DNA of 64,000 nt from Nanobdellota archaeon. GTDB lineage: Archaea > Nanobdellota > Nanobdellia > Parvarchaeales > Parvarchaeaceae. The stretch's first letter is position 1, and each line of letters begins with the position of its first letter. This document shows positions 1-64,000 of this stretch, in pieces. The DNA lies in the NCBI GenBank assembly GCA_021810345.1, contig JAJZIX010000002.1, positions 11,027 through 75,026 of the forward strand, written 5' to 3'. The translations under genes and the position numbers were made by a program. The notes below the pieces were generated by a model. That model was not told where the DNA came from. It was given only the letters and a program-made list of their open reading frames with translations, and ran no database searches.

Positions 1-721
1 GAGGGGCGCAGACTTGACTGCAGAGCTAACTTTGACCGTAGAGGAACTGTTTACGCTCAAAAACAAAGAGATTAAGGTAATGAGGAGTGTTCAATGTGCG
101 AAATGCTCTGGCACGGGCGCATCCGAAAGAGAAGTATGCAAAGTATGCGGAGGAACTGGCCGTGTCAGACGCACTTCCAGGCATTTCAATTCGACGTTTG
201 TAAGCATGGAAGAGTGCAGTGCATGCCATGGGAAAGGTTACATAACAGTCAAAAAATGCGATGCTTGTAATGGAAGAGGCAGGATAAACGTTGAAGAGAT
301 AGTTAGAGTCCCGATAAACAGCAACCTTATCAGTGGTTCTTATATTGTTTTGGAAGGGAAAGGCGATGCAGGGCCATCCGGCTATGGCAATCTGAATGTG
401 TTTATAAAAGTAGTGGGTGATGACAAGTTTTCTGTCGAAGATGGGAATATCGTGACTAAGCTGCACCTTGATATCAGGGATATGGTCGCTGGCTGTTACT
501 TAGAAATAGAAGCCCCTTATGGATTGGAGAAAATAAACCTGAGAAAGGGCGAGACAGGACCGATAATACTTAATGGAAAGGGCTTGATGAAGAAAAATGG
601 AAGAAGAGGCAGCTTCATAATACACTTGATACCGGATTTCCCGGAAATAGGGAAGAAGGAACTCGCAGAGCTAGAAAAGATATTAGGGAACAGAAAAGAG
701 CCGTACTTGTCATCCAAATAA
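1..721 (+). CDS. dnaJ: Chaperone DnaJ, C-terminal part (5' end lies outside the window); four CxxCxGxG zinc-finger repeats plus the C-terminal substrate-binding domains
   Basis: Translation from position 2 reads RGADLTAELTLTVEEL, matching the DnaJ G/F-to-CR transition. Four repeats follow: CAKCSGTG, CKVCGGTG, CSACHGKG, CDACNGRG. The frame is open to the window start. Confidence 0.8.
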   Translation, partial: RGADLTAELTLTVEELFTLKNKEIKVMRSVQCAKCSGTGASEREVCKVCGGTGRVRRTSRHFNSTFVSMEECSACHGKGYITVKKCDACNGRGRINVEEIVRVPINSNLISGSYIVLEGKGDAGPSGYGNLNVFIKVVGDDKFSVEDGNIVTKLHLDIRDMVAGCYLEIEAPYGLEKINLRKGETGPIILNGKGLMKKNGRRGSFIIHLIPDFPEIGKKELAELEKILGNRKEPYLSSK

Positions 722-731
722 AGCAGAATTT

Positions 732-1883
732 ATGGTAGCACATAAAAAACTCAAGATTGCTATATTCACTGATTCATACCTTCCAGCAGTCGATGGTGTT
801 GTGACCTATATAACAAGAACCCGCAAGGAGCTGGAGAGGAGAGGCCACAGGGTGTACATTTTCGCAGCCGGCAACAGCAGAACAAAGGAGCTATGTAGAA
901 AGGACAAAAGGCTTTTTGTTTTTAAGGGCGTAAAGTTCGTTAAATACAACCAGTACACTATCTCTTTGAATCCATACATGACTAAGATGATAAAGAAGAT
1001 AAAGCCCGACTTGATACATTCGCAGACTCCCTTCTCGATGGGGCTTATGGCCCTGGTTTCGAAAAACCTGTATAGTATCAAGATGATAAACACTTTTCAC
1101 ACGCTGGTAAATTCCGATGATATGGTGAAGAGCTATTTCAACAGCAATAAGGCAATAAAAAGCATATCCAAAAAGCTAGTTGAGATGTACTTTAAATGGT
1201 TCTATTCAAAGAGTGACTTGGTGATTGCGCCTAGCGATTATTCAAGGAAAGTATTGGAGAAAATCGGCCTAAGCAATGTTATCGTGATACCAAATGGAAT
1301 TGACCCGCAGCCTAAAGTTAACAAGTCCAGGGCCAGAAAAATGCTTGGGATAAGCGATGATTATAAGGTGCTGCTTTATCTTGGCAGGCTTGGATATGAG
1401 AAGAACCTGCGCACGCTCATATTAGCTGCGGGCGGATTTGTGGACAAAAATATCCTTTTAATTATAGCGGGGATGGGGCCAGCCCTCAATGAACTTAGAG
1501 AATTAGCGGCTGCAAACAATCTATCAAATGTAAGATTTGTCGGATTTGTGCCTGAAAACATGAAAAAGTACTATTACGCCTCCGCAGATATCTTTGTCAA
1601 TCCATCTATGATTGAGGTTCTGAGCACCGTTGATATAGAGGCGCTGTATACTGGTATACCAATACTTGTGCCCAAAAATTCGTCCCAGGAAAACCTTATT
1701 CTTGGGGGAAAGCGTGGGGAAACGTTTGACGGCAGCAGGCCGGATGATCTATGCGCTAAAGCTGCGCTAATGCTAAAAAACATCAAAAAATACTCACCCA
1801 AAAAAGGCATTGAAGAATACTCCCTAAAAAATTCAGTCAATAGTCTACTCTCGGCTTATTATTCAGTTTTGGAAAAAGGCTGA
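732..1883 (+). CDS. Glycosyltransferase, GT4 family (group 1)
   Basis: 383 aa with a two-Rossmann GT-B layout. The C-terminal half carries a GT4-like E-x7-E region, including ...NPSMIEVLSTVDIEALYTGIPIL. Confidence 0.6.
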   Translation: MVAHKKLKIAIFTDSYLPAVDGVVTYITRTRKELERRGHRVYIFAAGNSRTKELCRKDKRLFVFKGVKFVKYNQYTISLNPYMTKMIKKIKPDLIHSQTPFSMGLMALVSKNLYSIKMINTFHTLVNSDDMVKSYFNSNKAIKSISKKLVEMYFKWFYSKSDLVIAPSDYSRKVLEKIGLSNVIVIPNGIDPQPKVNKSRARKMLGISDDYKVLLYLGRLGYEKNLRTLILAAGGFVDKNILLIIAGMGPALNELRELAAANNLSNVRFVGFVPENMKKYYYASADIFVNPSMIEVLSTVDIEALYTGIPILVPKNSSQENLILGGKRGETFDGSRPDDLCAKAALMLKNIKKYSPKKGIEEYSLKNSVNSLLSAYYSVLEKG

Positions 1884-1923
1884 CATTTTTAAGGTTTAAA
1901 TAATTGAAACTGTTAATTAAGGT

Positions 1924-3345
1924 ATGCGAATCATAAGTATAGCGCTGATAGTTTTAGTGGTTCTTGTTGCTATAGGCAGCGTTCACGCCCTTAATATAAC
2001 CCCAACCAGCTTTACTTTGATTGGTGGGAAGATTTCATACATAAACATAACTTTTTACAACAACCAGAATATATCGGCGAATATCACCATAAACACCCAA
2101 AGTGCAGAGGTATCCTACGGTTATTATTTCTCGGCGATAGGTGTAAAACCAAACTCATTTGTAATACAGCCCGGGGGATCCCAGGTAGTGCTTTTCTCCT
2201 TCTCCACCAATGATGTGTTCTTCTCTTCTCCTGTGCAGATACAGATACCATATAGCATCAACGGCCGTCCTGAGAGCTTCACGCTTAATGCGCCGATAAT
2301 CCCGCCAAACCAGAGTCTTATCTATATATCGTCTATGTCAGCCCCAAAAACCATTTACCCTTCATCAGTGTTTGGCTTCAATCTGAGCGTAATAAATGGC
2401 TTAGGAGAAGTTGGGATCAACATCCCCTTCAAGTATAGCTTAATGCTGAACTCCAAAGTACTGTATTCTGGCAGCGAGAATGTAGTGCTTACGGGGCTAG
2501 GCTTAAACAACCTGCATTTCTCCCTGCCGATTAATACCTCCACAGCACCTGGGAATTATACGCTTCAAGCATCACTTGTCTATGTAGGAAACATGTCGAG
2601 CCTTAGCGAAGGCGTGTCGGTTCTTCCTTATTACTCAGTTTCGCGCAGTCAGCATACTTCCTCAAACGCATTTGGGATGTCGCAGACTGTTACGATAACG
2701 AATGCTGGCAATGTGAACGTACCAAAAAGTAATCTGTCTGTTCCTGTCAGCAGCTTTAATTCGCTTTTCCTGGTCTCTGCAAAATCTTCATTGGGCAGCG
2801 CTAGCGTATCAAAAGGCTTTCTGTCATCATCTATACCATACCTTCTGCCTGGCCAGAGCATAACCTTAAGTTATTCAGTTTCATACGTGCCTATATATAT
2901 AATCATCGCGCTCGCAATCGTAGCAATCGTGCTTTTCTTCTACTTCAATAGGAAAGCTGTCCTCAAGAAGGAAGTGGTAGAACACAAATCAACCGAAGGG
3001 TTTATAGACGTGAAGATCGCCCTTAGACTAAAGAATATATCAAAGCATCCGCTGACAGACATAGAAATCATCGAACCCGTCCCTCTGAATGCGCTAAAGG
3101 TATCCAACGCAGGCCAGAAAGAAGGAAAAATATCAAGAGTCAACGGCGCTCTGCGGGTTTCCTGGAAAGAGCAGGAGTTAAACCCTAAGGATGAGGTTAT
3201 ACTAATGTATGAGATTAAGAGCAAGATCGGGATAATCGGCAGCATGACTCTCAAGCCGGCTACTGTCAAATTCAAGTCGAATGGCAGGGCTTACCAGAGG
3301 AAATCCAACAGCCTTATACTCAATGTGACGCCCCCACGCAGATAA
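1924..3345 (+). CDS. Hypothetical cell-surface protein with an N-terminal signal/TM, a large extracellular region with many N-x-S/T sequons, a C-terminal TM anchor and a ~130 aa cytoplasmic tail
   Basis: The N-terminus is hydrophobic (MRIISIALIVLVVLVAIGSVHA). The extracellular part has many NIT/NIS/NQS sequons. A TM segment PIYIIIALAIVAIVLFFYF lies near residue 330. Confidence 0.5.
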   Translation: MRIISIALIVLVVLVAIGSVHALNITPTSFTLIGGKISYINITFYNNQNISANITINTQSAEVSYGYYFSAIGVKPNSFVIQPGGSQVVLFSFSTNDVFFSSPVQIQIPYSINGRPESFTLNAPIIPPNQSLIYISSMSAPKTIYPSSVFGFNLSVINGLGEVGINIPFKYSLMLNSKVLYSGSENVVLTGLGLNNLHFSLPINTSTAPGNYTLQASLVYVGNMSSLSEGVSVLPYYSVSRSQHTSSNAFGMSQTVTITNAGNVNVPKSNLSVPVSSFNSLFLVSAKSSLGSASVSKGFLSSSIPYLLPGQSITLSYSVSYVPIYIIIALAIVAIVLFFYFNRKAVLKKEVVEHKSTEGFIDVKIALRLKNISKHPLTDIEIIEPVPLNALKVSNAGQKEGKISRVNGALRVSWKEQELNPKDEVILMYEIKSKIGIIGSMTLKPATVKFKSNGRAYQRKSNSLILNVTPPRR

Positions 3346-3419
3346 AAATATTGGATTCTGTTCATATAAAGCCGTTTCCCGAAAGTATTTATATTTGCTG
3401 GATGCAATTCTAAGTTAAT

Positions 3420-3492
3420 GCCCCAATAGTCTAGTGGTCTAGGATCTCGCCCTGTCACGGCAAGGACGCGGGTTCGAATCCCGCTTGGGGCG
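3420..3492 (+). tRNA. tRNA-Asp (anticodon GTC)
   Basis: Acceptor stem GCCCCAA/TTGGGGC with discriminator G. T-arm GCGGG-TTCGAAT-CCCGC. Anticodon loop CTGTCAC places GTC at positions 34-36, but the anticodon stem pairs only 4 of 5. No encoded CCA. Confidence 0.7.
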
Positions 3493-3621
3493 TCTTGATT
3501 CAGTTTAGTTATCTTATCATCTTTAAATAAAGTTAGATATGGGGTTTAAGATACAACTTAAAATTATCAAGTGTTTTTAGTAAATAGATACGGATTTAAG
3601 TGCAAAAAACATATAAAAACA

Positions 3622-4074
3622 ATGGACATAAAAGAAGGAGACGTTTTCCCAAATTTCTCACTGGAAAGCGACAGTGGGACAGAGGTTTCGTTGGATAACC
3701 TTAAAGGCAGCGTGTCGGTCGTGTATTTTTATCCAAAGGATGACACACCCGGATGCACAAAGGAAGCGTGCAGTTTCAGGGACAACATAGACAAGTTCAA
3801 TGAGCTTGATACCCCAATTTATGGGATCAGCGTGGACAGTCCAGATTCTCATAGGAAATTCAAGGCAAAATACAACCTCAACTTCCCATTGCTCAGCGAT
3901 TATGAAAAGATATTGGTAAAAAAACTCGGGATAAAATCGTTGTCTGGCGTGGCTGAGAGGGTCACATTTGTTCTTGACAAGGATTCGAAAATTCTCAAGG
4001 TATACCCGCACGTTTCCCCGGATAAGCATTCGGATGAGCTTCTTTCATTTTTGTACGGTCTAAAATCCAAATAA
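3622..4074 (+). CDS. bcp: Peroxiredoxin, Bcp/thiol peroxidase family
   Basis: Has the peroxidatic Cys motif YPKDDTPGCTKEAC and an AhpC/TSA fold. The ORF track starts at 3571, but the internal ATG at 3622 (MDIKEG) is the more likely start. Confidence 0.7.
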   Translation: MDIKEGDVFPNFSLESDSGTEVSLDNLKGSVSVVYFYPKDDTPGCTKEACSFRDNIDKFNELDTPIYGISVDSPDSHRKFKAKYNLNFPLLSDYEKILVKKLGIKSLSGVAERVTFVLDKDSKILKVYPHVSPDKHSDELLSFLYGLKSK

Positions 4075-4079
4075 GCTAT

Positions 4080-4739
4080 ATGGTCGGTTTTAAATCTCTA
4101 AACCAAGCCCAAATAAATCAAGTGATAGGCATCCTAAGAAAAGAATACCCAAATGTAAAGTACTATCTGAATTTTTCCACCCCGGTGGAGCTTCTTGTCG
4201 CCGCTATACTGTCTGCGCAGACCAAGGACTCAGTGGTGAATTCGCTGACGCCGGCCCTTTTCAGCAAATATAAGACTATTGAAAACTTTGCATCCGCCTC
4301 TAAGTCTGATCTGCTAAAGTATACATCAAAGGTGTCGTTTGCCGATAAGAAAGTCGAGAACATCATCAAGGCTTGCAAGATCATACAAGAGAAGTATAGT
4401 GGTAAGGTCCCAAATAAGATGGATGATTTGGTCAGCCTGCCAGGCGTCGGGAGAAAGACCGCAAACACTATCCTTATCAATGCTTACGGAATAATTGAGG
4501 GGATACCGGTTGACACATGGGTTATAAAGCTCGCGTATAGGATAGGCTTGAGTGAGAGCAAAAAGCCGGACGATATAGAAAAAGATTTGATGAAAGAGCT
4601 CCCCAGAGCATATTGGAGTAAGATTGCCTATATTCTGAAGGAACATGGCCACAAGGTATGCCAGTCAACAGTGCCGATATGCAGTAGCTGTCCAATAAGG
4701 AGCTTATGCCCGAGAAACGGTGTGGTAGAAAGTAAATAG
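4080..4739 (+). CDS. nth: Endonuclease III (DNA glycosylase/AP lyase)
   Basis: Has the HhH-GPD motif LVSLPGVGRKTANTIL and a C-terminal 4Fe-4S loop CQSTVPICSSCPIRSLC (C-x6-C-x2-C-x5-C). Confidence 0.85.
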   Translation: MVGFKSLNQAQINQVIGILRKEYPNVKYYLNFSTPVELLVAAILSAQTKDSVVNSLTPALFSKYKTIENFASASKSDLLKYTSKVSFADKKVENIIKACKIIQEKYSGKVPNKMDDLVSLPGVGRKTANTILINAYGIIEGIPVDTWVIKLAYRIGLSESKKPDDIEKDLMKELPRAYWSKIAYILKEHGHKVCQSTVPICSSCPIRSLCPRNGVVESK

Positions 4740-4942
4740 AAGGTGTTTAGAAAACTGAATAAGCAAACGTCGCCGCATCAAGGTTTGATTTCAGTGCTTT
4801 GCGGCAAGCACGTTGTTCCGCATCACCAACGCAAACATTATAATCAGGTACAATATCGCCAACCCGATTATAAGCGGATTTACCATCTTTTCCCCCCACT
4901 ATTATATTGTTATTAGAATGCAACTTGCTTAAATATTTTTCT

Positions 4943-5701
4943 CTACTTGAGCAGCTCGAGAAATACCGGTGCGTGGTCTGAACCTTTCGTATTTTCAAGG
5001 ATTCCGGCGGATTTTACCTTGTTTTTCAGTTTTTCAGATACAACGAAGTAGTCGACTCTCCAACCTATGTTCCTTTCCCTGGACTTGTACATGTTGGACC
5101 ACCAGGTATAATGCCCTCCTTCATCTGTAAAGAGTCTAAAAGTATCTACGTGGCCGGATTGCAGAAAGCTCGTCATCCATTGCCTCTCTTTTTCAGTGAA
5201 GCCGGCATTGTTCGCATTTTCCGCAGGCCTTGCTATATCGATTTCCTCATGGGCTATGTTGAAGTCCCCTCCGAGTATTATTGGTTTCTTCTCTTCTAGC
5301 TTCCTGATAAATATGTTTATATCATTGCAAAAGGACAGCTTGTAGTCTAATCTTGACAGGTCTCTCCTTGAGTTTGGAAAATACGCGTTGATGACGTAGA
5401 AATCAGTGAATTCCATCGTCAGAACCCTGCCTTCTATGTCAAACATCGGGTTTCCTATGCCCTTAATTACACTTATTGGAGCAGCCTTTGAGAGCACCAT
5501 TACGCCGCTGTAACCTGCCCTTTCGGCAGCAAATGAGTACGGAGTATACCCGTCAAGGTGAAACCCAAATGGGATTTCAGACGATCTGGTTTCCTGAAAC
5601 ATCAAAATATCATAGTCAGACGCCTTTACGAATTTTTCTAGTCCCTTCTTGACTGCACTTTGCAGGCCGTTTATGTTCCATGACAGCAGTTTCATACGCA
5701 A
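4943..5701 (-). CDS. xth: Exodeoxyribonuclease III (AP endonuclease)
   Basis: 252 aa EEP-fold nuclease. It has MKLLSWNINGL, LMFQETR and GDFNIAHEEID, and ends with the SDHAPV motif. Confidence 0.85.
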   Translation of the reverse strand: MRMKLLSWNINGLQSAVKKGLEKFVKASDYDILMFQETRSSEIPFGFHLDGYTPYSFAAERAGYSGVMVLSKAAPISVIKGIGNPMFDIEGRVLTMEFTDFYVINAYFPNSRRDLSRLDYKLSFCNDINIFIRKLEEKKPIILGGDFNIAHEEIDIARPAENANNAGFTEKERQWMTSFLQSGHVDTFRLFTDEGGHYTWWSNMYKSRERNIGWRVDYFVVSEKLKNKVKSAGILENTKGSDHAPVFLELLK

Positions 5702-5729
5702 AATAATCCTTTTGTCTTTAAATCTACGC

Positions 5730-6440
5730 TTAGAATACAGGCTGGTCCTGAAATATCTGTATCCCCTTGTTTGTTATCTCGAATGGATGCATGCCGGCGC
5801 TGTGTGATGAAAATCTCAACTTTAGTATTGACACGGTCTTCTGGTAGAAATTCTCATTGTAGACCATAGAAAGCAGTATCACACCGTCTGATAAATACAG
5901 CGGTATAGCAAGGTCCTCAGACAGCTCAAGCTTGCTTATGTCGCCGTATTTCTCTATCGCTATGAGCGCAGTCCCAAATGATCTCAGCATATTAAACGTG
6001 TCTCCGAGGATGTTTCTCTGCAAGACTTGGTCTTTTATCTCCCATAAGAAAGGGGTCAGCGGATCTATAGCTATCCTAGAATGCTTTCCCTTCCTGCTTT
6101 CGAGTACTTTCGGTAACTCAACCGACAGGAAATTCTTGAAGTCATGCCCTGTCATCTTTGTGAATATGAAGTTGTTGTTTAGATTCTGCCTGAACTCCTG
6201 GAATCCCAGCGATTCAGCCTCTTTAAGGAATGAGTCAACATCCTGCTCGAGGCTTATATAGAATACTTTCTCTCCGTTTTTTAGCCCTTCCAGGAGGAAT
6301 TCTGTGGAGAAAATGCTTTTACCCGAACCAGGGGATCCGTATAGGACTAGAACGCTATTTTTAACCAGGCCTCCCCCCGATAGTGCATCAAACCCGGCTA
6401 TGCCGCTGCTTATTTTTTCAACCATATGAAATTGAGTCAT
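5730..6440 (-). CDS. KaiC/RadA-like RecA-superfamily ATPase (single domain)
   Basis: Walker A GSPGSGKS sits within GIAGFDALSGGGL...VLVLYGSPGSGKSIFSTEFL, typical of archaeal KaiC homologs. It overlaps the polX stop by 4 nt. Confidence 0.6.
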   Translation of the reverse strand: MTQFHMVEKISSGIAGFDALSGGGLVKNSVLVLYGSPGSGKSIFSTEFLLEGLKNGEKVFYISLEQDVDSFLKEAESLGFQEFRQNLNNNFIFTKMTGHDFKNFLSVELPKVLESRKGKHSRIAIDPLTPFLWEIKDQVLQRNILGDTFNMLRSFGTALIAIEKYGDISKLELSEDLAIPLYLSDGVILLSMVYNENFYQKTVSILKLRFSSHSAGMHPFEITNKGIQIFQDQPVF

Positions 6441-8140
6441 CTCCTTAATTTAAGTATATCGCTATACTTAAGTGCGTTTACCACATTCTTCTTTTCAAGC
6501 CACCCCCTTCTTGCGATCGCCGTTGCCAGCCTCAAAAACTTGAAGTGATCGACCCTGTGGGAGTCACTGCCGAGGGAGAACCTTATACCCTGCTCCTTTG
6601 CTTCCTTAACCATATCGAATGGCAAGTCAGATCGATCGGGGAACCCGTCTATCTCGAGAAGAGTATCATTTTTCTCACATGCATCAAATACTTTGTCGAA
6701 ATTGAGCGGCAGCGGGCTTCTCTGGTTTATTAGCCTGTCTGTTGGGTGTGCTACCGATGTTATCAAGCCGGTGTTTATGGCCTTTATCAGTCTGTCTGTA
6801 AGCTCTTCCCCGCCCATGTTCAGATTTTGATGAAGCGCCCCAAGCACAAAGTCCATATTTTTGAGTAGCCCGCTTGGTAGATCCAGCGACCCGTCTTTCA
6901 GTATTTCCAACTCAACACCCTTGAGTATTTTTACATTCGATTTTTCGTTCAGCTTGTCTATCTTCTTGTTTAAGACCCGGAATCTGTCTTCATCCAGGCC
7001 GTTTGCCACTCTGAGATTTTGGCTGTGGTTTGTGACAGCTATATAAGATAGCCCCGCCTTTTCTGCGGCTGCGACCATGGCCTCCAGGCCGTCTGCTCCG
7101 TCGCTGTCGTTCGTGTGGACATGGAGGTCGCCTACAACCTCATTGTATTCAATTATCTTAGGCAGCGTATGCGACAGAGAAGCCTCTATCTCACCCATAT
7201 TCTCACGCATCTCCGGCGGCATTATCTCTAACCCCAGGATTTTGTAAACTTCAGCCTCAGATTTACCGGCAATTCTGGTTTTGCCCTTGAATACACCATA
7301 CTCATTCAGCTTTAGCCCCTTTGATATCGCAATTTTCCTAAGTTTTACGTTGTGCTCTTTGTTGCCGGTAAAGTACTGTAGAGCTGCCCCAAATTCCTCC
7401 TTTTCGACGATCCTTAGGTCGCAGCTCAACCCTGCATCAAGGTCGACCGATGTTTTTTTGTCGCCTTTAACTATTATGTCTTTGACCTGCTTCATCTTTG
7501 TAAAATAGTCCATACCTGCTTTAGGGTTGTCAGAAACGCAAAGAATATCAAGATCCCCCACAGTCTCCTTCATCCTGCGCGTGGACCCTGCTATCTCAAC
7601 CTTCTCGAACAAGCCGCTTTTCGCAAGGTCATCCCTTAGCTTTTCCGCGTATTCTATCACAAGTCCAAGCAGCTTGCGACTCACATCTGTCTGGAGAAAG
7701 AAGTCCAGGTTCTTTTTTATCTCTTCTTCGCTCTTTTTTCCGAACCCGCTGAGCTCGCGTATCTCCTGTTTTTCCAGCGCTTTTTTAAGGTCATTTACAT
7801 CCTTTATACCAAGCTTTTTATACAGAACGTACAGTCTTTTTGGCCCGAGCCCCCTCATTTTCCTGAAGGTTGAGAAATCTATATTATACTTTTTCTTAAG
7901 CTTATCCCATTTTTCTATGTGCCCCGTTTTTATGTATTCCTCTATAGATCCGCCTATCGACTTGCCTATACCCTCGAGCTCCATCAGCTTTCCCTGCTTA
8001 TAGACATCAGATATATCGGCTCCAAGCGATAGAACCGTCAAAGCAGCAGTTCTGTATGCCCGCGGCTCCCATTGAACTCCTTCTATCTCAAGCATGTCAG
8101 CGATATCATACAACTTGTCTGCAAGTTCTTCGTTTGTCAT
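6437..8140 (-). CDS. polX: DNA polymerase X family (Pol beta-like) with a C-terminal PHP phosphoesterase domain
   Basis: 567 aa. N-terminal HhH region (LADKLYDIADMLEIEG...PRAYRTAA). Nucleotidyltransferase motif GSTRRMKETVGDLDIL. PHP histidines HVHTNDSDG ... NHS. Confidence 0.8.
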   Translation of the reverse strand: MTNEELADKLYDIADMLEIEGVQWEPRAYRTAALTVLSLGADISDVYKQGKLMELEGIGKSIGGSIEEYIKTGHIEKWDKLKKKYNIDFSTFRKMRGLGPKRLYVLYKKLGIKDVNDLKKALEKQEIRELSGFGKKSEEEIKKNLDFFLQTDVSRKLLGLVIEYAEKLRDDLAKSGLFEKVEIAGSTRRMKETVGDLDILCVSDNPKAGMDYFTKMKQVKDIIVKGDKKTSVDLDAGLSCDLRIVEKEEFGAALQYFTGNKEHNVKLRKIAISKGLKLNEYGVFKGKTRIAGKSEAEVYKILGLEIMPPEMRENMGEIEASLSHTLPKIIEYNEVVGDLHVHTNDSDGADGLEAMVAAAEKAGLSYIAVTNHSQNLRVANGLDEDRFRVLNKKIDKLNEKSNVKILKGVELEILKDGSLDLPSGLLKNMDFVLGALHQNLNMGGEELTDRLIKAINTGLITSVAHPTDRLINQRSPLPLNFDKVFDACEKNDTLLEIDGFPDRSDLPFDMVKEAKEQGIRFSLGSDSHRVDHFKFLRLATAIARRGWLEKKNVVNALKYSDILKLRR

Positions 8141-8143
8141 GTC

Positions 8144-9418
8144 TCACAGTTTCATTGCAAACGGCATTATGTCCGTTGCTTTCTTTATTTGGTTTATGTG
8201 GTTTGATCTGCATGAAGATTCGCTGAATTCCTTTGATGCCTTGAACTTGTCATTTGATATCAAAACAGGTATGTTGGAGTTTATGTGCCTTCTAAGGATG
8301 GAGGACGTTGCATGGTCGCATGTGATGATCAAGGAGTCTCCATTCGACTGGTTCAAGGCCGAAGAAAGCCGCTTTATCACTATTTTGTCGATTTTCTCCA
8401 GTATCATATACTTCTCGGTGTACTTTCCAAGGTGGGAAACTGCATCTGTCTGTTTTATGTGCAGGTATACTGCGTCGAATTTCCTGAGTGCAGCCGTGGT
8501 TGCCTCAGCCTTATTACTGAAGTCTATATTCAGATCCTGCTCTTCATGTACACCCTGGATTACGCTCATTCCAGCTGCCTTCGCTATACCCCTCTCCAGG
8601 GGCATCCCGACTACTGCCGCCCATCTTCTGCCGTACTTGTCGTTTATATCCGGCAGTTCTGGATCCGCTGCTGCTCCATCCCTCAGAAAAAGGTAATTTG
8701 GGACTTCAAGCCCCTCTTTCTTTCGGTCTTTGTAAACGCTTGACCTTTTTATTACATCCGATGATTTTTCCACAAATTCATTCAGTATTCCGGCTGTGTA
8801 AGCCGCTTCTGCTCTTTCCGCTTTTATCTTTTTGACTCTTTTTGATTTTACGTCTGTTGCAAAGCTCAGTTTTTTGCCGTGAGGGTAGAATTTTGCGGTG
8901 TATCCAAGCTCATTATTAGATACAAAGGGAGAGAAAGGCTTGTTTTTGCTTCTAAGAATGAGCCCACCGCGGTACCCTTCGCCGGACTTGAATTCGAATG
9001 GCACTTCTAGCTTTACTTTCTCATTTATCTCTGCCTCAAGCTGGTGCAGCTCCGGCTTTGACATGTAAACTCGCACTTCTTTCAGAAGGCCATTGTCAAC
9101 CCTGCCAAAATTTACTCTCAGGCTCAGATCCCCAGATCTTGGTTCCATACCAAGGCCAAGGCATTCAAACCACCCTCTGCCGGTTGAATACTTTATCGGG
9201 TCATACCCAAGATCGGCCATTACTCCCGAATCGCTCTGAGGCGCAAGCTTTCCAAGAACCGAAGGATAAGCCAGCACGGAGTGCTTCAGGAACGATGAAA
9301 GATTCGGCTTGTATGCATATTCCAATGGAGTCTTATTGTTGAGGGTTTTTATCGGGAGATCCGCCATTCCATCAATTATTAAAAAGACAGTCTTATTCAT
9401 TAAAACCAACCACTGCAA
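8144..9418 (-). CDS. apgM: 2,3-bisphosphoglycerate-independent phosphoglycerate mutase, archaeal type
   Basis: 424 aa. The N-terminus MNKTVFLIIDGMADLP and the metalloenzyme-superfamily architecture match archaeal iPGM (ApgM). Confidence 0.8.
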   Translation of the reverse strand: MQWLVLMNKTVFLIIDGMADLPIKTLNNKTPLEYAYKPNLSSFLKHSVLAYPSVLGKLAPQSDSGVMADLGYDPIKYSTGRGWFECLGLGMEPRSGDLSLRVNFGRVDNGLLKEVRVYMSKPELHQLEAEINEKVKLEVPFEFKSGEGYRGGLILRSKNKPFSPFVSNNELGYTAKFYPHGKKLSFATDVKSKRVKKIKAERAEAAYTAGILNEFVEKSSDVIKRSSVYKDRKKEGLEVPNYLFLRDGAAADPELPDINDKYGRRWAAVVGMPLERGIAKAAGMSVIQGVHEEQDLNIDFSNKAEATTAALRKFDAVYLHIKQTDAVSHLGKYTEKYMILEKIDKIVIKRLSSALNQSNGDSLIITCDHATSSILRRHINSNIPVLISNDKFKASKEFSESSCRSNHINQIKKATDIMPFAMKL

Positions 9419-10070
9419 GTTTCCTTATAAGCTCTGAAAGTTTGCTAGAAGCCGAGGCTTCTGATGCCTGCTTCACTACCTCTCTCAAATCGTCAGAAAT
9501 TTGTCTGTTGGCTTTTACCAACTGGTCTATCTTTGAGACCAAGCTCTCAAGGGAAGGCAGATCCTGCTCACCATAATGGCTCTGTGGCTTAGCCTGCACC
9601 GTAGTAGTCTCCTTTACAGGTTCGCTTTTCTGCGGCGCTACAGTAGTTTTATCCGCTATGTTTGGTGAGCTCCTCAGCCTGGATAGAAGCGCGGTGATTT
9701 CGCTTATTTCAGACGATTGTTCCTCGACGCGTTTTATCTGATCCTGAAGCTTTGAGGCGCTAAGTTTTGTATCATTTGTTGTACTACCTATCAGCTTCAT
9801 ATTATCCTGTGAGGGCAGCAGTGTTTCCGTATTCACCTGTTTTTGTTGTGTTTCTACCTTTGGGACCGCCTGTGGAGTCCTTGCAGGAGGCTCAGATTTT
9901 ATCGTCTTTTCTTCGTTGCGCACGAAAGCCTCTTTTTTTGAAATAAATGACTCCAGCTCTGGAGAAGTTATGCCCAGTTCACTCTCATACTGTTTTATCT
10001 TGGCCTTTAGGTCCTCCACCTTGGAGAGCAGGTCATAAGTTTCCTCTTTAAGCTTGTCTTCTTCGGCCAT
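9393..10070 (-). CDS. Hypothetical coiled-coil protein with a low-complexity S/T/Q/P-rich centre
   Basis: 225 aa. Heptad-like charged N- and C-terminal segments. It lies directly downstream of fibrillarin and overlaps the apgM start by 26 nt. Confidence 0.4.
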   Translation of the reverse strand: MAEEDKLKEETYDLLSKVEDLKAKIKQYESELGITSPELESFISKKEAFVRNEEKTIKSEPPARTPQAVPKVETQQKQVNTETLLPSQDNMKLIGSTTNDTKLSASKLQDQIKRVEEQSSEISEITALLSRLRSSPNIADKTTVAPQKSEPVKETTTVQAKPQSHYGEQDLPSLESLVSKIDQLVKANRQISDDLREVVKQASEASASSKLSELIRKLAVVGFNE

Positions 10071-10101
10071 ATAGATAAGTTATTAGTCTCTTTATTGATA
10101 T

Positions 10102-10773
10102 TTATCCTTTTTTAATTATTATCAGAGAATGGCCTTTTTGGTAGGGGTATAGGTCTATGGATGCTAAAATCTTAAAATGCTCGGATATTTTCTTGACCTC
10201 CCTGTCGACTATCCGCCTCGTATCAGCGGATACATCTATGCTTTTTGTTTTTAGCGCAATGGCAGCTTGTCCCCCTCTTTTTAGGAATTTGCTTACATTC
10301 TTTATGAAGATATCGGTTTGATCGCGCTGCGCTATATCTTGGTAAAGAAAATCGCATGATGTCACGGCCATGCCAAGTTCCCCGACTTTTCTGGCATCCC
10401 CTATGATAGGAAATATGTTCTTCCTTATTTCTGATAGTAAGACCAAATTGACCCCCATTTCCTCTGATATCTCTACAGCGTATACTTTCCCCCCGTTTGA
10501 TATTATGTCAGACACGTGTGATACTGTTGTGCCAGATGATGCACCTAGATAAAGAACAGTGTCGCCTTCCTTCAGCTCTAATGGCCTTGCCCCTTTGTAT
10601 AGAGCTGCAGACATCTTGCTTCTGAATGGATTCCACTCTCTATATTCTTTTCCCTGGAACTCAAACAGCTCCTCTCCATAAACTTGCTTTGAAGGCGTCA
10701 GATTGAGCGAAACAAGTCTTTTTCTGCCGTCGAATGCCCAACAGACATTATCCATCACGCGCTTAAGTTCCAT
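10102..10773 (-). CDS. flpA: Fibrillarin-like rRNA/tRNA 2'-O-methyltransferase
   Basis: 223 aa with a SAM-binding region LYLGASSGTTVSHVSDI...GKVYAVE. Shows the typical archaeal adjacency to Nop5. Confidence 0.9.
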   Translation of the reverse strand: MELKRVMDNVCWAFDGRKRLVSLNLTPSKQVYGEELFEFQGKEYREWNPFRSKMSAALYKGARPLELKEGDTVLYLGASSGTTVSHVSDIISNGGKVYAVEISEEMGVNLVLLSEIRKNIFPIIGDARKVGELGMAVTSCDFLYQDIAQRDQTDIFIKNVSKFLKRGGQAAIALKTKSIDVSADTRRIVDREVKKISEHFKILASIDLYPYQKGHSLIIIKKG

Positions 10774-11518
10774 TTTTTATCTTGTCAACCTCCTTCCTCA
10801 TCTTTTTGAGGATCAGCCCACTTTTGTCCTCCTTTGAGAAGAAATCCACTTTTGCTGCTAGGCTTGTTTTTGATGCGACAACGCGCGCTATCCTCCCTTT
10901 TAGCTTGTCTGAAGCCGCTTGGATCTCAGGATGGAAGAATATGACTCCATACTTGGGAGTCCTAGCCTTTTTGCCACCGAATATCGATTTTTCCGCACCC
11001 AGCACCTGCAGCTTGCCGGAGGGCATTTCAGATAGGTTTTTTAAGCTCCCGGACAATGATATCAGCTTTGCAGCGATATCCGGACCCGCAACCTTGAACA
11101 AGTTTATGTAGTTTTCTTCAAGGATTGAGCCTATCTTCAGCTCTATCATTGTTCTTAGACCGGATAAGCCCACCAGCTGGTTGAAGCTGTCGGTTATGGC
11201 CGATAAATCAGAATCTGATAAATTATATCCCATGCTATCGGCAGAGATCCCCAAATAAGAGGATATCTCGTCTCTCTTTACTCCTTTGGACAGCGCCGAG
11301 ATGAATGCTTCTTTGTCCCTTATCAGGTCTGCGGCCTCTGGAAAGTATAAGAAGTATGTATCAAAAAGCGCCTTAAAAAGTGTGTTTTCGGCTTTCTTCG
11401 TCTCCGACTCCATCGAAACAAGCTTTCTTATGAAATCATCCAGAGACAGCTGCTCTTTTATCCGCTTCTTGGCTTCCTCAACGTATTTTGAATTGTCAGA
11501 GTCCGGTTTGTCGTTCAT
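10763..11518 (-). CDS. nop5: Nop5/Nop56-family C/D box snoRNP protein, short form (Nop domain present, N-terminal and coiled-coil region reduced)
   Basis: Has the C-terminal Nop domain (LKNLSEMPSGKLQVLGAEKSIFGG...GVIFFHPEIQ). It is only 251 aa, against ~400 aa for canonical archaeal Nop5. It overlaps the fibrillarin start. Confidence 0.75.
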   Translation of the reverse strand: MNDKPDSDNSKYVEEAKKRIKEQLSLDDFIRKLVSMESETKKAENTLFKALFDTYFLYFPEAADLIRDKEAFISALSKGVKRDEISSYLGISADSMGYNLSDSDLSAITDSFNQLVGLSGLRTMIELKIGSILEENYINLFKVAGPDIAAKLISLSGSLKNLSEMPSGKLQVLGAEKSIFGGKKARTPKYGVIFFHPEIQAASDKLKGRIARVVASKTSLAAKVDFFSKEDKSGLILKKMRKEVDKIKNGT

Positions 11519-11615
11519 TGCTATAATATGTAAGAGGGGATATTTATAATGAATTTTTGGAGTAAAAAGGATAAATAGATGAAATAAGTAGTCTAAAAAT
11601 AGTTATAATATTGTT

Positions 11616-12776
11616 ATGAGAACTTTGATTGCGGGAGTAGATGGTTATCTTGGTTGGGCGCTTGCGCTCAGGCTGCTCTCTAAGGGTCATGAAGTAATAG
11701 GTGTAGACAATTTCTATACAAGAAAAGCAGTGAAGGAAGTCGGCTCTGACTCGGCGCTCCCGATAGGGTCATTCCATCAAAGAGTAAGGGGCCTTCCGAA
11801 AGACAAATTCAGCAAAATAGCCTTTTACAACGTCGATGTAACCGATTACAAGCGGTTAAAGAAAGTGATCTCGAAATACAAGCCGGATTCGATAGTTGAC
11901 TTCGCCGAGCAAAGATCGGCGCCATATTCTATGAGGAGCCGCAGCACTGCTGCGTATACACTGTCGAACAACATCGTAGGCACGCTGAACTTCATATATG
12001 CAATAAAGGAAATCAACAAGAAGATACACTTTCTGAAGATGGGTACGATGGGAGAGTACGGTACCCCGAATTTTGATATTCCTGAATCGACGTTTGTAGA
12101 GGCTACGATAAACGGCAAGAGCGACAGGATCATAACACCAAAAAACGCCGGTTCCTGGTACCATTGGTCTAAAGTCTATGACACAGATAACCTGATATTC
12201 GCAAACAAAGTGTGGGGTCTTACGATGACCGACATAATGCAGGGCCCAGTGTACGGCACGCGCACCAACGATATAACCAGCGAAGCGCTGTTTACAAGGT
12301 TCGATTTTGATGAAACTTGGGGCACTGTGCTCAACAGGTACTGCGTCGAAGCTGTTTTGGGCGTACCTTTGACCCCTTACGGTAGCGGAGGGCAGACAAG
12401 AGCCTTTCTATCGCTCGAAGACAGCGTTACTGCGCTTTCATTGCTTCTTGAGAACCCCCCACCCGATGGCGGATACAGGACGGTAAACCAGTTTACTGAG
12501 ACTTATAGCGTTATGGAGCTGGCAAAGCTTGTGCGGGACAAGGCTTCGTCCCTCGGGCTTAATGTTGAAATAAAAAGCGTAGATAACCCGCGTGTTGAGG
12601 CTGAAAAGCATTATTATAACCCGGAAAGAAAGGTCTTGCCTGCATTGGGACTGAAGGGGCCCACAAAAAATCTTAAGGATGAGGTAGAAATAATGATAAA
12701 AGATCTCCTTCCATACAAAAGCAGGTTAGAAAAGCATAAGGACGTAATAGCTCCCAAAACCAATTGGAGAGCTTGA
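11616..12776 (+). CDS. agl3: UDP-sulfoquinovose synthase-like NAD-dependent sugar epimerase/dehydratase (SQD1/Agl3 family)
   Basis: 386 aa. Rossmann motif GVDGYLGWALALRL. Catalytic YHWSKV (Y-x3-K). Length and insertions fit SQD1/Agl3 rather than GalE. Confidence 0.65.
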   Translation: MRTLIAGVDGYLGWALALRLLSKGHEVIGVDNFYTRKAVKEVGSDSALPIGSFHQRVRGLPKDKFSKIAFYNVDVTDYKRLKKVISKYKPDSIVDFAEQRSAPYSMRSRSTAAYTLSNNIVGTLNFIYAIKEINKKIHFLKMGTMGEYGTPNFDIPESTFVEATINGKSDRIITPKNAGSWYHWSKVYDTDNLIFANKVWGLTMTDIMQGPVYGTRTNDITSEALFTRFDFDETWGTVLNRYCVEAVLGVPLTPYGSGGQTRAFLSLEDSVTALSLLLENPPPDGGYRTVNQFTETYSVMELAKLVRDKASSLGLNVEIKSVDNPRVEAEKHYYNPERKVLPALGLKGPTKNLKDEVEIMIKDLLPYKSRLEKHKDVIAPKTNWRA

Positions 12777-12780
12777 GCTC

Positions 12781-13554
12781 TTACTTGAATTTGTTCTCGA
12801 AAGTGTACTTCAATGCCTTAAAGTAGCTCTCAGGATCGCCTATGTTGAGCCAAGCTTCTTTTGGCAGGAGAAGCCCGTAGACCTCGCCGCCATTGGTTAT
12901 TATGTTGTTTATGGCAGGAGTGAGCTCTATCTCTCCCTTAGATTCAACTTTTCTCAGACTGTCGAATATCTTGTGGCTGAATATGTAAGTCGCTAGAAGC
13001 GCAAAATTACTCTTTGGGTTTGTCGGTTTTTCCTCCGCATTGGTTATCCTATAGAGCCGGTGTCCCTCAAATTTGCTTTCTTCTCCTAGAGTTACTACCC
13101 CATATCTGCTCGGATTAGGCACTTCCCTGAGGAAAACCACTGCGTCCGGGTTCTTTTCCTCGAATATGCGGGCTCCCGTCCTGTACCCATCTGCAAGGAT
13201 CCCATCATCGGCATGCACGAACACCGGCTCGTTTCCAGCGAATTTTTCGCCGAAAAGCACGGCATCTCCAAAGCCTTTCTTGTTCTCCTGGTACTCATAC
13301 CTAACGTTCACCTGCTTAAGGTGCGATATTATCGCTTTGTCAGTCTGATGATTCAGTATCACGCAGAATTCATCCACACCGGCATCAGATAGTTTTGAAA
13401 TTATATAATCTATCATCGGGAACATCACAGGTTTCTCGTCTTCCCACTTGAACAATGGCAGCACGGCTTTTGGCATGATACTGGTTATATATTTCATTCT
13501 GCTCCCGATTCCGGCTGCGGTTATTATTGCTTTTTTTACAATTACCATGTGCAT
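12781..13554 (-). CDS. Sugar-1-phosphate nucleotidyltransferase (glucose-1-P uridylyl/thymidylyltransferase, Agl4-like)
   Basis: 257 aa. N-terminal pyrophosphorylase signature AIITAAGIGSRM (G-x-G-x-R). Convergent with the agl3-like gene. Confidence 0.7.
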   Translation of the reverse strand: MHMVIVKKAIITAAGIGSRMKYITSIMPKAVLPLFKWEDEKPVMFPMIDYIISKLSDAGVDEFCVILNHQTDKAIISHLKQVNVRYEYQENKKGFGDAVLFGEKFAGNEPVFVHADDGILADGYRTGARIFEEKNPDAVVFLREVPNPSRYGVVTLGEESKFEGHRLYRITNAEEKPTNPKSNFALLATYIFSHKIFDSLRKVESKGEIELTPAINNIITNGGEVYGLLLPKEAWLNIGDPESYFKALKYTFENKFK

Positions 13555-13585
13555 TTACCAGCGGTCATATAACTATATTTATAGT

Positions 13586-14788
13586 TTATAACTGATCCTC
13601 TCTTACCTTCGAATCCTTCTTTTCCTTTAGGTCTCTTATCGTTATCTCGCCTTTCTCCAGGTCCTTGCTCCCGACTATGACCGCGTATCTTATTTTCTTT
13701 GAGTTGCAGTAGTCCAAGGCCTTTGACAGAGATACCCGGTCAAACAGGATATCCACTGCGAGGCCCTTTTCCCTCAACCTTCTGCCGATTTCCATTGCTT
13801 TGTCCATTTTATCTATGTTTACAATGCAGTACTTGTTTGTATAATCCTCAAATGGCCTCTCCTTGATTATCTCCATGACCCTATCAAAGCCTATTGATCC
13901 CCCGACGATCGGCATCTCTACGTCAAATTTTTGGCTGAGCATGTCGTATCTACCGCCGCCCGCGATCGTGCCCTTATACGGGTCATCCTCATGTATAAAT
14001 TCAAAGATATTTCCGTCATAGTAAGCTATCCCTCTTACAAGGGCATTGTCTATGACTACATTGCTTATACCATAGTCCTTGAGGTATTCCACAAGCTCGT
14101 TTACCTCCTGCTGGCCCTTGCTTTCCGGATTGAACTTGCCCTTTAAGTAATCAGACAGCTTTTCAAGCTTATCCTGGCCCATTAAAGAGCTTAGGTTCTT
14201 GAGGACTGAGTCCACTCCTATTTTGTCTATCTTATCCATTTCCCTCAGCACCGTCAGTCCATCAACTTGCTGCAGCTCAAGTTCATCTATAAGGGACTGT
14301 AGGATCTTGCGGTTGTTTATGTGTATCTTATACTTTGAAATCCCCAAATTTTTGAACGCAAAATCAATGCACCCTATGACATCCGCGTCATACCTTATGC
14401 TGTTTGAGCCGTAAACATCTATATCCGCCTGCACAAATTCTCTATATCTACCCTTTGCAGTGTCTTCATAACGCCAAACGTTGCCTATTATATAAGCCTT
14501 GAATGGCTTTACGAGTGATTTGTCGTTTGCGACCACCCTAAGCTTTGAAATTGTGTGTTCTGGCCTCAAAGCCAGTTTTTCTCCCTTTTTATCTGAGAAT
14601 GAGTACAGCTGGTTTTCTATCTCAGGACCGGATTTGTCCGTGAATAAGGAGAGATACTCTATTATAGGAGTCTCCATAGGCTCAAATCCGAACCTTTCAT
14701 AGGAGTCCCTTATCTTATTTATTACCTCCAGCCTTAGCGAGGCCTCTCGGCCTATAAAATCCCTCACGCCTTTTACCCTCTCAGCCAT
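13586..14788 (-). CDS. hisS: Histidyl-tRNA synthetase
   Basis: 400 aa class II aaRS. Motif 2/3 regions include RYREFVQADID, GGGRYD and GFDRVM. Confidence 0.9.
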   Translation of the reverse strand: MAERVKGVRDFIGREASLRLEVINKIRDSYERFGFEPMETPIIEYLSLFTDKSGPEIENQLYSFSDKKGEKLALRPEHTISKLRVVANDKSLVKPFKAYIIGNVWRYEDTAKGRYREFVQADIDVYGSNSIRYDADVIGCIDFAFKNLGISKYKIHINNRKILQSLIDELELQQVDGLTVLREMDKIDKIGVDSVLKNLSSLMGQDKLEKLSDYLKGKFNPESKGQQEVNELVEYLKDYGISNVVIDNALVRGIAYYDGNIFEFIHEDDPYKGTIAGGGRYDMLSQKFDVEMPIVGGSIGFDRVMEIIKERPFEDYTNKYCIVNIDKMDKAMEIGRRLREKGLAVDILFDRVSLSKALDYCNSKKIRYAVIVGSKDLEKGEITIRDLKEKKDSKVREDQL

Positions 14789-14900
14789 AATGAATAACGA
14801 TGTAATCCGCGTTTATATATTTTAGACATCCGTGGTCAGCAGTGTGTGCCAGCAGCATACTGTATAACTATTTATAGCCCTTCTCATCTTATTTAATTTT

Positions 14901-15842
14901 ATGTCTGGTAACAGTAGCGGATCGGTTAAGAAAGTGTGTGTAATAGGCGGAGCGGGCGTTAAAAATACCGCTTCTGCGCTTAAAAAAATAAAGGGGCTTG
15001 ACATAAAAGTGATAGTATCAACTTTTGATTCTGGGGGACATACAGGTTTCCTGCGAAAGCAGCTTGGAATATATGCTATTGGCGACATACGTGACAACCT
15101 TATCGCCGCAGCCGGGGACAAGGAGACCTCAAAGGCGTTTTCTACAAGATCGAGGATGTGCGGCTCAAACCAGAGCATCGGCAATCTCATACTGGTCGGG
15201 CTGATGAATGAGAGAAAATCACATTATCTAGAAGCAGCGCATGATCTCCTGAAGATCCCATCAAACATAAGGATTCTCCCGATTGTAGACGACATAAATT
15301 ACACGGGAGATCTGGTCATAAACACGAATAAAGGCAAATTAATAGGCGAGCATAACTTAGATGTTCAGTCAGGGATTAGGGTAAATGGAATAAGCTTGAG
15401 CGAGCCGGTGGGTATAAGTTCAGACGCTAAAAAAGCAATCGAGGGGGCCGATTTCATAATTTTTGGGCCCGGGGACATCTTCTCATCGATTCTGCCAAAT
15501 ACTCTTGTCAATGGGTTTAAGAGCGCATTGAGGGCCTCGAATGCCAAAAAGATACTGATCTTAAATACAATGAACAAAGTCAATGAGACATATGGTTATA
15601 AAGCGTCGGATTTCCTCAATGTATTCAAAGAAAATGGGATAACCATAGACACTGTCGTAGTAAACAAAGGTAGAGCTGGCAAGTCAGTTTCGAGGAGCAA
15701 CTACGGCAAGGAACATGGTTTTGTTGTTAACGATCTTTTTGGTGGCAATGTTTTTTCTTATGATCTGATAAACAAAAGGCATCCAGAGCAGCATGATCCG
15801 GATAAGCTGAGCCTGGCGCTGAATGATATCCTTAGGATGTGA
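14901..15842 (+). CDS. CofD/YvcK family protein (UPF0052; 2-phospho-L-lactate transferase-like)
   Basis: 313 aa. N-terminal VCVIGGAGVKN glycine-rich loop and a conserved STFDSGGHTG region. Confidence 0.6.
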   Translation: MSGNSSGSVKKVCVIGGAGVKNTASALKKIKGLDIKVIVSTFDSGGHTGFLRKQLGIYAIGDIRDNLIAAAGDKETSKAFSTRSRMCGSNQSIGNLILVGLMNERKSHYLEAAHDLLKIPSNIRILPIVDDINYTGDLVINTNKGKLIGEHNLDVQSGIRVNGISLSEPVGISSDAKKAIEGADFIIFGPGDIFSSILPNTLVNGFKSALRASNAKKILILNTMNKVNETYGYKASDFLNVFKENGITIDTVVVNKGRAGKSVSRSNYGKEHGFVVNDLFGGNVFSYDLINKRHPEQHDPDKLSLALNDILRM

Positions 15843-15882
15843 ATATGCAATGCTTTAATACTGGATCTATTCATACTTTAAT

Positions 15883-16197
15883 ATGAAAAATAATCAAGGA
15901 TTGGACCTGCTTGTCTCAGATAAAGTATCACAGTGGGAAGTCGGTGTGCTGTCCAAAAACAGCGGAAGGGGTGCGATGGCACTTAACATTGCGATAGAAC
16001 TTCTCGGGGGCAATGGATCTCTAAAGGGATTGGAATACTTACAGAGTCCTGACGGCGAATACAGCTCAATAAAGTTTTACAGCTCGCATCCTAAATACCA
16101 GATCAAAGATGTTGCTGACTCATTGCTCAAGCTTGATGTGGGAGTATATATCTCAAGGTCAAAAGTGGAAGAAAGTTCTGTCTACAGCAACGACTGA
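15883..16197 (+). CDS. Hypothetical protein (104 aa)
   Basis: ORF only, in an intergenic-sized gap; no recognisable motif. Confidence 0.35.
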   Translation: MKNNQGLDLLVSDKVSQWEVGVLSKNSGRGAMALNIAIELLGGNGSLKGLEYLQSPDGEYSSIKFYSSHPKYQIKDVADSLLKLDVGVYISRSKVEESSVYSND

Positions 16198-16204
16198 AAA
16201 TCAG

Positions 16205-16648
16205 CTAAAAGTTTGTAACAACCTTGTTTACCGGATCGTCAACATTGCTTCTGTCGATGTTGTAAACATTGTATACCTTCGGTTTTAGCACAGAAACTAT
16301 GTATTCGAATGCCAAAGTCGGGTCACTCTGCTCGCCGCAGGAATAGATATCAAGCGTCGCATACTTACTCTCTGGCCAAGTGTGCAGAGATATATGGCTT
16401 TCCTCTATTAGGGCTATAAGGGATACCCCTCCGATGTCCGGTGAGTTCATGGCTGTAAACTGCTTCTCCATCAATTCTATTATGTGGAGGTTTCCGATCT
16501 TTGCTGCCTCTATCATAGTTGTCTTCAGAAACTGGAGATCTTTGAGATATTTTTCGTCGATATCGTAAAGATTACCGAAAACGTGTTTTCCTATGATTTT
16601 TGTTAGATTTTTTTCGGTAGTTTTCCCGGAAAGTCTACTTTTCTTCAT
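16205..16648 (-). CDS. speH: Pyruvoyl-dependent S-adenosylmethionine (or arginine) decarboxylase proenzyme
   Basis: Carries the canonical self-cleavage/pyruvoyl motif EESHISLHTWPE and is the expected small size. Confidence 0.8.
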   Translation of the reverse strand: MKKSRLSGKTTEKNLTKIIGKHVFGNLYDIDEKYLKDLQFLKTTMIEAAKIGNLHIIELMEKQFTAMNSPDIGGVSLIALIEESHISLHTWPESKYATLDIYSCGEQSDPTLAFEYIVSVLKPKVYNVYNIDRSNVDDPVNKVVTNF

Positions 16649-16799
16649 TTGTTTTTATTAACTAACTGCATTTAAATAACTATCTATTTTGGTATCTTCT
16701 GGGTTTGCCGTCCTTTTTTCAATTAATCGAGTCATTTTCATCTAAAAAATATTTAAATATGATGACTTTGTATAATTAGCAGTCAGCCGGCGAAAAGGC

Positions 16800-17438
16800 A
16801 TGCTGGTTCAATTTCTGGAGGTTGGTATGAACTACGATGCGCAGTATGAAGTAAAAGCACTTAAATATAAGGAGCTCAAGGGTCTTTCAGCCAAGCAGCT
16901 AAGTTTTCATCATGATATCCATTACAAAGGATACGTAACTAGGCGTAATTTCGTCCATGAGAAGCTGAAAACGGCGGACAAAGCCGGCGTCAATGCGAAC
17001 TACAGTGAATTCAGAGAGCTCAAAAAGGAGGAGACATTCAATGCAGCTGGCCAATTGCTCCATGAACTTTACTTTGATATTCTCGGCGGCGACGGGAAGT
17101 TCTCCGAGGACATGGAGATAATCAAAAAAATAAAAGATGACTTTGGAAGCTTTGATGCGTTCAAAGAGGATCTTACGACAACCGCAAAGGCATCCAGAGG
17201 GTGGGCGGTTCTCTGCATAGACCCGACAGATAATAAGCTCCGCAATTTCCTGTTAGACGGACATGACAATGGCGGAGTGCTTGGCGCGATACCAATACTC
17301 GCTTTGGATGTATATGAGCATGCATATTACGTGGATTACGGTGCGGACAAAGCAAGCTATCTCACTCCTTTCCTGAACAATCTTGACTGGAACATAATAA
17401 ACCAGCGATTTTCTAAGTTCAAATCCGTATACGCTTAA
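16800..17438 (+). CDS. sod: Fe/Mn superoxide dismutase
   Basis: Has FHHDIHYKGYV and the C-terminal LDVYEHAYYVDYG motifs. The true start is probably the internal Met at 16827 (MNYDAQYEV). Confidence 0.85.
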   Translation: MLVQFLEVGMNYDAQYEVKALKYKELKGLSAKQLSFHHDIHYKGYVTRRNFVHEKLKTADKAGVNANYSEFRELKKEETFNAAGQLLHELYFDILGGDGKFSEDMEIIKKIKDDFGSFDAFKEDLTTTAKASRGWAVLCIDPTDNKLRNFLLDGHDNGGVLGAIPILALDVYEHAYYVDYGADKASYLTPFLNNLDWNIINQRFSKFKSVYA

Positions 17439-17486
17439 ATCGCAGTTATAATGCTTATATATTTGTTGTAATCATTACTTTTCTAT

Positions 17487-18887
17487 ATGCCGACGGAAGA
17501 CCTTAGAAGCAGTGGTAGAAAATGGGTTTCTTTGCAGTTCACCGATCTATCCGGCCAGCTAAGAGAAGTTATTATCTCTGAAGCGGAGCTGACCGATGAA
17601 AACAAGCGTGAAGGCTTCTCCAAGCTGGACGGAAGCAGCATACCTGGATTTGCAGGCATAGAAGAGAGCGATATGGTGCTGAAGCCGGATATGTCGACCG
17701 AAAGTACGTTACCGTGGGCAAAGCACACCAGGCGACTCATTAATGATATCTATTACAATAGAGACAGGCAGAGATTCGAGAAGGACCCAAGATATGTAGC
17801 GCAGGCTACGGAGATAAAGAGCGGAGGATTGGGTTACACCCTTTATTACGGTCCAGAGATGGAATTTTTCATATTGGATGGCTTTAAGTTTGATAATGCG
17901 ACCCCTTCTACTGGCTTGGGCTACAAGCTGTATTCGAGTGAAAACCCAGTGTCTGGAAATGCTCCATCAATACCTTACAAGGGAGGTTATTATGTCACAC
18001 AGCCTATGGACAAAACATATTCCGTGCGCTCTAAGATCATTGATACTCTTTCGAGCGATTTCGGCTTCAATATAGAAGCAGCCCACCACGAGGTTGCAAC
18101 AAATGGGCAGGTCGAGATAGACTTTAAGTTCGGAACGCTTGTCGAAACTGCGGATAGGGTCCAGACACTCAAATATGTTTCTAGAAATATCGCATCGCAG
18201 GAGGGCAAGATTGCCACTTTCATGCCGAAGCCATTCTTCGGGGACAATGGCAGTGGCATGCACGTAAACATGAGTTTTTGGGACAGCAAAAAGACGACCA
18301 ATCTGTTTTATGATAAGGATGATGAATACGCTCAGTTGAGTCAGATTGGGAGGTATGCAGTGGGGGGGATACTGTACCACTCACAGGCGCTCTCTGCTAT
18401 AGTCTCCCCGACTACTAACAGTTACAGGCGCCTTACACCAGGATTTGAAGCCCCGATCTACATAGCATGGGGCCGTGCCAACAGGAGTGCAATCGTCAGA
18501 GTCCCGGCTTATAAGATGGATATGCTAATAACAAAAAGATTGGAATACAGAGCGCCGGATCCTTCGGCTAACCCATATCTGGCATTTTCAGCGGTTGCTA
18601 TGGCTGCGATAGATGGAGTGACAAAGAAGATTGAGCCGGGTGATCCTGTAAACAGAAGCATTTACAAGATGAGCAGGCAAGAGGTAAAAGAACTGGGGAT
18701 AAAGGAGCTCCCAAGGAACCTGGAGGATGCTTTGGGTGCCCTTGAGTCTGACAATGACTTTTTACGACCAGTTTTTGCAAAGCCTTTGATCGATACTTAC
18801 ATTGATATAAGTCTGTCGGAAGCACGGGACTTAAACAGGTACCCAAGCCCGGTTGAAGTTGAGAGACTTCTAAGCAAGGGGATTTGA
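17487..18887 (+). CDS. glnA: Glutamine synthetase type I
   Basis: 466 aa. Has the GS beta-grasp and catalytic motifs (KPFFGDNGSGMHVNMS, NPYLAF). Confidence 0.9.
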   Translation: MPTEDLRSSGRKWVSLQFTDLSGQLREVIISEAELTDENKREGFSKLDGSSIPGFAGIEESDMVLKPDMSTESTLPWAKHTRRLINDIYYNRDRQRFEKDPRYVAQATEIKSGGLGYTLYYGPEMEFFILDGFKFDNATPSTGLGYKLYSSENPVSGNAPSIPYKGGYYVTQPMDKTYSVRSKIIDTLSSDFGFNIEAAHHEVATNGQVEIDFKFGTLVETADRVQTLKYVSRNIASQEGKIATFMPKPFFGDNGSGMHVNMSFWDSKKTTNLFYDKDDEYAQLSQIGRYAVGGILYHSQALSAIVSPTTNSYRRLTPGFEAPIYIAWGRANRSAIVRVPAYKMDMLITKRLEYRAPDPSANPYLAFSAVAMAAIDGVTKKIEPGDPVNRSIYKMSRQEVKELGIKELPRNLEDALGALESDNDFLRPVFAKPLIDTYIDISLSEARDLNRYPSPVEVERLLSKGI

Positions 18888-18920
18888 TAACTTTAAGAAT
18901 ATATAGTAATTCTTATAGTA

Positions 18921-19193
18921 ATGGAAGACGAAGAATTTGACAGGCTTCTAAGAGTCTGCAGGCTGAAAGTATCCGCCGAGCAAAGAAAAAAGCTCAAGTC
19001 CGATGCAGATGATATTCTTCATTATTTTGACAGGATAAGCGAGGTTCAGTGCGACGATATTCCTCCTGCATTTCATTCTGTGGATATTGATGGCAGGTAC
19101 AGAAAGGATGTGCCGTTAAAGTTCGATGACGTCGAGGGGATACTTAAAAACACAAAAACGCACAGGTTTTTTGTGGTAGGGCCGAGGATATGA
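18921..19193 (+). CDS. gatC: Asp/Glu-tRNA amidotransferase subunit C
   Basis: 90 aa. It immediately precedes gatA with ATGA overlap. GatC-like text: RLKVSAEQRKKLKSDADDILHYFDRISEV. Confidence 0.7.
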   Translation: MEDEEFDRLLRVCRLKVSAEQRKKLKSDADDILHYFDRISEVQCDDIPPAFHSVDIDGRYRKDVPLKFDDVEGILKNTKTHRFFVVGPRI

Positions 19194-20536
19194 CGTACGT
19201 CAATGAGTTCTTGAAGAAAGAGAAACCGGCCGATTATTACTCAAAGCTTCTGGAGGAGCTAGAGGAAAAAAACAACAAGTTTCATGCTTTCAATGTATTG
19301 AATAAGCGGATTTCGGATGGATTTCCAATCAGCGTAAAGGACAACATCTGCGTCAAAGGAATGGAAACGACCGCCTCATCGAAAATCTTAAAAGGATACA
19401 TCCCACCATTCAGCGCAACTGTGATAAAAAGGCTGGAGAAGGATGGTTTCAGCGTTCTCGGGAAAACAAATATGGATGAATTTGGGTTTGGTAGCTTTGG
19501 GATCAATTGCGAGGTGCCAGCAAGGAACCCGTTCGATGAGACGCGTGTGGCGGGAGGGTCAAGCAGCGGTGCTGCGGTGGCTACCTCTATAATGAAATAC
19601 CATGCTGCGGTTGCAGAGTCAACTGGCGGGTCGATAGCCGCCCCCGCTTCGTTCTGTGGGGTAGTCGGTTTCACTCCTACTTATGGGCTGATTTCAAGGT
19701 ATGGTCTGATAGATTACGCAAATTCGCTGGATAAGATAGGATTTATGGCACGGTCATCTGGGGATATACGTTTATTGATGAGTAAATCGGTGGGAGTGGA
19801 TCCAGCTGACACTACCTCCGTCGATGTTAAGCTGAGTGATGTAAAGAAAGAAAAAATTGTAGTAATAGACGAACTTTATGACAAGATAGACAAAAACATC
19901 AAGTTATCATTTGACAGCAGCCTCAGCAGGCTTTCAGCAGCGGGTTTTAAGGTGCAGCATGTCAGCATTCCGGAGATAGACTATTCGGTTCCGGTCTACT
20001 ATATAATCTCAATGGCTGAGGCATCGACCAATCTTGCTAAGTTTACTGGCTTCAAATATGGGCTGAAGGTTGATGATTTTTCGAAGGAATACAACGAATT
20101 CTTTACAGAGGCACGCGAAGCCTTCGGAGAGGAAGCCAAGCGTAAGATAATTCTTGGGACATTTATAAGGGGCGCAAGCGTTAGGAGCAAATATTATGAA
20201 AAGGCATTGAGGATAAGGCGGATCATAAGAGATAAGCTATCCAAAGTCTTGGATGACTCTTTCATTATCTCGCCTACGATGCCGGTATTGGCTCCGAAAG
20301 CAAAAGAAGCGGAAAGTTTTAGCCCTATCCAGAATTACTCGATGGACCTGCTCACAATACCGCCTAACTTGTGTGGGTTTCCGACGATTTCACTTCCATC
20401 AGATTACATCGATGGGCTTCCTGTTGGGCTGCAGCTCACCGGAGGGCAATTCGAGGATAATGGTCTAATCTCTTTTGGGGAACAGTGGGAGGACTCATTC
20501 AAGTACAAGTTTAAGTATAATATAGGTGAGCTATGA
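19190..20536 (+). CDS. gatA: Asp/Glu-tRNA amidotransferase subunit A (amidase signature family)
   Basis: 448 aa. Amidase signature GGSSSGAAVA...GGSIAAPASFCGVVGFTPTYG. Translationally coupled to gatC and gatB. Confidence 0.9.
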   Translation: MTYVNEFLKKEKPADYYSKLLEELEEKNNKFHAFNVLNKRISDGFPISVKDNICVKGMETTASSKILKGYIPPFSATVIKRLEKDGFSVLGKTNMDEFGFGSFGINCEVPARNPFDETRVAGGSSSGAAVATSIMKYHAAVAESTGGSIAAPASFCGVVGFTPTYGLISRYGLIDYANSLDKIGFMARSSGDIRLLMSKSVGVDPADTTSVDVKLSDVKKEKIVVIDELYDKIDKNIKLSFDSSLSRLSAAGFKVQHVSIPEIDYSVPVYYIISMAEASTNLAKFTGFKYGLKVDDFSKEYNEFFTEAREAFGEEAKRKIILGTFIRGASVRSKYYEKALRIRRIIRDKLSKVLDDSFIISPTMPVLAPKAKEAESFSPIQNYSMDLLTIPPNLCGFPTISLPSDYIDGLPVGLQLTGGQFEDNGLISFGEQWEDSFKYKFKYNIGEL

Positions 20537-21828
20537 AAATCGGTCTTGAGGTACATGTTGCTTTGCCCACACATTCGAAGCTGTTCTGCAGCTGTAGTAC
20601 AGCTGATGTAGATGAGCCGAACACGAATATCTGCCCGATATGCATGGGCTTTCCTGGTTCTAAGCCTTCGCTGAATGAAGAGGCCGTTAGGATAGCCAAG
20701 ACGATTGCGAATGCACTGAACTGCAAGATAAACCAGTCAATATCTTTTGTCAGGAAAGTCTACTTCTATCCAGACCTGCCAAAATCGTTTCAGATAACCC
20801 AACTTCAAGGCTCAATTGGATTAGAAGGAGAAGTAACGCTCTCCTCTTCCAAAGTACACATAAGGAGAATACAGATAGAGGAAGATCCGGCCAGGGTCAT
20901 AAGAGAAGCAAAGTACACACTGCTAGATTTCAATCGCTCGGGGATCCCTCTCGTTGAGATAGTCACCGATCCGGACATTGTCAGCGAGGATCAGCTGAGG
21001 GAGTTTCTGTTTGTTTTGAGGTCATTGCTTTACTATATTGGAGTTGACATAGATAAGGAGATAAAAGCCGATTTAAATATCTCCCTAGCAGAAAACAGGG
21101 TTGAGATAAAGAACGTTACCGGCATAAAAAATCTAGTGGATGCGGCAAGATACGAGATCAAAAGGCAGAGTGAAATAATAAAATCTGGTGGGGTGCCAGA
21201 GAAGGAGACAAGAAGCTATGATGAGAAGCCCCAGTCGACCATATCATCCAGAGAGAAGGAGAGCGATGAGGAGTATGGTTACATATACGAACCGGATCTG
21301 TCAGAATTTTCAGTTTCAGGGCTTACCGTGCCTGAACATATAGTCGATGCAAGGAAAGTCAGCAGGGAATTGGCCGAGAAGCACAATCTTGACTATAAAA
21401 CCCTTCTTGAGCTGATCGCATTCGACACAGAGGCAATGTCTTTGCTTAGGTATGGGCTTGAGAAAAGCGGTCTTCCAGCGGATGTTGTTGTAAACGCTTT
21501 GGAGGCGAAGAAAAGATTCGGGAAAGCCGTAAACGAAAAATCGCTTCCACTCCTAGCTGATTATATACAGAAGGGGATACAGATAGATCGTGATGTTATC
21601 ATGAGGATAGAGAAGGGGATGCCTCCTGCAGAAGTTGAAGTCTCAAATGAAGACACGGACAAGTATATAAAAGAAGAGCTGTCGGCAAATCCGGAGTTCA
21701 TAGAGAAATATAAGAAAAACCCAAAGGTTATTGATTTCATGGTGAACACTGTTTCCAGGAAGCATGGTATTCCACAGAAGAAAGTTGCGGACAGAATAAA
21801 GCATATATTGGCTGAATATCTTAAATAA
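20533..21828 (+). CDS. gatB: Asp/Glu-tRNA amidotransferase subunit B
   Basis: 431 aa. The N-terminus MKIGLEVHVAL...CPICMGFPGSKP is the GatB/GatE metal-binding signature. Confidence 0.9.
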   Translation: MKIGLEVHVALPTHSKLFCSCSTADVDEPNTNICPICMGFPGSKPSLNEEAVRIAKTIANALNCKINQSISFVRKVYFYPDLPKSFQITQLQGSIGLEGEVTLSSSKVHIRRIQIEEDPARVIREAKYTLLDFNRSGIPLVEIVTDPDIVSEDQLREFLFVLRSLLYYIGVDIDKEIKADLNISLAENRVEIKNVTGIKNLVDAARYEIKRQSEIIKSGGVPEKETRSYDEKPQSTISSREKESDEEYGYIYEPDLSEFSVSGLTVPEHIVDARKVSRELAEKHNLDYKTLLELIAFDTEAMSLLRYGLEKSGLPADVVVNALEAKKRFGKAVNEKSLPLLADYIQKGIQIDRDVIMRIEKGMPPAEVEVSNEDTDKYIKEELSANPEFIEKYKKNPKVIDFMVNTVSRKHGIPQKKVADRIKHILAEYLK

Positions 21829-21835
21829 CTCTAGC

Positions 21836-23626
21836 ATGGAAGTGGATTGTGGTAGGATAAGAGATCATGATATCGGCAAAGAAGTTGTTCTAAACGGCTG
21901 GTGTCGGTACATACGCGACCACGGTGGGCTACTTTTCGTAGATTTAACGGATAGATACGGCACCACGCAGCTTGTTTTCGAGGGTGCGCTGAAAAAAGAG
22001 GCGGAAGAACTGGGAAAAGAATATGTTATATCAGTGACCGGCGTAGTCGACAAGAGGGATAGTGACACAGTAGATGCGTCAAATCCGACTGGTACTGTCG
22101 AACTGCGCGTCAAATCCTTCAAAATAATCAACAAATCGAAAGTAATTCCGTTTGAGATAACAGAGGAGAAGGAAAAGTTCCTGCCATCCGATGATCTACG
22201 ACTTAAGTATAGGTATCTTGACCTGAGAAGGAAAAAGATGCTGAGAAATGTTGAATTCAGGGATAAGATCACAAAAACCATAAGGAAGTTCTTCTGGGAT
22301 GAGGGATTTCTAGAACTTGAGACTCCAATACTCGTAAAGGACACATACGATGCAAGCGGCTCAAGAACTTTCATAACTCCTTCAAGGATGCACAAAGGGA
22401 AGTTTTACGGCCTGCCGCAATCTCCTCAGGTGTACAAGCAGTTATCAATGATTGCCGGGCTTGATAAATATTTTCAGGTGGCAAAAGTCTTCAGGGATGA
22501 AGACCCAAGGGAAGACAGGCAGCCAGAATTCACGCAGATTGATCTTGAAGTGTCATTCAAAGACGAGAAGTACATACAAAACCTAATCGAATCAATGTTT
22601 AAGAGAGTATTTGACGAGGTAATGGGCGAGAAGCTTGAGGTCCCTTTCCCACACATAGATTACTTGGATGCGATGAGGATGTATGGATCAGATAAACCAG
22701 ACATGCGCTTTGACAATGTTTTATTCGACCTGACTGACGAGATGTCAAAAAGTGATTATAACATAATAAAGAAGGTAATATCCGCCGGTGGCAGAGTGAA
22801 AGCATTGAAGTTCCCTGCAGACATGGGCAAGAAATCACAGAAAATCGACAAGAAAAAGATACTTGAATTAGTGGAGATAGCTAAGAACCTTGGCCTTAAA
22901 GGCCTGACGTGGGTTTATGTCGTTGATGGAAAAATAGAGTCCGATCCGCCGTCGATTGCGGCTTCGCTTGCGGGGATAAGTGGGCAGATAATATCAAAGT
23001 TAGATGCACATGAAGGCGATTTGGTACTCATAGGGTCCGATCCATCGGAAAATGTCCTTCTGGCTGCCATGTCGAAGATAGGGAGGGTAGTGGGGCTGGT
23101 TTTGAGACAAACAAAGAAGAAGTATGCGTTTTTGTGGGTGGACAAGTTCCCTCTGTTTGAAAAGGATGAAGTCACGGGAGAGCTGCAGCCCATGCACAAC
23201 CCATTTGTTGCACCTACGGAAGAAACAGAGGGCCTCCTTGATTCAGCGCCAGAAAAAGTGCTCGGTAAGCGCTACGACCTTGTCTTGAACGGAATGGAAA
23301 TAGGAGGCGGCTCGCTCAGGATCCATAACCCTGATATGCAGAGGAAAGTACTGTCAAAAATGGGCCTGTCAGACGCCGAGATAGAGAGATCTCTCGGCTT
23401 TCTTATTGAGGCCTTGTCTTTTGGGGCACCGGTACACGGCGGGATAGCCCTCGGTTTCGACCGCGTTGTCGCTACATTGAGCGGTGAATATGATATAAGG
23501 GACTTTATACTGTTTCCAAAGAACAGGAAATTTGAGTCTCCGCTAGATGGTTCTCCTGATTATGTCAGCGACAAAAGGCTACAGGATGACTATGATCTTT
23601 CCGTCAAAAACGAGAAAAAAAGTTAG
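21836..23626 (+). CDS. aspS: Aspartyl-tRNA synthetase, bacterial type with a GAD insertion domain (probably non-discriminating)
   Basis: 596 aa. N-terminal OB anticodon-binding domain. Class II motifs FRDED...RQPEFTQIDLE and GGGSLRIHN...GFDRVV. A ~130 aa insertion (FDLTDEM...LVLRQ) corresponds to the bacterial GAD domain. Confidence 0.85.
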   Translation: MEVDCGRIRDHDIGKEVVLNGWCRYIRDHGGLLFVDLTDRYGTTQLVFEGALKKEAEELGKEYVISVTGVVDKRDSDTVDASNPTGTVELRVKSFKIINKSKVIPFEITEEKEKFLPSDDLRLKYRYLDLRRKKMLRNVEFRDKITKTIRKFFWDEGFLELETPILVKDTYDASGSRTFITPSRMHKGKFYGLPQSPQVYKQLSMIAGLDKYFQVAKVFRDEDPREDRQPEFTQIDLEVSFKDEKYIQNLIESMFKRVFDEVMGEKLEVPFPHIDYLDAMRMYGSDKPDMRFDNVLFDLTDEMSKSDYNIIKKVISAGGRVKALKFPADMGKKSQKIDKKKILELVEIAKNLGLKGLTWVYVVDGKIESDPPSIAASLAGISGQIISKLDAHEGDLVLIGSDPSENVLLAAMSKIGRVVGLVLRQTKKKYAFLWVDKFPLFEKDEVTGELQPMHNPFVAPTEETEGLLDSAPEKVLGKRYDLVLNGMEIGGGSLRIHNPDMQRKVLSKMGLSDAEIERSLGFLIEALSFGAPVHGGIALGFDRVVATLSGEYDIRDFILFPKNRKFESPLDGSPDYVSDKRLQDDYDLSVKNEKKS

Positions 23627-24723
23627 ATCCGCTCGCCGCACAGGCTTTCTGTCATCATTTTTATAATTTGATCGTATTTTTTGGTTATCCCGGTCACATA
23701 CATCAGCTTTACAATTGCATCCTCGTCATGGAGGCTTCCAAGGCCAACAGCGCCCGCTTCCTTCAGCTTATAGTTTACATCGTATGCGTTGCATCCCTCC
23801 AACTTTACTGCGCCATCATCGCATTGGGTACAGACAAAGACGGGTACTTTATTCTGAATTGAGTACTTTACACCATCGATCACCGAGTCTTTTTCTGTAT
23901 TGACTCCACCCGAGCCAAACGCAGAAAGGACAATCCCATCCACTTTGTCTTTTACTGCGCTGTACAACACATCTGAGCCCATGCCTGGAAATGCTTTAAT
24001 CAACCTCACATTTCTGTTGAAGCCGCTTGAGTACTGGTTTTTTGGCTTAGGTGATACGTTGCTGTCGATGTTTTTGTTTATGTATATCTCGCCGTCAAAT
24101 ATGAAACCTGCATATTCCTCGTTTATGCTTCTGAATGCATCAAGCTTGTCAGGAGATATTTTTGTCGCATTCATCCCGCTTATTACTTTTGATCCGAAGA
24201 CGATGTAAACGCCCTTCAGCTTGCTGTACCCTGCGACTGTAAACGCATTTGCCATGTTGCTTGGTGCGTCGCTGCCATCTTCCGATAAAGGCACCATCGA
24301 GCCGGTCATTATCACAGGTTTATTTATACCGCATAGAAGAAGAGAAAGTGCACTCGATGTATAGTGCATCGTGTCTGTGCCATGGGATATAACAAATCCA
24401 TCGTAAATATCGTCGTTCTCCAGAATATATTTGGAGATCTTCTCCCATTCCTCGGGGGTCATGTTTGAGCTGTCAATGGGCTTGATAAGATCATCAACTT
24501 TATTATAGTCTACAAGCTTGTCCAACGTAAGTGATCCGCAGTTTAATTCACCTTTGTTTGCTATTCTCAGCCTGCCGGTATTCTTATCTTTTATTTGGTC
24601 TATTGTTCCGCCGGTTCTTATCCAGCAAATCTTTGGCTTCTTTGGTCTTTTTTCTTTATCAAGAGGTGAGTAGTCGTGGAAGGAGATACCAAGAATTTTT
24701 GCAAATTCCTCCGCAGTCGACAT
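23623..24723 (-). CDS. L-asparaginase / GatD-like asparaginase-family protein
   Basis: 366 aa. Asparaginase motifs WIRTGGTIDQ and HGTDTM. A ~40 aa N-terminal extension makes it longer than plain type I asparaginase and shorter than canonical GatD. Confidence 0.7.
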   Translation of the reverse strand: MSTAEEFAKILGISFHDYSPLDKEKRPKKPKICWIRTGGTIDQIKDKNTGRLRIANKGELNCGSLTLDKLVDYNKVDDLIKPIDSSNMTPEEWEKISKYILENDDIYDGFVISHGTDTMHYTSSALSLLLCGINKPVIMTGSMVPLSEDGSDAPSNMANAFTVAGYSKLKGVYIVFGSKVISGMNATKISPDKLDAFRSINEEYAGFIFDGEIYINKNIDSNVSPKPKNQYSSGFNRNVRLIKAFPGMGSDVLYSAVKDKVDGIVLSAFGSGGVNTEKDSVIDGVKYSIQNKVPVFVCTQCDDGAVKLEGCNAYDVNYKLKEAGAVGLGSLHDEDAIVKLMYVTGITKKYDQIIKMMTESLCGERI

Positions 24724-24821
24724 ACACTATCAACAAAATTAGGGAGCAGCTTATATTTATGCCTTTTGTAGTAAAGTGATTATAGCGCAAGGTTTTTATA
24801 TGATAAAGCTTAGTTTAGCTT

Positions 24822-25385
24822 ATGAAAAAAGTAAAAATAGTGGGTATAGCAGGTAGCCTTAGAAAAGATTCATTCAACAGAGCTATTCTTAGAACCGTGA
24901 AACAAGTCACACCAGCCGATATCGATTTTGAGATACTGGATTTGGATGAGATTCCACTTTATAACCAAGACGTGGAAGCTGAGATGCCGGAAGCCGTAAA
25001 GGTACTCAAGCAAAAGATAAAGGGAGCTGATGCGGTCTTGATCGCTACGCCCGAGTATAACCGGTCCATTCCAGGCGTGCTTAAGAATGCCATAGACTGG
25101 GCATCAAGGCCGTACGAGGACAATTCTTTCGATGACAAGACAGTTGCGACAGTCGGTGCGAGTGGAGGGGCTATAATAGGTACTGCTGTGGCACAATATC
25201 ACTTAAGGCAGATATTCTCGTTTTTGAATGCGCATCCACTTGAGAGACCGCAGGTGTTTATAGCTGGCGCAGCCGACAAGATAAGCGAAGGCGCATTTGT
25301 AGATGAGGAGACAAGGGACCTGTTGAAGGACTTGATACAGAAGCTTGGCGAGTGGGCCATCAGACTGGAAAAAGGCAAGCAATAG
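24822..25385 (+). CDS. NADPH-dependent FMN reductase (flavodoxin-like fold)
   Basis: 187 aa. Has IVGIAGSLRKDSFNRA...LIATPEYNRSIPG. Confidence 0.8.
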   Translation: MKKVKIVGIAGSLRKDSFNRAILRTVKQVTPADIDFEILDLDEIPLYNQDVEAEMPEAVKVLKQKIKGADAVLIATPEYNRSIPGVLKNAIDWASRPYEDNSFDDKTVATVGASGGAIIGTAVAQYHLRQIFSFLNAHPLERPQVFIAGAADKISEGAFVDEETRDLLKDLIQKLGEWAIRLEKGKQ

Positions 25386-25387
25386 GA

Positions 25388-25777
25388 ATGGAAAAATCAC
25401 CATATCTACCCGGAAAATGCAATATCGATAAAAAAGAGGCCAACAAAAGGTACACTTTCGGTGCCATAAGCTTTTTGATAGCAGGGCTTTTCACAGCTTT
25501 GGTTGTCTTTCTAAAAGTATCAAGTTTGTGGGAAGCGATAGTATTTGTGCCAATACTTGCAGGTTTCATAGGGTTTTATCAGGGGAGATTGAGATTTTGC
25601 GTAAGAAACGCAAAGATTGGGCAGTATGAATTTCCATCGCTTGGTATCTCAGGTAAAGTCAGCAGCTTGAAGGACCATGTCATTGATTTGTCAAGAAGCA
25701 GGCAGATATTCCTCTACTCTTTCTTTTCATCGATTCTGGTCACTGTTATTTTGCTTCTTGCTGTAATGTATCTATAG
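25388..25777 (+). CDS. Hypothetical membrane protein (3 predicted TM segments)
   Basis: Has hydrophobic segments. The start was moved to the first ATG after the upstream stop; the ORF-track start at 25352 overlaps the FMN reductase. Confidence 0.45.
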   Translation: MEKSPYLPGKCNIDKKEANKRYTFGAISFLIAGLFTALVVFLKVSSLWEAIVFVPILAGFIGFYQGRLRFCVRNAKIGQYEFPSLGISGKVSSLKDHVIDLSRSRQIFLYSFFSSILVTVILLLAVMYL

Positions 25778-25948
25778 AGCTTCTGTAGTCGGGCGTGAGA
25801 CCTATTTAATCATACAGGATGAAGGTTTTCTGGGTCATCATTGGATAGTCAGTAATTCTGTGGCGCGATTCAAAAACATAGATGAATTTATGTGAAATGC
25901 TTTCTAAAATGAATTTAAATATGCAATGTTCTAAATATCTAGAGGCCA

Positions 25949-26107
25949 ATGGTAATAAGGGATAAGATAGGATACAAGTGCGAGATTTGCCTTCTGCACT
26001 ACAGGGATGAAGTTGATGCAAAGGCATGCGAAGACTGGGACAGGGCCCATGAAGCGTGCAATCTTGAGATAGCAAGACGCTCTTTAGAGGCATCAAAAGA
26101 AGCTTAA
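25949..26107 (+). CDS. Small putative zinc-ribbon protein (52 aa, below the ORF-track cutoff)
   Basis: Translation is MVIRDKIGYKCEICLLHYRDEVDAKACEDWDRAHEACNLEIARRSLEASKEA. It has a CxxC...C...C arrangement and sits in an otherwise empty ~380-nt gap. Confidence 0.35.
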   Translation: MVIRDKIGYKCEICLLHYRDEVDAKACEDWDRAHEACNLEIARRSLEASKEA

Positions 26108-26163
26108 AGAGCGCACACTCAACCCCCTTCAAACTTTATAAGTGATGCTGTGCTTATTTCTGG

Positions 26164-26382
26164 ATGATAACTGAAAAACTAACAAGAGGAAAGAAGGCGT
26201 TGCTGCTTTCCGTAACAGTGGTCTACTTCGTTGTCGGATTTTTCCTGATAGTGTTTCTTTTAGGTTACATAATTGGGGCAAACTATTCTGGTCTTTTGAG
26301 TCTGCTTTACTTGGGGGCCGGCTGGTACATATTAATAAAGAAGAATGGATTATTTAGAATAATGGGTGTAAAATATGAGTGA
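26164..26382 (+). CDS. Small membrane protein (72 aa, 2 TM)
   Basis: Has hydrophobic helices. Overlaps the start of the downstream FKBP gene by 8 nt. Confidence 0.4.
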   Translation: MITEKLTRGKKALLLSVTVVYFVVGFFLIVFLLGYIIGANYSGLLSLLYLGAGWYILIKKNGLFRIMGVKYE

Positions 26383-26926
26383 GCCGCAGGAGACGCAAAG
26401 AAGGTCTATAAGAATTAAGAAAAAGTATCTTGTTTATGCAGTTTTGGCTGCTGTAGTGATAGCCGTTGTGGCTTACTTTATCCCTAGTGGGATGGGCTTA
26501 GCGTTCGCAGACACTGTAGCTGCGGGAGATAACGTTAGCGTTTTCTATACCGGTTCTTTCACTAATGGCACGGTTTTCGGCTCTAATTTCAATACTACAC
26601 CTTTTAGCTTCATAGCTGGTTCCAATCAGACAATACCCGGCTTTAGTAATGCTGTAATCGGGATGAAAGTTGGGCAAACAAAGACAGTTACTCTTCCGCC
26701 GAGCGAAGCTTACGGCGAGGTCAATCCTAGTGAAATCATCACAGTCAATAAGTCTGTTTTTGTAAATTCATCCTCCATATCGGTAGGCGAGAAGGTCACC
26801 GGCCCAGGGGGCCAGTTGGGTATAGTAACAGCAATCAACAACACCCATGTAACTATAAATTTCAATCCGCCTCTTGCGGGCCAAACACTTGTATTCAAGA
26901 TCAAAGTGGCTAGGATAAATAAATGA
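26375..26926 (+). CDS. FKBP-type peptidyl-prolyl cis-trans isomerase with an N-terminal membrane anchor
   Basis: Has an FKBP domain (VSVFYTGSFTNGTVFGSNF...FIAGSNQTIPGFSNAVIGMKVGQ) and an N-terminal TM helix. Confidence 0.75.
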   Translation: MSEPQETQRRSIRIKKKYLVYAVLAAVVIAVVAYFIPSGMGLAFADTVAAGDNVSVFYTGSFTNGTVFGSNFNTTPFSFIAGSNQTIPGFSNAVIGMKVGQTKTVTLPPSEAYGEVNPSEIITVNKSVFVNSSSISVGEKVTGPGGQLGIVTAINNTHVTINFNPPLAGQTLVFKIKVARINK

Positions 26927-27161
26927 TCCGGTGCAGTCAACCTTTATCGATTCATTCCAAAGCGCATTTAAACTACATCAAGTCTGAAAACAGAGCTTTT
27001 GAACTCTAAAGAAGTTCTTCCAGATTTTCCATTTAGAGTCTTTATTATAACTATATTTAATCTGGTAAGCATTGCTGATATTTATACCAACGCTAATGTA
27101 CATATATATCGTACAATCCAAAGTAGCAAGGTTTATATATGAATAACTTATAGAAAATAAC

Positions 27162-28571
27162 ATGAAGAGTTCATTTATAGGTACAATAATAGCCGTTGTC
27201 GTTGTTATTATAGTGGTCGCTGCAGTCTTATCCTACATCTCAACTCATCCTTCTACTACTAAGCCGGTTACAACACCGCCGGTTACAACACCGCCGGTTA
27301 CAACGATAAGTTACTGGGAGGCTTACAGTCCATCTGAATTGAGCACCTTCAATAATAAGATCTTGCCATTATTTGAGGCGCAGTATCCAAATATAAAAGT
27401 AGTAGTAACCAACGTTGCTTTGAGTACTTCAAACTATGAAACGGATGCGGCTGCGCACAAAGCACCAAATGTATACTACGATTCAAGCAATGACGAGGGT
27501 CTTCTTTATGCGGGCGGATTTATACTAAACCTAAGAAATTATATATCAAATTCCTCTTACTTTAATCAGTTTACGAGTGGTACAATAGCTGCGGAGAGCT
27601 CAGGAACAGCGATGTTTGGCCTTCCGGTAAATGAGAACTCAATCCTCATGTTCTATGATAAAGCAGATTTTCCTAATGGGATAGCAAATAATACAAACGC
27701 TCTGATTACGCAGGTAGAAGCCATAAATAAGACAGGAGTGTGGGGCTTTGCATACGGTATGGGCGCAGACTATGGTTACAGATTCGCGGCATGGCTGCCT
27801 GGCTTTGGTACTTACATATTTGCAAATAAAACAACCGGACCAGTTACCCTAAACAACTCAGCGATGATAAATACACTGGAATTCTGGTATAATTTGACTT
27901 ACATAGATCATCTGAACGCCCCATTGGGATCTGGTAGCGGCGTAGCCGGAGCGAGTGGGCTCGAGGGATCACTATTCGAATCAGGTAAAGCTGCTATAAT
28001 ATTTGATGGGCCTTGGGACTTGGTTCCGCTTGTTAAAGCGCTGGGTTCAAACCTTGGTGCAGCTCCGTTACCGCAAGTTTCTTCAACAGGGAATTATTTC
28101 GCTCCATTAATTGGATCTGAAGGCATTGCAGTGTCTTCATCGCAGGCCAGTGGCGCATCAGCAGCACAAATTAATGCTTCAATACTATTCGCTAAGTTTT
28201 TAGCATCACCAGAGGCAGAACTTTTAATGTACAATGGGACCGGTGACCTGCCTTCCGACAGCGGCGCTTTGAACTCTTTGATAGCACAGGCAAATAAAGG
28301 CACTCTTCTGCCTGCTTTCGCCGCGGCTGAGAATTTGACGGCTTCAAGTTTTGATCCCGTAGAAGTGGGTATACTTGCCCAGGAGAGTGGTCACACATCT
28401 CCTACACCTAGTACGCCACAGATGAACTATTACTATAGCGGAGTTGCAGATATGCACACAGAGATGGGTCTTTATTATACTAATAAGACAATATCGGCAC
28501 CGGCAGTAGCAAGCTGTGTACAGGCTTTCATCGAGAGCAATTCCACGAATGTACTGGCTTCCTGCAGCTAA
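27162..28571 (+). CDS. ABC transporter substrate-binding protein, CUT1 (maltose/oligosaccharide) family, membrane anchored via an N-terminal TM plus a Thr/Pro-rich linker
   Basis: 469 aa. N-terminal TM, then a TTKPVTTPPVTTPPVTT linker, then a periplasmic binding-protein fold. First gene of the permease operon. Confidence 0.75.
   Translation: MKSSFIGTIIAVVVVIIVVAAVLSYISTHPSTTKPVTTPPVTTPPVTTISYWEAYSPSELSTFNNKILPLFEAQYPNIKVVVTNVALSTSNYETDAAAHKAPNVYYDSSNDEGLLYAGGFILNLRNYISNSSYFNQFTSGTIAAESSGTAMFGLPVNENSILMFYDKADFPNGIANNTNALITQVEAINKTGVWGFAYGMGADYGYRFAAWLPGFGTYIFANKTTGPVTLNNSAMINTLEFWYNLTYIDHLNAPLGSGSGVAGASGLEGSLFESGKAAIIFDGPWDLVPLVKALGSNLGAAPLPQVSSTGNYFAPLIGSEGIAVSSSQASGASAAQINASILFAKFLASPEAELLMYNGTGDLPSDSGALNSLIAQANKGTLLPAFAAAENLTASSFDPVEVGILAQESGHTSPTPSTPQMNYYYSGVADMHTEMGLYYTNKTISAPAVASCVQAFIESNSTNVLASCS
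27264..27305 (+). repeat. 15-nt tandem repeat (ccggttacaacaccg x 2.8) encoding the PVTTP linker
   Basis: Direct reading of 27264-27305. Confidence 0.9.
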
Positions 28572-28668
28572 AGCCCAAAATTTATTTGATTTGAATTTTA
28601 TTTTGTTGTTTTTGTAGTAAGGTAATACTAACCTAAAAGTATTAATGTGATTAAACGCTTTTATTAGG

Positions 28669-29574
28669 ATGGATTTCTCTTCGAAATTTTCATTTAAAAA
28701 TTTGAAAAGCGGTTCTATAAACTATATTTATCTTCTTCCTATAATAGCTCTGATTCTTTTTATCTTCCTCTACCCGATTACTTATGGAATTTATATCTCA
28801 TTTACGAACTTCAGCCTACAGCATTTTTATACCGCTACACTTGTCGGCTTTCATAATTATGTGCTGCTATTCAAAAATGGACTGATCTACCCAATCATCT
28901 TGCAGACGCTTATATGGACAGTTGGTAGTCTAGTACCTATGGTCCTGCTTGGATTGCTAGTTGCAAATATACTAAACCAAAAAGGTTTCAAGTTCCGCGG
29001 CCTGCTTTTTACGCTGATACTTTTGCCATGGGCATTCCCCGCATTTATATCCTTGTTGATATGGTCAGGGATGTGGAATACAAGCTTTGGGATAATAAAT
29101 CAGTTCTTATCAGTTTTTGGCCTACCGCGCATTGACTGGCTCTTCAAAACCGTTCCTGCTTGGACTGCTTTGATCATAACAAACCTCTGGCTTTCGTTTC
29201 CTTACTATACTGCTTTCTTTTTATCTTCTATGCAAAGTATACCGGATGAATTCCATGAAGCTGCAAAGGTGGACGGCGCCAACATATTTCAGCGTTTCAG
29301 TAAGGTTACATGGCCAGCAATAAAGGGAGCAATAGCCTTTGCAGGCATAAGCGGGTTTATATTTACGTGGAATAACTTTTACCCGATATACATATTGACT
29401 GGTGGCGGGCCCGGAACCAGTACGTATTCACTGACGGTTTTTGCTTATAATCAAGCCTTTGATTTCTATAATTACTCTTTGGGTGCCGCGTTTTCTGTGG
29501 TTTCGATAATAATACTGGCCGTCATGGCGATCTTCATGCTGAAATACACAAAAGTCTTGGAGATGTTAACATGA
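28669..29574 (+). CDS. ABC sugar transporter permease (MalF-like)
   Basis: 301 aa, 6 TM, with the EAA-like loop FHEAAKVDGANIFQRF. Confidence 0.8.
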   Translation: MDFSSKFSFKNLKSGSINYIYLLPIIALILFIFLYPITYGIYISFTNFSLQHFYTATLVGFHNYVLLFKNGLIYPIILQTLIWTVGSLVPMVLLGLLVANILNQKGFKFRGLLFTLILLPWAFPAFISLLIWSGMWNTSFGIINQFLSVFGLPRIDWLFKTVPAWTALIITNLWLSFPYYTAFFLSSMQSIPDEFHEAAKVDGANIFQRFSKVTWPAIKGAIAFAGISGFIFTWNNFYPIYILTGGGPGTSTYSLTVFAYNQAFDFYNYSLGAAFSVVSIIILAVMAIFMLKYTKVLEMLT

Positions 29575-29575
29575 G

Positions 29576-30448
29576 GTGTATAAAATGAACATAAATAAGT
29601 ATAAAGTTTTTGATGTTTTGAGGTGGACTATCTCCTATTTCCTAATAGCGATAGTAGTGCTTTTTGCAATATTCCCACTCTATTACATTGTATTGACTTC
29701 TTTCAGTAAACTCTCCTCTATCTCTGCTCTTACCTTAAGCAGTTTAATACCAAATCTTTCGAATATGACACTTTCTGCTTACCAGTATGTGCTGAGCAGC
29801 CAGTTTGCTTTATGGTTAGGTAATAGTCTGCTTCTTGCTGTAGGGACATTGGCTGTTGCCGTTACGGTCGCTTTTGTATCAGGGGTTGCTTTGGCTAGGC
29901 TAAATATCTCTGGAAAGAAAGCACTGATAGTATTCCTGTATATACTTACTTTCTTCCCTTTCACAGCGATAGTAATACCATTATATTTGAGTTTTTCGTC
30001 ATTGGGGCTGATAAACAACTATATCGGGCTGATAATGATATACGCAGCCGGCACAGCAATCTTCGGTGCTTACATGTCAAAGATCTTCATAGACAGCATA
30101 CCGAAGGAGTATGAAGAAGCGGCAATGGTAGACGGGCAAAGCAGATTCAAGTCATTTTTCACGATTCTTTTCAGGATCGCAAAGCCAGTCGTAATATTCG
30201 TCGCTCTTCTAGCTTTCATAGGCGCCTACACAGACTATGCAGTTATCAATGTATTTGTGACGCAGGGGTCCCTTTACACGCTGATGCTTGGGTTGTACCA
30301 TGTTTCATCAATCGGCGGCGGAGCGTCTGCGGTTAATTTGAATGTATTCTCCGCTTTCTCGATTCTGATGGGCCTGCCGATTATAGCGTTTTACGTGGTG
30401 TTTCAGAAATACCTTACGCAGATGTACACTATGAGCGGCACAAAATGA
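29576..30448 (+). CDS. ABC sugar transporter permease (MalG-like)
   Basis: 290 aa, 6 TM, with the EAA loop YEEAAMVDGQSRFKSF. Confidence 0.8.
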   Translation: MYKMNINKYKVFDVLRWTISYFLIAIVVLFAIFPLYYIVLTSFSKLSSISALTLSSLIPNLSNMTLSAYQYVLSSQFALWLGNSLLLAVGTLAVAVTVAFVSGVALARLNISGKKALIVFLYILTFFPFTAIVIPLYLSFSSLGLINNYIGLIMIYAAGTAIFGAYMSKIFIDSIPKEYEEAAMVDGQSRFKSFFTILFRIAKPVVIFVALLAFIGAYTDYAVINVFVTQGSLYTLMLGLYHVSSIGGGASAVNLNVFSAFSILMGLPIIAFYVVFQKYLTQMYTMSGTK

Positions 30449-32211
30449 AAAGTTATACAACACCGATAGTCATCGTGATAATAGTCCTTGTGGTAGCACT
30501 GGCGCTTTTTTACAGCTTGCCAGTACATAAGTCCGTCCTAAACTACAACCTGCAGTACTACAATAGCTCCGTGTCTTCCTTGCTCATGAGCAACTGGGTA
30601 AATAATTCTGCCTTTATCTATACAGGCGTTCCCGACAAAGAGATAGGGTTAGCTGGAAATGCATCGATATACCATATCCTGCTGCCAGCTTATGGCTTGC
30701 TGCATGATAAGATCACTTTTTCTGGTGGAAACACAACTTCAGCTGAACTAAATTTATACAATCAAGTACGCCTTAACAGGACTTACTCATCCGACATTAT
30801 AACGATGCCATTCAATTCGAGCGATATAATAATAGAACAGAACTCGACATCGGCGAATGATCTAACATTCACGTCTCCTCATGACTACAGTTACTCGGTA
30901 AAAAACAACACGGCTTATCTTTATGGGACACCGAATATAACAATATTTTCCAAAGGCTCTACGTTTACTGTTATTAACAAAAGCAACCAGACGGAGGTCT
31001 TAATAGAAAACCCAGGCAATATGGGGGTTGAACTTGCATTCTCCAGTCAGATCAAGCCGATTCAGCAGCTAATTGCCTATAATGATAAGTACATAAGCGG
31101 CTGGCTAGATTCTTCAAAAAACATAAGCTTGTCCAGTACTTTCAAGGATGAATACTACCTCTCTCTGCTTTTAGTAAAGGACGATCAAAACCCCATAACC
31201 GGCGAGTTTGCTGCTTCTCCTTCGCCTATATACCTTTACTCATGGGTCAGGGATTCATCCTTTGCAGCAATGGCTATGCAGGATTCCGGCCACCTGAACT
31301 CCGCCGAAAAATACTGGAATTGGATGTCAAGCATGGAAAACTCAAACGGAACCTGGTTTACTCGGTATAACTTCTGGACTTCGGCTCCAGACACTTCATA
31401 TGGGATACCAGAGTACGACAGTGTAGGGCTTTTCCAGATAGGGGTGTCAAATCTCCTTAATATCACAGGCAACAAGTCGCTTGTAAATACCTACCTGCCT
31501 TATATAAACCGGTCTATACTTTGGGAAGAAAAGAGCATAGAGAATGACAGTTTGATCCCCCAAGATCTTAGCATCTGGGAAGACGTCATGGCATACAATT
31601 TCTGGACTCAGGCGATTGATCTTGTCGGTATGGAGCAGACTAAAAGTTCGTTCGGCAGCGCTTATCCAGGTTCTTCCCTTGTAAATTCTATAAGCATTCT
31701 CAATAGCTCAATACAGAAAGATTTCTATAATGGCAGCCTTTATGCAGAGTATCTGTACCCCTCCGATGAGTATGTGAACGAAAAACTGACTACAATGCTT
31801 GTTCCTTACACAATTGCTGACTCATCGTCTATACTTCCGATAGCTTATGGGCTTGTGAATGTCGATAGCAACGAAGCAAAAAGCGATATTAATGCGATGG
31901 TGGGCGCTCTCACAGTAAACGGCGGGCTTGCAAGGTTCACTGGGGATGATTACCATTATTCCACGTCATTATATGATAGTTCTGGCCCAATGCCGCCATG
32001 GATAATAACAACGCTTTTCCTGGCCTATTACTATGAAAAGACGGGGAATTATCTTGGCGCTTACAATGAGATGAGCTGGGCATTGCAGCACGCACAGAAC
32101 GGCCTTTTGCCAGAAGCCGTAGACCCGAATTACGGGAACCCTTTAAGGACAACATCTCCTCTCACTTGGTCATCAGCAATGTATATTTTGACGGCCCTTA
32201 ATTACAAATAA
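30445..32211 (+). CDS. Glycoside hydrolase family 15 (glucoamylase/glucodextranase/trehalase-like), N-terminally membrane anchored and extracellular
   Basis: 588 aa. N-terminal TM. (alpha/alpha)6-barrel signatures include YLYSWVRDSSFAAMAM. Many N-x-S/T sequons. Translationally coupled to the permease. Confidence 0.65.
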   Translation: MKSYTTPIVIVIIVLVVALALFYSLPVHKSVLNYNLQYYNSSVSSLLMSNWVNNSAFIYTGVPDKEIGLAGNASIYHILLPAYGLLHDKITFSGGNTTSAELNLYNQVRLNRTYSSDIITMPFNSSDIIIEQNSTSANDLTFTSPHDYSYSVKNNTAYLYGTPNITIFSKGSTFTVINKSNQTEVLIENPGNMGVELAFSSQIKPIQQLIAYNDKYISGWLDSSKNISLSSTFKDEYYLSLLLVKDDQNPITGEFAASPSPIYLYSWVRDSSFAAMAMQDSGHLNSAEKYWNWMSSMENSNGTWFTRYNFWTSAPDTSYGIPEYDSVGLFQIGVSNLLNITGNKSLVNTYLPYINRSILWEEKSIENDSLIPQDLSIWEDVMAYNFWTQAIDLVGMEQTKSSFGSAYPGSSLVNSISILNSSIQKDFYNGSLYAEYLYPSDEYVNEKLTTMLVPYTIADSSSILPIAYGLVNVDSNEAKSDINAMVGALTVNGGLARFTGDDYHYSTSLYDSSGPMPPWIITTLFLAYYYEKTGNYLGAYNEMSWALQHAQNGLLPEAVDPNYGNPLRTTSPLTWSSAMYILTALNYK

Positions 32212-33294
32212 TCAGTTTTCCATCCTCATGCCGGTTTTAGAATCAAACATGACTATGCTTTCATCTGATAGGTCTATGTTAATCTCTTTATTCAGCTCCA
32301 CCGTGTGCATTTGGAATGCTATAGCATCCAGCTGAATCTTGCCTACGACAAGGTGGAGGATCGTCTCAGACCCCAGTGGCTCAACGAATTTTATGGTCGC
32401 CTTGACATTTCCCTCGTTTATTTTTATGTTCTCAGGTCTTATTCCAAGTATGGCCTTTCCCTTTTTGACTTTTAGGATTTTTGATATAGAAGGTGGTATC
32501 TTTATCTTGTTGTCTTCGAACTGGAAGGTTTTTTCATCAAGCAGCTCACCCTCTATAAGGTTCATTGGAGGGTTGCCTATGAACTTTGCGACCCAAGTGT
32601 CTTTTGGCTTCCTGTAAACTATCAGAGGGTCATCAACCTGCTCTATCTTGCCGGCGTGCAGGATTGCAACCTGATCTGCCAGAACCATCGCTTCGGTCTG
32701 GTCGTGCGTAACATAAACTATAGTGGTCTTTAGCCTTTTTTGCAGCTCCTTAAGTTCGGCTCTTGCAAGGGTCCTAAGCTGTGCGTCTAAATTGGATAAA
32801 GGCTCGTCCAAAAGCAATAGATCCGTGCCCTTTATAAGCGCTCTTGCTATCGCGACTCTTTGTCTCTGCCCCCCGGACAGCTGGGATGGTCTCCTGTCCA
32901 AAAGCTCCCCTATCTCAAGCATCTTTGAAACTTCTTTGACCTTTTTGTCTATCTCATCCTTTGGAGCATGGGCTATCTTAAGCGGAAAGGCTATGTTATC
33001 GTATACGTTCATAAACGGATAAATTGCATAGTTCTGGAATACCATCGCAAGTTTCCTGTCCTTTGGCGGGGTATCATTGACTATCTTATCCCCTATGTAA
33101 ACGTCGCCGCTGTCCTGCTTTTCTAAGCCGGCTATCACTCTTATAAGAGTTGTTTTACCCTCACCAGATGGGGCAAGAACGACTGTGAATTTGCTTTCTG
33201 GTATCTCCAGCGTAACACCTTGGAGCACGTTAACGACCTTACTCTTGTGTTTGAAAGATTTGTATATGTTTTTGAGTGCTACCTTAACCATCAA
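32212..33294 (-). CDS. ABC sugar transporter ATP-binding protein (MalK/UgpC-like, with C-terminal TOBE domain)
   Basis: 360 aa. Walker A (PSGEGKTT), Q-loop, signature LSGGQRQR, Walker B (LLLDEP) and a C-terminal regulatory domain. Confidence 0.85.
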   Translation of the reverse strand: MMVKVALKNIYKSFKHKSKVVNVLQGVTLEIPESKFTVVLAPSGEGKTTLIRVIAGLEKQDSGDVYIGDKIVNDTPPKDRKLAMVFQNYAIYPFMNVYDNIAFPLKIAHAPKDEIDKKVKEVSKMLEIGELLDRRPSQLSGGQRQRVAIARALIKGTDLLLLDEPLSNLDAQLRTLARAELKELQKRLKTTIVYVTHDQTEAMVLADQVAILHAGKIEQVDDPLIVYRKPKDTWVAKFIGNPPMNLIEGELLDEKTFQFEDNKIKIPPSISKILKVKKGKAILGIRPENIKINEGNVKATIKFVEPLGSETILHLVVGKIQLDAIAFQMHTVELNKEINIDLSDESIVMFDSKTGMRMEN

Positions 33295-33354
33295 TTTATT
33301 TAGTTGTTATAGTATTTATTTCTTTGCTAATATAGTAAGTATGTGGTGTAAGCT

Positions 33355-34494
33355 ATGAAAGTATATCAAATCTTTGTGGATAGGTTTTCTACGGGAAATC
33401 CAGCCGTGGACAAAAAACTGGCTTACAAAACCTCAAAAAACAGGCTGGGCGGAAACCTGCGCGGAATAATAAACAAACTCGATTACATCAAGAGCTTGGG
33501 CTTTGACGCAATATGGCTAACGCCGATTTTTTCTGCAATGGATTATCATGGATATTCCACGCTTGACTTCTACAGCGTAGACAAGCACTTTGGCTCGAAT
33601 GAAACATTGAAGGAACTGGTTAACAAGGCGCACGCTATCGGTTTAAAGGTGATACTGGATTTTGTGGCAAATCATGTCTCGAATAAGCATAAATTTTTCA
33701 TATCGGCGCTTAATGACAAAAGCAGTGTCTACAGGAACTGGTTTGTTTTTGGCAGGAACAACAGCTACATGTCATTCTTGGACGTGAAGGAGCTGCCTAA
33801 ACTAAACACAAAAAACCGCGATGTGGTGAATTACCTTATAGACGCTGCCCTGTATTGGATTAGAGACTTTGGGATTGATGGTTATAGGCTCGACCATGCT
33901 ATAGGCCCTACGCTGGAGTTCTGGAAAGAGTTCACAGCCGCCTGCCTGAAGCTCAATAAAAACTTCGTTTTTCTCCCAGAAATCTGGTTGTCTGGCATAG
34001 ATCCGGCCTATTCAGACACACTGTGGTTCATGCAGGATGAGGAAACACGGCTAAAGTTCATCCCTATATTCAAAAAGAACAAGGGCCTTAGTTGGGATAA
34101 GATACCCTCTGCTGACGGTGAGGAGCTGGCTGATCTGATGTTTAAAGGGATATTTGACACCCCTCTGGATTTTTCAGCAAACAAAGCCATAAGAAGCGGC
34201 AGATACACAAACAACAGGAACAACAACGGTTTTGTGTTCGCTGATAACCATGATATGCAGAGAATAAGCTGGATCCTTAATGGGGACAAATCTGCCATCG
34301 ATTCTGCGGTAAAATCAGTTTGGCAGGCCAATAATTCTATAGTTTACTATGGCACTGAGATTTACCTGTCCCAACTCAACGATTTTGCGAAGTTTAAATC
34401 ATTTTCGGACAAGGAATGCAGGCGGTTTATGGACTGGTCCAAAGCGACCCGGGAGAATGTAGACAGGTTCAGGAAACTGTTTTTGCAGGTTTGA
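33355..34494 (+). CDS. Alpha-amylase family (GH13) catalytic-domain protein
   Basis: 379 aa. Has the GH13 regions DAIWLTPIF, VILDFVANHVS and GIDGYRLDHA. Confidence 0.75.
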   Translation: MKVYQIFVDRFSTGNPAVDKKLAYKTSKNRLGGNLRGIINKLDYIKSLGFDAIWLTPIFSAMDYHGYSTLDFYSVDKHFGSNETLKELVNKAHAIGLKVILDFVANHVSNKHKFFISALNDKSSVYRNWFVFGRNNSYMSFLDVKELPKLNTKNRDVVNYLIDAALYWIRDFGIDGYRLDHAIGPTLEFWKEFTAACLKLNKNFVFLPEIWLSGIDPAYSDTLWFMQDEETRLKFIPIFKKNKGLSWDKIPSADGEELADLMFKGIFDTPLDFSANKAIRSGRYTNNRNNNGFVFADNHDMQRISWILNGDKSAIDSAVKSVWQANNSIVYYGTEIYLSQLNDFAKFKSFSDKECRRFMDWSKATRENVDRFRKLFLQV

Positions 34495-34497
34495 TTT

Positions 34498-35742
34498 TTA
34501 TCTCGTCATCCACTGGTTGTGTCTGCTAATGCTTAGAAGTCCATATATAGCAGAGAATAACATCACCAATAGCATTATAGAGCCGTACGACATGAATCTT
34601 ATTTTGTTCTCCTCTACGCTCCTCACAAGCAGCACTATCATTAGAATTCCCGCAAGTATGGAGATAACTCTTAGGCCTGTATAAGGCAGTGCAAAAGAGC
34701 TTAGCACTGCAGGCGTTTGGATAAGCGATCTAAAAAATACCAGCCAGCCAAAGTATACCCCTCTTCGGAATATTAAGTTTAGCAGCAAGCCGCCTCTCAA
34801 TACAATCAGAACCAGTGTTAGCAGCGGCAGCGTGTATATGTAAACCAAGGAAAATGCATAGAAGACCCCATTTTTGAAGAGGTTTCCGCTTTTTAGGTCG
34901 TTGAAGAAGTACATATACCCGGTCCTTGACCACCTCACCGTCTGTTTTATCAGCTTTTTGAATGAATCCTGGCTGTCAGTGTACACAAGAACATTCTGCA
35001 TCATCTTGGTTTTGTAGCCAGTACTGTTGATATGCCGGGTGAGCAGGGCGTCATCACCGTTGTTAACCTTTTTGCCCATAAACTTCGCATTCAGGAAAGA
35101 GTCTGATGATACAAAATCCTTTATGAGTTTTGTCCTGTATACGCTGCATTGGCCGTTCAAGACCATGACCTTTCCGAAATACGACATCGGTTTGAAAGAA
35201 AGCTGCCTTAACCTCTGCAGCATTTCGGAGGAGTAATATATGAATTTGTTTTTCTTTTTTATTATCTTTATTTCGGCGCCGACTCCGCCGACTCCATCAT
35301 CAAATCCAGCCAGCAGCCCCTTAACCGCATTTTTGGATAGGATAGTATCGCTGTCCAGAAGCATGACATAATCGGTCTTTATCCGCTTGATCCCTTCGGA
35401 AAGGGCGGCCTTTTTTCCACTGTTTTTAGGCAGATAGATGAACATGCCGCCGTTTTCTTTCGTTATTGATTTGTAAGGTTCACTGCAGCCGTCCCCTACG
35501 ACCACTAATCTTGCTTTTTGTGAGGCCACGCTTCTTATGCACTTCTTGAAGATTTCCGGCCTTTCTTTGTACACAGGTATCAGTACTGTAAGATTATCCG
35601 GACTGAGCGAGGACTGCTGCCTTTTCCCAGTTTTTCTTCCAAAGTAGAACAAAGAGAATATATATAGTACGGAATAAACCGATAAAAACACCGAAATAAA
35701 TATGTATATTAAATACAGCAGATGCCTGTCAAGTATGATCAT
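34498..35742 (-). CDS. Processive family-2 glycosyltransferase (cellulose/chitin synthase-like) with multiple TM helices
   Basis: 414 aa. GT-A motifs VVGDGCSEP and LLDSDT plus the processive QxxRW motif (QTVRWSRTG), and N- and C-terminal TM helices. Confidence 0.7.
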   Translation of the reverse strand: MIILDRHLLYLIYIFISVFLSVYSVLYIFSLFYFGRKTGKRQQSSLSPDNLTVLIPVYKERPEIFKKCIRSVASQKARLVVVGDGCSEPYKSITKENGGMFIYLPKNSGKKAALSEGIKRIKTDYVMLLDSDTILSKNAVKGLLAGFDDGVGGVGAEIKIIKKKNKFIYYSSEMLQRLRQLSFKPMSYFGKVMVLNGQCSVYRTKLIKDFVSSDSFLNAKFMGKKVNNGDDALLTRHINSTGYKTKMMQNVLVYTDSQDSFKKLIKQTVRWSRTGYMYFFNDLKSGNLFKNGVFYAFSLVYIYTLPLLTLVLIVLRGGLLLNLIFRRGVYFGWLVFFRSLIQTPAVLSSFALPYTGLRVISILAGILMIVLLVRSVEENKIRFMSYGSIMLLVMLFSAIYGLLSISRHNQWMTR

Positions 35743-35832
35743 GATACCTCCCCATTACTTCAAATTTGAAGATTGTCGCCATAATTCGCTTGTTTATCTC
35801 TATATAATTTTAATATCCCGCTCTTAATTTAT

Positions 35833-36768
35833 ATGTTTGTTCAGAAGCAAAGTGATAAGCTTAAATATGATGACAGCCCTAATATATTTTTGATGAAAAA
35901 GGATAGACTAGATGAAATTCTAAGCAATAATCCAACTCTTATTATCCTGGGAGAAGCACACACCGATTATGGCCACGCTCGTATAGAATCGGATGTGATT
36001 ATGAGGTTTAAACCAGATTATCTACTTCCAGAGGGATTTGACAGCAATGAAATAAAGGACTTCCCCTTGAGGTTTGATCCTGATCTTAGTATAACACCAA
36101 AAAATTTGTATTCAGACCAGAAAGCGGGGATGGATGAACAATTTATGCACCATCTTTACTCAACTTATGAATCACTTACAGGTGAGATGAGAAGCTTCAG
36201 GTATTTTTACGGAATAAATGAAGCGACTGGACATTCTTTGGACGGCTTTTTTATGAATGTGAAAAGCTTTGAAGAATTTTTAAACAAACCACTTATACTT
36301 CTTCCTTCGGTAATGTTAGAGGAAATCCGAAAAGCCGCTTATAAAGCCAATGAAACTTCAGTGGAAACCCGGCAGTTATTAAATCGACTGATTAAAAAAG
36401 AAGTGAAAATTGAGGAAAGTTTTTCAAGCAACTCTTTCCACTGGCTTTTTACTGCATCTCAGGTAGTCCCGGCGGCGAGAGTATACGGTATAGACTTGGA
36501 GAATAATTACGATTGGCTTGAGCGCGAGGACAACATGGGAAAAGTAATAGCGGAGATTTCTGCAAAGGCAGCATCAGAAGGCAAGAAAGCACTAGCGATA
36601 GTCGGGGCACACCACATCAGGGAGGACTCTAAAATATTTTCATATCTTGAAAGCACGGGGGTGAGGTACGAAAAACTGGCTCTCGACCATAAAGATTCCA
36701 TCACCGACTATTACTATGATGTCCATTACAGCGAGAAAATAAAGAATCAAGATAAAAATAAACAATAA
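35833..36768 (+). CDS. Hypothetical protein, possibly TIKI/TraB/ChaN-superfamily
   Basis: 311 aa. The GExH-like motif ILGEAHTDYGH and a later AIVGAHHI are reminiscent of the Tiki/ChaN fold. The assignment is weak. Confidence 0.35.
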   Translation: MFVQKQSDKLKYDDSPNIFLMKKDRLDEILSNNPTLIILGEAHTDYGHARIESDVIMRFKPDYLLPEGFDSNEIKDFPLRFDPDLSITPKNLYSDQKAGMDEQFMHHLYSTYESLTGEMRSFRYFYGINEATGHSLDGFFMNVKSFEEFLNKPLILLPSVMLEEIRKAAYKANETSVETRQLLNRLIKKEVKIEESFSSNSFHWLFTASQVVPAARVYGIDLENNYDWLEREDNMGKVIAEISAKAASEGKKALAIVGAHHIREDSKIFSYLESTGVRYEKLALDHKDSITDYYYDVHYSEKIKNQDKNKQ

Positions 36769-36773
36769 TACCT

Positions 36774-37415
36774 TTGCACATGTTGAACGAAACCATAAAA
36801 ACTTACGATAAAATAGCCGAAAAGTACGCCAAAAAGCACTGGCATACGGTTTTACTTTCAGATGAAAAGGACGAATTTGCTCAAAAATGCAAAGGAAAGA
36901 AGGTCCTTGATGCGGGTTGTGGACCGGGGATCTACACAAGTTTTTTGCTAAGCAAGGGTTTCAAAGTCATTAGTGTAGACCTGTCCAGCGGAATGCTTAA
37001 GGAGGCGAAGAAAAGAGTTCCAAAAGGCAGGTTTTACTTGATGAGCGTTACGAAATTAAAATTCCCGGCCAGGCGGTTTGATGGTGTTTTCTGCAGTGCA
37101 GTGTTGCTGCATTTAAATGACGATGAAGCCAATAGAACGATAAAAGAGTTTTACAGGGTTATTAAGCCGGGCGGCCTTCTTTTCATTAGCACGAAGATGG
37201 GTCGTAAACAGACGGTAAAAGTTTATCCTGATGGAACAAAAAGATTTATTCATTTCTATACGTTTAAATTTCTAAAAGAGTCGCTTGAAAAAAATGGCTT
37301 TGGGGTGGAGGAATCTCATAAAAACATGAAGGACGCTGATGGAGATGTCTGGCTGTGCATATTCGCAAGAAAACATGACACAAACCCTACAAACAATCAA
37401 AAACCGGCTGATTAG
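36774..37415 (+). CDS. Class I SAM-dependent methyltransferase
   Basis: Motif I VLDAGCGPGIYTSFL, an acidic motif II (VISVDLS) and motif III (VFCSAVLLHL). Confidence 0.8.
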   Translation: MHMLNETIKTYDKIAEKYAKKHWHTVLLSDEKDEFAQKCKGKKVLDAGCGPGIYTSFLLSKGFKVISVDLSSGMLKEAKKRVPKGRFYLMSVTKLKFPARRFDGVFCSAVLLHLNDDEANRTIKEFYRVIKPGGLLFISTKMGRKQTVKVYPDGTKRFIHFYTFKFLKESLEKNGFGVEESHKNMKDADGDVWLCIFARKHDTNPTNNQKPAD

Positions 37416-37768
37416 GCCGTACGCGGGATGTATTTATCATTCTCTTTCTTTATCAGATTTGCTCGCATAAATCCGTCAAGGTAAGAAAGCAGCATCTTTT
37501 TGTGCAACTTGAAAAGTAATATCTTTTTATAAGCGTTTTCTATCTCATCAACATTTACTTTATTTCCGCCAGTGATGTACGCTAAGATTAGGGCCGCCCC
37601 CTCATTTTTTATAACCTTCTCTATTTCCTGTTGGTTTTGATATTTTAGAAGTATATAACAACCACGCAATGTACTATCAATAGGCTCTGAATAACCTAGC
37701 GTCCCCCTCTTTGCATTCAAGGCAGACTCCAAAACAACTTCCAGGCTAGATTTTAGTGTTTTGACCAT
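37412..37768 (-). CDS. Hypothetical protein (118 aa)
   Basis: ORF with a 4-nt overlap to the convergent methyltransferase; no recognisable motif. Confidence 0.35.
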   Translation of the reverse strand: MVKTLKSSLEVVLESALNAKRGTLGYSEPIDSTLRGCYILLKYQNQQEIEKVIKNEGAALILAYITGGNKVNVDEIENAYKKILLFKLHKKMLLSYLDGFMRANLIKKENDKYIPRTA

Positions 37769-38009
37769 CTATATTTATGACGCTTCAACAATTTATATCT
37801 TACGAAGGAAAAATCCACGGTAATGTTAAAATAGACCTGCATGACATTAAAGGAACACAAGCACACCAATGATAAAAATGATCAGCAGGAACAGCCCGGA
37901 TACTTTCATAAGATTATTAGGAATCTGTTAATAAATAACATTATCATGTTCCCCTGTTTCTAGCTTTCAATAAAGCTTATAAGAAGTGGAGTTTTAATGT
38001 ATATAATAT

Positions 38010-39449
38010 ATGGCTAGAGATAAAAAGGACCCGAAATCATTTTTTAAGCCTTTAGCTGACTTAATGCATGATCAGTACATAAAATACGTCCCTTCCTATG
38101 GAAACAGCTTCTTCTTCACAATAGGAATATACCTGCTGGAACTGTTTGTCATACTTGCAATAACTGGCATGGTCATGCTGATTTTTGGGCCTTACTGGTG
38201 GGATACAAACCCAGTCGGGACGCTTTTCAGGAGCATCCACCTGTGGGCAGCCGAAGCATTCGTTACGCTGATGTTTGTTCATCTTTTTGTTAACTTCTCT
38301 ACTTCCGCTTTCAAAAAGAAGAAACTTGTATGGATGATTGGCAGCGTGCTGCTGATACTGGTTTTGCTGGAGTTTGCCTTTGGAGTCGGGGTACAGGGAG
38401 GCTTGCTGTCGCAGTGGAACGACAAGGCAGGCGCGGATCTATGGAATGGACTGGGGCTTGGATTTTGGGTGAACCCGCTCAATCAGGGTGCAGTTATAGG
38501 CTGGCATGTGGCTATAATCCCGATTTTATTGGGCCTTTTGATATTTTTGCATTATTCCCTTGTCAGAAAGGCCGGTCTAAGCAAGCCCTACCGCAAGGAC
38601 ATACCGTACAAGATGGTCAAAGCAGATCATGGAAAGATGTACCGGAGAATGATATATATCCTTATAGTAGTCCTTGCTTTCTCCTTCATATTCAGCTCTC
38701 CTTACCTGGCGCCGCTCACTATAGCCCAGGCAGCCAATTCCAACCCTTCAAACATAGGAGCGACGCTTCTTCAGGAATTTAACTATTCCTCGGGCACTGC
38801 TACTTATCTTGACACTATAAATCCGTATACCTTCAGCACCAGAACGGTTTACTTTACGGTCCCGTACTCGGATTATATAGCATTCTCCAACAAGACTAAC
38901 CAACTTTCCGCATTTTACTCCGAAAACAGCTCCCAGCAGAAGCAGGACTTTATTTCGGCTTATTCCTACTTCAGTAGCAACGGGTCTATCTCCGGGGCAG
39001 TATCATCGAATAACCCGCTTTTGTCTGCAACTGGTGAGCTTGTACAGATGGCCCAGTCTGGAGAGTACCAGTTCGTCATTCAAAATGAAAGTGCTAGCGG
39101 GCTCGATGAGACCTATGTCTTGAGGTTTTTGTATGATAGCGGGGAGCTGAGCAAAGAGGCTTCTGAATATGGTCTGAGAACATCACAGTTCGGTATGCTA
39201 AAGGTCGGTGCGCCGCCATGGTCTATAGAATATTGGCTTATACCTTACAATATACTTGAAATAGAAACTGCGAACATATCTTGGTGGTCTGACCTTGAAA
39301 ATGGATTAATAGGAATGGCGGCGTTTTTGGTTCTGATATTCTTTCCATTCATCCCCGGTTTGAACAAGCTACCAGACAAGCTGAAGATGTATAAGCTTTT
39401 CTGGAATAAGTATACAAATCCGGAAATGCGCAAAAAGGGCAAGCGCTAG
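38010..39449 (+). CDS. Cytochrome b/b6-like di-heme membrane protein fused to a ~200 aa Ser/Asn-rich extracytoplasmic domain with a C-terminal TM
   Basis: Helix B has HLW...VHLF with 13 residues between the two His. Helix D has WHVAII...FLHY with 14 between (b6-like). The C-terminal half has no cyt b similarity and carries many N-x-S/T sequons. No Rieske partner is in the window. Confidence 0.6.
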   Translation: MARDKKDPKSFFKPLADLMHDQYIKYVPSYGNSFFFTIGIYLLELFVILAITGMVMLIFGPYWWDTNPVGTLFRSIHLWAAEAFVTLMFVHLFVNFSTSAFKKKKLVWMIGSVLLILVLLEFAFGVGVQGGLLSQWNDKAGADLWNGLGLGFWVNPLNQGAVIGWHVAIIPILLGLLIFLHYSLVRKAGLSKPYRKDIPYKMVKADHGKMYRRMIYILIVVLAFSFIFSSPYLAPLTIAQAANSNPSNIGATLLQEFNYSSGTATYLDTINPYTFSTRTVYFTVPYSDYIAFSNKTNQLSAFYSENSSQQKQDFISAYSYFSSNGSISGAVSSNNPLLSATGELVQMAQSGEYQFVIQNESASGLDETYVLRFLYDSGELSKEASEYGLRTSQFGMLKVGAPPWSIEYWLIPYNILEIETANISWWSDLENGLIGMAAFLVLIFFPFIPGLNKLPDKLKMYKLFWNKYTNPEMRKKGKR

Positions 39450-39713
39450 TTTAAGGTTATAAATAAGCTGCAGGTTTACAGTCAACTTCTGCTGCAGCCG
39501 CTTATGAATTTATAATTATTATATAATATGCTGGTGGGAGCGCTTTTCGCGGGGGAAGGCTCAAACTACATACTTAAATCCAATAAACCCCAAAATACAA
39601 CCTACAAGTAAAATCTTAGATTGATATAGTGGGCAAAATACAGGAAAAGAGGTAGCTGTTATAGTATTGTATCAGATAGTATTTAGGTTGTAAATAGTTA
39701 TGGTTCGTTAAAT

Positions 39714-40301
39714 CTATTTCAACAGCCTATTAACCCCATCTCTTGTGTATTTATTTGTTTTTTTAAGGTATCTCTCTAATTTATTTCTGTCTAATCTCTT
39801 TATTATCTCCCTTAAAACATCATCTGGCAGTGCTGATTTAAAGTATACAAAATCTATCAACGTTTTCTCTATGTCAGAAACCGGCATAAATCTATCTTTT
39901 ACTCTTTTTGGTTCATAACCAAAGAACATCTTCTTTTGAATATGCCTTATAATTATATTCCTACCAAGTATACTTCTCATACCTGTCCTGACCTTTCTTG
40001 TCGTTATTATAACTGGATTTGTTCCCTGCCCCCACAAGCCCTGCAAAGATAAAGCTTCTTGCAGACCATAATAAAATGGCTCGAATATGAAGCCTACAAT
40101 ATCCAAATCCTCATCAAATGAGTAGTACCCTCTCTTTAATCTTTTTATTTCACCTTTCTTTCTCAGATTATAAAGCATAAGCCTTGCATAATCCTTGCTT
40201 GCTCCCCCCTGCATTAAAAACAGTTCTGCATCCTTGATAGAGAAGTACTTCCTGCCACTAAAATGATCCATAAACTCTTTCTTATATTTTATTCTGCCCA
40301 T
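39714..40301 (-). CDS. AbiEi-like antitoxin/transcriptional regulator (type IV TA system)
   Basis: The N-terminal region LMLYNLRKKGEIKRLKRGYYSF matches the AbiEi wHTH RGxY signature. It overlaps the end of the upstream AbiEii-like gene by 13 nt. Confidence 0.5.
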   Translation of the reverse strand: MGRIKYKKEFMDHFSGRKYFSIKDAELFLMQGGASKDYARLMLYNLRKKGEIKRLKRGYYSFDEDLDIVGFIFEPFYYGLQEALSLQGLWGQGTNPVIITTRKVRTGMRSILGRNIIIRHIQKKMFFGYEPKRVKDRFMPVSDIEKTLIDFVYFKSALPDDVLREIIKRLDRNKLERYLKKTNKYTRDGVNRLLK

Positions 40302-40927
40302 ATCTTCAATGCTTCCAACATCTCCTGAAAAGTAGGTACCTTCCCCTCATAAATTATCGCTTTAAGATCACCTTCATCAACCGGTTCATCTATTTTTAAT
40401 AAAGATTTTTTAACAGACTCCTTTGTTCTTTTGTTATCTACGAATCTAGAAAGGAAATAAACATCATAGATATCCCTTATTTTACGCCTATTGTTGTAGG
40501 CTGACATCTTTTCCAGAATTAATTCCTCTGGCTTCAATGTCAATACTTCTATAGAACTACCATTTGCTTTTTGATAAGTCTTTAGAGTCCCGTGTATATT
40601 TTTTCTAGTTATCTCCAGGCTCATATGAGTAACATCATTCGATATTCGAGAGAAAAGAGTATTTGCAGTCTGTCTAAATTTTAATAGCTTTAAACCTCTT
40701 TTTTTCAATTCATTTTCTAACTTCGCCTTAAGATCCGCAGGATAATTGGTGTATAAATCTATGTCCTCCGAGAACCTTTTGCCACCATAACACCTCCATA
40801 TGGCTGTCCCTTCATGGATTACTGCATTGTCCCATAACGTATATACAACTTCTATCATTTCATCCTGCAATTCGGCTAACTCTTTTTGCGATTCCCTTTT
40901 GAGCTTGTAAATTATCGGAAATTCCAT
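40289..40927 (-). CDS. AbiEii-like nucleotidyltransferase toxin (DUF1814 family)
   Basis: Has the motif HEGTAIWRCYGGKRFSEDIDLY (GGTAL...R(F/L)SEDID(F/L)), diagnostic of AbiEii nucleotidyltransferases. It is 212 aa, shorter than the typical length. Confidence 0.6.
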   Translation of the reverse strand: MEFPIIYKLKRESQKELAELQDEMIEVVYTLWDNAVIHEGTAIWRCYGGKRFSEDIDLYTNYPADLKAKLENELKKRGLKLLKFRQTANTLFSRISNDVTHMSLEITRKNIHGTLKTYQKANGSSIEVLTLKPEELILEKMSAYNNRRKIRDIYDVYFLSRFVDNKRTKESVKKSLLKIDEPVDEGDLKAIIYEGKVPTFQEMLEALKIWAE

Positions 40928-41133
40928 AACTAACCTTAATTATACATATATATTATTATGGTTTATCCTATTTAAGTGTTTTCTTTAAGTGTCACGGCCT
41001 TCTTTATTTTTAGCTTATACATATTTAAAGAATGGCTGGCACTTAATTTTATAAAGTGTGAGCGGGAAAACTCACGATCTGAATCGTGGGATGAAAGCGA
41101 ACGTAAAAAATGGCATACGTAGGTAGGCTCTGA

Positions 41134-41182
41134 GGAAGCTTAAGCTTCCGATAGGAGCTGGAAGTCCATGAATTCATTCATG
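41134..41182 (+). promoter_or_regulatory. Two palindromes upstream of or overlapping the DUF218 start: GGAAGCTTAAGCTTCC (perfect 16-mer) and CATGAAT-TC-ATTCATG
   Basis: Read directly at 41134-41149 and 41167-41182. They lie in a 240-nt gap that also has the hairpins GTGAG-N8-CTCAC and CACGAT-N4-ATCGTG at 41058-41088. Confidence 0.3.
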
Positions 41183-41782
41183 GGAGGAAGTCACATGGTA
41201 TCTAAAGCGGTTTTGCTGTGCGTGCATGGCTACACGAAATTCCCCAGAGAGAAAGAGAAAAACTGGCAGGAAGTAGTGAAAGATCGGCTTTCTACCGCAT
41301 ATGAGCTTGCCAGGTTCTTTAGCTCAACAGGCATGACTATATATCTAGTAATCTCAGGAGGCACACTTAATAAAAATCAGGTTGAGGCAGACACAATCCA
41401 TGCTTATGCAAGAAAGAACTTTCCAGAGCTATTTACACTAGTTGCGGATGTTATACTAGAGAGAGAATCCAAGAATACACAGGAGAATGTGGATGAAATA
41501 CTTAAGTGGGCAGTAAAGAAGAATGCTATAATAGTGTCAATAAGCAGCAAGGATCATGCACCTAGAGTTGTAAAAGACTGGGCCTATGATAAACTTAGAG
41601 GCGGCCACATAATAATGGTTGCACCTTCCCACGAGACTTATGGCGAAGATTCAGATGCAGAGCCTATAATAATAGAATCTTCTTTTTGGGCTTATGACGC
41701 ACTAAAGAGCATATTTGAAATACCAGAAGAAAAGAGGAAACTTGTAAAGGAGAAACTCTTAAAAGGTTTAGAAGAAATGTAA
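41168..41782 (+). CDS. DUF218 (YdcF/ElyC-like) domain protein, paralog 1
   Basis: Has the ISGG...E(S/T)KNTQEN signature. The probable true start is ATG 41195 (MVSKAVLL), preceded by GGGAGGAAG. Confidence 0.65.
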   Translation: MNSFMGGSHMVSKAVLLCVHGYTKFPREKEKNWQEVVKDRLSTAYELARFFSSTGMTIYLVISGGTLNKNQVEADTIHAYARKNFPELFTLVADVILERESKNTQENVDEILKWAVKKNAIIVSISSKDHAPRVVKDWAYDKLRGGHIIMVAPSHETYGEDSDAEPIIIESSFWAYDALKSIFEIPEEKRKLVKEKLLKGLEEM

Positions 41783-41999
41783 CCCGACCACAAGCAATTT
41801 TGGAATCTAAGCAGCTTCTAACTGTATAAATCTTACCGTCCAAACAGAGATCGGTTGATATAGAAGCAAGCAGGCTAGTCGTTCACACTACTTTCAATAA
41901 TGAGATTAGGCTATCTAGTTATCCGATCTACGCTGGAAACGCCCCATATAACAAAAACTTATATACTCGGATTTACTCATTTTTATTGAGGCGGTTGTC

Positions 42000-42368
42000 A
42001 TGTCACTTCTCGGTGGGAATAAAAGCATGAATCAGGATAGTTCCCAAGGTGGAACTCCCAAATGGTTAAAAAATGGGGAAAAAATACTCGGTGAGTTCGG
42101 TGAATGCTCCGCCAGTATTTTACTAGACCTAAAAGAGAAACTCAGCAATAAAAAAGGCCTTTTCGCAAGTATGCAAAGAGGTTTAATAAATGCTCGGGAA
42201 TCCTTAGTTAAGTCCAGTCCATTCGGCAATTTTATGCTTTTTGTGAAGTTCAAGGATCAGGAACTGTCAAATCTAAACAAGTTTGTACAGTTACTTTTCG
42301 GCGAAACTGGCGCTGCAGCAGATTACAAAGCAAATGAGGCTCTAATAAGAAAAGATTACTTTCATTAG
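42000..42368 (+). CDS. Hypothetical protein (122 aa)
   Basis: ORF separated by 1 nt from the downstream membrane protein; no recognisable motif. Confidence 0.4.
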   Translation: MSLLGGNKSMNQDSSQGGTPKWLKNGEKILGEFGECSASILLDLKEKLSNKKGLFASMQRGLINARESLVKSSPFGNFMLFVKFKDQELSNLNKFVQLLFGETGAAADYKANEALIRKDYFH

Positions 42369-42369
42369 C

Positions 42370-43632
42370 ATGGTATCTAAAGCCTCTGATATAAAAGCAA
42401 AGAGAATGAACCCATTGATGGATATCTTTGTTTCTTTTACGTACCAATTTAAATCATTTTTTGGAACTCTTATAGCTCTTTCGATCCTGGTTAGTGTTAT
42501 ATTTTTACTTACAATGGGGGTAAATTCAATCATATTTGGACATGCGAGTCTCAATGTCCAGTCTATAGTTTCATCCGCAAAATCTTTGTTTGGAAATGCC
42601 GATACGCTTTTTAGTAGTAGTTTCAAAATAATTTGGTATATAGCTGTATTAGTCTCTGCGTTAGTTGGCGGGGCGATCCTGCCCGAGATCGGGTCTAGAT
42701 ATAGCTATTTCCTATTTGTGCAGCCAAGTAGCAGGCATTCAATAGTAATGGGGAGGTATCTGGCTGCGTTTGTTGGTTCTGCTATAATTATGGCTGTTTA
42801 TTATGTAACGGCGATATTAGTTTCACTTTATTTATTTTATTCAATACCATCGATTATCCCGCTTTTCATATCGTTTGCGGAGACTCTATTAATTATCCTA
42901 GCTGTTCTGGCTCTTGTGATCTTCATTGGGTCACCTTCGGATAACCCCCAAGCCGCATCTATGGCTACACTGTTTTTGCTTCTTTTTGGATTCTATCTTC
43001 TGCTGGGGTTCTTGCCAATTTTTTACCCTACCACGGAACCCTGGTTCATGCTGAATTACGCAGCCGAATCTACTTACAGTGTTTTTTCCAGCACATTCCA
43101 ACACATTAATGTTTCGAATCAATCAATCCAGCATCAGCCGATTCCCCCAATTGTTTCAGGATTAAATGGGTTCTATGTATCCACTGTTACAAGGAGTAAA
43201 CCACCCATCAATGGCCCCGCCGCTGGTGGAAACGATACTTTAATGATGTTTTTTAGTGAAAATTTCCCAGGCAGCATAATATTAGAATGGGTGAATTTCA
43301 CGTTTCCTAACCATACTAACTATTCTTATTTCGGTAATATGGTCATGACTCCGTCGGCCTCAATCGGGATCCCATTCAAATACAACATTTCCCCTGGAAC
43401 CACCTACCCCATAGGGGTCAATATCTCTTACCATCAATCGAGTACAAGTCAGTTGTTCAGCTCGTATGGGGTTGTATATGTAAACGCTTCTGATGTCTCA
43501 CCAGCATATAAATACATTGTTAGGGACACTTTCGAGCCTTATCCATTAGAATCTGCCGAGATTTCTACGGGTTATATAATATTCTTCCTATCTTTAGGTC
43601 TTCTAATATATGGCAGAAGAGAGGTTAAATGA
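42370..43632 (+). CDS. ABC-2-type permease-like membrane protein with a large C-terminal extracytoplasmic N-glycosylation-sequon-rich domain and a terminal TM
   Basis: 420 aa. Multiple TM helices in the first ~230 aa. The C-terminal 180 aa is S/T/N/Y rich with at least 9 N-x-S/T sequons. It overlaps the downstream ABC ATPase by 23 nt. Confidence 0.5.
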   Translation: MVSKASDIKAKRMNPLMDIFVSFTYQFKSFFGTLIALSILVSVIFLLTMGVNSIIFGHASLNVQSIVSSAKSLFGNADTLFSSSFKIIWYIAVLVSALVGGAILPEIGSRYSYFLFVQPSSRHSIVMGRYLAAFVGSAIIMAVYYVTAILVSLYLFYSIPSIIPLFISFAETLLIILAVLALVIFIGSPSDNPQAASMATLFLLLFGFYLLLGFLPIFYPTTEPWFMLNYAAESTYSVFSSTFQHINVSNQSIQHQPIPPIVSGLNGFYVSTVTRSKPPINGPAAGGNDTLMMFFSENFPGSIILEWVNFTFPNHTNYSYFGNMVMTPSASIGIPFKYNISPGTTYPIGVNISYHQSSTSQLFSSYGVVYVNASDVSPAYKYIVRDTFEPYPLESAEISTGYIIFFLSLGLLIYGRREVK

Positions 43633-44347
43633 GAGTGTTATGGCATCAATAAAATTAGTTAATGTGTATAAGCGCTTTGGTAAAAAATTAGTTCTTGACA
43701 ATATATCTTTCGAGCCCTCACGGAATGGGGCGATAGGCTATCTTGGCCCGAATGGTGCTGGTAAGACTACGACATTCAAGGTACTTCTTGGACTGTTAAA
43801 GCCGACTTCTGGGGCAGCGTACATAAATGGAATTGATGTAAGAAAGGATCGGAAAAATGCCCTCCTAAACGTTGGTTCGATAGTCGAATCTCCCGAAGGA
43901 CAGCCAGGCCAAACCGTGCGGGAAGCGATAGAGATGGCAGGCGCTTACAAAGGCCTAAATAAGCAGCAAGTTGCAGCTCAGATAGAAAACTATGAATCAT
44001 CGTTAAAGTTGCCCGACTTATCTTTTAAAATAAATGAACTGTCAAAGGGACTAAAACAGCGCGTCTCCCTGATGATGGCACTTATTGCAGAGCCGAATGT
44101 ACTCATACTTGATGAACCAACAGAGGGGCTTGACCCCGCCGAGAGGATAAGATTCATGCAGCTGATCAACAGCATAAAGAAGGACAGACTAATTCTTATA
44201 AGTTCGCATATTATCCCAGAAATCAGAGAGGTTTGTGATTCAATCATACTGATAAACAATGGAAAGATAATCGACAGTGGGACCATAACTGAACTTCAAA
44301 GAAAATACGGTTCATTGGAAAAGATGTACATGAAGATGGTGGGTTAA
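43610..44347 (+). CDS. ABC transporter ATP-binding protein
   Basis: Walker A GPNGAGKTT, signature LSKGLKQR, Walker B ILILDEP. Confidence 0.85.
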   Translation: MAEERLNESVMASIKLVNVYKRFGKKLVLDNISFEPSRNGAIGYLGPNGAGKTTTFKVLLGLLKPTSGAAYINGIDVRKDRKNALLNVGSIVESPEGQPGQTVREAIEMAGAYKGLNKQQVAAQIENYESSLKLPDLSFKINELSKGLKQRVSLMMALIAEPNVLILDEPTEGLDPAERIRFMQLINSIKKDRLILISSHIIPEIREVCDSIILINNGKIIDSGTITELQRKYGSLEKMYMKMVG

Positions 44348-44349
44348 GT

Positions 44350-44402
44350 CCAGTTTTTAATATAATTTTCAATTTTTATTTTCAGTTCTTGAAAACTGAA
44401 AA
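44350..44402 (+). terminator. T-tract-rich region plus a 9-bp hairpin (TTTTCAGTT-N6-AACTGAAAA) downstream of the ABC ATPase
   Basis: Several T5 tracts follow the stop codon directly, consistent with archaeal oligo-T termination. The hairpin was read directly. Confidence 0.3.
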
Positions 44403-44483
44403 CAGCCTTTGAATTAAGGATTGAAAGGTATTTATAGGGGTTAGTTTCATAATATAACTATTAATAAGTAGTGGAGGTAAATT

Positions 44484-45104
44484 ATGGGAAAAACTATTGT
44501 TAGCGTGTTTGGTTACAGCGAAAATATAGTTCCGGGAAACAATCCGTGGGAGCAGGTGGTTTCTGATAGATTTGAGGGCGCGATGGATGTTGCCAAATTC
44601 CTAAAGAGACATGATATAGACGTAGACATGTACATTTCGGGAGGAACAGTCTCTAATGAGACTGGTAGAGTAGAAGCCGATGCGATGCATGATTTTCTGA
44701 AGAAAAAATACCCTAACTTAGAAAGCATAGTGGATGAGGTAGTCTTGGACAAAGAATCCAAAAATACACAGGATAACGTCAATAAGATAAGCTCATATGC
44801 CAAGGAGGTTGGAGCCGATTCAGTCTTTGGAGTAAGCAGCAGAGACCATGTTGGCAGGATAATCACCCAGCAGGCATACTTGCAGAATAAGCCGGATCTG
44901 ACGATGGGGGTATTCCCATCTAATGGATCTTATAGCATTAACGGTTCTGAGGGTATACTACCAATAATACTAGAACCACCATTTTTTGGCCGGGATAACC
45001 CCAAGGGATTGTATAGTATGTACTCCAAATTGTTCAAACTGAATCCCTATCAAAAGGTGGAAATAGGTGAGGAGATCGTGAGAAAAGTAGACGGGAAGCA
45101 GTGA
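44484..45104 (+). CDS. DUF218 (YdcF/ElyC-like) domain protein, paralog 2
   Basis: Has YISGG...E(S/T)KNTQDN, about 35 percent identical by eye to the 41168 protein. A GGAGG ribosome-binding site lies 8 nt upstream. Confidence 0.65.
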   Translation: MGKTIVSVFGYSENIVPGNNPWEQVVSDRFEGAMDVAKFLKRHDIDVDMYISGGTVSNETGRVEADAMHDFLKKKYPNLESIVDEVVLDKESKNTQDNVNKISSYAKEVGADSVFGVSSRDHVGRIITQQAYLQNKPDLTMGVFPSNGSYSINGSEGILPIILEPPFFGRDNPKGLYSMYSKLFKLNPYQKVEIGEEIVRKVDGKQ

Positions 45105-45328
45105 ATCGGCTTTTAAAGCATTTTTATCGATTTGCATTAGTCAAGTCTTCTAAATGAACACTACTCAGATAATTGCAAGAGGAGTGTGGATGAAGAGAGA
45201 TACGATGTAGGTTATCACCGATCGACTCCAAGTTTTACATCGATGAGTTATACGGGGAAGCACATAATTTTTTGTCATTCGATTTAAAACTAATTAAGGA
45301 TTAATACTAGGAAAAATTTTAATCAACC

Positions 45329-46282
45329 ATGGAGAATGTCGCTGTAAGAATAAGGAATTTAAGCAAGAGATATGAAAATGGCGGAAAAGTGACGAAAGCA
45401 CTAAAAAACATAAATCTGGACATAAGGGAAGGGGAAATATTGGGGGTGCTTGGCCCAAATGGCGCGGGTAAGACAACTTTAATAAACATTTTGGCGACGT
45501 TGCTTATACCGGATAAAGGTACTATCAATGCATTCGGGATAGATGTGCTGAAAGAACCAAACAAGTTTAGAGAGATTATAGGCTATGCTGGACAGGACAG
45601 TGAAAAATCAGCATATTATAGGCTTACTGCTTTTGAAACTTTGGTGTACTTCTCATATACATTTAGAGACGTCAAAAAAGAGGACATAGAAAAGGAAATA
45701 AAATATATAAGTAAAAGGATAGGTTTCTCGCGAAAATTAAACAGCCAGTTCTCCACACTGTCTGGGGGAGAAAAACAAGCGACTGTGATAATGCGGGCGT
45801 TGGTCCACAAACCAAGATTGTGCTTCCTCGATGAACCATCAAAGTCACTAGACCCCATAACAGCTAAAAAATTTAGAGCTTTTTTAAAAGATTTTGTAAG
45901 GAAAGATAAGATTACAACGATAATCACAACCCACAATATGTCTGAAGCAGAGGAAATATGTGATAGAATAGTGCTGATAAATAAGGGCAGAATAAAATTT
46001 ATTGGTACACCTTTAGAATTCAAAAATATAATGGATTATACCGACAAAATAATACTTGATATACATCTAAATAAATTACTGATCTCAAAATTTAAGAAAA
46101 TACCTTCAGTAGTAAGAATAAAACAGACGATTGGATCCACAGTGATATACACAAATAAAGCAAATCTATCGCTCTTGGCCTTGACTTCTATACTGAAGAA
46201 TGAAAACTTAGAACCAAAAATAACAGTAAAAAGTGCTACGGTAGAGGATGCATTCATAAAGGTGATGGAAAATGGCAAATAA
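45329..46282 (+). CDS. ABC transporter ATP-binding protein (ABC-2 exporter type, with C-terminal accessory domain)
   Basis: Walker A GPNGAGKTT, signature LSGGEKQ, Walker B CFLDEP. Confidence 0.85.
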   Translation: MENVAVRIRNLSKRYENGGKVTKALKNINLDIREGEILGVLGPNGAGKTTLINILATLLIPDKGTINAFGIDVLKEPNKFREIIGYAGQDSEKSAYYRLTAFETLVYFSYTFRDVKKEDIEKEIKYISKRIGFSRKLNSQFSTLSGGEKQATVIMRALVHKPRLCFLDEPSKSLDPITAKKFRAFLKDFVRKDKITTIITTHNMSEAEEICDRIVLINKGRIKFIGTPLEFKNIMDYTDKIILDIHLNKLLISKFKKIPSVVRIKQTIGSTVIYTNKANLSLLALTSILKNENLEPKITVKSATVEDAFIKVMENGK

Positions 46283-47087
46283 GATTAAGGAGATGTTTAA
46301 GGTATTTCGTATGTCATTATGGATGAACATCACTTTGCTTAGAAGATACAATTTAAATTTCATATTCTGGGTGATTTACGCGGCAATAAACGCCACTTTA
46401 ATGCTTCTTTTCATACCGCTTTATTCTGCCTCTATCTCTGCGATAGGGACTAAAAGCATGATTTCTTTTATTCTGATAGGTGCAGCAATGCTGCCACTCC
46501 TTGAAGAAACAGTTTCTAGCGTTGCCGGGGATGCCAACTTTCAACTGTGGTCTGGAGTTATAAACTACTCCTTTACTACTCCTATTTCCAGATACATATA
46601 CTTCAGTTTGAACAATATCTCTGAAGTAGTGATCTCTCTGGTCGTTTATTCCCCAATTTATCTGGCTGCAATACTTTTTGCTTTTAGTTATTTAACACCT
46701 CTGGGTCTCCTGCTTTCGTTGGTATGCTTCGCTATAGGATTTCTCAGTATGCTCCAGTTAGGGCTTATGCTTGGTGCTGGAATACTTCTTTTTAGAAAAG
46801 TACACGCATTGGAAGGCATAATTATTCTATTTGTTACATTCTTAAGCGGGGCCTTTATACCCTTGCAGGTGCTGCCAAGCTCAATAAATTACGCCGCTTT
46901 ATTTGTACCTTTGACCTCAAGTCTCTACCTTGTAAGGTACTATCTTATCGGGTCGTCATTGATAGCCCCAGTGTATTTAATGTGGATAATTACACTAAGC
47001 GAATTGATAGTATTCGCCGTAATAGCCAAGTTTATATTCGCAGCTGCTGAGAAGAAAGCAGAAAAAATCGGCTTTAACTACATATAA
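46272..47087 (+). CDS. ABC-2 family transporter permease
   Basis: 271 aa, 6 TM. Overlaps the ATPase stop by 11 nt. Confidence 0.7.
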   Translation: MANKIKEMFKVFRMSLWMNITLLRRYNLNFIFWVIYAAINATLMLLFIPLYSASISAIGTKSMISFILIGAAMLPLLEETVSSVAGDANFQLWSGVINYSFTTPISRYIYFSLNNISEVVISLVVYSPIYLAAILFAFSYLTPLGLLLSLVCFAIGFLSMLQLGLMLGAGILLFRKVHALEGIIILFVTFLSGAFIPLQVLPSSINYAALFVPLTSSLYLVRYYLIGSSLIAPVYLMWIITLSELIVFAVIAKFIFAAAEKKAEKIGFNYI

Positions 47088-47242
47088 GCCGAAGAAATTA
47101 ATAAGGATATTTAAATTTTGCTGATGATGCCTAGAGTAGTGGAAAAGGATGAGCTTTTAGCAATTCTTAGGTATTTGAACAGAAACTAGTATACCATTTA
47201 AATATATTATTAAGCTTTGTATGATAATTAATCTTATCATAT

Positions 47243-48250
47243 ATGGCTGAAAGCATTTTTCGTATAAAAAAAGCAGTTAATGGAATAAAAGGTAGACGGC
47301 TAGGCTTAAGTGGGCCGATTAAGATACAAAGTGTGAAACAAATAAAGTCAGGAGAAACGCATTACAATTATCTTCTTATAATAAATAGCAGGAACTTTCT
47401 GTTGAGACTGACCTCGGTAAGAAAAGACAATAAAGGCAAAAACAGTTGGGGAGCAGCCCGTATAAACATGGAATTTGACGGGATAAAAAGCATAGAAAAA
47501 CTTGGGATAGCTCCAAAGGTCCATTATAAGGATACTTCCTGCAGGGTTCTAAGCAAACCATTTGTCATATCCGATTATGTTCCGGGCGAACCAGTCATAA
47601 GAACGACTAAGAAAGACTTAAAATCGCTTGCCTTCCTTCTTGCAGAGCTGCATAGGATACACGATGTAAATGGATTAAGAAGTGAGCCGGTTAAAGATTA
47701 CAATAAGGGATACATTAAAAAAAGAGTTGACATGATAACTGATACTGGTTTTAGATATGTAAACAGGCATTTCAAAACAGATTTAATGGAAGCGCACAGG
47801 AAGATAGAACATATAAGGCTGAAAAAGCAAAAACTATCTTTAATACACGGCGATATAAGCAAAGACAACCTACTGCGCACGGAAAACGGCCTGAAACTTA
47901 TAGACTGGGAAAGCGTTAGGCTTTCGGAACCGCAGTTCGAGATCGCTACAGCATTGGAGAGATTGAATCTCAACGGCCAGAAGAGAAAGCTTTTCCTCTC
48001 AGAGTACTTAAAACACTCAGAAAAAGCAAGTTTAGACGAACTTGAAGACTACGAAAAAATAAGGTGTTTTGATAGATTGCTGTGGGCTATTTCTGAATTT
48101 GTAAAACTGAAAGAAGAGATAACGGAAAAGGAGAAGGCAAGACAGAAATCCCCATCAAAATACGTAGATAATGCTCATCTGGAATTCTTGAGGTGCAAAT
48201 CTTTGGGGTTGTTTCCCAAAGAATCTGTCTTGATAATACACCAAAAGTAG
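47243..48250 (+). CDS. Aminoglycoside phosphotransferase / choline-ethanolamine kinase-like (APH fold) protein
   Basis: Catalytic loop LIHGDISKDNLL (HGDxxxxN) and metal-binding IDWES. Confidence 0.65.
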   Translation: MAESIFRIKKAVNGIKGRRLGLSGPIKIQSVKQIKSGETHYNYLLIINSRNFLLRLTSVRKDNKGKNSWGAARINMEFDGIKSIEKLGIAPKVHYKDTSCRVLSKPFVISDYVPGEPVIRTTKKDLKSLAFLLAELHRIHDVNGLRSEPVKDYNKGYIKKRVDMITDTGFRYVNRHFKTDLMEAHRKIEHIRLKKQKLSLIHGDISKDNLLRTENGLKLIDWESVRLSEPQFEIATALERLNLNGQKRKLFLSEYLKHSEKASLDELEDYEKIRCFDRLLWAISEFVKLKEEITEKEKARQKSPSKYVDNAHLEFLRCKSLGLFPKESVLIIHQK

Positions 48251-48388
48251 ATCTTTAATCTACTTTTATCTAAAGGAGTATTACACATCCCATTAAGTCG
48301 TAGACTTTAGACTTATCTGCAAGAGATCCGTTTGTCGCATCAGAATATTTGTTGCTGATGCTTATAAGTAGAAAAGATATAAATATGT

Positions 48389-49168
48389 ATGGTGTTTACA
48401 CTGTCGTCTGGATTTAATTCCTTAATAGCTTTAAAATATACATTCCCGATTTTAGTAGCTATTCTAATTCTTCTCTTTTTTGGATTCTCATATAATTTAT
48501 ATAAATTATATAGATCTAAAAAGATTGGGAAAAACTTAGTAAAAAACAAAATAGAATATAAAGAAAATGTTAAAACAGAGATTAAAGATAAAAACTTAAT
48601 AAAAAATGAAGGAGGGATAAATAAAGATTCTGATATGAAATATAAATATGGATATACCGCAAATGTGCCGGTAACAAAACCAACGTCCAAGCTTTTGGTA
48701 TTAGTTTCATTAACGATAATACTGGTTAGTTTACTAATGCCAGCAATATCAATACTTGGATTCCAAATAGACTTATACCAGATATACCAAATTATCTTTG
48801 AAGGAATAATAAATAACTCGTTGTCTTTACAAAGCCTAATTGGGTCTCAATCTAGTGGAGCGACCTCAGTTCCAATCTTTCCTTTGATGCTTCTAGGAAG
48901 CAGCTTGATCTTATATATAACATCTATAATAGTTATCTCACTTGGTATAAAATTCAGAAAGTTAACACTGCTGGCAGGGATAATAAGCATATTTTATAGT
49001 ATATTTTTCATTGTAGGTTTAAACCTTATATCAACAATATCTAATATTCCGTTCTCTGTTGTTGGATTTGGGATATACCTTGGTATTGTATCGGGTGTAC
49101 TTATAATAATAAGTTATTACATCGAAAAAGGGAATATAACTAATTTTTATAAAAGTAGTCAAGTGTAA
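48389..49168 (+). CDS. Hypothetical polytopic membrane protein with a Lys-rich loop
   Basis: 259 aa with 5-6 hydrophobic helices, in an AT-rich region. Confidence 0.45.
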   Translation: MVFTLSSGFNSLIALKYTFPILVAILILLFFGFSYNLYKLYRSKKIGKNLVKNKIEYKENVKTEIKDKNLIKNEGGINKDSDMKYKYGYTANVPVTKPTSKLLVLVSLTIILVSLLMPAISILGFQIDLYQIYQIIFEGIINNSLSLQSLIGSQSSGATSVPIFPLMLLGSSLILYITSIIVISLGIKFRKLTLLAGIISIFYSIFFIVGLNLISTISNIPFSVVGFGIYLGIVSGVLIIISYYIEKGNITNFYKSSQV

Positions 49169-49172
49169 TGAA

Positions 49173-49394
49173 ATGAAAGATAAAAGAAAACCCTTTGATT
49201 ATTGCAGAGGTATTGCAAATTTTTTGTATGCCAATTTTCTAGAAAAAATTAAAAAATGCGGCCTAGTTTCATTAGATTTATGGTATATTCAAAAATGTCT
49301 TCGATGTCTTATTCTAGAATTTATTAAAAACTTAAAAGATCTTGAAAATGAATTTTTGGCGGAACATGTAAGTGATAATCAGATCGCAGAGTAA
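49173..49394 (+). CDS. Hypothetical small protein (73 aa)
   Basis: ORF only. Confidence 0.25.
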   Translation: MKDKRKPFDYCRGIANFLYANFLEKIKKCGLVSLDLWYIQKCLRCLILEFIKNLKDLENEFLAEHVSDNQIAE

Positions 49395-49586
49395 ATATCT
49401 AATAAATTTATTGAGGTTTATTTATATGATATTATAATATAAAATATAGTATTAATATATATATTTTTATATATTTATTACAAATATCTAATTCTTTATT
49501 AGCATATTAATTTTATTATATATAAAATTCTATAATAATCGTATATTTAAATCAAGATAGCATCTTAAGTATAATAGCTTAATTTT

Positions 49587-50087
49587 ATGGTCACTAAAGC
49601 TCTCAAAAGGTACGAATTGGAGAAAGGCGCAAAGATACTTATTGCCATCGGATTGCTGCTTATCCTAATCTCCTGGATACTTGCAATCGATTATATTTCT
49701 GTAAACCAGATAGCAAAGGACCGGCTTGCACTGCTTCCGATACCTTTGATATTCACTGCCGTAGCGGCCATTCTTCTTCTAGTCATAAAATATAGGTATA
49801 CGCTGTTTGAGAAATACCCTTACTTAATGAATCTGCCATCTATATTTTACCGTATTGGCAGAGGAAAAGACACAAAGAAACAAAGCATGGCATTCAATAT
49901 GATCTTTACAGTCCATTCGTTGGTATTGACATTTTTGGGCCTGTTAAGTATCCTTTTAACCCTGTCAATAGGCTCCAATGCTAAGACAAGCTCCCCCTTT
50001 TTCTATTCATATTTTGTAGTTATTGCTGTCCTTATAATTTCGGTTTTCCTTATATATCGTAGAATTTACATCAAGCTTAGAAGCTAA
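49587..50087 (+). CDS. Hypothetical membrane protein (4 TM)
   Basis: Hydrophobic helices. Preceded by a ~190-nt extremely AT-rich gap. Confidence 0.45.
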   Translation: MVTKALKRYELEKGAKILIAIGLLLILISWILAIDYISVNQIAKDRLALLPIPLIFTAVAAILLLVIKYRYTLFEKYPYLMNLPSIFYRIGRGKDTKKQSMAFNMIFTVHSLVLTFLGLLSILLTLSIGSNAKTSSPFFYSYFVVIAVLIISVFLIYRRIYIKLRS

Positions 50088-50183
50088 TACAGTTAGAGGA
50101 TCAATCTAAAAGAAAGGTATTTATACCCAACCATATCATTACTTTAATATAATAAATTTGGAGGATAAATTACGGCAAAACGA

Positions 50184-50290
50184 TCGACCTTGGAGGAGTT
50201 TTTAACGTATGAAGTCAAAAAATTTGAATGATTGCCTGGAAGCTGAGCCAAAGAAGTCGCGTTTCGTAAAGACTAAGCACCTCTTAGGCA
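50184..50290 (+). repeat. Copy A of a ~90-100-nt direct repeat (RBS plus first 26 codons); copy B lies at 50840-50936
   Basis: 69 consecutive identical nt (aaaaatttgaatgattgcc...cacctctta). The flanking codons differ only synonymously, and both copies have ttggag(g/a)ag upstream. Confidence 0.9.
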
Positions 50291-50829
50291 TATTGGGCCT
50301 GGGTTCAGGAACTGGGTTAGTAGAGATTGACACTCTGGACAGATTAAATGATGTCGGAGCTGTAACAACCCCTACCTCTGTATCCTATACTCCTGGAGGG
50401 CATTACCTCTTAAGAGATCTCGCAGATAATCCAATATATCACGATTTATCGCATTTTTTCGTTAATATAGGTATTTCCGGCGGTCCGAACAATACTCTGG
50501 GCATACTTGCAGCTGCAGCGGCGCTTACTATTGGAGGTTTATCAGCAAGATCATACATAAAAGATACTAAAAACTCTTCTAATACTAAACCAAGTCTCAA
50601 AAAGGCAGCGATATCATCGGCATTTCTAGCAGGCGGCATTTACATAGGATCACAGTCATTTCTTCCGGTGGTTAATGATGTGTTATACAAAGCCCCTATA
50701 TCAACATTGGGGTATGCAGCTGCGGGGGCTGTAGGGGTATTGAGTAGCATATATCTTGGAATCGACTACCTAAAGGCCAGGCACGCGTATAAAAAGCAGG
50801 ATGGAAATGCGTACCTAAAAGATACTTGA
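50209..50829 (+). CDS. Hypothetical protein with three Gly/Ala-rich (glycine-zipper-like) hydrophobic segments; its N-terminal 30 aa are shared with the next gene
   Basis: N-terminus MKSKNLNDCLEAEPKKSRFVKTKHLL(G)ILG. Segments such as TLGILAAAAALTIGGL, LAGGIYIGSQSFL and LGYAAAGAVGVLSSIYLG. GGAGGAG upstream. Confidence 0.5.
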   Translation: MKSKNLNDCLEAEPKKSRFVKTKHLLGILGLGSGTGLVEIDTLDRLNDVGAVTTPTSVSYTPGGHYLLRDLADNPIYHDLSHFFVNIGISGGPNNTLGILAAAAALTIGGLSARSYIKDTKNSSNTKPSLKKAAISSAFLAGGIYIGSQSFLPVVNDVLYKAPISTLGYAAAGAVGVLSSIYLGIDYLKARHAYKKQDGNAYLKDT

Positions 50830-50856
50830 TAGGGGGCCACAAAAATTGGAGAAGTA

Positions 50857-51461
50857 TGAAATCGAAAAATTTGAATGATTGCCTGGAAGCTGAGCCAAAG
50901 AAGTCGCGTTTCGTAAAGACTAAGCACCTCTTAAGTATATTAGGCGGGGATAAAATTATAACACCCTTTAAAAATAGGGTGGATAGCCGCAAGCTTAGAC
51001 ATAAAAAGGGCCAGCCAGTCGGATATAAAGATGTAAAAGATTACCTAGATGGGTTTTTGCAATATTTCGATAAGATTTATTCGGGTGTTACAGGGATAGT
51101 ACTATATGGTTCAATGGCTAGGGGTACGGGCAGGATAGACAGTGATATAGATTTATTGTTTTTCACCGATGATGAGGACAAAACCTATCAGAAAATCGAG
51201 CAGTGTAAAGGCGATTTCTCGTCTGGAGAATACGCAGATTTACTCATTTGTAGAGGCCTGCCTCGAGTTCGGCTGTCTACAGCCATGATGCTAAACAGTG
51301 AATTTGAGCGGATCGTAGAGATATGTCGTAGGAGTGGAGGCGGACTTGCGTACAACTATGCAGATGACGGCATTGTACTCTATGATGCGGGTGGCCGGAC
51401 AAAGAGATACTTAGAAGAACTGCGGACTGAACCTCATATAAAAGACATGATTATACCTTAA
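50857..51461 (+). CDS. Minimal nucleotidyltransferase (Pol beta superfamily, MNT-like) carrying the same N-terminal 30-aa leader as the preceding gene
   Basis: Nucleotidyltransferase motif GIVLYGSMARGTGRIDSDIDLLFF. The start is set at the ATG (MKSKNL) preceded by GGAG rather than the TTG at 50826 used by the ORF track. Confidence 0.6.
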
Positions 51462-51610
51462 GCAGACAAATTCTCCTCCCAGGAGAAAGTAAACCTTTCA
51501 AAGTTCCTAATGGACACACGACAGAAGAATAAATCAGATGTATAATTCTATAAGTAACATGTATAAAAAGTAATACACAAAGCACAATAAAACCCTTAAA
51601 CATATAACTA

Positions 51611-51626
51611 AAATTATATATACTTA
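51611..51626 (+). promoter_or_regulatory. Putative archaeal TATA box (aaattatatatactt) ~28 nt upstream of the mntA-like ATG, implying a leaderless transcript
   Basis: An AT-rich TATA-like octamer at the canonical distance from the start codon. Inferred, not verified. Confidence 0.3.
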
Positions 51627-51645
51627 TAGTTACCTATAATTAACT

Positions 51646-52059
51646 ATGAGTACGACGATACAAATAGATGATGATTTAAGAAAAAGGCTGGAAGAGCTTA
51701 AGAAGCATAAAAGAGAATCTTTAAATGAAGTTATCCATAAAATAATCGCTAAATTACCAAAGAAAATAGCTCCTAACGATGTCGAAAACCTGAAGAAGAT
51801 AGCTGTGCCTGTGCTCAAAGGTTATGGAGTAGAGAAAGCGGCAGTTTTCGGGTCATTCGCAAGAGGCGATGCGACAGAAAATAGCGATATAGACCTATTA
51901 GTGAAATACAAAGAAGGCACTTCCCTGTTTGATGTAGTAAGACTCCAAAATCGTTTAGAAGCGGAACTAGGAAGAAAAGTAGATCTGGTTTCGTATGACT
52001 TTATAGACAAATATATAAGAGAACGTATACTTAAGGAGAGCATTTCCTTATATGAATGA
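51646..52059 (+). CDS. mntA: MntA-like minimal nucleotidyltransferase antitoxin with an N-terminal ribbon-helix-helix extension
   Basis: N-terminus TIQIDDDLRKRLEELKK is RHH-like. Nucleotidyltransferase motif AAVFGSFARGDATENSDIDLLV. Overlaps the downstream HEPN gene by 8 nt. Confidence 0.75.
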   Translation: MSTTIQIDDDLRKRLEELKKHKRESLNEVIHKIIAKLPKKIAPNDVENLKKIAVPVLKGYGVEKAAVFGSFARGDATENSDIDLLVKYKEGTSLFDVVRLQNRLEAELGRKVDLVSYDFIDKYIRERILKESISLYE

Positions 52060-52396
52060 AAAAGATGATTTAGTCTATTTAGGCCATATAATAGATGCGA
52101 TAAATGGGATAAAAGAATACACAAATGGAATGAAAAAGGAGGGCTTCTTGAAGGATAGAAAGACACAGGATGCAGTTATCAGAGAGATAACGATAATAGG
52201 GGAAGCAACAGCGTTTATAAGCGATCTATTCAAAGAAAAACATAGCAGCATACCTTGGACGGAAATGAAGGGAACAAGAAATAGAATTGTACATGGCTAC
52301 TTTTCAATAGATCTTAACATAGTATGGCAGCTAATAATCAGGGATCTACCAGAGCTTGAAATTAAGCTCAAAGAATTAGCAAATGAAGGCAATTAA
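52052..52396 (+). CDS. hepT: HepT-like HEPN (DUF86) RNase toxin
   Basis: Has the Rx4HxY motif RNRIVHGY and the conserved SIPW region. Size and position after an MNT fit a type VII MntA/HepT module. Confidence 0.75.
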   Translation: MNEKDDLVYLGHIIDAINGIKEYTNGMKKEGFLKDRKTQDAVIREITIIGEATAFISDLFKEKHSSIPWTEMKGTRNRIVHGYFSIDLNIVWQLIIRDLPELEIKLKELANEGN

Positions 52397-52492
52397 TCTT
52401 TAGCCTTTTGTAGAGATTTACTTGATTTAGAAGAGAAAACTATAAATAGTATATAAGTTTATATAATAATATTAATAAGTATTACAACAATT

Positions 52493-52765
52493 ATGACAAA
52501 GAATGTAAATGAGGTATTGCATTATCCTAGACTTGATACAGTATTGATGATTGAGGAGGCGATAAAAAACGCTAAAGAGTACCCCTCAAAAAGACAACTT
52601 TGGCTTTCATTGAAGAAAAAGGTCATGTATCAAACTTTTAACATAGTTATAGATTATTTGGTAGAGTCAAACAAAGTGGTCATCGATAAGGAAGGCAAGG
52701 TTATTTGGATATGGGATCCGGAAGGCGTAAAAAAGTATATGAAAGAGGGGGTAATAATACGATGA
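52493..52765 (+). CDS. Hypothetical protein (90 aa)
   Basis: ORF with a TATA-like tttatataat ~28 nt upstream; no recognisable motif. Confidence 0.4.
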   Translation: MTKNVNEVLHYPRLDTVLMIEEAIKNAKEYPSKRQLWLSLKKKVMYQTFNIVIDYLVESNKVVIDKEGKVIWIWDPEGVKKYMKEGVIIR

Positions 52766-52852
52766 AGCAAATAAATGTGGTTCTAGTTGATAAAAAACTT
52801 GAAAATCAAAACTTTACAGATAGGAGTAGCATAATAAAGTTAGAAGTTTAAT

Positions 52853-53254
52853 ATGACAAAATACAAGACACTAAAAAGCGCTGTTTTAGGCAAAAATGGG
52901 GGTGTTTGCTGGGTTTTGCTCACGATAGGTATTGTTCTATCACTTGTGGGGTTCACCGTAATGCCGTGGATAAATATAGTATATGGGGGATTAGTAAATC
53001 ATCTTGCCGGGGTTATAATAGGTTTTTTGCTAATGGCAGTAGGTATATCTATTCTCCTTTTGCTATATCCAAAACTTAATAGTATAAAGCTTAAGCAATC
53101 AAAAGAAAGAAAAAGATTCGTTTATGGACTGGCTATATTTTTGATAATAGCTATCTTTAGTCAGATACCACTGCTTATTTTAGTTTCCAGTACTTTACAA
53201 CTGTTCTCCGCAGAACTGATATTAGGAATATTACTAGGGATGTTTTTGCTATAG
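52853..53254 (+). CDS. Hypothetical membrane protein (4 TM, 133 aa)
   Basis: Hydrophobic helices. Confidence 0.45.
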   Translation: MTKYKTLKSAVLGKNGGVCWVLLTIGIVLSLVGFTVMPWINIVYGGLVNHLAGVIIGFLLMAVGISILLLLYPKLNSIKLKQSKERKRFVYGLAIFLIIAIFSQIPLLILVSSTLQLFSAELILGILLGMFLL

Positions 53255-53430
53255 TGTTTAGGGAGCGAAGTAAACACATTTATCCTTTTGGGAGAAAAGG
53301 GAAGCACTTGATTCTGTTATTTTACGATTTACCCATTAAAGGTATCCTGCGACGAAACATCCCCATCAAACGCCACTTAAGTATAATTCTATGGCTTTTC
53401 GTATGTTTTTTATGTGTTTTTTAGTGGTTT

Positions 53431-53466
53431 TGAGGTCTTGATTTCTACCTTTACAGGGTATCCAGC
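53431..53466. repeat. Conserved ~25-35-nt element (tatgttttt..gag..cttgatttctacctttacagg) downstream of paralog A; a second copy at 54111-54140 abuts the stop of paralog B
   Basis: Direct comparison of the two loci. 21 of 21 nt are identical in the core ttgatttctacctttacagg. Confidence 0.8.
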
Positions 53467-53529
53467 TTACACTTAAAGACTAATTGAAACCTGCAAAAAT
53501 TGGTAAATTCAGCTACTTTCCTACAGAGC

Positions 53530-54042
53530 TCACTGTCTGGAAGCTTCTTCGTCGTCAACTATTTTTTGCACAGTAGGTTTCTGGCGCGCTACTTGTTTCC
53601 GAGCTTCGGGGGATACGGGGCTTTTTATGTATCCATCTGCCTCGTTTTCCAGTAGTTTCTCCCAATTACCTGGCTTATAATTGTAAATATGAATGCCACC
53701 AGATTCATAAACATGCAAGCTCAATACATTGTGCCGCTTAGTCCCAAAAAAGCCATTTGGGATTATATCTACACTTAAAAATGAGAGGTAATCACTCGGT
53801 TTTTTGTATTCGATTCCAAATAAGGCCCCTCCCACATTAATATCTGCTTTATAACTACCCTGCTCATCAATGCATCCCTTATTTCTTTCACTTTGATAAG
53901 TTAGCAGCATTTTCGAAATAGAATACAACTTATTGACTCTTTTTAGTCGTTTTTCCCCTTCGGCCCTCAATAACTCATCTAAAGAAGTATCCCCCCCATC
54001 ATTTTTCTGTATATAGCCATCAGTCTCCATTATCCCCACCAT
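53530..54042 (-). CDS. Hypothetical protein, paralog A of an unrecognised family (170 aa)
   Basis: Shares ERNKGCIDEQGSYKADIN and NYKPGNWEKLLEN with the 54138-54983 protein. Conserved 5' flank ggtataaatt-ATG and 3' motif. Confidence 0.5.
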   Translation of the reverse strand: MVGIMETDGYIQKNDGGDTSLDELLRAEGEKRLKRVNKLYSISKMLLTYQSERNKGCIDEQGSYKADINVGGALFGIEYKKPSDYLSFLSVDIIPNGFFGTKRHNVLSLHVYESGGIHIYNYKPGNWEKLLENEADGYIKSPVSPEARKQVARQKPTVQKIVDDEEASRQ

Positions 54043-54137
54043 AATTTATACCTTATACTTGCTACTATTTAATATCTTAGAAAACAACTGATATAAATAT
54101 CTTATGTTTTTGAGCTTTGATTTCTACCTTTACAGGA

Positions 54138-54983
54138 TCATATGAGAACACTCTGGTTCTCCAGTAGTTTCTCCCAATTACCGGGCTCATAAACATCTAA
54201 CTTTATACGTTTACTCCTCTCATCTTTACTTGCGCTTAACACCATATCTGGGTTAAAATATCCACGGACACCCCCTCGGCTCAAATCTACGGTTAAATGT
54301 GAATAAGTAATATGATCATGGTACATGACTATGAATAACCCTTCTTTAGTTCTAACACCCAGTAGGTAATCTGTGTAATGCTGATCTGGCCCTTCTTTTT
54401 TCAGGCCCTTACTGATTACTAGGGGCACCAAGTTGTCGTATAAATTTCTAGCTTTTTTTAGCCTATTGTACATCTCATTCTTTAATACTTCATCGAGATA
54501 TTTTATCGATGTCTTTATTGTATTACCTTTCGGTGTTAGCTTTCTATACTCCTTTTCTAAAGCATCCTCACATTTGTCTGGCGTGTAAGAATAGAGATAG
54601 AAATCCTCGTTTTTAAAGTACGACAAAGCCGCTACTCCTTTCAGTACATGCCTAAAGATACTCTTTTGATACACATACGTTCCTATAAAAGATTTATTGG
54701 GCTTTTGAGGATCATTAGAATACGTTATAACAAGAGGTTTCTTTTCCGAAGAGATATCTGCCATGTAAGAACCCTCCTTATTAATGTATCCCTTATTTTT
54801 CTCCGCCCGATCAATTAGTAATTCTAATGAAGCTCCAATTAATTTTTCAGCTCGTTGTATTCTTAGTTTCTCTTCTTCGGTTTGTACTGCGGGAACTGTG
54901 AAAACTTCTATTCCCAACAGTTCTGCTAAACTTTTTCCATTTATCTTACCTAAAAGGTTAACTTCATTTCTGCGTTGCGCCAT
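54138..54983 (-). CDS. Hypothetical protein, paralog B of the same unrecognised family (281 aa, with a ~110 aa central insertion)
   Basis: Shares EKNKGYINKEGSYMADIS and VYEPGNWEKLLENQ with paralog A. Same conserved flanks. Confidence 0.5.
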   Translation of the reverse strand: MAQRRNEVNLLGKINGKSLAELLGIEVFTVPAVQTEEEKLRIQRAEKLIGASLELLIDRAEKNKGYINKEGSYMADISSEKKPLVITYSNDPQKPNKSFIGTYVYQKSIFRHVLKGVAALSYFKNEDFYLYSYTPDKCEDALEKEYRKLTPKGNTIKTSIKYLDEVLKNEMYNRLKKARNLYDNLVPLVISKGLKKEGPDQHYTDYLLGVRTKEGLFIVMYHDHITYSHLTVDLSRGGVRGYFNPDMVLSASKDERSKRIKLDVYEPGNWEKLLENQSVLI

Positions 54984-55309
54984 AATTTATACCTACATTT
55001 ATGAATTACTACAGAATGCAACCAATATAAATACTTTACTATTATGTAAGTAGTTAATAAATTATATTATCAGATTTTCCACATTTTGGCTAGATTTTCC
55101 GCATAAAATGCTTTACTCGTCTGTATCTTCAAGTGAGGAAAATCGAAATTATTGTAAATAAACAATCTATGTTCCTCTGTGTCTAATCTTGGTACGGTGC
55201 TCCTCCCAGAAGCCATTTATTCCGTACTTTATGGCGATCGCCCCTAGAACAGCGGTAGCTAAAGAAACACCTTGTATAACTCTTGTCCATGCGTGGCAAA
55301 TCACCATTC

Positions 55310-55570
55310 TTATATCTTTCGAGATCCATTCGATAGATGTAACCTTTCCCCCCTTCTTTTTGATATATTGATAGTATAAGCCAAATCATACTTTGGGGTG
55401 AAGGTACAAGCCAAATCATCCTTTTGGGTGAAGGATTTTCTATATACTAAGGTGGACATTTCTAAACAGTATAACGCCCCATCGTAGTCCTTTTGCCTTA
55501 TACCAGCACTAGCCAGATCAAACCATCTGGTAGCGCTATCCATTGCTTTTTTAGACACTATTCTTTCCAT
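55310..55570 (-). CDS. Hypothetical small protein downstream of an MNT gene, possibly a divergent mini-HEPN partner; contains an in-frame 30-nt tandem duplication
   Basis: 86 aa, overlapping the end of the 55558-56145 nucleotidyltransferase by 13 nt. The N-terminal helix (ATRWFDLASAGIRQKDYDGALYCLEMS) and the C-terminal RRGERLH (Rx4-6H-like) are HEPN-like but weak. Confidence 0.3.
   Translation of the reverse strand: MERIVSKKAMDSATRWFDLASAGIRQKDYDGALYCLEMSTLVYRKSFTQKDDLACTFTPKYDLAYTINISKRRGERLHLSNGSRKI
55381..55440. repeat. Tandem duplication of a 30-nt unit (ccaaatcatactttggggtgaaggtacaag / ccaaatcatccttttgggtgaaggattttc)
   Basis: Read directly. In frame within the 55310-55570 ORF (DLACTFTPKYDLAYT). 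Confidence 0.85.
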
Positions 55571-56145
55571 TCCAGTACCAAATTATTACCCATTTTTACC
55601 CAGGCATATCTTATTTTCTTAAGATTGCTAATAAATTCACTTAATATTCCATCTTTTTCATATAATATTGTCCCCTCCTCTAATAATGATATATAAAATG
55701 GTCTAAACTCTGCTAGATCCTCTTTCTTTAAAATAACCTCACTTATGTACAGATGTAATCCTTTTGCAACTAATTTCTGTCTCATGGGATCAATTTCCTT
55801 AATTATTTGCTCTAACTTATCGAAATAGGTTAATACGTTTCCATCAACAACGACTAATATGTCTATGTCACTATAACTATTAAAAGTTCCCCGAGCAATT
55901 GATCCAAAAAGCATAATTCCAAGAACATTTTTATCCTGTTTAACCTGGTCTACAAATGTTAAGATATAATTTTGTATATCCATGTCTAATTTCAAAAAAT
56001 TTACTTTTTTCTTTATAAATTCATTAATAACATCAGAAAATGTAACTTTTTTATTCGACTTTGTCTGTATCATGGCCTTTGCATCAACAAGTGCATTATA
56101 CGCATTTTTATCAAGTAAAGTCTGCTTATATTTTTTGTTTCTCAT
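55558..56145 (-). CDS. Minimal nucleotidyltransferase (MNT family) with N-terminal RHH-like and C-terminal extensions
   Basis: Nucleotidyltransferase motif IMLFGSIARGTFNSYSDIDILVVVD. The N-terminus KKVTFSDVINEFIKKK is RHH-like. Confidence 0.7.
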   Translation of the reverse strand: MRNKKYKQTLLDKNAYNALVDAKAMIQTKSNKKVTFSDVINEFIKKKVNFLKLDMDIQNYILTFVDQVKQDKNVLGIMLFGSIARGTFNSYSDIDILVVVDGNVLTYFDKLEQIIKEIDPMRQKLVAKGLHLYISEVILKKEDLAEFRPFYISLLEEGTILYEKDGILSEFISNLKKIRYAWVKMGNNLVLEWKE

Positions 56146-56316
56146 ATGTGTTATGTATACATCATATATATAAAAGTTAATTCAAAAATAAGATATTATT
56201 GCTTTTCAGATGAAATATTATTAGATACTTTAATCAAATACCACTTAATTATAAGATTATTACGAAATTTTGATTATCAAAATAAACTAAAAGCCCAACG
56301 ACTAGAGAGATAAAGC

Positions 56317-56880
56317 TTATATTGTCTTTACTTCTTTCTTCCTTTTATCTCTTAATTCAAATATAACCGCTTGTATCTTCTTAGCTTCATCAACATTTAA
56401 TGCTCTAAGATAATTTACACTTGATATACGCGCATTATTTAACACTATCATCCCACCAATAGGAGATATATATAGAGAGGTTAATCCTAATATCCTATCT
56501 GCAATAGATCTGTTCATCACAACATCTTGGACCATCTCAAGAGGTAATGAATCTACCGAGTAACCTATTATACCTCTTCCGCTTATTAGCCTATTATTTG
56601 TTATCCAGTATCTATATTTATTGTAAGATACTATAGAAACGAAAATCCCAATTAGTATAACGGCAAACATAATACCAAAGAAGGATATAAGAATATATGG
56701 AGTTGGAAGAGGTGGAGTACCGGTTGCTAAGAGTAAGGAGCTAAAAACCGCAATAATAATACCAGCTATAACCACTCCAATGAATCTCTGCAGTATGAAA
56801 CCCCTTTTGTTTGGTCTAACCTCGTATTCTATAGTTTCCCCTTGCTGCAAAGAAAAAGGTAATTCTGCTTCTGTCGCCAT
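56317..56880 (-). CDS. Bacterial-PH (bPH_2/DUF304, YdbS/YdbT-like) domain membrane protein
   Basis: Two TM helices follow an N-terminal cytoplasmic stretch, then a PH-like C-terminal domain; the layout is typical of DUF304. Confidence 0.5.
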   Translation of the reverse strand: MATEAELPFSLQQGETIEYEVRPNKRGFILQRFIGVVIAGIIIAVFSSLLLATGTPPLPTPYILISFFGIMFAVILIGIFVSIVSYNKYRYWITNNRLISGRGIIGYSVDSLPLEMVQDVVMNRSIADRILGLTSLYISPIGGMIVLNNARISSVNYLRALNVDEAKKIQAVIFELRDKRKKEVKTI

Positions 56881-57283
56881 TATAATAAGCTGTTTATAAG
56901 ATATTTAAGCTTTTCTGCATAGTATAAATATGCTAAATAATGGGTTAATCGTTATAATAAATAAATTAATATTAAGATAATATTATTGTTATCTATATAT
57001 TGAATATTATATCACTTTATTTATAATAAGCCTGACGCTTTTGCTGCTTTTTATAAGGCAGATGATGATAATTATAGTATTGATTATAATATTATAAATA
57101 ATAAAATAGTACTATCGAATTTAATATTATTTTATCATACTATATATTTGAATAATCCTTGTGCGTATGCAGTTATCCCAACCAATATAGTGTATGTGTA
57201 ATTCGTAGAAAAATAAATTATTACAATAATGGGATTTATTTTTATTGCCCCGCCAGCAGCAAATGTATACCGCGTCCTTTGTT

Positions 57284-57892
57284 TTAGCTCTTTTTATTTG
57301 ACTTGCCGTTGTCATTAGACTTTTTATCTCTAAGCTCTTCTCTCAAAAAATTGTATATTACTGGTGCAGCGCTGAGCAATGATAGTGGTATTACTAAAGA
57401 GGCATATGTAAGCTGACTGAAATAATTGTACATCCCGCTGTCTAACATATAATTATGTGCGGTGACGACTGTTTCAGCTAATCCTACCCCAAGATAAAGA
57501 CTACTTGTTACTTTCTTTTGGCTTAAACGTGAATACTTATGAGCGAGTGCTCCGAGTAAGTAGCCTCCATACAGGAAAAGGAACATGCTTGAGACCGCTT
57601 CTGGTATAAGTCCCAGTTTCTGTATAAAAATTGATGGGGCGTAGTTACCCTCATGCAATCCCTTATACTCTATGCCGAAGTATGTTGAAATCCTATCGGC
57701 GAGCATCGTAATAGCAGAAAATGAAAAGGCGTACTTTGATTGTTTTATTGCATTTTTTATTGATATTAGGTGCTTGTACAAAGAATTCTTAACCCTGTGC
57801 CCAAAATTATATCTCTTGTTTACAGGATTAGATGCATTGTATTCATACCCGTTTTGGCTGCTCTCATCGAGCAGGTTGTCGAGAGAATGCAT
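57284..57892 (-). CDS. Hypothetical membrane protein (202 aa)
   Basis: Hydrophobic helices and a Lys/Asn-rich C-terminus. Adjacent to the 57896 gene. Confidence 0.4.
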   Translation of the reverse strand: MHSLDNLLDESSQNGYEYNASNPVNKRYNFGHRVKNSLYKHLISIKNAIKQSKYAFSFSAITMLADRISTYFGIEYKGLHEGNYAPSIFIQKLGLIPEAVSSMFLFLYGGYLLGALAHKYSRLSQKKVTSSLYLGVGLAETVVTAHNYMLDSGMYNYFSQLTYASLVIPLSLLSAAPVIYNFLREELRDKKSNDNGKSNKKS

Positions 57893-57895
57893 TGC

Positions 57896-58333
57896 TCAAG
57901 GCGAATATCCAGAGCCAGACAGTCCATTTATGTATTGATCTAATACTCTGTCTATAACTCCCTTATTTATAAGATATTTTGCGGACTTAACCAATGCGTT
58001 GGAAGATCTGTTAATGCGGCTGTTATATATGAAACCGACCATCCCGGCCACCATAATTCCTGTGGTTAACGCCGATCCGTCTACTAATGTCATCAGTGCC
58101 CCGCCAGCAGCCATTGTAGCGGTTAGTGCCGTAATACTGTTGTATAATGCATTTGGGTTGTAGCCGGCCTTTACTGCAGTATCTCTCACATAAGAATCGA
58201 ATGCATATTTCGTCATTACATTAGGGAATCCCAAATTGGACAGGTAGTTTCTTTCCTTTAATATTACTTTATTTATCTTCTCTGCGGGTACACCGTTCGC
58301 TTTTAGAAGATCTGCAAGTTTTTTTGATACCAT
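57896..58333 (-). CDS. Hypothetical protein (145 aa) with a Gly/Ala-rich hydrophobic segment
   Basis: ORF carrying the segment TATMAAGGALMTLVDGSALTTGIMVAGMVGFI. Confidence 0.4.
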   Translation of the reverse strand: MVSKKLADLLKANGVPAEKINKVILKERNYLSNLGFPNVMTKYAFDSYVRDTAVKAGYNPNALYNSITALTATMAAGGALMTLVDGSALTTGIMVAGMVGFIYNSRINRSSNALVKSAKYLINKGVIDRVLDQYINGLSGSGYSP

Positions 58334-58610
58334 AGTTCAACCTCCTATTATCTAACTTTTCATTACTATTAAAGGATTATACTGGTATATAAAGTTTTAG
58401 GCATGGGAAAGTATTTAAAGATGCTAAAATAATATCTAAATAATGGAGAAGAAAGAAAAGGTCGATAAGAATTCAAAGGACGAAGCTGGTTGCCCTTGCG
58501 GTGGGAGCTGTGGCTGCTCAGATTTCTATTGACGGCAGTTAGACATTTACAGATTTGTTATATTCAATAGTAGAAAGTTTTATATATAACCAGCCGTCAA
58601 TGATAATCAA

Positions 58611-59246
58611 ATGAAAAATGGGCTTGATCGTATTGTCTCATTAGGCAGACTTAAATATTCTGATCTGACTTCAGGGGATACAGACGAATTGGAAAACAAA
58701 ATTACAGCTTTGCTGGGCGCCATAGATTACAAAACAGCTATGCAGGACCACAGAAAACACAAAGTCTACTATAAACAGCTCGACCCAAAACCGGATCCAG
58801 GTATCAGGAGCCTTGGGCTTGAGATACTTCTAAATAAGGCGGAGCCAGATAAATTTGTAAGTCCGCTTTCATGTGTAATGACCAGAGAGGGTAAATTAAC
58901 AGGTTATACAATGGAGTACATACCTGGGAGAACTTACACCGAAGCAATAAAAGCCTTAAAGGAAGAAGGAACCGCTTACATCGATACAGCAGTGGGTTAC
59001 TTGAGGCTTGTGAAGAACGGTCTATCCTCTCTGCATAGAAAGGGTCTCTATCATGGCGATGTTTGGGGAAAAAACATTGTAATAACTCCATCGAATGACA
59101 TAAAATTGATAGACCCATGGTATAAAGATGATAGATCTCGAGGATGCCAGTACGATATGATTTTAGTGCGTGAAATGTACCGCGAGCTGCTTAAAGAACA
59201 GAAAAAGGAGCACAATGAGAAGTTAGGCGACGACTTAAATTTTTAA
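58611..59246 (+). CDS. Small atypical protein kinase-like protein (RIO/Kdo-kinase-like catalytic core)
   Basis: Catalytic-loop-like LYHGDVWGKNIVI and metal-binding-like IKLIDPW. At 211 aa it is only a minimal kinase fold. Confidence 0.45.
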   Translation: MKNGLDRIVSLGRLKYSDLTSGDTDELENKITALLGAIDYKTAMQDHRKHKVYYKQLDPKPDPGIRSLGLEILLNKAEPDKFVSPLSCVMTREGKLTGYTMEYIPGRTYTEAIKALKEEGTAYIDTAVGYLRLVKNGLSSLHRKGLYHGDVWGKNIVITPSNDIKLIDPWYKDDRSRGCQYDMILVREMYRELLKEQKKEHNEKLGDDLNF

Positions 59247-59281
59247 ATACACCATTCGTGTTATAGTATCTAGGAGGTATT

Positions 59282-59485
59282 ATGGGAGAAATAGGAAAAA
59301 TAACAGAGATAATGAGCAGTTCTAACAAGAGCTTTGAGGACGCTATTTCCAAGGCCGTTGCTAGGCTACAGGAAAAGGGGGAGAAGGATATTCGCGGACT
59401 AAAAGTAAAAAACGTATCCGTTTCGGTAAAGGACGGGAAAATAGCAGAATGGCGCGTTAATCTTAAGGTTTCATCAGAATTTTAG
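59282..59485 (+). CDS. Dodecin-family small flavin-binding protein
   Basis: 67 aa. Pattern IGKITEI..SS.KSFEDAISKAV....DIRGLKV.NVSV.V.DGKI..WRV.LKVS matches the dodecin beta-alpha-beta-beta fold family. Confidence 0.55.
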   Translation: MGEIGKITEIMSSSNKSFEDAISKAVARLQEKGEKDIRGLKVKNVSVSVKDGKIAEWRVNLKVSSEF

Positions 59486-60264
59486 TCCTTTTCGCGCCAC
59501 TGTGACTTCTTGATGGCTATGACAAGTGCAACCGAAGCTATAGCCAGCGTTATAACCCAATCGAGCGAGATGTTTAAGCTTGATAGATGAATTAAGCCAA
59601 GTGCATTTTGGGCAATTTCTGCTGCGTATGTAGTCGGAGAGAGATAGGCAAGATACCTAAAAGGCAGTGGGATGTAGGTTATTGGGTAGTAAATAGGGGA
59701 TATTGTAGATAAGATGACAGATAGTACGCCCCCAAATGCAAAATTCTGTATTATGTCGCTTGACACTGTCGATAAGAGGAAGCCTATAGACAGGGCCATT
59801 ACAAACATCACAATTATCGCCGCCGATATCGTCAGGATCACCATTAGGGTTATATGCACAAAAATGGCTATAAGCGCCCCTAAAAGTATAAAAGTTGGTA
59901 TAGAGTAGGCAAGCTCTGATATCGCCATCCCGATAACATACATAACGGCGCTTGTAGGAGAACTCACGACCATATCCTGCCATTTTAGGTCTATTTTAAG
60001 ATGGGCTAGGTCCTGCTGTATCCCAACCCCAGAGAATATTATCGACATCATAAACGCCCCTACAAGCGCGACATCTAGGAGCGCACCATGGCTTATGAAT
60101 ATGACAACAGCCATAACTCCAATCGTCCCAAGTATCGTATTAAGGAGTATTATTGGGTGGTTTTTCATTGGGTATATCGAATTCACGAGCACTGACGAAT
60201 ACAGTTGGCTAAGCCTACTCCTCATTTTCATATTCCTTCCCCACAAGCGTGTAAAATATATCAT
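59482..60264 (-). CDS. ABC-2 family transporter permease
   Basis: 260 aa, 6 TM. Overlaps the upstream ATPase gene end. Confidence 0.7.
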   Translation of the reverse strand: MIYFTRLWGRNMKMRSRLSQLYSSVLVNSIYPMKNHPIILLNTILGTIGVMAVVIFISHGALLDVALVGAFMMSIIFSGVGIQQDLAHLKIDLKWQDMVVSSPTSAVMYVIGMAISELAYSIPTFILLGALIAIFVHITLMVILTISAAIIVMFVMALSIGFLLSTVSSDIIQNFAFGGVLSVILSTISPIYYPITYIPLPFRYLAYLSPTTYAAEIAQNALGLIHLSSLNISLDWVITLAIASVALVIAIKKSQWREKD

Positions 60265-61141
60265 CCAGCGAAACCTTACCGAAGCTGAATTCTACACGCT
60301 TTTTTATGAGCTTTTCGATGATTGTTTTAGCAGATTTTTCTGTCGTAAGAATCTGCATCCCCTTCTCGCTCTTTATCACGACTCCGTTCCTTACTCTTAT
60401 GCCCACCCGTTTTGCGCTGGCCCTTATGCTGTAGGGGTATTTTAACGAGTTAATGAGATCAGCTAATGTTCCTGCCGAGATAACCTTCCCCTTGTTTATC
60501 AGGATTATATAGTCGGACAGACTCTCCGCTTCCTCAAGATAGTGCGTTGTGAGGATTATCAGCCTGTCTTTCTTTAACTTATTAAGAACTCTCCACACTT
60601 CCTTCCTAGAGATCGGGTCAAGCCCTGTAGTCGGCTCGTCCAAAAAGATTATTTTTGCGTCCGAAGCTATAACAGTAGCTAGCATCAGCTCCCTCTTCAT
60701 TCCACCAGATAGTTTGTGGGACAGCTTATTAAAGAATTTCTCGTCCAAGCCGACTGTCTTAAGCGCATCAACCGCCTTCATCTTTGCCTCCTTAAGGCCG
60801 ACCCCTCTGAGCATAAGGTAAGATGAAACTATCTGAATCGGCGTCATCCAGGGTATGGGCCTCGATTCCTGGGGTACTATGGCGATCTTGTTTCTGAGCT
60901 CGGAAGGATTATTTATAACATCTATCCCATCCAGCTCGACTCTGCCCTTAGTTGGCATCAATTCGGTTGCTAGGATTCTTATGAATGTAGTCTTTCCGGC
61001 CCCATTTCGGCCTATTATGGACGTTATCCCGCTTAGTTTTAGGTCTAAGTTGAGTGGCCCGAGCGCCCTCTTCCCTTCATACTTTTTAAGCAGTCCGCTA
61101 CATTTTAGTTCAACCATAGCTATTATAATATAGTGCTCCAA
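60215..61141 (-). CDS. ABC transporter ATP-binding protein (ABC-2 exporter)
   Basis: Walker A GRNGAGKTT, signature LSGGMKRE, Walker B IFLDEP. Confidence 0.85.
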   Translation of the reverse strand: MEHYIIIAMVELKCSGLLKKYEGKRALGPLNLDLKLSGITSIIGRNGAGKTTFIRILATELMPTKGRVELDGIDVINNPSELRNKIAIVPQESRPIPWMTPIQIVSSYLMLRGVGLKEAKMKAVDALKTVGLDEKFFNKLSHKLSGGMKRELMLATVIASDAKIIFLDEPTTGLDPISRKEVWRVLNKLKKDRLIILTTHYLEEAESLSDYIILINKGKVISAGTLADLINSLKYPYSIRASAKRVGIRVRNGVVIKSEKGMQILTTEKSAKTIIEKLIKKRVEFSFGKVSLDDIFYTLVGKEYENEE

Positions 61142-61215
61142 GTATTTATTTTACACAGTGAACTCTACAAATTTATATAACGATTTCAATTAAAATGGGT
61201 ATAACTTAGAATTTT

Positions 61216-61689
61216 TTAAGCTGATTTCTCTATTTTATTCTGCAAGCATGAGATTATCTGTTTCACCGTTGTGCTTATAGCATCGTTTATGACCGATTCG
61301 CCGAATATTTTTGCAAGCATTCCTATCTCTATAGTCGCTGCCCAATTGACGGCAATTTTACTGTTTTTTTCTTCAAGGTCTATCTTTATTAAAACCGAGA
61401 ACTTTAAACCTGCTGCCGAGCCCTTTCCATTTATCTCCACATGCTTCTGGTCTTCCTTGTTTGACAGCCCACCCTGAAACTTTATGTTTATATTGGACAG
61501 GTAAGACGCCCCAAGGAATTTGTTTGTGTACTTTGATACATCTGGATTGAATCTAAGGTCAAAATTGTCTCCATCCACCGATATTGAAGTGACATCTGGC
61601 AGGCACTTTGAGAACTCATTGACATCAGAGACGACCGACCAAACTCTGCTCTTATCCGCTGAAACTTCAAACGAATCTTTAAGGTCCAT
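61216..61689 (-). CDS. SRPBCC-superfamily protein, CoxG-like (carbon monoxide dehydrogenase subunit G family)
   Basis: The N-terminus MDLKDSFEVSADKSRVWSVVSDVNEFSKCLPDV matches the CoxG/SRPBCC start pattern. Confidence 0.55.
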   Translation of the reverse strand: MDLKDSFEVSADKSRVWSVVSDVNEFSKCLPDVTSISVDGDNFDLRFNPDVSKYTNKFLGASYLSNINIKFQGGLSNKEDQKHVEINGKGSAAGLKFSVLIKIDLEEKNSKIAVNWAATIEIGMLAKIFGESVINDAISTTVKQIISCLQNKIEKSA

Positions 61690-61787
61690 AATATTACGCA
61701 GTCTGAAACATGCTGATTTTAGTGCGATTCACTTGCATAATAGCACTCATAAGCTTAAATATCTTTGGCCAAGAGCTACCGATTTGT

Positions 61788-62303
61788 TCAGTTCAGTACC
61801 TTATAATGCAGCCTAACTTCGTTCTTTGAGAATCTTTTAGCATCAACAAGCTTCAGTTTTTTGTAAAACTCCTCATCTGAAAATAGCCTTATCCCCCTGC
61901 CGAAGACAACCGGTTCCACATTCAGGTAGATATCATTCACAAGGCCCATCTTTATAAAACTTGTGGCCAACTTGCCACCTGCGACCATCGCTTCGCTGTA
62001 TCCATTCTGCTCGACAATCTTCAGTATTTTTCTTGGGGACGCGCTAGTGACTATCACATTCGGCCACTTATTTTTTACCTTGTGCTTGGTCACTAAGATA
62101 TTGAGCCCTTTGAGGGGAAAATTGCCTTTCTTTACTGCCACATCGAAGGTCCTCCTACCTACGATGTTAACCTGTATTTTATTTATCATTTTGATGAAGT
62201 CTGCTTTTGCCCTTTTGGAGGAGAAACCATGGTCACTGGCTGTTGCTATCATCCCGTTTGGGGTTATATGCATGTAAACTATCACTTTTACTGACATGAT
62301 CAA
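61788..62303 (-). CDS. Dihydrofolate reductase-like protein (RibD C-terminal domain family)
   Basis: 171 aa. DHFR-like fold signatures include ITPNGMIA and IVGRRTFD. Overlaps the folE stop by 4 nt. Confidence 0.6.
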   Translation of the reverse strand: MIMSVKVIVYMHITPNGMIATASDHGFSSKRAKADFIKMINKIQVNIVGRRTFDVAVKKGNFPLKGLNILVTKHKVKNKWPNVIVTSASPRKILKIVEQNGYSEAMVAGGKLATSFIKMGLVNDIYLNVEPVVFGRGIRLFSDEEFYKKLKLVDAKRFSKNEVRLHYKVLN

Positions 62304-62728
62304 CTCTTAAGCAACAGCTCCAAGGCTTCTGCTCTGGCGTCTGCATCATTTTTAAAGATTCCTCTGATGGCGCTAGACCTTGTCTCTGCCTTTACGGATT
62401 TCACACCTCTCATTTCCATACACAGATGCCTTGCCTTTATCACTACCATAACCCCCCTTGCTTGCGCGTTTTCGTAGAGAAAATCAGCTATCTCCTTTGT
62501 TAGTCTCTCTTGTACTTGCATCCTTGCCGAAAAGAACCTTATTATTCTAGGGATCTTTGATAAGCCAATGATTTTCTTGCCTGGGATATAAGCTATTGAA
62601 ACTGTACCGAAAAACGGCAGAAGATGGTGTTCACACATTGAGTAAAAGGCTACATCCTTAACCGCCAGTATATCATCATATCCGGAGTTGTCAAAAAGAG
62701 TTATTTTGGGCAGCTTACCTTCATCCAT
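62300..62728 (-). CDS. folE: GTP cyclohydrolase I (FolE), C-terminal 142 aa in frame; the N-terminal ~40 aa are encoded upstream (to 62856) in another frame (apparent 1-nt frameshift)
   Basis: Has VAFYSMCEHHLLPFFG and IGLSKIPRIIRFFSARMQVQERLT. The upstream out-of-frame text MDKKKVEMLVAELLKELGVDKKSE / GVSEYPKRVASAYEEIFAG matches the FolE N-terminal helix region (compare E. coli TPHRIAKMYVDEIFSG). Confidence 0.75.
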   Translation of the reverse strand: MDEGKLPKITLFDNSGYDDILAVKDVAFYSMCEHHLLPFFGTVSIAYIPGKKIIGLSKIPRIIRFFSARMQVQERLTKEIADFLYENAQARGVMVVIKARHLCMEMRGVKSVKAETRSSAIRGIFKNDADARAEALELLLKS

Positions 62729-62955
62729 GCCTGCAAATATCTCCTCATAGGCGCTCGCTACTCTTTTTGGGTATTCAGAAACGCCTCAGACTTTTTGTCT
62801 ACACCTAGCTCTTTTAAAAGCTCCGCGACAAGCATTTCTACTTTCTTTTTGTCCATACCACCATATCTAAGCGTTTCTTTAGGATTTAAGTATTTTTTAC
62901 AGTTCGATGTACTGGCTGCGAATTAGTATCTAAGAATACTCAAGATTGGCTTGCA

Positions 62956-64000
62956 TCAAGACAATAGAAGCGCAGCATTTACCAAATCCTTAGCCGGCGA
63001 ATAGATATCACTGTAGGTTTTTTCAATGGATTCTGATACAATTGCCTTTAGCAGGTTTATCGGTATTGAAGTCTGCTTTGATACCTCGGATAGATCTACT
63101 TTGTCAAGTTCCGGCCAGAGCAGCTTGATCCGGTCTGTCTTTGATGGTGTGCTAACACCGAATTTTTTGGCCACAACATCGCTTACTTCTTTGCCTATCT
63201 GCCTACACGTGCTTAGCTTGCCGCCGCCTATTGTTGCTATCCCATGTAATCCATCAATCTTCTCATGATCAAATATCTTGAAATCTCTAGTTACTTCCCT
63301 GCTGTCCGCTTCGCCCCCAGTTGCTATCAATGGCCTTACACCCGCATAATATCTCTCAATCGGCTGGTTTTTCACGGCAGGGATGAGTTTACTCCCTTCC
63401 GAGACCAAAAACTTTGGATCATCTTCGTCTATCTCGACTTTATCCGGATCCTCCGCTATAAATGAAGTAGTACCGATTATTGATTTGCCAAAAAATGGTA
63501 CTATTATGTCACCATCCGATGGCGGCCTGAGCCTATTGACAACGAGATTTGAGAATTTTCTGTCGAGCACTACCATCGTGCCAGCTGAAGATATGGTTTT
63601 TACGCTGTTTATCCCCAGCATGTCCAATATCCTGCTTATCCATGGCCCGCTCGCATTTATCACAAAATCCGTGTCGACAACTCCTGTTTTTCCAGTCAAA
63701 GTATCCTTTACTTTTATGTCCTTGATAGTTTTATCCTGTACATCAAAACCGACAACTTCGGTGTTAAGCTTGATCTTAGCGCCCTCGCTTTTTGCTGTCA
63801 ACATCAGGCTAGTTATAAGCTTGAAAGAGTTTATGACCTTATCTGGCACCTTAAACGCTGTTATTATGGATTTGGACAGAAATGGTTCGGCCTCAAGCAA
63901 TGCTTTTACGTCGACCTGCTCAGCTGGTATACCGGCTGCTTTGCATCCCTTCTCAAAATCGCCAGCGTAGCTTTTATCATCGCCCTCCAGCTCTACAAAG
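62956..64000 (-). CDS. glpA: FAD-dependent glycerol-3-phosphate dehydrogenase-like oxidoreductase (GlpA/GlpD family), C-terminal part; the gene continues past the window end
   Basis: The reading frame stays open from 63900 to the window edge (…FVELEGDDKSYAGDFEKGCKAAGIPAEQVDVKALLEAEPF…). The C-terminal region has the DAO/GlpA-like substrate domain. Confidence 0.55.
   Translation of the reverse strand, partial: FVELEGDDKSYAGDFEKGCKAAGIPAEQVDVKALLEAEPFLSKSIITAFKVPDKVINSFKLITSLMLTAKSEGAKIKLNTEVVGFDVQDKTIKDIKVKDTLTGKTGVVDTDFVINASGPWISRILDMLGINSVKTISSAGTMVVLDRKFSNLVVNRLRPPSDGDIIVPFFGKSIIGTTSFIAEDPDKVEIDEDDPKFLVSEGSKLIPAVKNQPIERYYAGVRPLIATGGEADSREVTRDFKIFDHEKIDGLHGIATIGGGKLSTCRQIGKEVSDVVAKKFGVSTPSKTDRIKLLWPELDKVDLSEVSKQTSIPINLLKAIVSESIEKTYSDIYSPAKDLVNAALLLS

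What the first reader, a model, noticed from the sequence alone, without database searches (positions are those of the whole stretch)
50209..56145. Dense toxin-antitoxin/defence-type cluster: three minimal nucleotidyltransferases, one canonical HepT, and a tail of unknown genes
Within 6 kb there are three Pol-beta minimal nucleotidyltransferases (50857, 51646, 55558). Two of them carry N-terminal ribbon-helix-helix extensions. Only one (51646) has an obvious HEPN partner, HepT with RNRIVHGY. The other two have non-canonical neighbours: the Gly-zipper protein sharing the leader, and an 86-aa weakly HEPN-like ORF with an internal 30-nt duplication. Two paralogous unknown proteins and small membrane proteins sit between them. 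Orphan or re-partnered nucleotidyltransferases in one island suggest module shuffling, and possibly nucleotidyltransferase partners other than HEPN.
Basis: partly seen in the sequence, partly recalled or inferred. Interest (0 to 1): 0.6.

Follow-up and report, generated by a model that had tools for sequence, protein, structure and literature searches.

The report
Patchwork, partly decayed toxin-antitoxin island
This stretch of an acid-mine "ARMAN"-type archaeal genome is a low-GC patchwork holding one intact toxin-antitoxin pair, one pair whose toxin gene was cut off by a deletion, and one lone nucleotidyltransferase; this is ordinary toxin-antitoxin island biology, with one small open question.

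Summary
Related contigs explain most of the oddities.

1. 51646-52396 is a canonical HepT/MntA (type VII) pair. An RHH (DUF7557) domain is fused to the antitoxin.
2. The 195-aa transferase belongs to a family that, in five lineages, is followed by an overlapping ~135-aa PF05168 HEPN gene. Here a clean 573-bp deletion removed HEPN codons 40-136. It fused the stump in frame to a decaying neighbour gene. The "86-aa HEPN-like ORF" is that scar, and it recurs identically in 13 contigs.
3. The 201-aa transferase belongs to a tiny family seen only in ARMAN-type archaea. None of eight neighbourhoods has an adjacent HEPN, and four have the Gly-zipper gene. Its "leader" copies the junction between a 138-aa membrane gene (deleted here) and the Gly-zipper gene, so it is a recombination scar.

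The 48-58 kb stretch is a low-GC mosaic with breakpoints at short conserved linkers. Module shuffling is supported. A non-HEPN partner is refuted for one transferase and unproven for the other.

The parts
49587..50087 (+). 166-aa multi-pass membrane protein, the conserved left neighbour of the cluster. Its 3' end and downstream sequence (50043-50120) recur as an inverted repeat in relatives.
   Evidence: 99% identical to the L018 protein and 86% to the L019 and L007 proteins. Hydropathy. In L007, 51-nt inverted repeats at 7905-7955 and 10819-10869 flank the NTase195-HEPN block.
50207..50298 (+). Copy 1 of the 92-nt leader repeat: the start codon and first 30 codons of the Gly-zipper gene.
   Evidence: 95% identical to copy 2; substitutions among homologous leaders are mostly synonymous or conservative (my count from the alignment), so it is translated.
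50209..50829 (+). 206-aa Gly-rich ('Gly-zipper') protein with at least two hydrophobic segments. No known domain.
   Evidence: No Pfam, NCBIfam or PADLOC hit. TM-like segments at residues 95-117 and 167-188, 10.7% Gly. Orthologues in L018 (97%), L019 (94%) and L017 (84%). In those loci a 136-139-aa Gly-rich membrane gene overlaps its start by 23 nt; 358 bp of that gene are deleted here.
50825..50945 (+). Copied gene junction: the last ~17 codons of the (absent) 138-aa gene in another frame, plus copy 2 of the leader (50854-50945), now forming the N-terminus of the 201-aa transferase.
   Evidence: the upstream CCACAAAAA(A)TTGGAGAAGT matches the 3' end of the 138-aa gene in L018. tblastn of L018 138-aa residues 122-138 hits 50825-50875.
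50856..51461 (+). 201-aa MNT-type nucleotidyltransferase (GSX10DXD intact), a member of a small solo-transferase family. It lies 26 nt after the Gly-zipper gene.
   Evidence: PF01909 E=4e-10. Homologues of 165-175 aa lack the leader. AlphaFold model: residues 1-46 disordered, core pLDDT about 77-94. Best PDB matches are MNT antitoxins and HalB, core only, TM 0.30-0.36 by query length.
51517..51604 (+). Remnant of the 3' end (last 18 codons) and downstream sequence of a 127-aa membrane-protein gene that follows the transferase in L018.
   Evidence: 100% identical to L018 2773-2860. tblastn.
51646..52059 (+). MntA-type antitoxin: N-terminal RHH (DUF7557) fused to a minimal nucleotidyltransferase (GSFARGDATENSDID).
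   Evidence: PF18765 E=2e-17; DUF7557 33.4 bits (cut-off 25). PADLOC PDC-S09 E=6e-28. NCBIfam MntA 55.1 bits (cut-off 60).
52052..52396 (+). HepT toxin (HEPN RNase of the DUF86/HepT-like family) with RX4HXY (RNRIVHGY). It overlaps the antitoxin gene by 8 nt.
   Evidence: PF01934 E=2e-30. 92% identical to the L019 HepT.
52493..52765 (+). 90-aa protein of unknown function that follows the toxin gene in three different TA contexts.
   Evidence: 80% identical to the L003 gene after HepT, and 59% to the L011 gene after ParE. No confident Pfam or PDB match.
52853..53254 (+). 133-aa multi-pass membrane protein.
   Evidence: Homologous DNA in L008.
53283..53484 (+). Conserved ~202-nt non-coding linker between convergent genes. 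Both of its ends coincide with synteny breakpoints.
   Evidence: About 73-87% DNA identity (98% to the near-identical L018) in L001, L003, L007-9, L017, L018, L022, L023 and L030, next to different genes. L011 and L013 carry a diverged copy, found by pattern and alignment only. No Rfam match. No stable or covarying fold. No consistent reading frame.
53530..54042 (-). 170-aa protein of a tiny lineage-specific family with a C-terminal Y-x-PGNWE motif.
   Evidence: Only 9 representatives with E<=0.001 among 1.84 billion proteins. Model pLDDT 60 with no significant fold match.
54138..54983 (-). 281-aa paralogue made of two tandem copies of the same domain. Absent from L007 and L018 at this position.
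   Evidence: Only two homologue clusters in the word-indexed search.
55149..55454 (-). Pseudogene remains of a 220-aa gene that is intact in L007 (9132-9794). It is missing its 5' end, carries the 30-nt tandem duplication (55369-55428), is split across reading frames, and has a 262-bp internal deletion.
   Evidence: blastn pieces L007 9266-9295, 9286-9427 and 9690-9815. tblastn. Three-frame translations, compared with the L007 protein.
55310..55570 (-). 86-aa chimeric ORF: codons 1-39 (55454-55570) are the 5' end of a PF05168 HEPN gene. The rest is read from the 220-aa pseudogene. The deletion junction is at 55454/55455.
   Evidence: Alignment to L007, L008 and L010 breaks at this point. Junction sequences show a 573-bp deletion with 1-nt microhomology. 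The intact L007 partner is PF05168, E=7e-9. The identical ORF is on 13 contigs.
55558..56145 (-). 195-aa MNT-type nucleotidyltransferase (GSIARGTFNSYSDID) with an N-terminal RHH-like extension. It is the antitoxin half of a class II MNT-HEPN module, now orphaned.
   Evidence: PF01909 E=1.5e-13. 97% identical to P0003, whose gene is followed by an intact HEPN. dN/dS against L007 is 0.14.

Best explanation
The region is a low-GC, fast-rearranging accessory island in an uncultured acid-mine DPANN archaeon. A near-identical (≥90%) cluster member is labelled Candidatus Parvarchaeota. It holds three MNT-type nucleotidyltransferase genes in three different states.

**(a) 51646-52396: an intact type VII HepT/MntA module.**
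- Inferred from the characterised family: HepT is an RNase with an RX4HXY site.
- MntA uses its GSX10DXD site to AMPylate the motif tyrosine and so silence the toxin.
- The fused RHH domain probably autoregulates the operon.

**(b) 55558-56145: the antitoxin half of a class II MNT-HEPN (PF05168) module.**
- A 573-bp deletion removed HEPN codons 40-136.
- The stump was fused in frame to a neighbouring gene that is itself decaying.
- The 86-aa ORF is therefore a scar and the transferase is an orphan.

**(c) 50856-51461: a member of a small family of solo MNT-like transferases.**
- The family is known only from ARMAN-type archaea.
- It is probably co-transcribed with the Gly-zipper membrane-protein gene.
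- Its 30-residue leader was copied, with about 25 nt of upstream sequence, from the junction between a 138-aa membrane gene and the Gly-zipper gene.
- Its substrate is unknown. I consider it most likely an MNT whose target is not encoded next to it.

**Status of the claims.** Shown: the domain calls, motifs, deletions, copied junction and synteny breaks. Inferred: all biochemical activities and the co-transcription.
For: **Domains and motifs:**

**HEPN partner in relatives.** Overlapping 135-136-aa PF05168 genes follow the 195-aa family in P0003 loci, P0007 loci, L011, P0012 and, cut by the contig end, P0010.

**Deletion.**
- Homology to L007 runs at 97% up to window 55454, then jumps 573 bp.
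- The junction shows 1-nt microhomology.
- Pseudogene pieces are mapped.
- The same scar is on 13 contigs.

**The 201-aa family.**
- There are 8 homologue clusters in 5.8 billion proteins.
- Two loci were found among the 185,579 species genomes: a Nanoarchaeota archaeon MAG and Ca. Acidifodinimicrobium mancum.
- Its structure is a plain MNT core.

**Leader origin:**

**Mosaic structure.**
- GC is 34.4% in the island against 42% in the flanks.
- There is no spare HEPN or HepT elsewhere in the window.

**Mechanism of type VII modules and the two classes:** PMC7641770.
Against: - Nothing here shows expression or activity.
- The 195-aa transferase is under purifying selection relative to L007 (dN/dS 0.14). 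It may therefore have a role without its toxin, although that branch also covers time before the deletion.
- The Gly-zipper gene is the transferase's neighbour in 4 of 8 contexts. Small Gly-rich membrane genes are nearby in six, plus a remnant in the window. This could mean a real functional link that I treat as shared ancestry.
- NCBIfam equivalog cut-offs for MntA and HepT are narrowly missed: 55.1 and 49.5 bits against 60.
Confidence: 0.78

Rival explanations
1. The transferase has been re-partnered with a non-HEPN protein. The Gly-zipper membrane protein, with the 138-aa membrane protein where present, would be a toxin or effector kept in check by the transferase. This would be analogous to type VII neutralisation or to Hailong HalB/HalA.
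For: - The Gly-zipper gene and a transferase of this family are adjacent and co-directional in the window, L018 and L019. They sit in the same cluster in L017.
- A 125-aa homologue of the 138-aa membrane protein lies next to the transferase in L022.
- The window gap is only 26 nt, with no promoter-like sequence that I can see by eye.
- No HEPN is adjacent in any of the eight contexts.
- HalB is among the best structural matches.
Against: - L011, L021 and L023 have the transferase without the Gly-zipper gene.
- Gene order differs in L017.
- All contexts come from closely related acid-mine lineages, so adjacency may be inherited rather than selected.
- The HalB match covers only the GS..DXD core: 26 bits against a cut-off of 190, TM about 0.3.
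- The Gly-zipper protein matches no HalA or other defence model.
- The shared leader is a copied junction.
Confidence: 0.12
2. The 86-aa ORF would be a functional, minimised HEPN-like partner.
For: - The ORF is conserved exactly on 13 contigs.
- It overlaps the transferase gene by 13 nt, as the intact HEPN does.
Against: - Only 39 of about 136 HEPN codons remain. The motif region (FRNVSGY in L007) is deleted.
- The remaining 47 codons come from an unrelated gene that is broken by an in-frame 30-nt duplication, changes of reading frame and a second deletion.
- The 13 contigs are near-identical overall (99.9% for L024), so they represent one population.
Confidence: 0.04
3. The extra transferases are conserved housekeeping genes. 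DPANN archaea are reported to keep an MNT-HEPN fusion in housekeeping contexts (PMC6393860).
For: - P0012's MNT-HEPN pair lies between ferredoxin/aminotransferase genes and the DNA polymerase D large subunit.
- dN/dS for the 195-aa gene is 0.14.
Against: - The close relative L018 (95-98% DNA identity in shared segments) lacks the 195-aa gene, the MntA/HepT pair and the 281-aa gene altogether.
- The families are tiny and patchy.
- The genes here are separate, not fused.
Confidence: 0.04

Closest known systems
HepT/MntA type VII toxin-antitoxin, class I (Shewanella SO_3166/SO_3165; Thermococcus cleftensis pair; PMC7641770)
   Same: Genes 51646-52396. The antitoxin comes first and overlaps the toxin. 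The MNT has GSX10DXD. The toxin has a PF01934 HepT-like domain with RX4HXY.
   Different: The antitoxin carries an N-terminal DUF7557/RHH domain. NCBIfam equivalog scores fall just under the cut-off. No activity was tested.
Class II MNT-HEPN modules (PF05168 HEPN, no RX4H, conserved Tyr; PMC7641770)
   Same: The 195-aa transferase family, with its overlapping 135-aa PF05168 partner in relatives. The partner has R-x4-Y (RNVSGY) and no His.
   Different: In this genome the HEPN gene is truncated to 39 codons by a deletion. The transferase is longer than classic MNTs (195 aa, with an RHH-like N-terminus).
Hailong anti-phage system (HalB nucleotidyltransferase plus HalA membrane channel; PDB 9dbh; Tan et al. 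2025, cited in PMC13276650)
   Same: A ~200-aa MNT-like transferase encoded next to a small membrane protein. HalB is among the best fold matches.
   Different: Similarity is limited to the shared NTase core. There is no HalA-like partner, and no defence-model hit for the membrane protein.
Decaying TA loci and orphan antitoxins, and mix-and-match of TA modules (Makarova et al. 2009, PMC2701414)
   Same: Toxin loss by deletion with the antitoxin retained. At the same syntenic slot, between a 201-family transferase gene and a homologue of the 90-aa gene, L011 carries RHH(DUF7557)-ParE where the window carries RHH(DUF7557)-MNT plus HepT.
   Different: None in principle. This is an example from a reduced DPANN genome.

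Membership tests
HepT/MntA type VII TA (class I) | Toxin with a HepT-like (DUF86, PF01934) HEPN domain above the Pfam gathering score | tested here: met
   105.5 bits against 23.5, E=1.8e-30
HepT/MntA type VII TA (class I) | RX4HXY motif in the toxin | tested here: met
   RNRIVHGY in the 114-aa product. Motif definition from PMC7641770.
HepT/MntA type VII TA (class I) | Adjacent upstream MNT with GSX10DXD | tested here: met
   GSFARGDATENSDID. PF18765 63.7 bits. 8-nt gene overlap at 52052-52059.
HepT/MntA type VII TA (class I) | NCBIfam equivalog cut-offs (NF047752 MntA, NF047751 HepT; 60 bits each) | tested here: not met
   55.1 and 49.5 bits. Just below the cut-off, so these are family members by Pfam but not NCBI equivalogs.
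HepT/MntA type VII TA (class I) | Toxin RNase activity and neutralisation by AMPylation | not testable with these tools
   Needs toxicity and rescue assays plus mass spectrometry.
Class II MNT-HEPN (PF05168) module | MNT with GSX10DXD | tested here: met
   GSIARGTFNSYSDID in the 195-aa protein. PF01909 51.4 bits.
Class II MNT-HEPN (PF05168) module | Adjacent intact PF05168 HEPN gene | tested here: not met
   The 86-aa ORF has no Pfam hit. Only codons 1-39 are HEPN-derived. Intact in relatives.
Hailong (HalB/HalA) | HalB equivalog (NF051895, cut-off 190 bits) | tested here: not met
   26.3 bits (201-aa protein) and 25.1 bits (195-aa protein), covering only the GS..DXD core. Foldseek TM about 0.30-0.34.
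Hailong (HalB/HalA) | HalA-type membrane channel encoded next to the transferase | tested here: not met
   The Gly-zipper protein has no NCBIfam, PADLOC or Pfam hit.
CBASS | CD-NTase cyclase | tested here: not met
   Only marginal hits: 16.6 bits against a cut-off of 200; PADLOC cyclase E>=0.0025.
Ribbon-helix-helix N-terminal domain on the 195-aa transferase | Detectable similarity to an RHH family | tested here: inconclusive
   No Pfam hit. hhalign against the DUF7557 set gives 17% probability, aligned in register. No PDB sequence match.

The most novel reading that the evidence does not exclude
The small ARMAN-restricted family of solo MNT-like transferases (165-207 aa) forms a previously undescribed conflict module with Gly-rich small membrane proteins (the 138-aa and 206-aa pair). 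The transferase would hold a membrane-damaging effector in check, either by nucleotidylylation or through a nucleotide-derived signal. Cassettes of this module would be exchanged at short conserved linkers: the 92-nt leader and the 202-nt non-coding element.
Probability: 0.1. Interest if true: 0.6.

Novelty: new member of a known kind. Interest (0 to 1): 0.28.

Why it matters
**What the result corrects.** An apparent "non-canonical partner" is shown to be a deletion scar. That removes a false lead, and shows that comparison with close relatives, rather than HMMs alone, resolves such cases.

**Modest positive value.**
- It documents how toxin-antitoxin modules are gained, swapped and eroded in a reduced DPANN genome. 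Examples are HepT replaced by ParE behind the same RHH domain, toxin loss with the antitoxin retained, and gene junctions copied onto other genes.
- It defines three tiny lineage-specific families: the solo MNT-like transferase, the Gly-zipper protein and the PGNWE protein.
- It defines a conserved non-coding linker that marks recombination breakpoints.
- If the transferase and the membrane protein prove to be functionally coupled, that would add a new partner type for MNT enzymes.

Tried and rejected
1. **138-aa gene as a cryptic HEPN partner.** In relatives this gene overlaps the Gly-zipper gene. Rejected: it is a Gly-rich membrane protein with no Pfam hit.
2. **Hailong or CBASS membership of the 201-aa enzyme.** Rejected on scores and on the lack of a partner.
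3. **A fused C-terminal HEPN in the 195/201-aa enzymes.** Rejected: the model shows only an MNT core plus short helices.
4. **A spare HEPN or HepT elsewhere in the window.** None found.
5. **Paralogy of the 145-aa/202-aa membrane pair (57284-58333) with the 138-aa/206-aa pair.** No significant similarity.
6. **Function of the PGNWE family (170/281 aa).**
   - Only 9 representatives in 1.84 billion proteins. One is a 4488-aa protein with a ferlin-like domain, which I take to be spurious.
   - The model is low-confidence (pLDDT 60) and its fold matches are not significant.
7. **The 202-nt element as a structured RNA, small ORF or viral sequence.**
   - No Rfam hit.
   - Consensus fold energy is about -5 kcal/mol on either strand.
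   - MFE z-scores are positive for 5 of 6 copies.
   - There is no consistent reading frame.
   - It is absent from viral contigs.
8. **Metagenome scan with the 201-aa family alignment.** It found nothing.
9. **Exact look-up of the 195-aa product.** It failed, although the protein is in the clustered collection.
10. **dN/dS of the 195-aa gene against L001.** It could not be computed because synonymous sites are saturated.

Full report
**Observation.** ORF listing and profile searches confirm the gene content. The genes are:
- 50209-50829 (+): a 206-aa Gly-rich protein with no known domain.
- 50856-51461 (+): a 201-aa Pol-beta-type nucleotidyltransferase, PF01909 E=4e-10.
- 51646-52059 (+): a 137-aa protein with a DUF7557/RHH N-terminus and an MNT domain, PF18765 E=2e-17.
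- 52052-52396 (+): a 114-aa HepT, PF01934 E=2e-30, with RNRIVHGY.
- 52493-52765 (+): a 90-aa protein.
- 52853-53254 (+): a 133-aa membrane protein.
- 53530-54042 (-) and 54138-54983 (-): paralogues of 170 and 281 aa.
- 55310-55570 (-): an 86-aa ORF with no hit.
- 55558-56145 (-): a 195-aa nucleotidyltransferase, PF01909 E=1.5e-13.

All three transferases keep GSX10DXD. The 92-nt leader repeat (95% identity) and the 30-nt tandem duplication (83% identity) are real. The region has 34.4% GC against 42% on both sides.

**Source organism.** A cluster member ≥90% identical to the 195-aa protein is labelled Candidatus Parvarchaeota archaeon (MCL5009589.1). Relatives of the 201-aa protein lie in a Nanoarchaeota archaeon MAG and in Ca. 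Acidifodinimicrobium mancum. The window therefore comes from an uncultured ARMAN-type DPANN archaeon. The same gene order is found on independent contigs from ENA, NCBI and JGI samples (L024 is 99.9% identical over 12.7 kb). The arrangement is therefore not a mis-assembly.

**The 195-aa transferase and the 86-aa ORF.**
- Homologues at 97%, 74%, 49%, 37% and 34% identity are each followed by an overlapping gene of about 135 aa. That gene is a PF05168 HEPN protein in loci L007-L010, L001-L006, L011 and L031. L032 is cut by the contig end but is 33% identical to the L007 HEPN.
- The window aligns to L007 at 97% from upstream of the transferase to window 55454, which is codon 39 of HEPN. There the homology stops.
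- blastn shows that the next window bases correspond to L007 9266 onwards, inside a 220-aa gene. L007 8693-9265 is missing.
- The junction sequences show a clean 573-bp deletion with one base of microhomology.
- Downstream, the 220-aa gene is itself broken. It carries the in-frame 30-nt duplication, its surviving pieces read in different frames, and L007 9428-9689 is also missing.
- The 86-aa ORF is thus 39 HEPN codons plus 47 codons of a pseudogene. The HEPN motif region (FRNVSGY in L007) is gone.
- No other HEPN or HepT homologue exists in the window.
- The transferase itself is intact, with dN/dS = 0.14 against L007.
- The pair corresponds to the "class II" MNT-HEPN modules of Yao et al., which have PF05168, no RX4H and a conserved Tyr (PMC7641770).

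**The canonical pair.** Genes 51646-52396 meet the sequence definition of a type VII HepT/MntA module: antitoxin first, an 8-nt overlap, GSX10DXD and RX4HXY. They narrowly miss the NCBIfam equivalog cut-offs. The best relative is in L019, with HepT 92% and MntA 66% identical.

At the equivalent slot in L011, a 201-family transferase gene is followed by DUF7557-RHH, ParE and a homologue of the 90-aa gene. The L011 RHH is 70% identical to the window's RHH. The toxin cassette has therefore been swapped behind a conserved DNA-binding domain. The 90-aa gene also follows HepT in L003.

**The 201-aa transferase.**
- The family is very small: 8 clusters in 5.8 billion proteins, two loci in 185,579 species genomes, and none in the JGI metagenome scan.
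- Members of 165-175 aa lack the leader.
- The AlphaFold model has a disordered leader (residues 1-46) and a confident MNT core. Its best matches are MNT antitoxins (7ae9, 6m6w, 8xeo) and Hailong HalB (9dbh). Only the core matches.
- I examined eight neighbourhoods: window/L024, L011-16, L017, L018, L019, L021, L022 and L023. None has an adjacent HEPN gene.
- The Gly-zipper gene is adjacent or one gene away in four of them: window, L017, L018 and L019.
- Related small Gly-rich membrane genes (138-aa and 127-aa families) are nearby in six, with only a remnant in the window.
- A paralogous 189-207-aa subfamily has lost the DXD motif: D-V-N in L018 and L019, I-D-M in L023.

**The leader.**
- Aligning all leader copies shows that the copy in front of the transferase extends about 25 nt upstream. 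That extra sequence is the 3' end of the 138-aa membrane gene, which overlaps the Gly-zipper start in L017-L020.
- In the window, 358 bp of that 138-aa gene (L018 732-1089) are deleted.
- The leader is therefore native to the Gly-zipper gene. By my count from the alignment, its substitutions among orthologues are mostly synonymous or conservative.
- The gene junction was copied onto the transferase. The same 5' junction is present in L018, fused to a different transferase body.
- Downstream of the window's transferase lie the last 18 codons of a 127-aa membrane gene, 100% identical to L018.

**Mosaic structure relative to L018** (95-98% identical in shared parts):
- The window has lost most of the 138-aa gene.
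- It has a different transferase body.
- It carries an extra 1.7-kb block with MntA, HepT, the 90-aa gene and the 133-aa gene.
- It carries a 2.8-kb block (the 281-aa gene, the pseudogene, the HEPN stump, the 195-aa transferase and a bPH_2 gene) where L018 has one 170-aa paralogue.

**Mosaic structure relative to L007.** The two paralogue genes are an insertion. In L007, 51-nt inverted repeats derived from the end of the 166-aa gene flank the block that starts with the 195-aa transferase.

**Unknown genes.**
- The 170/281-aa family has an N-terminal helix, a beta-rich core and a C-terminal Y-x-PGNWE motif. It recurs in these islands: L003, L017, L018 and L023, the last again with a double-domain form.
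- It has only nine representatives in 1.84 billion proteins.
- The structure model is weak and matches nothing significantly.
- The function of the Gly-zipper and other membrane proteins is unknown.

**Verdict.**
- "Module shuffling" is well supported.
- "Partners other than HEPN" is refuted for the 195-aa enzyme, whose toxin was lost by deletion.
- It remains unproven for the 201-aa enzyme. That enzyme is a solo MNT-like transferase, recurrently but not always next to Gly-rich membrane genes, in a narrow set of related genomes.
- Overall this is a typical, partly eroded toxin-antitoxin island. Its members are new, but they belong to known kinds.

Noticed in passing
window 53283-53484 (also L001 12824-13025, L003 5411-5612, L007 9850-10052, L018 2875-3076, L023 797-998, L022 from 6762, L011 from 7248, L030 from 1442): A ~202-nt non-coding element is conserved at roughly 73-87% DNA identity (98% in L018) beside different genes, in genomes where neighbouring proteins are only 30-50% identical. 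L011 carries a diverged copy. It contains three (G)GTATCC motifs and T-runs. Both ends coincide with synteny breakpoints. It has no Rfam hit, no stable or covarying fold, no consistent reading frame, and is absent from viral contigs. It may be a terminator and/or a recombination anchor.
   Followed up: partly
window 39714-40927 (-): An AbiEii-type nucleotidyltransferase toxin (PF08843, E=5e-16) lies next to an AbiEi-like protein (PF13338; 24.5 bits, just under the cut-off of 25). This is a fourth nucleotidyltransferase-based module, 10 kb upstream of the finding.
   Followed up: no
L011 6001-7232 compared with window 50856-52765: At the same syntenic slot, L011 has DUF7557-RHH plus a ParE toxin where the window has DUF7557-RHH fused to MNT plus HepT. 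The slot lies after a 201-family transferase gene and before a homologue of the 90-aa gene. The RHH domains are 70% identical, so the toxin cassette was swapped behind a conserved DNA-binding domain.
   Followed up: partly
L019 4308-4910, L018 1740-2363, L023 213-782: A paralogous 189-207-aa subfamily of the solo transferase has lost the catalytic DXD (D-V-N in L018 and L019, I-D-M in L023) and carries a 10-15-residue insertion after the GS motif. These are probably inactive pseudo-enzymes.
   Followed up: no
L007 7905-7955 and 10819-10869; window 50043-50120: 51-nt inverted repeats (92% complementary) flank the 2.9-kb block carrying the 195-aa transferase, HEPN and neighbours in L007. They are derived from the 3' end of the 166-aa membrane gene. 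The window keeps only one copy.
   Followed up: partly
window 48001-58400: The whole stretch is low in GC (34.4% against 42% on both sides). It is dense in small membrane-protein genes with no known domains: 259, 166, 206, 133, 202 and 145 aa, plus a bPH_2 protein at 56317-56880.
   Followed up: partly
window 53530-54983; L003, L017, L018, L023: The PGNWE-motif family (170/281 aa) is confined to these archaea, with 9 representatives in 1.84 billion proteins. It has independently formed tandem double-domain proteins in the window (281 aa) and in Ca. Acidifodinimicrobium (286 aa). Both window paralogues share a duplicated promoter-like upstream sequence (ATTTATAT ... GGTATAAATTATGG).
   Followed up: partly

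What the first reader, a model, noticed from the sequence alone, without database searches (positions are those of the whole stretch)
53431..55000. Paralogous pair of unrecognised proteins with conserved 5' leader and 3' downstream element
The 53530-54042 (170 aa) and 54138-54983 (281 aa) genes share two peptide blocks: (E/R)(K/R)NKG(Y/C)I(N/D)(K/E)(E/Q)GSY(M/K)ADI and (Y/N)(E/K)PGNWEKLLEN. They share an identical 5' flank, ggtataaatt immediately before the ATG, and a 3' element (tatgttttt..gag..cttgatttctacctttacagg). The 3' element sits 64 nt past the stop of one gene and directly abuts the stop of the other. I could not match either protein to a known domain. Conserved non-coding flanks suggest the pair duplicated as a unit, or carries a functional RNA or DNA element such as a regulatory site, a recombination site or a small RNA. 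The location inside the nucleotidyltransferase/HEPN island suggests a defence-related role.
Basis: seen in the sequence. Interest (0 to 1): 0.6.

Follow-up and report, generated by a model that had tools for sequence, protein, structure and literature searches.

The report
Strain-variable tandem gene cassettes, tiny archaeon
The two genes are real paralogues in a head-to-tail array of an uncharacterised protein family from acid-mine-drainage DPANN archaea; sister strains differ here by swapped, fused or deleted cassettes, and the repeated 3' DNA motif is a leftover of that reshuffling, not a signal in its own right.

Summary
Both genes, both peptide blocks, the identical 5' flank and the exact 20-nt 3' motif are present, and the motif pair is far above chance. 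The 281-aa gene is a tandem duplication of the domain in the 170-aa gene.

Twenty-nine related loci show a recombination-shuffled cassette array in a chromosomal segment rich in toxin-antitoxin genes, in Parvarchaeota-like DPANN archaea. Each cassette has a family-specific promoter and leader, a highly divergent body, and sometimes a constant 3' block. That block is the YxPGNWEKLLEN motif, a 38-aa tail and about 250 nt of non-coding DNA.

Near-identical strains carry different bodies on the same 3' block. One carries the 281-aa body fused to the tail exactly at the NWEKLLEN repeat, with the 170-aa gene gone.

Its second copy is a truncated relic at a cassette junction. It is the least conserved part of the block, shows no RNA structure signal and is not a widespread element.

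The 5' flank is part of a conserved promoter and leader. The proteins match no known family or fold, so their function is unknown. A role in conflict or immunity is inferred only from context.

The parts
53530..54042 (-). Cassette g1: complete single-domain family member (170 aa), made of a variable body (residues 1-~120), the YKPGNWEKLLEN motif and a 38-aa constant tail.
   Evidence: ORF. Family HMM E 4e-57. AlphaFold2 core residues 20-140 have pLDDT above 90: a long N-terminal helix, a 5-strand antiparallel sheet and a C-terminal helix. The tail is disordered.
54138..54983 (-). Cassette g2: two-domain family member (281 aa) that ends 5 codons after NWEKLLEN and lacks the tail.
   Evidence: Both halves align to g1. 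Two HMM domains are found. The 99%-identical P0001 (313 aa) carries the tail. The P0001 model shows two alpha-beta-alpha modules.
53533..53646 (-). Coding region of the constant C-terminal tail NEADGYIKSPVSPEARKQVARQKPTVQKIVDDEEASRQ.
   Evidence: The tail is nearly identical on bodies that are only 37-52% identical to each other (P0005, P0006, P0008). The same module also exists as stand-alone 45-73 aa proteins and as a two-copy protein.
53641..53680 (-). YKPGNWEKLLEN DNA repeat, g1 copy. It marks the 5' edge of the constant 3' block and is a crossover site.
   Evidence: 90% identical to 54153-54192, with a 23-nt exact core. All related loci regain more than 90% identity to the window from 53679-53684 onwards.
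54153..54192 (-). YEPGNWEKLLEN DNA repeat, g2 copy.
   Evidence: In L001-L004 the sequence is collinear with the window down to 54157 and then continues at 53680. That is a junction inside this repeat.
53280..53529 (-). Non-coding part of the constant 3' block. It includes a T5 run (within 53493-53503) that is a candidate archaeal terminator for g1, and T-runs on the + strand (53396-53431).
   Evidence: It is 92-99% conserved in all loci whatever lies upstream or downstream. Homology ends at 53280 in L004, L005 and L015. There is no structure signal.
53427..53457 (-). It is an ordinary segment of the constant 3' block.
   Evidence: There is one copy per related locus at the same position. It shows 9/31 differences between haplotypes A and C, against 14/219 in the rest of the non-coding block.
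54106..54143 (-). It is a truncated relic of a 3' block fused to the g1 promoter and forms the 5' edge of the g1 cassette. It supplies g2's last two sense codons (ATA, and the TC of CTC) and its stop codon.
   Evidence: L015 carries the same relic + promoter + g1-like body behind a different upstream gene, with homology to the window starting at 54143. The relic is a mosaic of haplotype A/B and C variants.
54043..54105 (-). g1 promoter and 5' leader: TATA box TATTTATAT at 54091-54099 and the Shine-Dalgarno-like AGGTATAAATT just before the ATG.
   Evidence: It aligns with the promoters of all cassette types in all lineages. It is 89.6% identical to the promoter of the unrelated-body P0008 allele. 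The pattern is exact only at g1 and g2 in the window.
54984..55038 (-). g2 promoter and 5' leader: TATA box at 55025-55033 and the same AGGTATAAATT before the ATG.
55094..55216 (-). Decayed third cassette: a 43-codon fragment of a 'type D' family member.
   Evidence: tblastn with P0025 gives 67% identity, E 6e-15. L017 matches this DNA at 87.5%.

Best explanation
The region is a head-to-tail array of three cassettes in a strain-variable chromosomal segment of a Parvarchaeota-like DPANN archaeon. The cassettes are a decayed type-D fragment, the two-domain g2 and the single-domain g1. They belong to a rare, lineage-restricted family of soluble proteins.

Each cassette has three parts:
- a family-specific promoter and leader (TATTTATAT ... 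TTCT ... TAGTA ... AGGTATAAAnTATG);
- a fast-diverging alpha-beta5-alpha body;
- at the end of the array, a constant 3' block made of the YxPGNWEKLLEN motif, a 38-aa disordered tail and about 250 nt of non-coding DNA.

Shown: the conserved promoter and the conserved 3' block act as homology arms. Ordinary homologous recombination across them replaces, fuses, duplicates and deletes bodies in the population.

Its second copy was left at the g2/g1 junction when a 3' block was joined to the g1 promoter, and it now travels as the 5' edge of the g1 cassette.

Inferred: the bodies are variable binding modules, and the tail is a common docking peptide. Strain-level turnover inside a segment rich in toxin-antitoxin genes points to a role in inter-genomic conflict (immunity-, antitoxin- or sensor-like) rather than housekeeping.
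For: Strain comparison:
- L001-L004 come from four assemblies and have 99.6%-identical flanks. They join window 54157 directly to 53680, inside the NWEKLLEN repeat. This gives a g2-body + tail fusion with no g1.
- L011-L014 have 97-99%-identical flanks. They keep the 67-nt promoter (89.6%) and the 3' block (98.7%) but carry a body with no DNA similarity, P0008.
- L005-L010 carry a third body, P0006, on the same 3' block.

Independent assortment:
- 3' block haplotypes A, B and C combine freely with bodies. P0008 occurs with A and B, g1 with A and B, and P0006 with C or with a C/A mosaic whose crossover lies in the spacer.
- Different alleles coexist in one sample: L003 with L013, and L005 with L016.

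Array structure elsewhere:
- Tandem arrays occur in L015, L017, L022 and L029, with relic junctions in L005 and L015.
- The promoter is conserved across all cassette types (70% mean column identity) while the proteins average 25%.

Within the window, g1 versus g2:
- bodies 55-62% DNA identity;
- promoter 78%;
- motif 90%;
- element 29/30.

Family properties:
- The family is rare: 24 representative clusters among 1.84 billion, and none on viral contigs.
- The core fold is confidently predicted.
- The proteins are soluble.

Context:
- MNT/HepT, nucleotidyltransferases and AbiE lie nearby.
- In L008 a two-domain family member replaces the MNT/HepT pair found at the same site in L006.
Against: - There is no direct evidence for function. 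No family, defence-system or fold match was found.
- pN/pS between g1 and its 95% allele is about 0.6 from only 10 substitutions. Diversifying selection is therefore not demonstrated.
- The direction of events is unresolved: tandem to fusion by deletion, or fusion to tandem by insertion. A 75%-identical g2-like protein with a tail (P0002) exists in another lineage.
- Promoter conservation could reflect common regulation rather than a role as a homology arm.
- Transcription start, termination and Shine-Dalgarno assignments are inferred from sequence only.
- All related loci come from metagenome assemblies of a few acid-mine-drainage projects.
Confidence: 0.7

Rival explanations
1. The 20-31-nt 3' motif is itself a functional cis element attached to each gene: a terminator, a small RNA, a protein-binding site or a site-specific recombination site.
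For: - It is an exact 20-nt duplicate that is very unlikely by chance.
- Copy 2 sits exactly at a cassette junction and is kept at 98% identity with the g1 cassette in L015.
- It is more similar between the two copies than the gene bodies are.
Against: - It is the most diverged segment of the 3' block between lineages: 9/31 differences against 14/219.
- There is no folding signal on either strand and no Rfam hit.
- The gene strand has no T-run in the motif, and a T5 run lies 36 nt upstream.
- Other arrays join cassettes at a different point of the 3' block, without the motif (L005, L029).
- Strain breakpoints lie in NWEKLLEN, in the spacer and at 53280, not at the motif.
- No integrase or reverse transcriptase was found among the window ORFs of at least 230 aa that were scanned with Pfam; six such ORFs outside the locus were not scanned.
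- Exact matches in JGI metagenomes and IMG/VR all lie in unrelated contexts.
Confidence: 0.1
2. This is a programmed switching system, like antigenic or phase variation. Frequent recombination at the NWEKLLEN repeat moves alternative bodies onto the single tail-bearing expression slot within a clonal population.
For: - A natural g2-body/tail fusion has its junction inside the repeat.
- Alleles coexist in single samples.
- The boundary between variable and constant DNA is sharp.
- There is only one tail copy per locus.
Against: - Every cassette has its own promoter, leader and start codon, so none is silent.
- Many family members naturally lack the tail.
- The homology is only 23-40 nt.
- No dedicated recombinase was seen.
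- The proteins are soluble and cytoplasmic by sequence.
- Coexisting alleles are equally explained by coexisting strains.
Confidence: 0.08
3. These are decaying, functionless orphan genes. The array is neutral duplication debris in a dispensable segment, and the conserved flanks only reflect recent common ancestry.
For: - The window holds a pseudogene fragment and a g2 that lacks the tail.
- L015 appears to have a frameshifted type-D gene.
- pN/pS is about 0.6.
- The family is extremely rare.
Against: - Core residues (L21, Y40, Y79, W127, E128, G125) are invariant or nearly so across 21 members at 25% mean identity.
- The predicted fold is confident, with pLDDT above 90.
- The promoter is conserved across lineages in which the bodies are saturated.
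- Intact ORFs are kept in many strains: P0006 lies on at least 24 contigs.
Confidence: 0.1

Closest known systems
Polymorphic toxin loci with orphan cassettes (Rhs, CdiA-CT/CdiI; Zhang et al. 2012, PMC3482391, for the concept of recombination with standalone cassettes)
   Same: Both have tandem arrays of divergent cassettes. Both show a sharp switch from constant to variable sequence at a short conserved peptide motif (VENN or PxxxxDPxGL there, YxPGNWEKLLEN here). In both, homologous recombination at that motif fuses a different module to the constant part and deletes the intervening DNA.
   Different: The orientation is a mirror image: here the C-terminus is constant and the N-terminus variable. 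There is no trafficking domain, no toxin domain and no paired immunity gene. Each cassette has its own promoter and start. The host is an archaeon and the proteins are small and cytoplasmic. No sequence or fold relationship was found.
Cassette-based antigenic variation loci (Neisseria pilE/pilS, Trypanosoma VSG with a conserved 3' end, Anaplasma msp2). This comparison rests on my own knowledge, not on a test here.
   Same: A variable body lies between conserved 5' and 3' arms that serve as recombination boundaries, and there are several paralogous copies per locus.
   Different: There are no promoterless silent copies and no evidence of high-frequency programmed conversion. The proteins have no signal peptide or membrane anchor.
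Strain-variable defence or toxin-antitoxin 'hotspots' flanked by core genes. This comparison rests on my own knowledge.
   Same: Cargo differs between near-identical strains within a fixed chromosomal frame. MNT/HepT, AbiE and restriction-modification genes are neighbours. In one strain a family member replaces an MNT/HepT pair.
   Different: The cargo consists of paralogues of one family, with breakpoints inside the gene and its promoter rather than between genes. No known defence protein model matches.
p32/gC1qBP/Mam33 fold (helix - antiparallel sheet - helix)

Membership tests
Any curated protein family (Pfam-A, NCBIfam, PHROGs, PADLOC) | Profile HMM match above the curated or significant threshold | tested here: not met
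   g1 and g2 have no hit at E up to 0.1 (Pfam) or 1 (NCBIfam, PADLOC), and only one noise-level PHROG hit (g1, E 0.31); relatives show only scattered hits at E above 0.01.
Archaeal oligo-T terminator or bacterial intrinsic terminator (for the 3' motif) | T-run on the transcribed strand, or a GC-rich hairpin followed by a T-run, at the motif | tested here: not met
   The gene-strand motif CCTGTAAAGGTAGAAATCAAG has no T-run. The T5 run lies upstream, within 53493-53503. The terminator scan found nothing at the motif. The T-runs on the + strand (53396-53431) lie beside the core motif and overlap only the edge of the 31-nt element.
Structured non-coding RNA (for the 3' motif or 3' block) | Rfam match, or folding energy well below shuffled controls | tested here: not met
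   There is no Rfam hit at gathering threshold, and none at E up to 5 in the 3' block or motif (one noise-level SNORD65 hit, 15.8 bits, inside the g1 coding region). Folding z-scores are +0.65 and +0.40 for the two strands of 53270-53530. Covariation could not be assessed because there are only about three haplotypes.
Integron gene cassette with attC | An adjacent tyrosine integrase; an imperfect inverted-repeat attC at the 3' end of every cassette; promoterless cassettes | tested here: not met
   No integrase was found among the scanned ORFs of at least 230 aa or among the neighbours. The motif has no inverted-repeat partner. Every cassette has its own TATA box and leader. The motif is absent from the cassette junctions in L005 and L029.
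Polymorphic toxin / immunity system | A large N-terminal trafficking or filamentous region, a C-terminal toxin domain and an adjacent immunity gene | tested here: not met
   The proteins are 150-350 aa with no toxin, Rhs, CdiA or Imm Pfam hits. The constant part is C-terminal. The cassettes are single genes.
Type II toxin-antitoxin pair | A two-gene operon of small partners with a recognisable toxin or antitoxin fold | tested here: not met
   g1 and g2 are paralogues of each other, not complementary partners, and each has its own promoter. True MNT/HepT pairs lie nearby at 51646-52396.
Diversity-generating retroelement target | A reverse transcriptase plus a template/variable repeat pair of about 100 nt differing at adenines | tested here: inconclusive
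   No reverse transcriptase was found among the scanned ORFs of at least 230 aa. The only near-identical repeats are 40 nt and 31 nt. Smaller ORFs across the whole window were not scanned.

The most novel reading that the evidence does not exclude
The family is a previously unrecognised polymorphic effector, immunity or sensor system of DPANN archaea, built as the mirror image of bacterial polymorphic toxins. Interchangeable N-terminal recognition bodies are recombined, at the YxPGNWEKLLEN boundary, onto a constant C-terminal peptide (KSPVSPEARKQVARQKPTVQ...DDEE). That peptide also exists as stand-alone small proteins. It would act as a shared docking, delivery or regulatory signal, for example for hand-over to a partner complex or to the host cell on which these symbionts depend.
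Probability: 0.12. Interest if true: 0.8.

Novelty: new variant of a known kind. Interest (0 to 1): 0.45.

Why it matters
DPANN archaea have tiny genomes with little room for dispensable DNA. A locus that keeps two or three divergent paralogues is therefore notable. This one also keeps a family-specific promoter conserved beyond the proteins themselves, and it differs between otherwise 99%-identical strains in the same sediment. Together these features make it a strong candidate for a conflict or host-interaction function in organisms where such functions are almost unknown.

The locus is also a clean natural example of gene-internal homologous recombination creating fusion proteins: the 313-aa g2-body/tail chimera.

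It defines two uncharacterised modules that can now be searched for and tested: an alpha-beta5-alpha domain with a PGxWE signature, and a KSPVSxEAxxQ tail peptide.

For the scan itself, the lesson is that exact non-coding repeats next to paralogues can be recombination scars rather than signals.

Tried and rejected
- Known families. Pfam, NCBIfam, PHROGs and PADLOC gave no significant hit for g1, g2 or relatives.
- tRNA-fragment or att-site idea for the motif. The only tRNA in the window is tRNA-Asp at 3419-3494, and there is no similarity to it.
- Small RNA in the 3' block. Neither Rfam nor folding gave a signal.
- Relics of a 3' block upstream of g2. Nothing significant was found in 54984-55560. 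That region holds a decayed type-D cassette instead.
- Widespread element. Exact-motif scans of JGI metagenomes and IMG/VR returned only unrelated chance contexts.
- Viral origin. No family member was found on IMG/VR contigs.
- Positive selection. g1 versus its 95% allele gives pN/pS of about 0.6 on 10 substitutions, which is uninformative.
- Partner of the tail peptide. The neighbourhoods of the stand-alone tail genes (P0019, P0034) show no recurrent partner gene.
- Literature. Searches found papers on the organism group (PMC7779479, PMC5864196) but nothing describing this family or locus.
Full report
**1. Checking the observation**

The two ORFs lie at 53530-54042(-) (g1, 170 aa) and 54138-54983(-) (g2, 281 aa).

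BLASTP aligns g1 to both halves of g2 (E 4e-12 and 2e-10). g2 is therefore a tandem duplication of the g1 domain.

The 5' flank is an exact 15-mer, AGGTATAAATTATGG, at 54039-54053 and 54980-54994. The exact 13-mer occurs only there in the window.

The 3' motif TTGATTTCTACCTTTACAGG is exact at 53438-53457 and 54117-54136 and nowhere else, even with 3 mismatches. Chance expectation is 0.03 matches. The similarity extends to 31 nt.

One correction: the motif starts 72 nt, not 64 nt, past the g1 stop. It starts 1 nt past the g2 stop.

There is also a 40-nt, 90%-identical DNA repeat over YxPGNWEKLLEN (53641-53680 / 54153-54192).

An independent JGI contig (L016) has the same tandem pair at 99.1% identity, so the arrangement is real.

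**2. What the proteins are**

No Pfam, NCBIfam, PHROG or PADLOC model matches g1, g2 or their relatives.

The family is very rare:
- The word-indexed search of 5.8 billion clusters found 2 relatives for g2 and 7 for g1.
- A profile search of 1.84 billion representatives found 24.
- None is on a viral contig.
- The two GTDB genomes with hits are labelled Candidatus Parvarchaeota (FK_Sedi_A_Bin.204) and Candidatus Micrarchaeota (FK3.bin92). These are DPANN archaea of acid mine drainage sediments (organism background: PMC7779479, PMC5864196).

AlphaFold2 gives a confident core for g1 (residues 20-140, pLDDT above 90). It has a long N-terminal helix, a five-strand antiparallel sheet and a C-terminal helix that carries the PGNWEKLLEN motif. 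The last 30 or so residues are disordered. The 313-aa relative P0001 folds as two such modules.

Across 21 members at 25% mean identity, L21, Y40, Y79, W127 and E128 are invariant.

g1 and g2 have no hydrophobic segment. One two-domain relative (L029 81-1145) ends in two hydrophobic helices.

**3. The constant tail**

P0001 is 99% identical to g2 but is 313 aa long. After NWEKLLEN it continues with NEADGYVKSPVSPEARKQIARQKPTVQKIVDDEEASRQ, which is the tail of g1. In the window, g2 instead ends with QSVLI*.

The same tail is nearly identical on bodies that share only 37-52% identity (P0005, P0006, P0008). More distant family members lack it.

The tail module also exists on its own. There are 45-73 aa proteins such as P0034 (MGIFKKRPQKDKDCGDELVKSPVSKEAINQIRKQKPTIKVFEEDKKDEEDELHS), and P0019 carries two copies. 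The neighbourhoods of these stand-alone genes show no recurrent partner. The window has only one tail copy.

**4. Strain comparison: the key evidence**

blastn of the related loci against the window shows a fixed chromosomal frame with variable content.

- L001-L004 come from four assemblies and have 99.6%-identical flanks. They run collinear with the window from 60000 down to 54157 and then continue at 53680. The junction lies inside the NWEKLLEN repeat: the sequence is g2-like up to ...ACTACTGGA and tail-like afterwards. g1 and element copy 2 are absent, and the product is the g2-body/tail fusion.
- L011-L014 have 97-99%-identical flanks. They join window 56943 to 54105. They keep the 67-nt promoter and leader (89.6%), carry a body with no detectable DNA similarity (P0008), and regain 98.7% identity from 53679 onwards.
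- L005-L010 belong to a more distant lineage (85-92% identity). They carry P0006 and regain identity from 53684.

The constant 3' block therefore begins at YxPGNWE. It runs about 400 nt to ...CCCAAAAGGATAA (53280). Beyond that point L004, L005 and L015 diverge again.

Diagnostic SNPs define 3' block haplotypes A, B and C, and these assort independently of the bodies:
- P0008 occurs with A (L011, L013) and with B (L012, L014).
- g1 occurs with A (window, L016) and with B (L015).
- P0006 occurs with C (L005-L009) and with a C/A mosaic whose crossover lies in the spacer before the motif (L010).

Different alleles coexist in single samples: L003 with L013 in ERZ27237313, and L005 with L016 in JGI 3300033990.

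This is the signature of general homologous recombination using conserved arms, not of a single specific site.

**5. The array and its junctions**

Tandem arrays of family members are the rule:
- L015: type D, then a g1-like gene.
- L017: a g1-like gene, then type D.
- L022: a single-domain gene, then a double-domain gene.
- L029: type C with a tail, then type D.

The window itself holds a third, decayed cassette at 55094-55216, which is 67% identical to P0025 (E 6e-15).

In L029 the tail gene's stop is followed by the spacer ...AGTCTTTAAGTGTA, joined directly to TCAAATCC and the TATTTATAT box of the next cassette's promoter. The same junction survives as an 18-nt relic upstream of P0006 in L005-L010, where the preceding gene has been lost.

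In the window and in L015 the junction lies at a different point of the 3' block: ATATGAT + CCTGTAAAGGTAGAAATCAAAGCTCAAAAAC, joined to the g1 promoter. L015 has this relic + promoter + g1-like body behind a different upstream gene, with homology to the window starting at 54143. Copy 2 of the motif therefore belongs to the 5' edge of the g1 cassette.

Copy 2 is also a mosaic. Its first 20 nt match haplotypes A/B, and the following AGCTCAAAAAC matches haplotype C.

**6. Is the 3' motif functional?**

The evidence is against it.
- Between haplotypes A and C the 31-nt element has 9 differences. The remaining 219 nt of non-coding 3' block have 14. It is the least constrained part.
- Neither strand of 53270-53530 folds better than shuffled controls (z +0.65 and +0.40).
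- Rfam finds nothing in the 3' block or at the motif; its only hit at E up to 5 is a noise-level snoRNA match inside the g1 coding region.
- On the gene strand the motif has no T-run. A T5 run, the usual archaeal termination signal (my own knowledge), lies 36 nt upstream within 53493-53503.
- The motif is not a widespread element. There are 14 + 2 exact hits in JGI metagenomes and IMG/VR, all in unrelated sequence contexts and GC backgrounds.
- Among the window's ORFs of at least 230 aa, those scanned with Pfam encode housekeeping proteins, transporters or proteins with no match. None is an integrase or a reverse transcriptase; six such ORFs outside the locus were not scanned.

**7. The 5' flank**

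Aligning about 70 nt upstream of ten cassettes, covering all types and lineages, shows a shared promoter and leader. Its features are an invariant TATTTATAT, TTCT about 8-12 nt downstream, TAGTA(A/G)T, and (A/G)GGTATAAAnTATG. Mean column identity is 70%, against 25% for the proteins.

In the window this pattern is exact only at g1 (54079-54099) and g2 (55013-55033). Chance expectation is 0.35.

L017 has GGAGGTATAAATT. The Shine-Dalgarno assignment is inferred.

The promoter is thus a family-specific regulatory module. In the P0008 allele it also serves as the 5' homology arm.

**8. Quantitative contrast within the window**

| Segment, g1 versus g2 | DNA identity |
|---|---|
| Bodies | 55-62% |
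| Promoter and leader | 78% |
| YxPGNWEKLLEN repeat | 90% |
| 3' element | 29/30 |

The flanks are therefore younger than the bodies, or homogenised. That is expected if cassettes are moved by recombination through conserved arms.

**9. Mechanism and function**

Shown:
- The locus has a cassette architecture.
- Strains differ by replacement, fusion and deletion at conserved arms.
- The 3' motif is a relic.

Inferred:
- The direction of the g2/g1 event is open. The simplest step is deletion between the two NWEKLLEN repeats of a tandem ancestor, giving P0001. However, a 75%-identical g2-like protein with a tail (P0002) in another lineage leaves the ancestral state unresolved.
- Biological role is inferred from four facts. 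The proteins are soluble. The locus varies between strains. It lies among MNT/HepT (51646-52396), nucleotidyltransferases (50826-51461, 55558-56145) and AbiEi/AbiEii (39714-40927). In L008 a two-domain member plus a small gene replace the MNT/HepT pair present at the same site in L006.
- From these I infer variable binding modules used in inter-genomic conflict, with the tail as a common docking peptide. This is a weak inference. pN/pS is uninformative.

**10. Comparison with known systems, and verdict**

The closest analogy is the orphan-cassette recombination of polymorphic toxin loci (PMC3482391), but in mirror image and without any of its defining domains. Antigenic-variation cassettes and defence hotspots share parts of the logic.

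None of the membership tests was met; the DGR test was inconclusive. These covered curated families, known folds, terminator, structured RNA, integron attC, polymorphic toxin, toxin-antitoxin pair and DGR.

I rate the finding as a new variant of a known kind, with moderate interest (0.45). It is a real, well-defined, uncharacterised family with an unusual population-genetic architecture in DPANN archaea. It has no demonstrated function, and the specific non-coding element that prompted the finding is explained as a recombination scar.

Noticed in passing
window 50207-50298 and 50854-50945 (+ strand): A 92-nt direct repeat (95% identical) covers the start codon and first ~30 codons (MKSKNLNDCLEAEPKKSRFVKTKHLL...) of two adjacent genes: a 206-aa Gly/Ala-rich protein and a nucleotidyltransferase. 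Sister strain L011 lacks the DNA between the repeats (window 50299-50853). This looks like a second example of gene gain or loss by recombination between repeated gene ends, here the 5' ends.
   Followed up: partly
window 51605-53279: L004 and L015 join window 53280 directly to 51604. They therefore lack the MNT/HepT pair, the 90-aa gene and the 133-aa membrane-protein gene. L005 has different DNA after 53280. The segment downstream of the constant 3' block is thus a second variable spot.
   Followed up: partly
L008 6225-7654 versus L006 6698-7629: A 354-aa two-domain family member plus a 91-aa gene occupy exactly the position held by an MNT/HepT toxin-antitoxin pair in sister contigs, between the same MFS transporter and SHOCT genes. 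The homologous 354-aa protein in L029 ends in two hydrophobic helices.
   Followed up: partly
L023-L027 around 6001-6165; L018-L021: Stand-alone small proteins consist only of the tail module (P0034, 54 aa; P0019 with two copies and a hydrophobic N-terminus). They are common in related MAGs, and the DNA just downstream of P0034 differs between strains.
   Followed up: partly
window 55310-55570 (-) and 55369-55428: An 86-aa ORF overlaps the end of the nucleotidyltransferase gene at 55558-56145. It may be a truncated partner gene (HEPN-like by position only; there is no Pfam hit). It contains a 30-nt tandem duplication (83% identical).
   Followed up: no
window 39714-40927 (-): An AbiEi antitoxin / AbiEii nucleotidyltransferase toxin pair lies about 13 kb from the finding. 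It adds to the toxin-antitoxin load of this chromosomal region.
   Followed up: no
window 56881-56943 versus L011 740-760: In L011-L014 the family promoter replaces the bPH_2 gene promoter at the same point, about 14 nt upstream of the TATA box (GATTAACC|...). Insertion and deletion boundaries in this island therefore tend to fall immediately 5' of promoters.
   Followed up: partly
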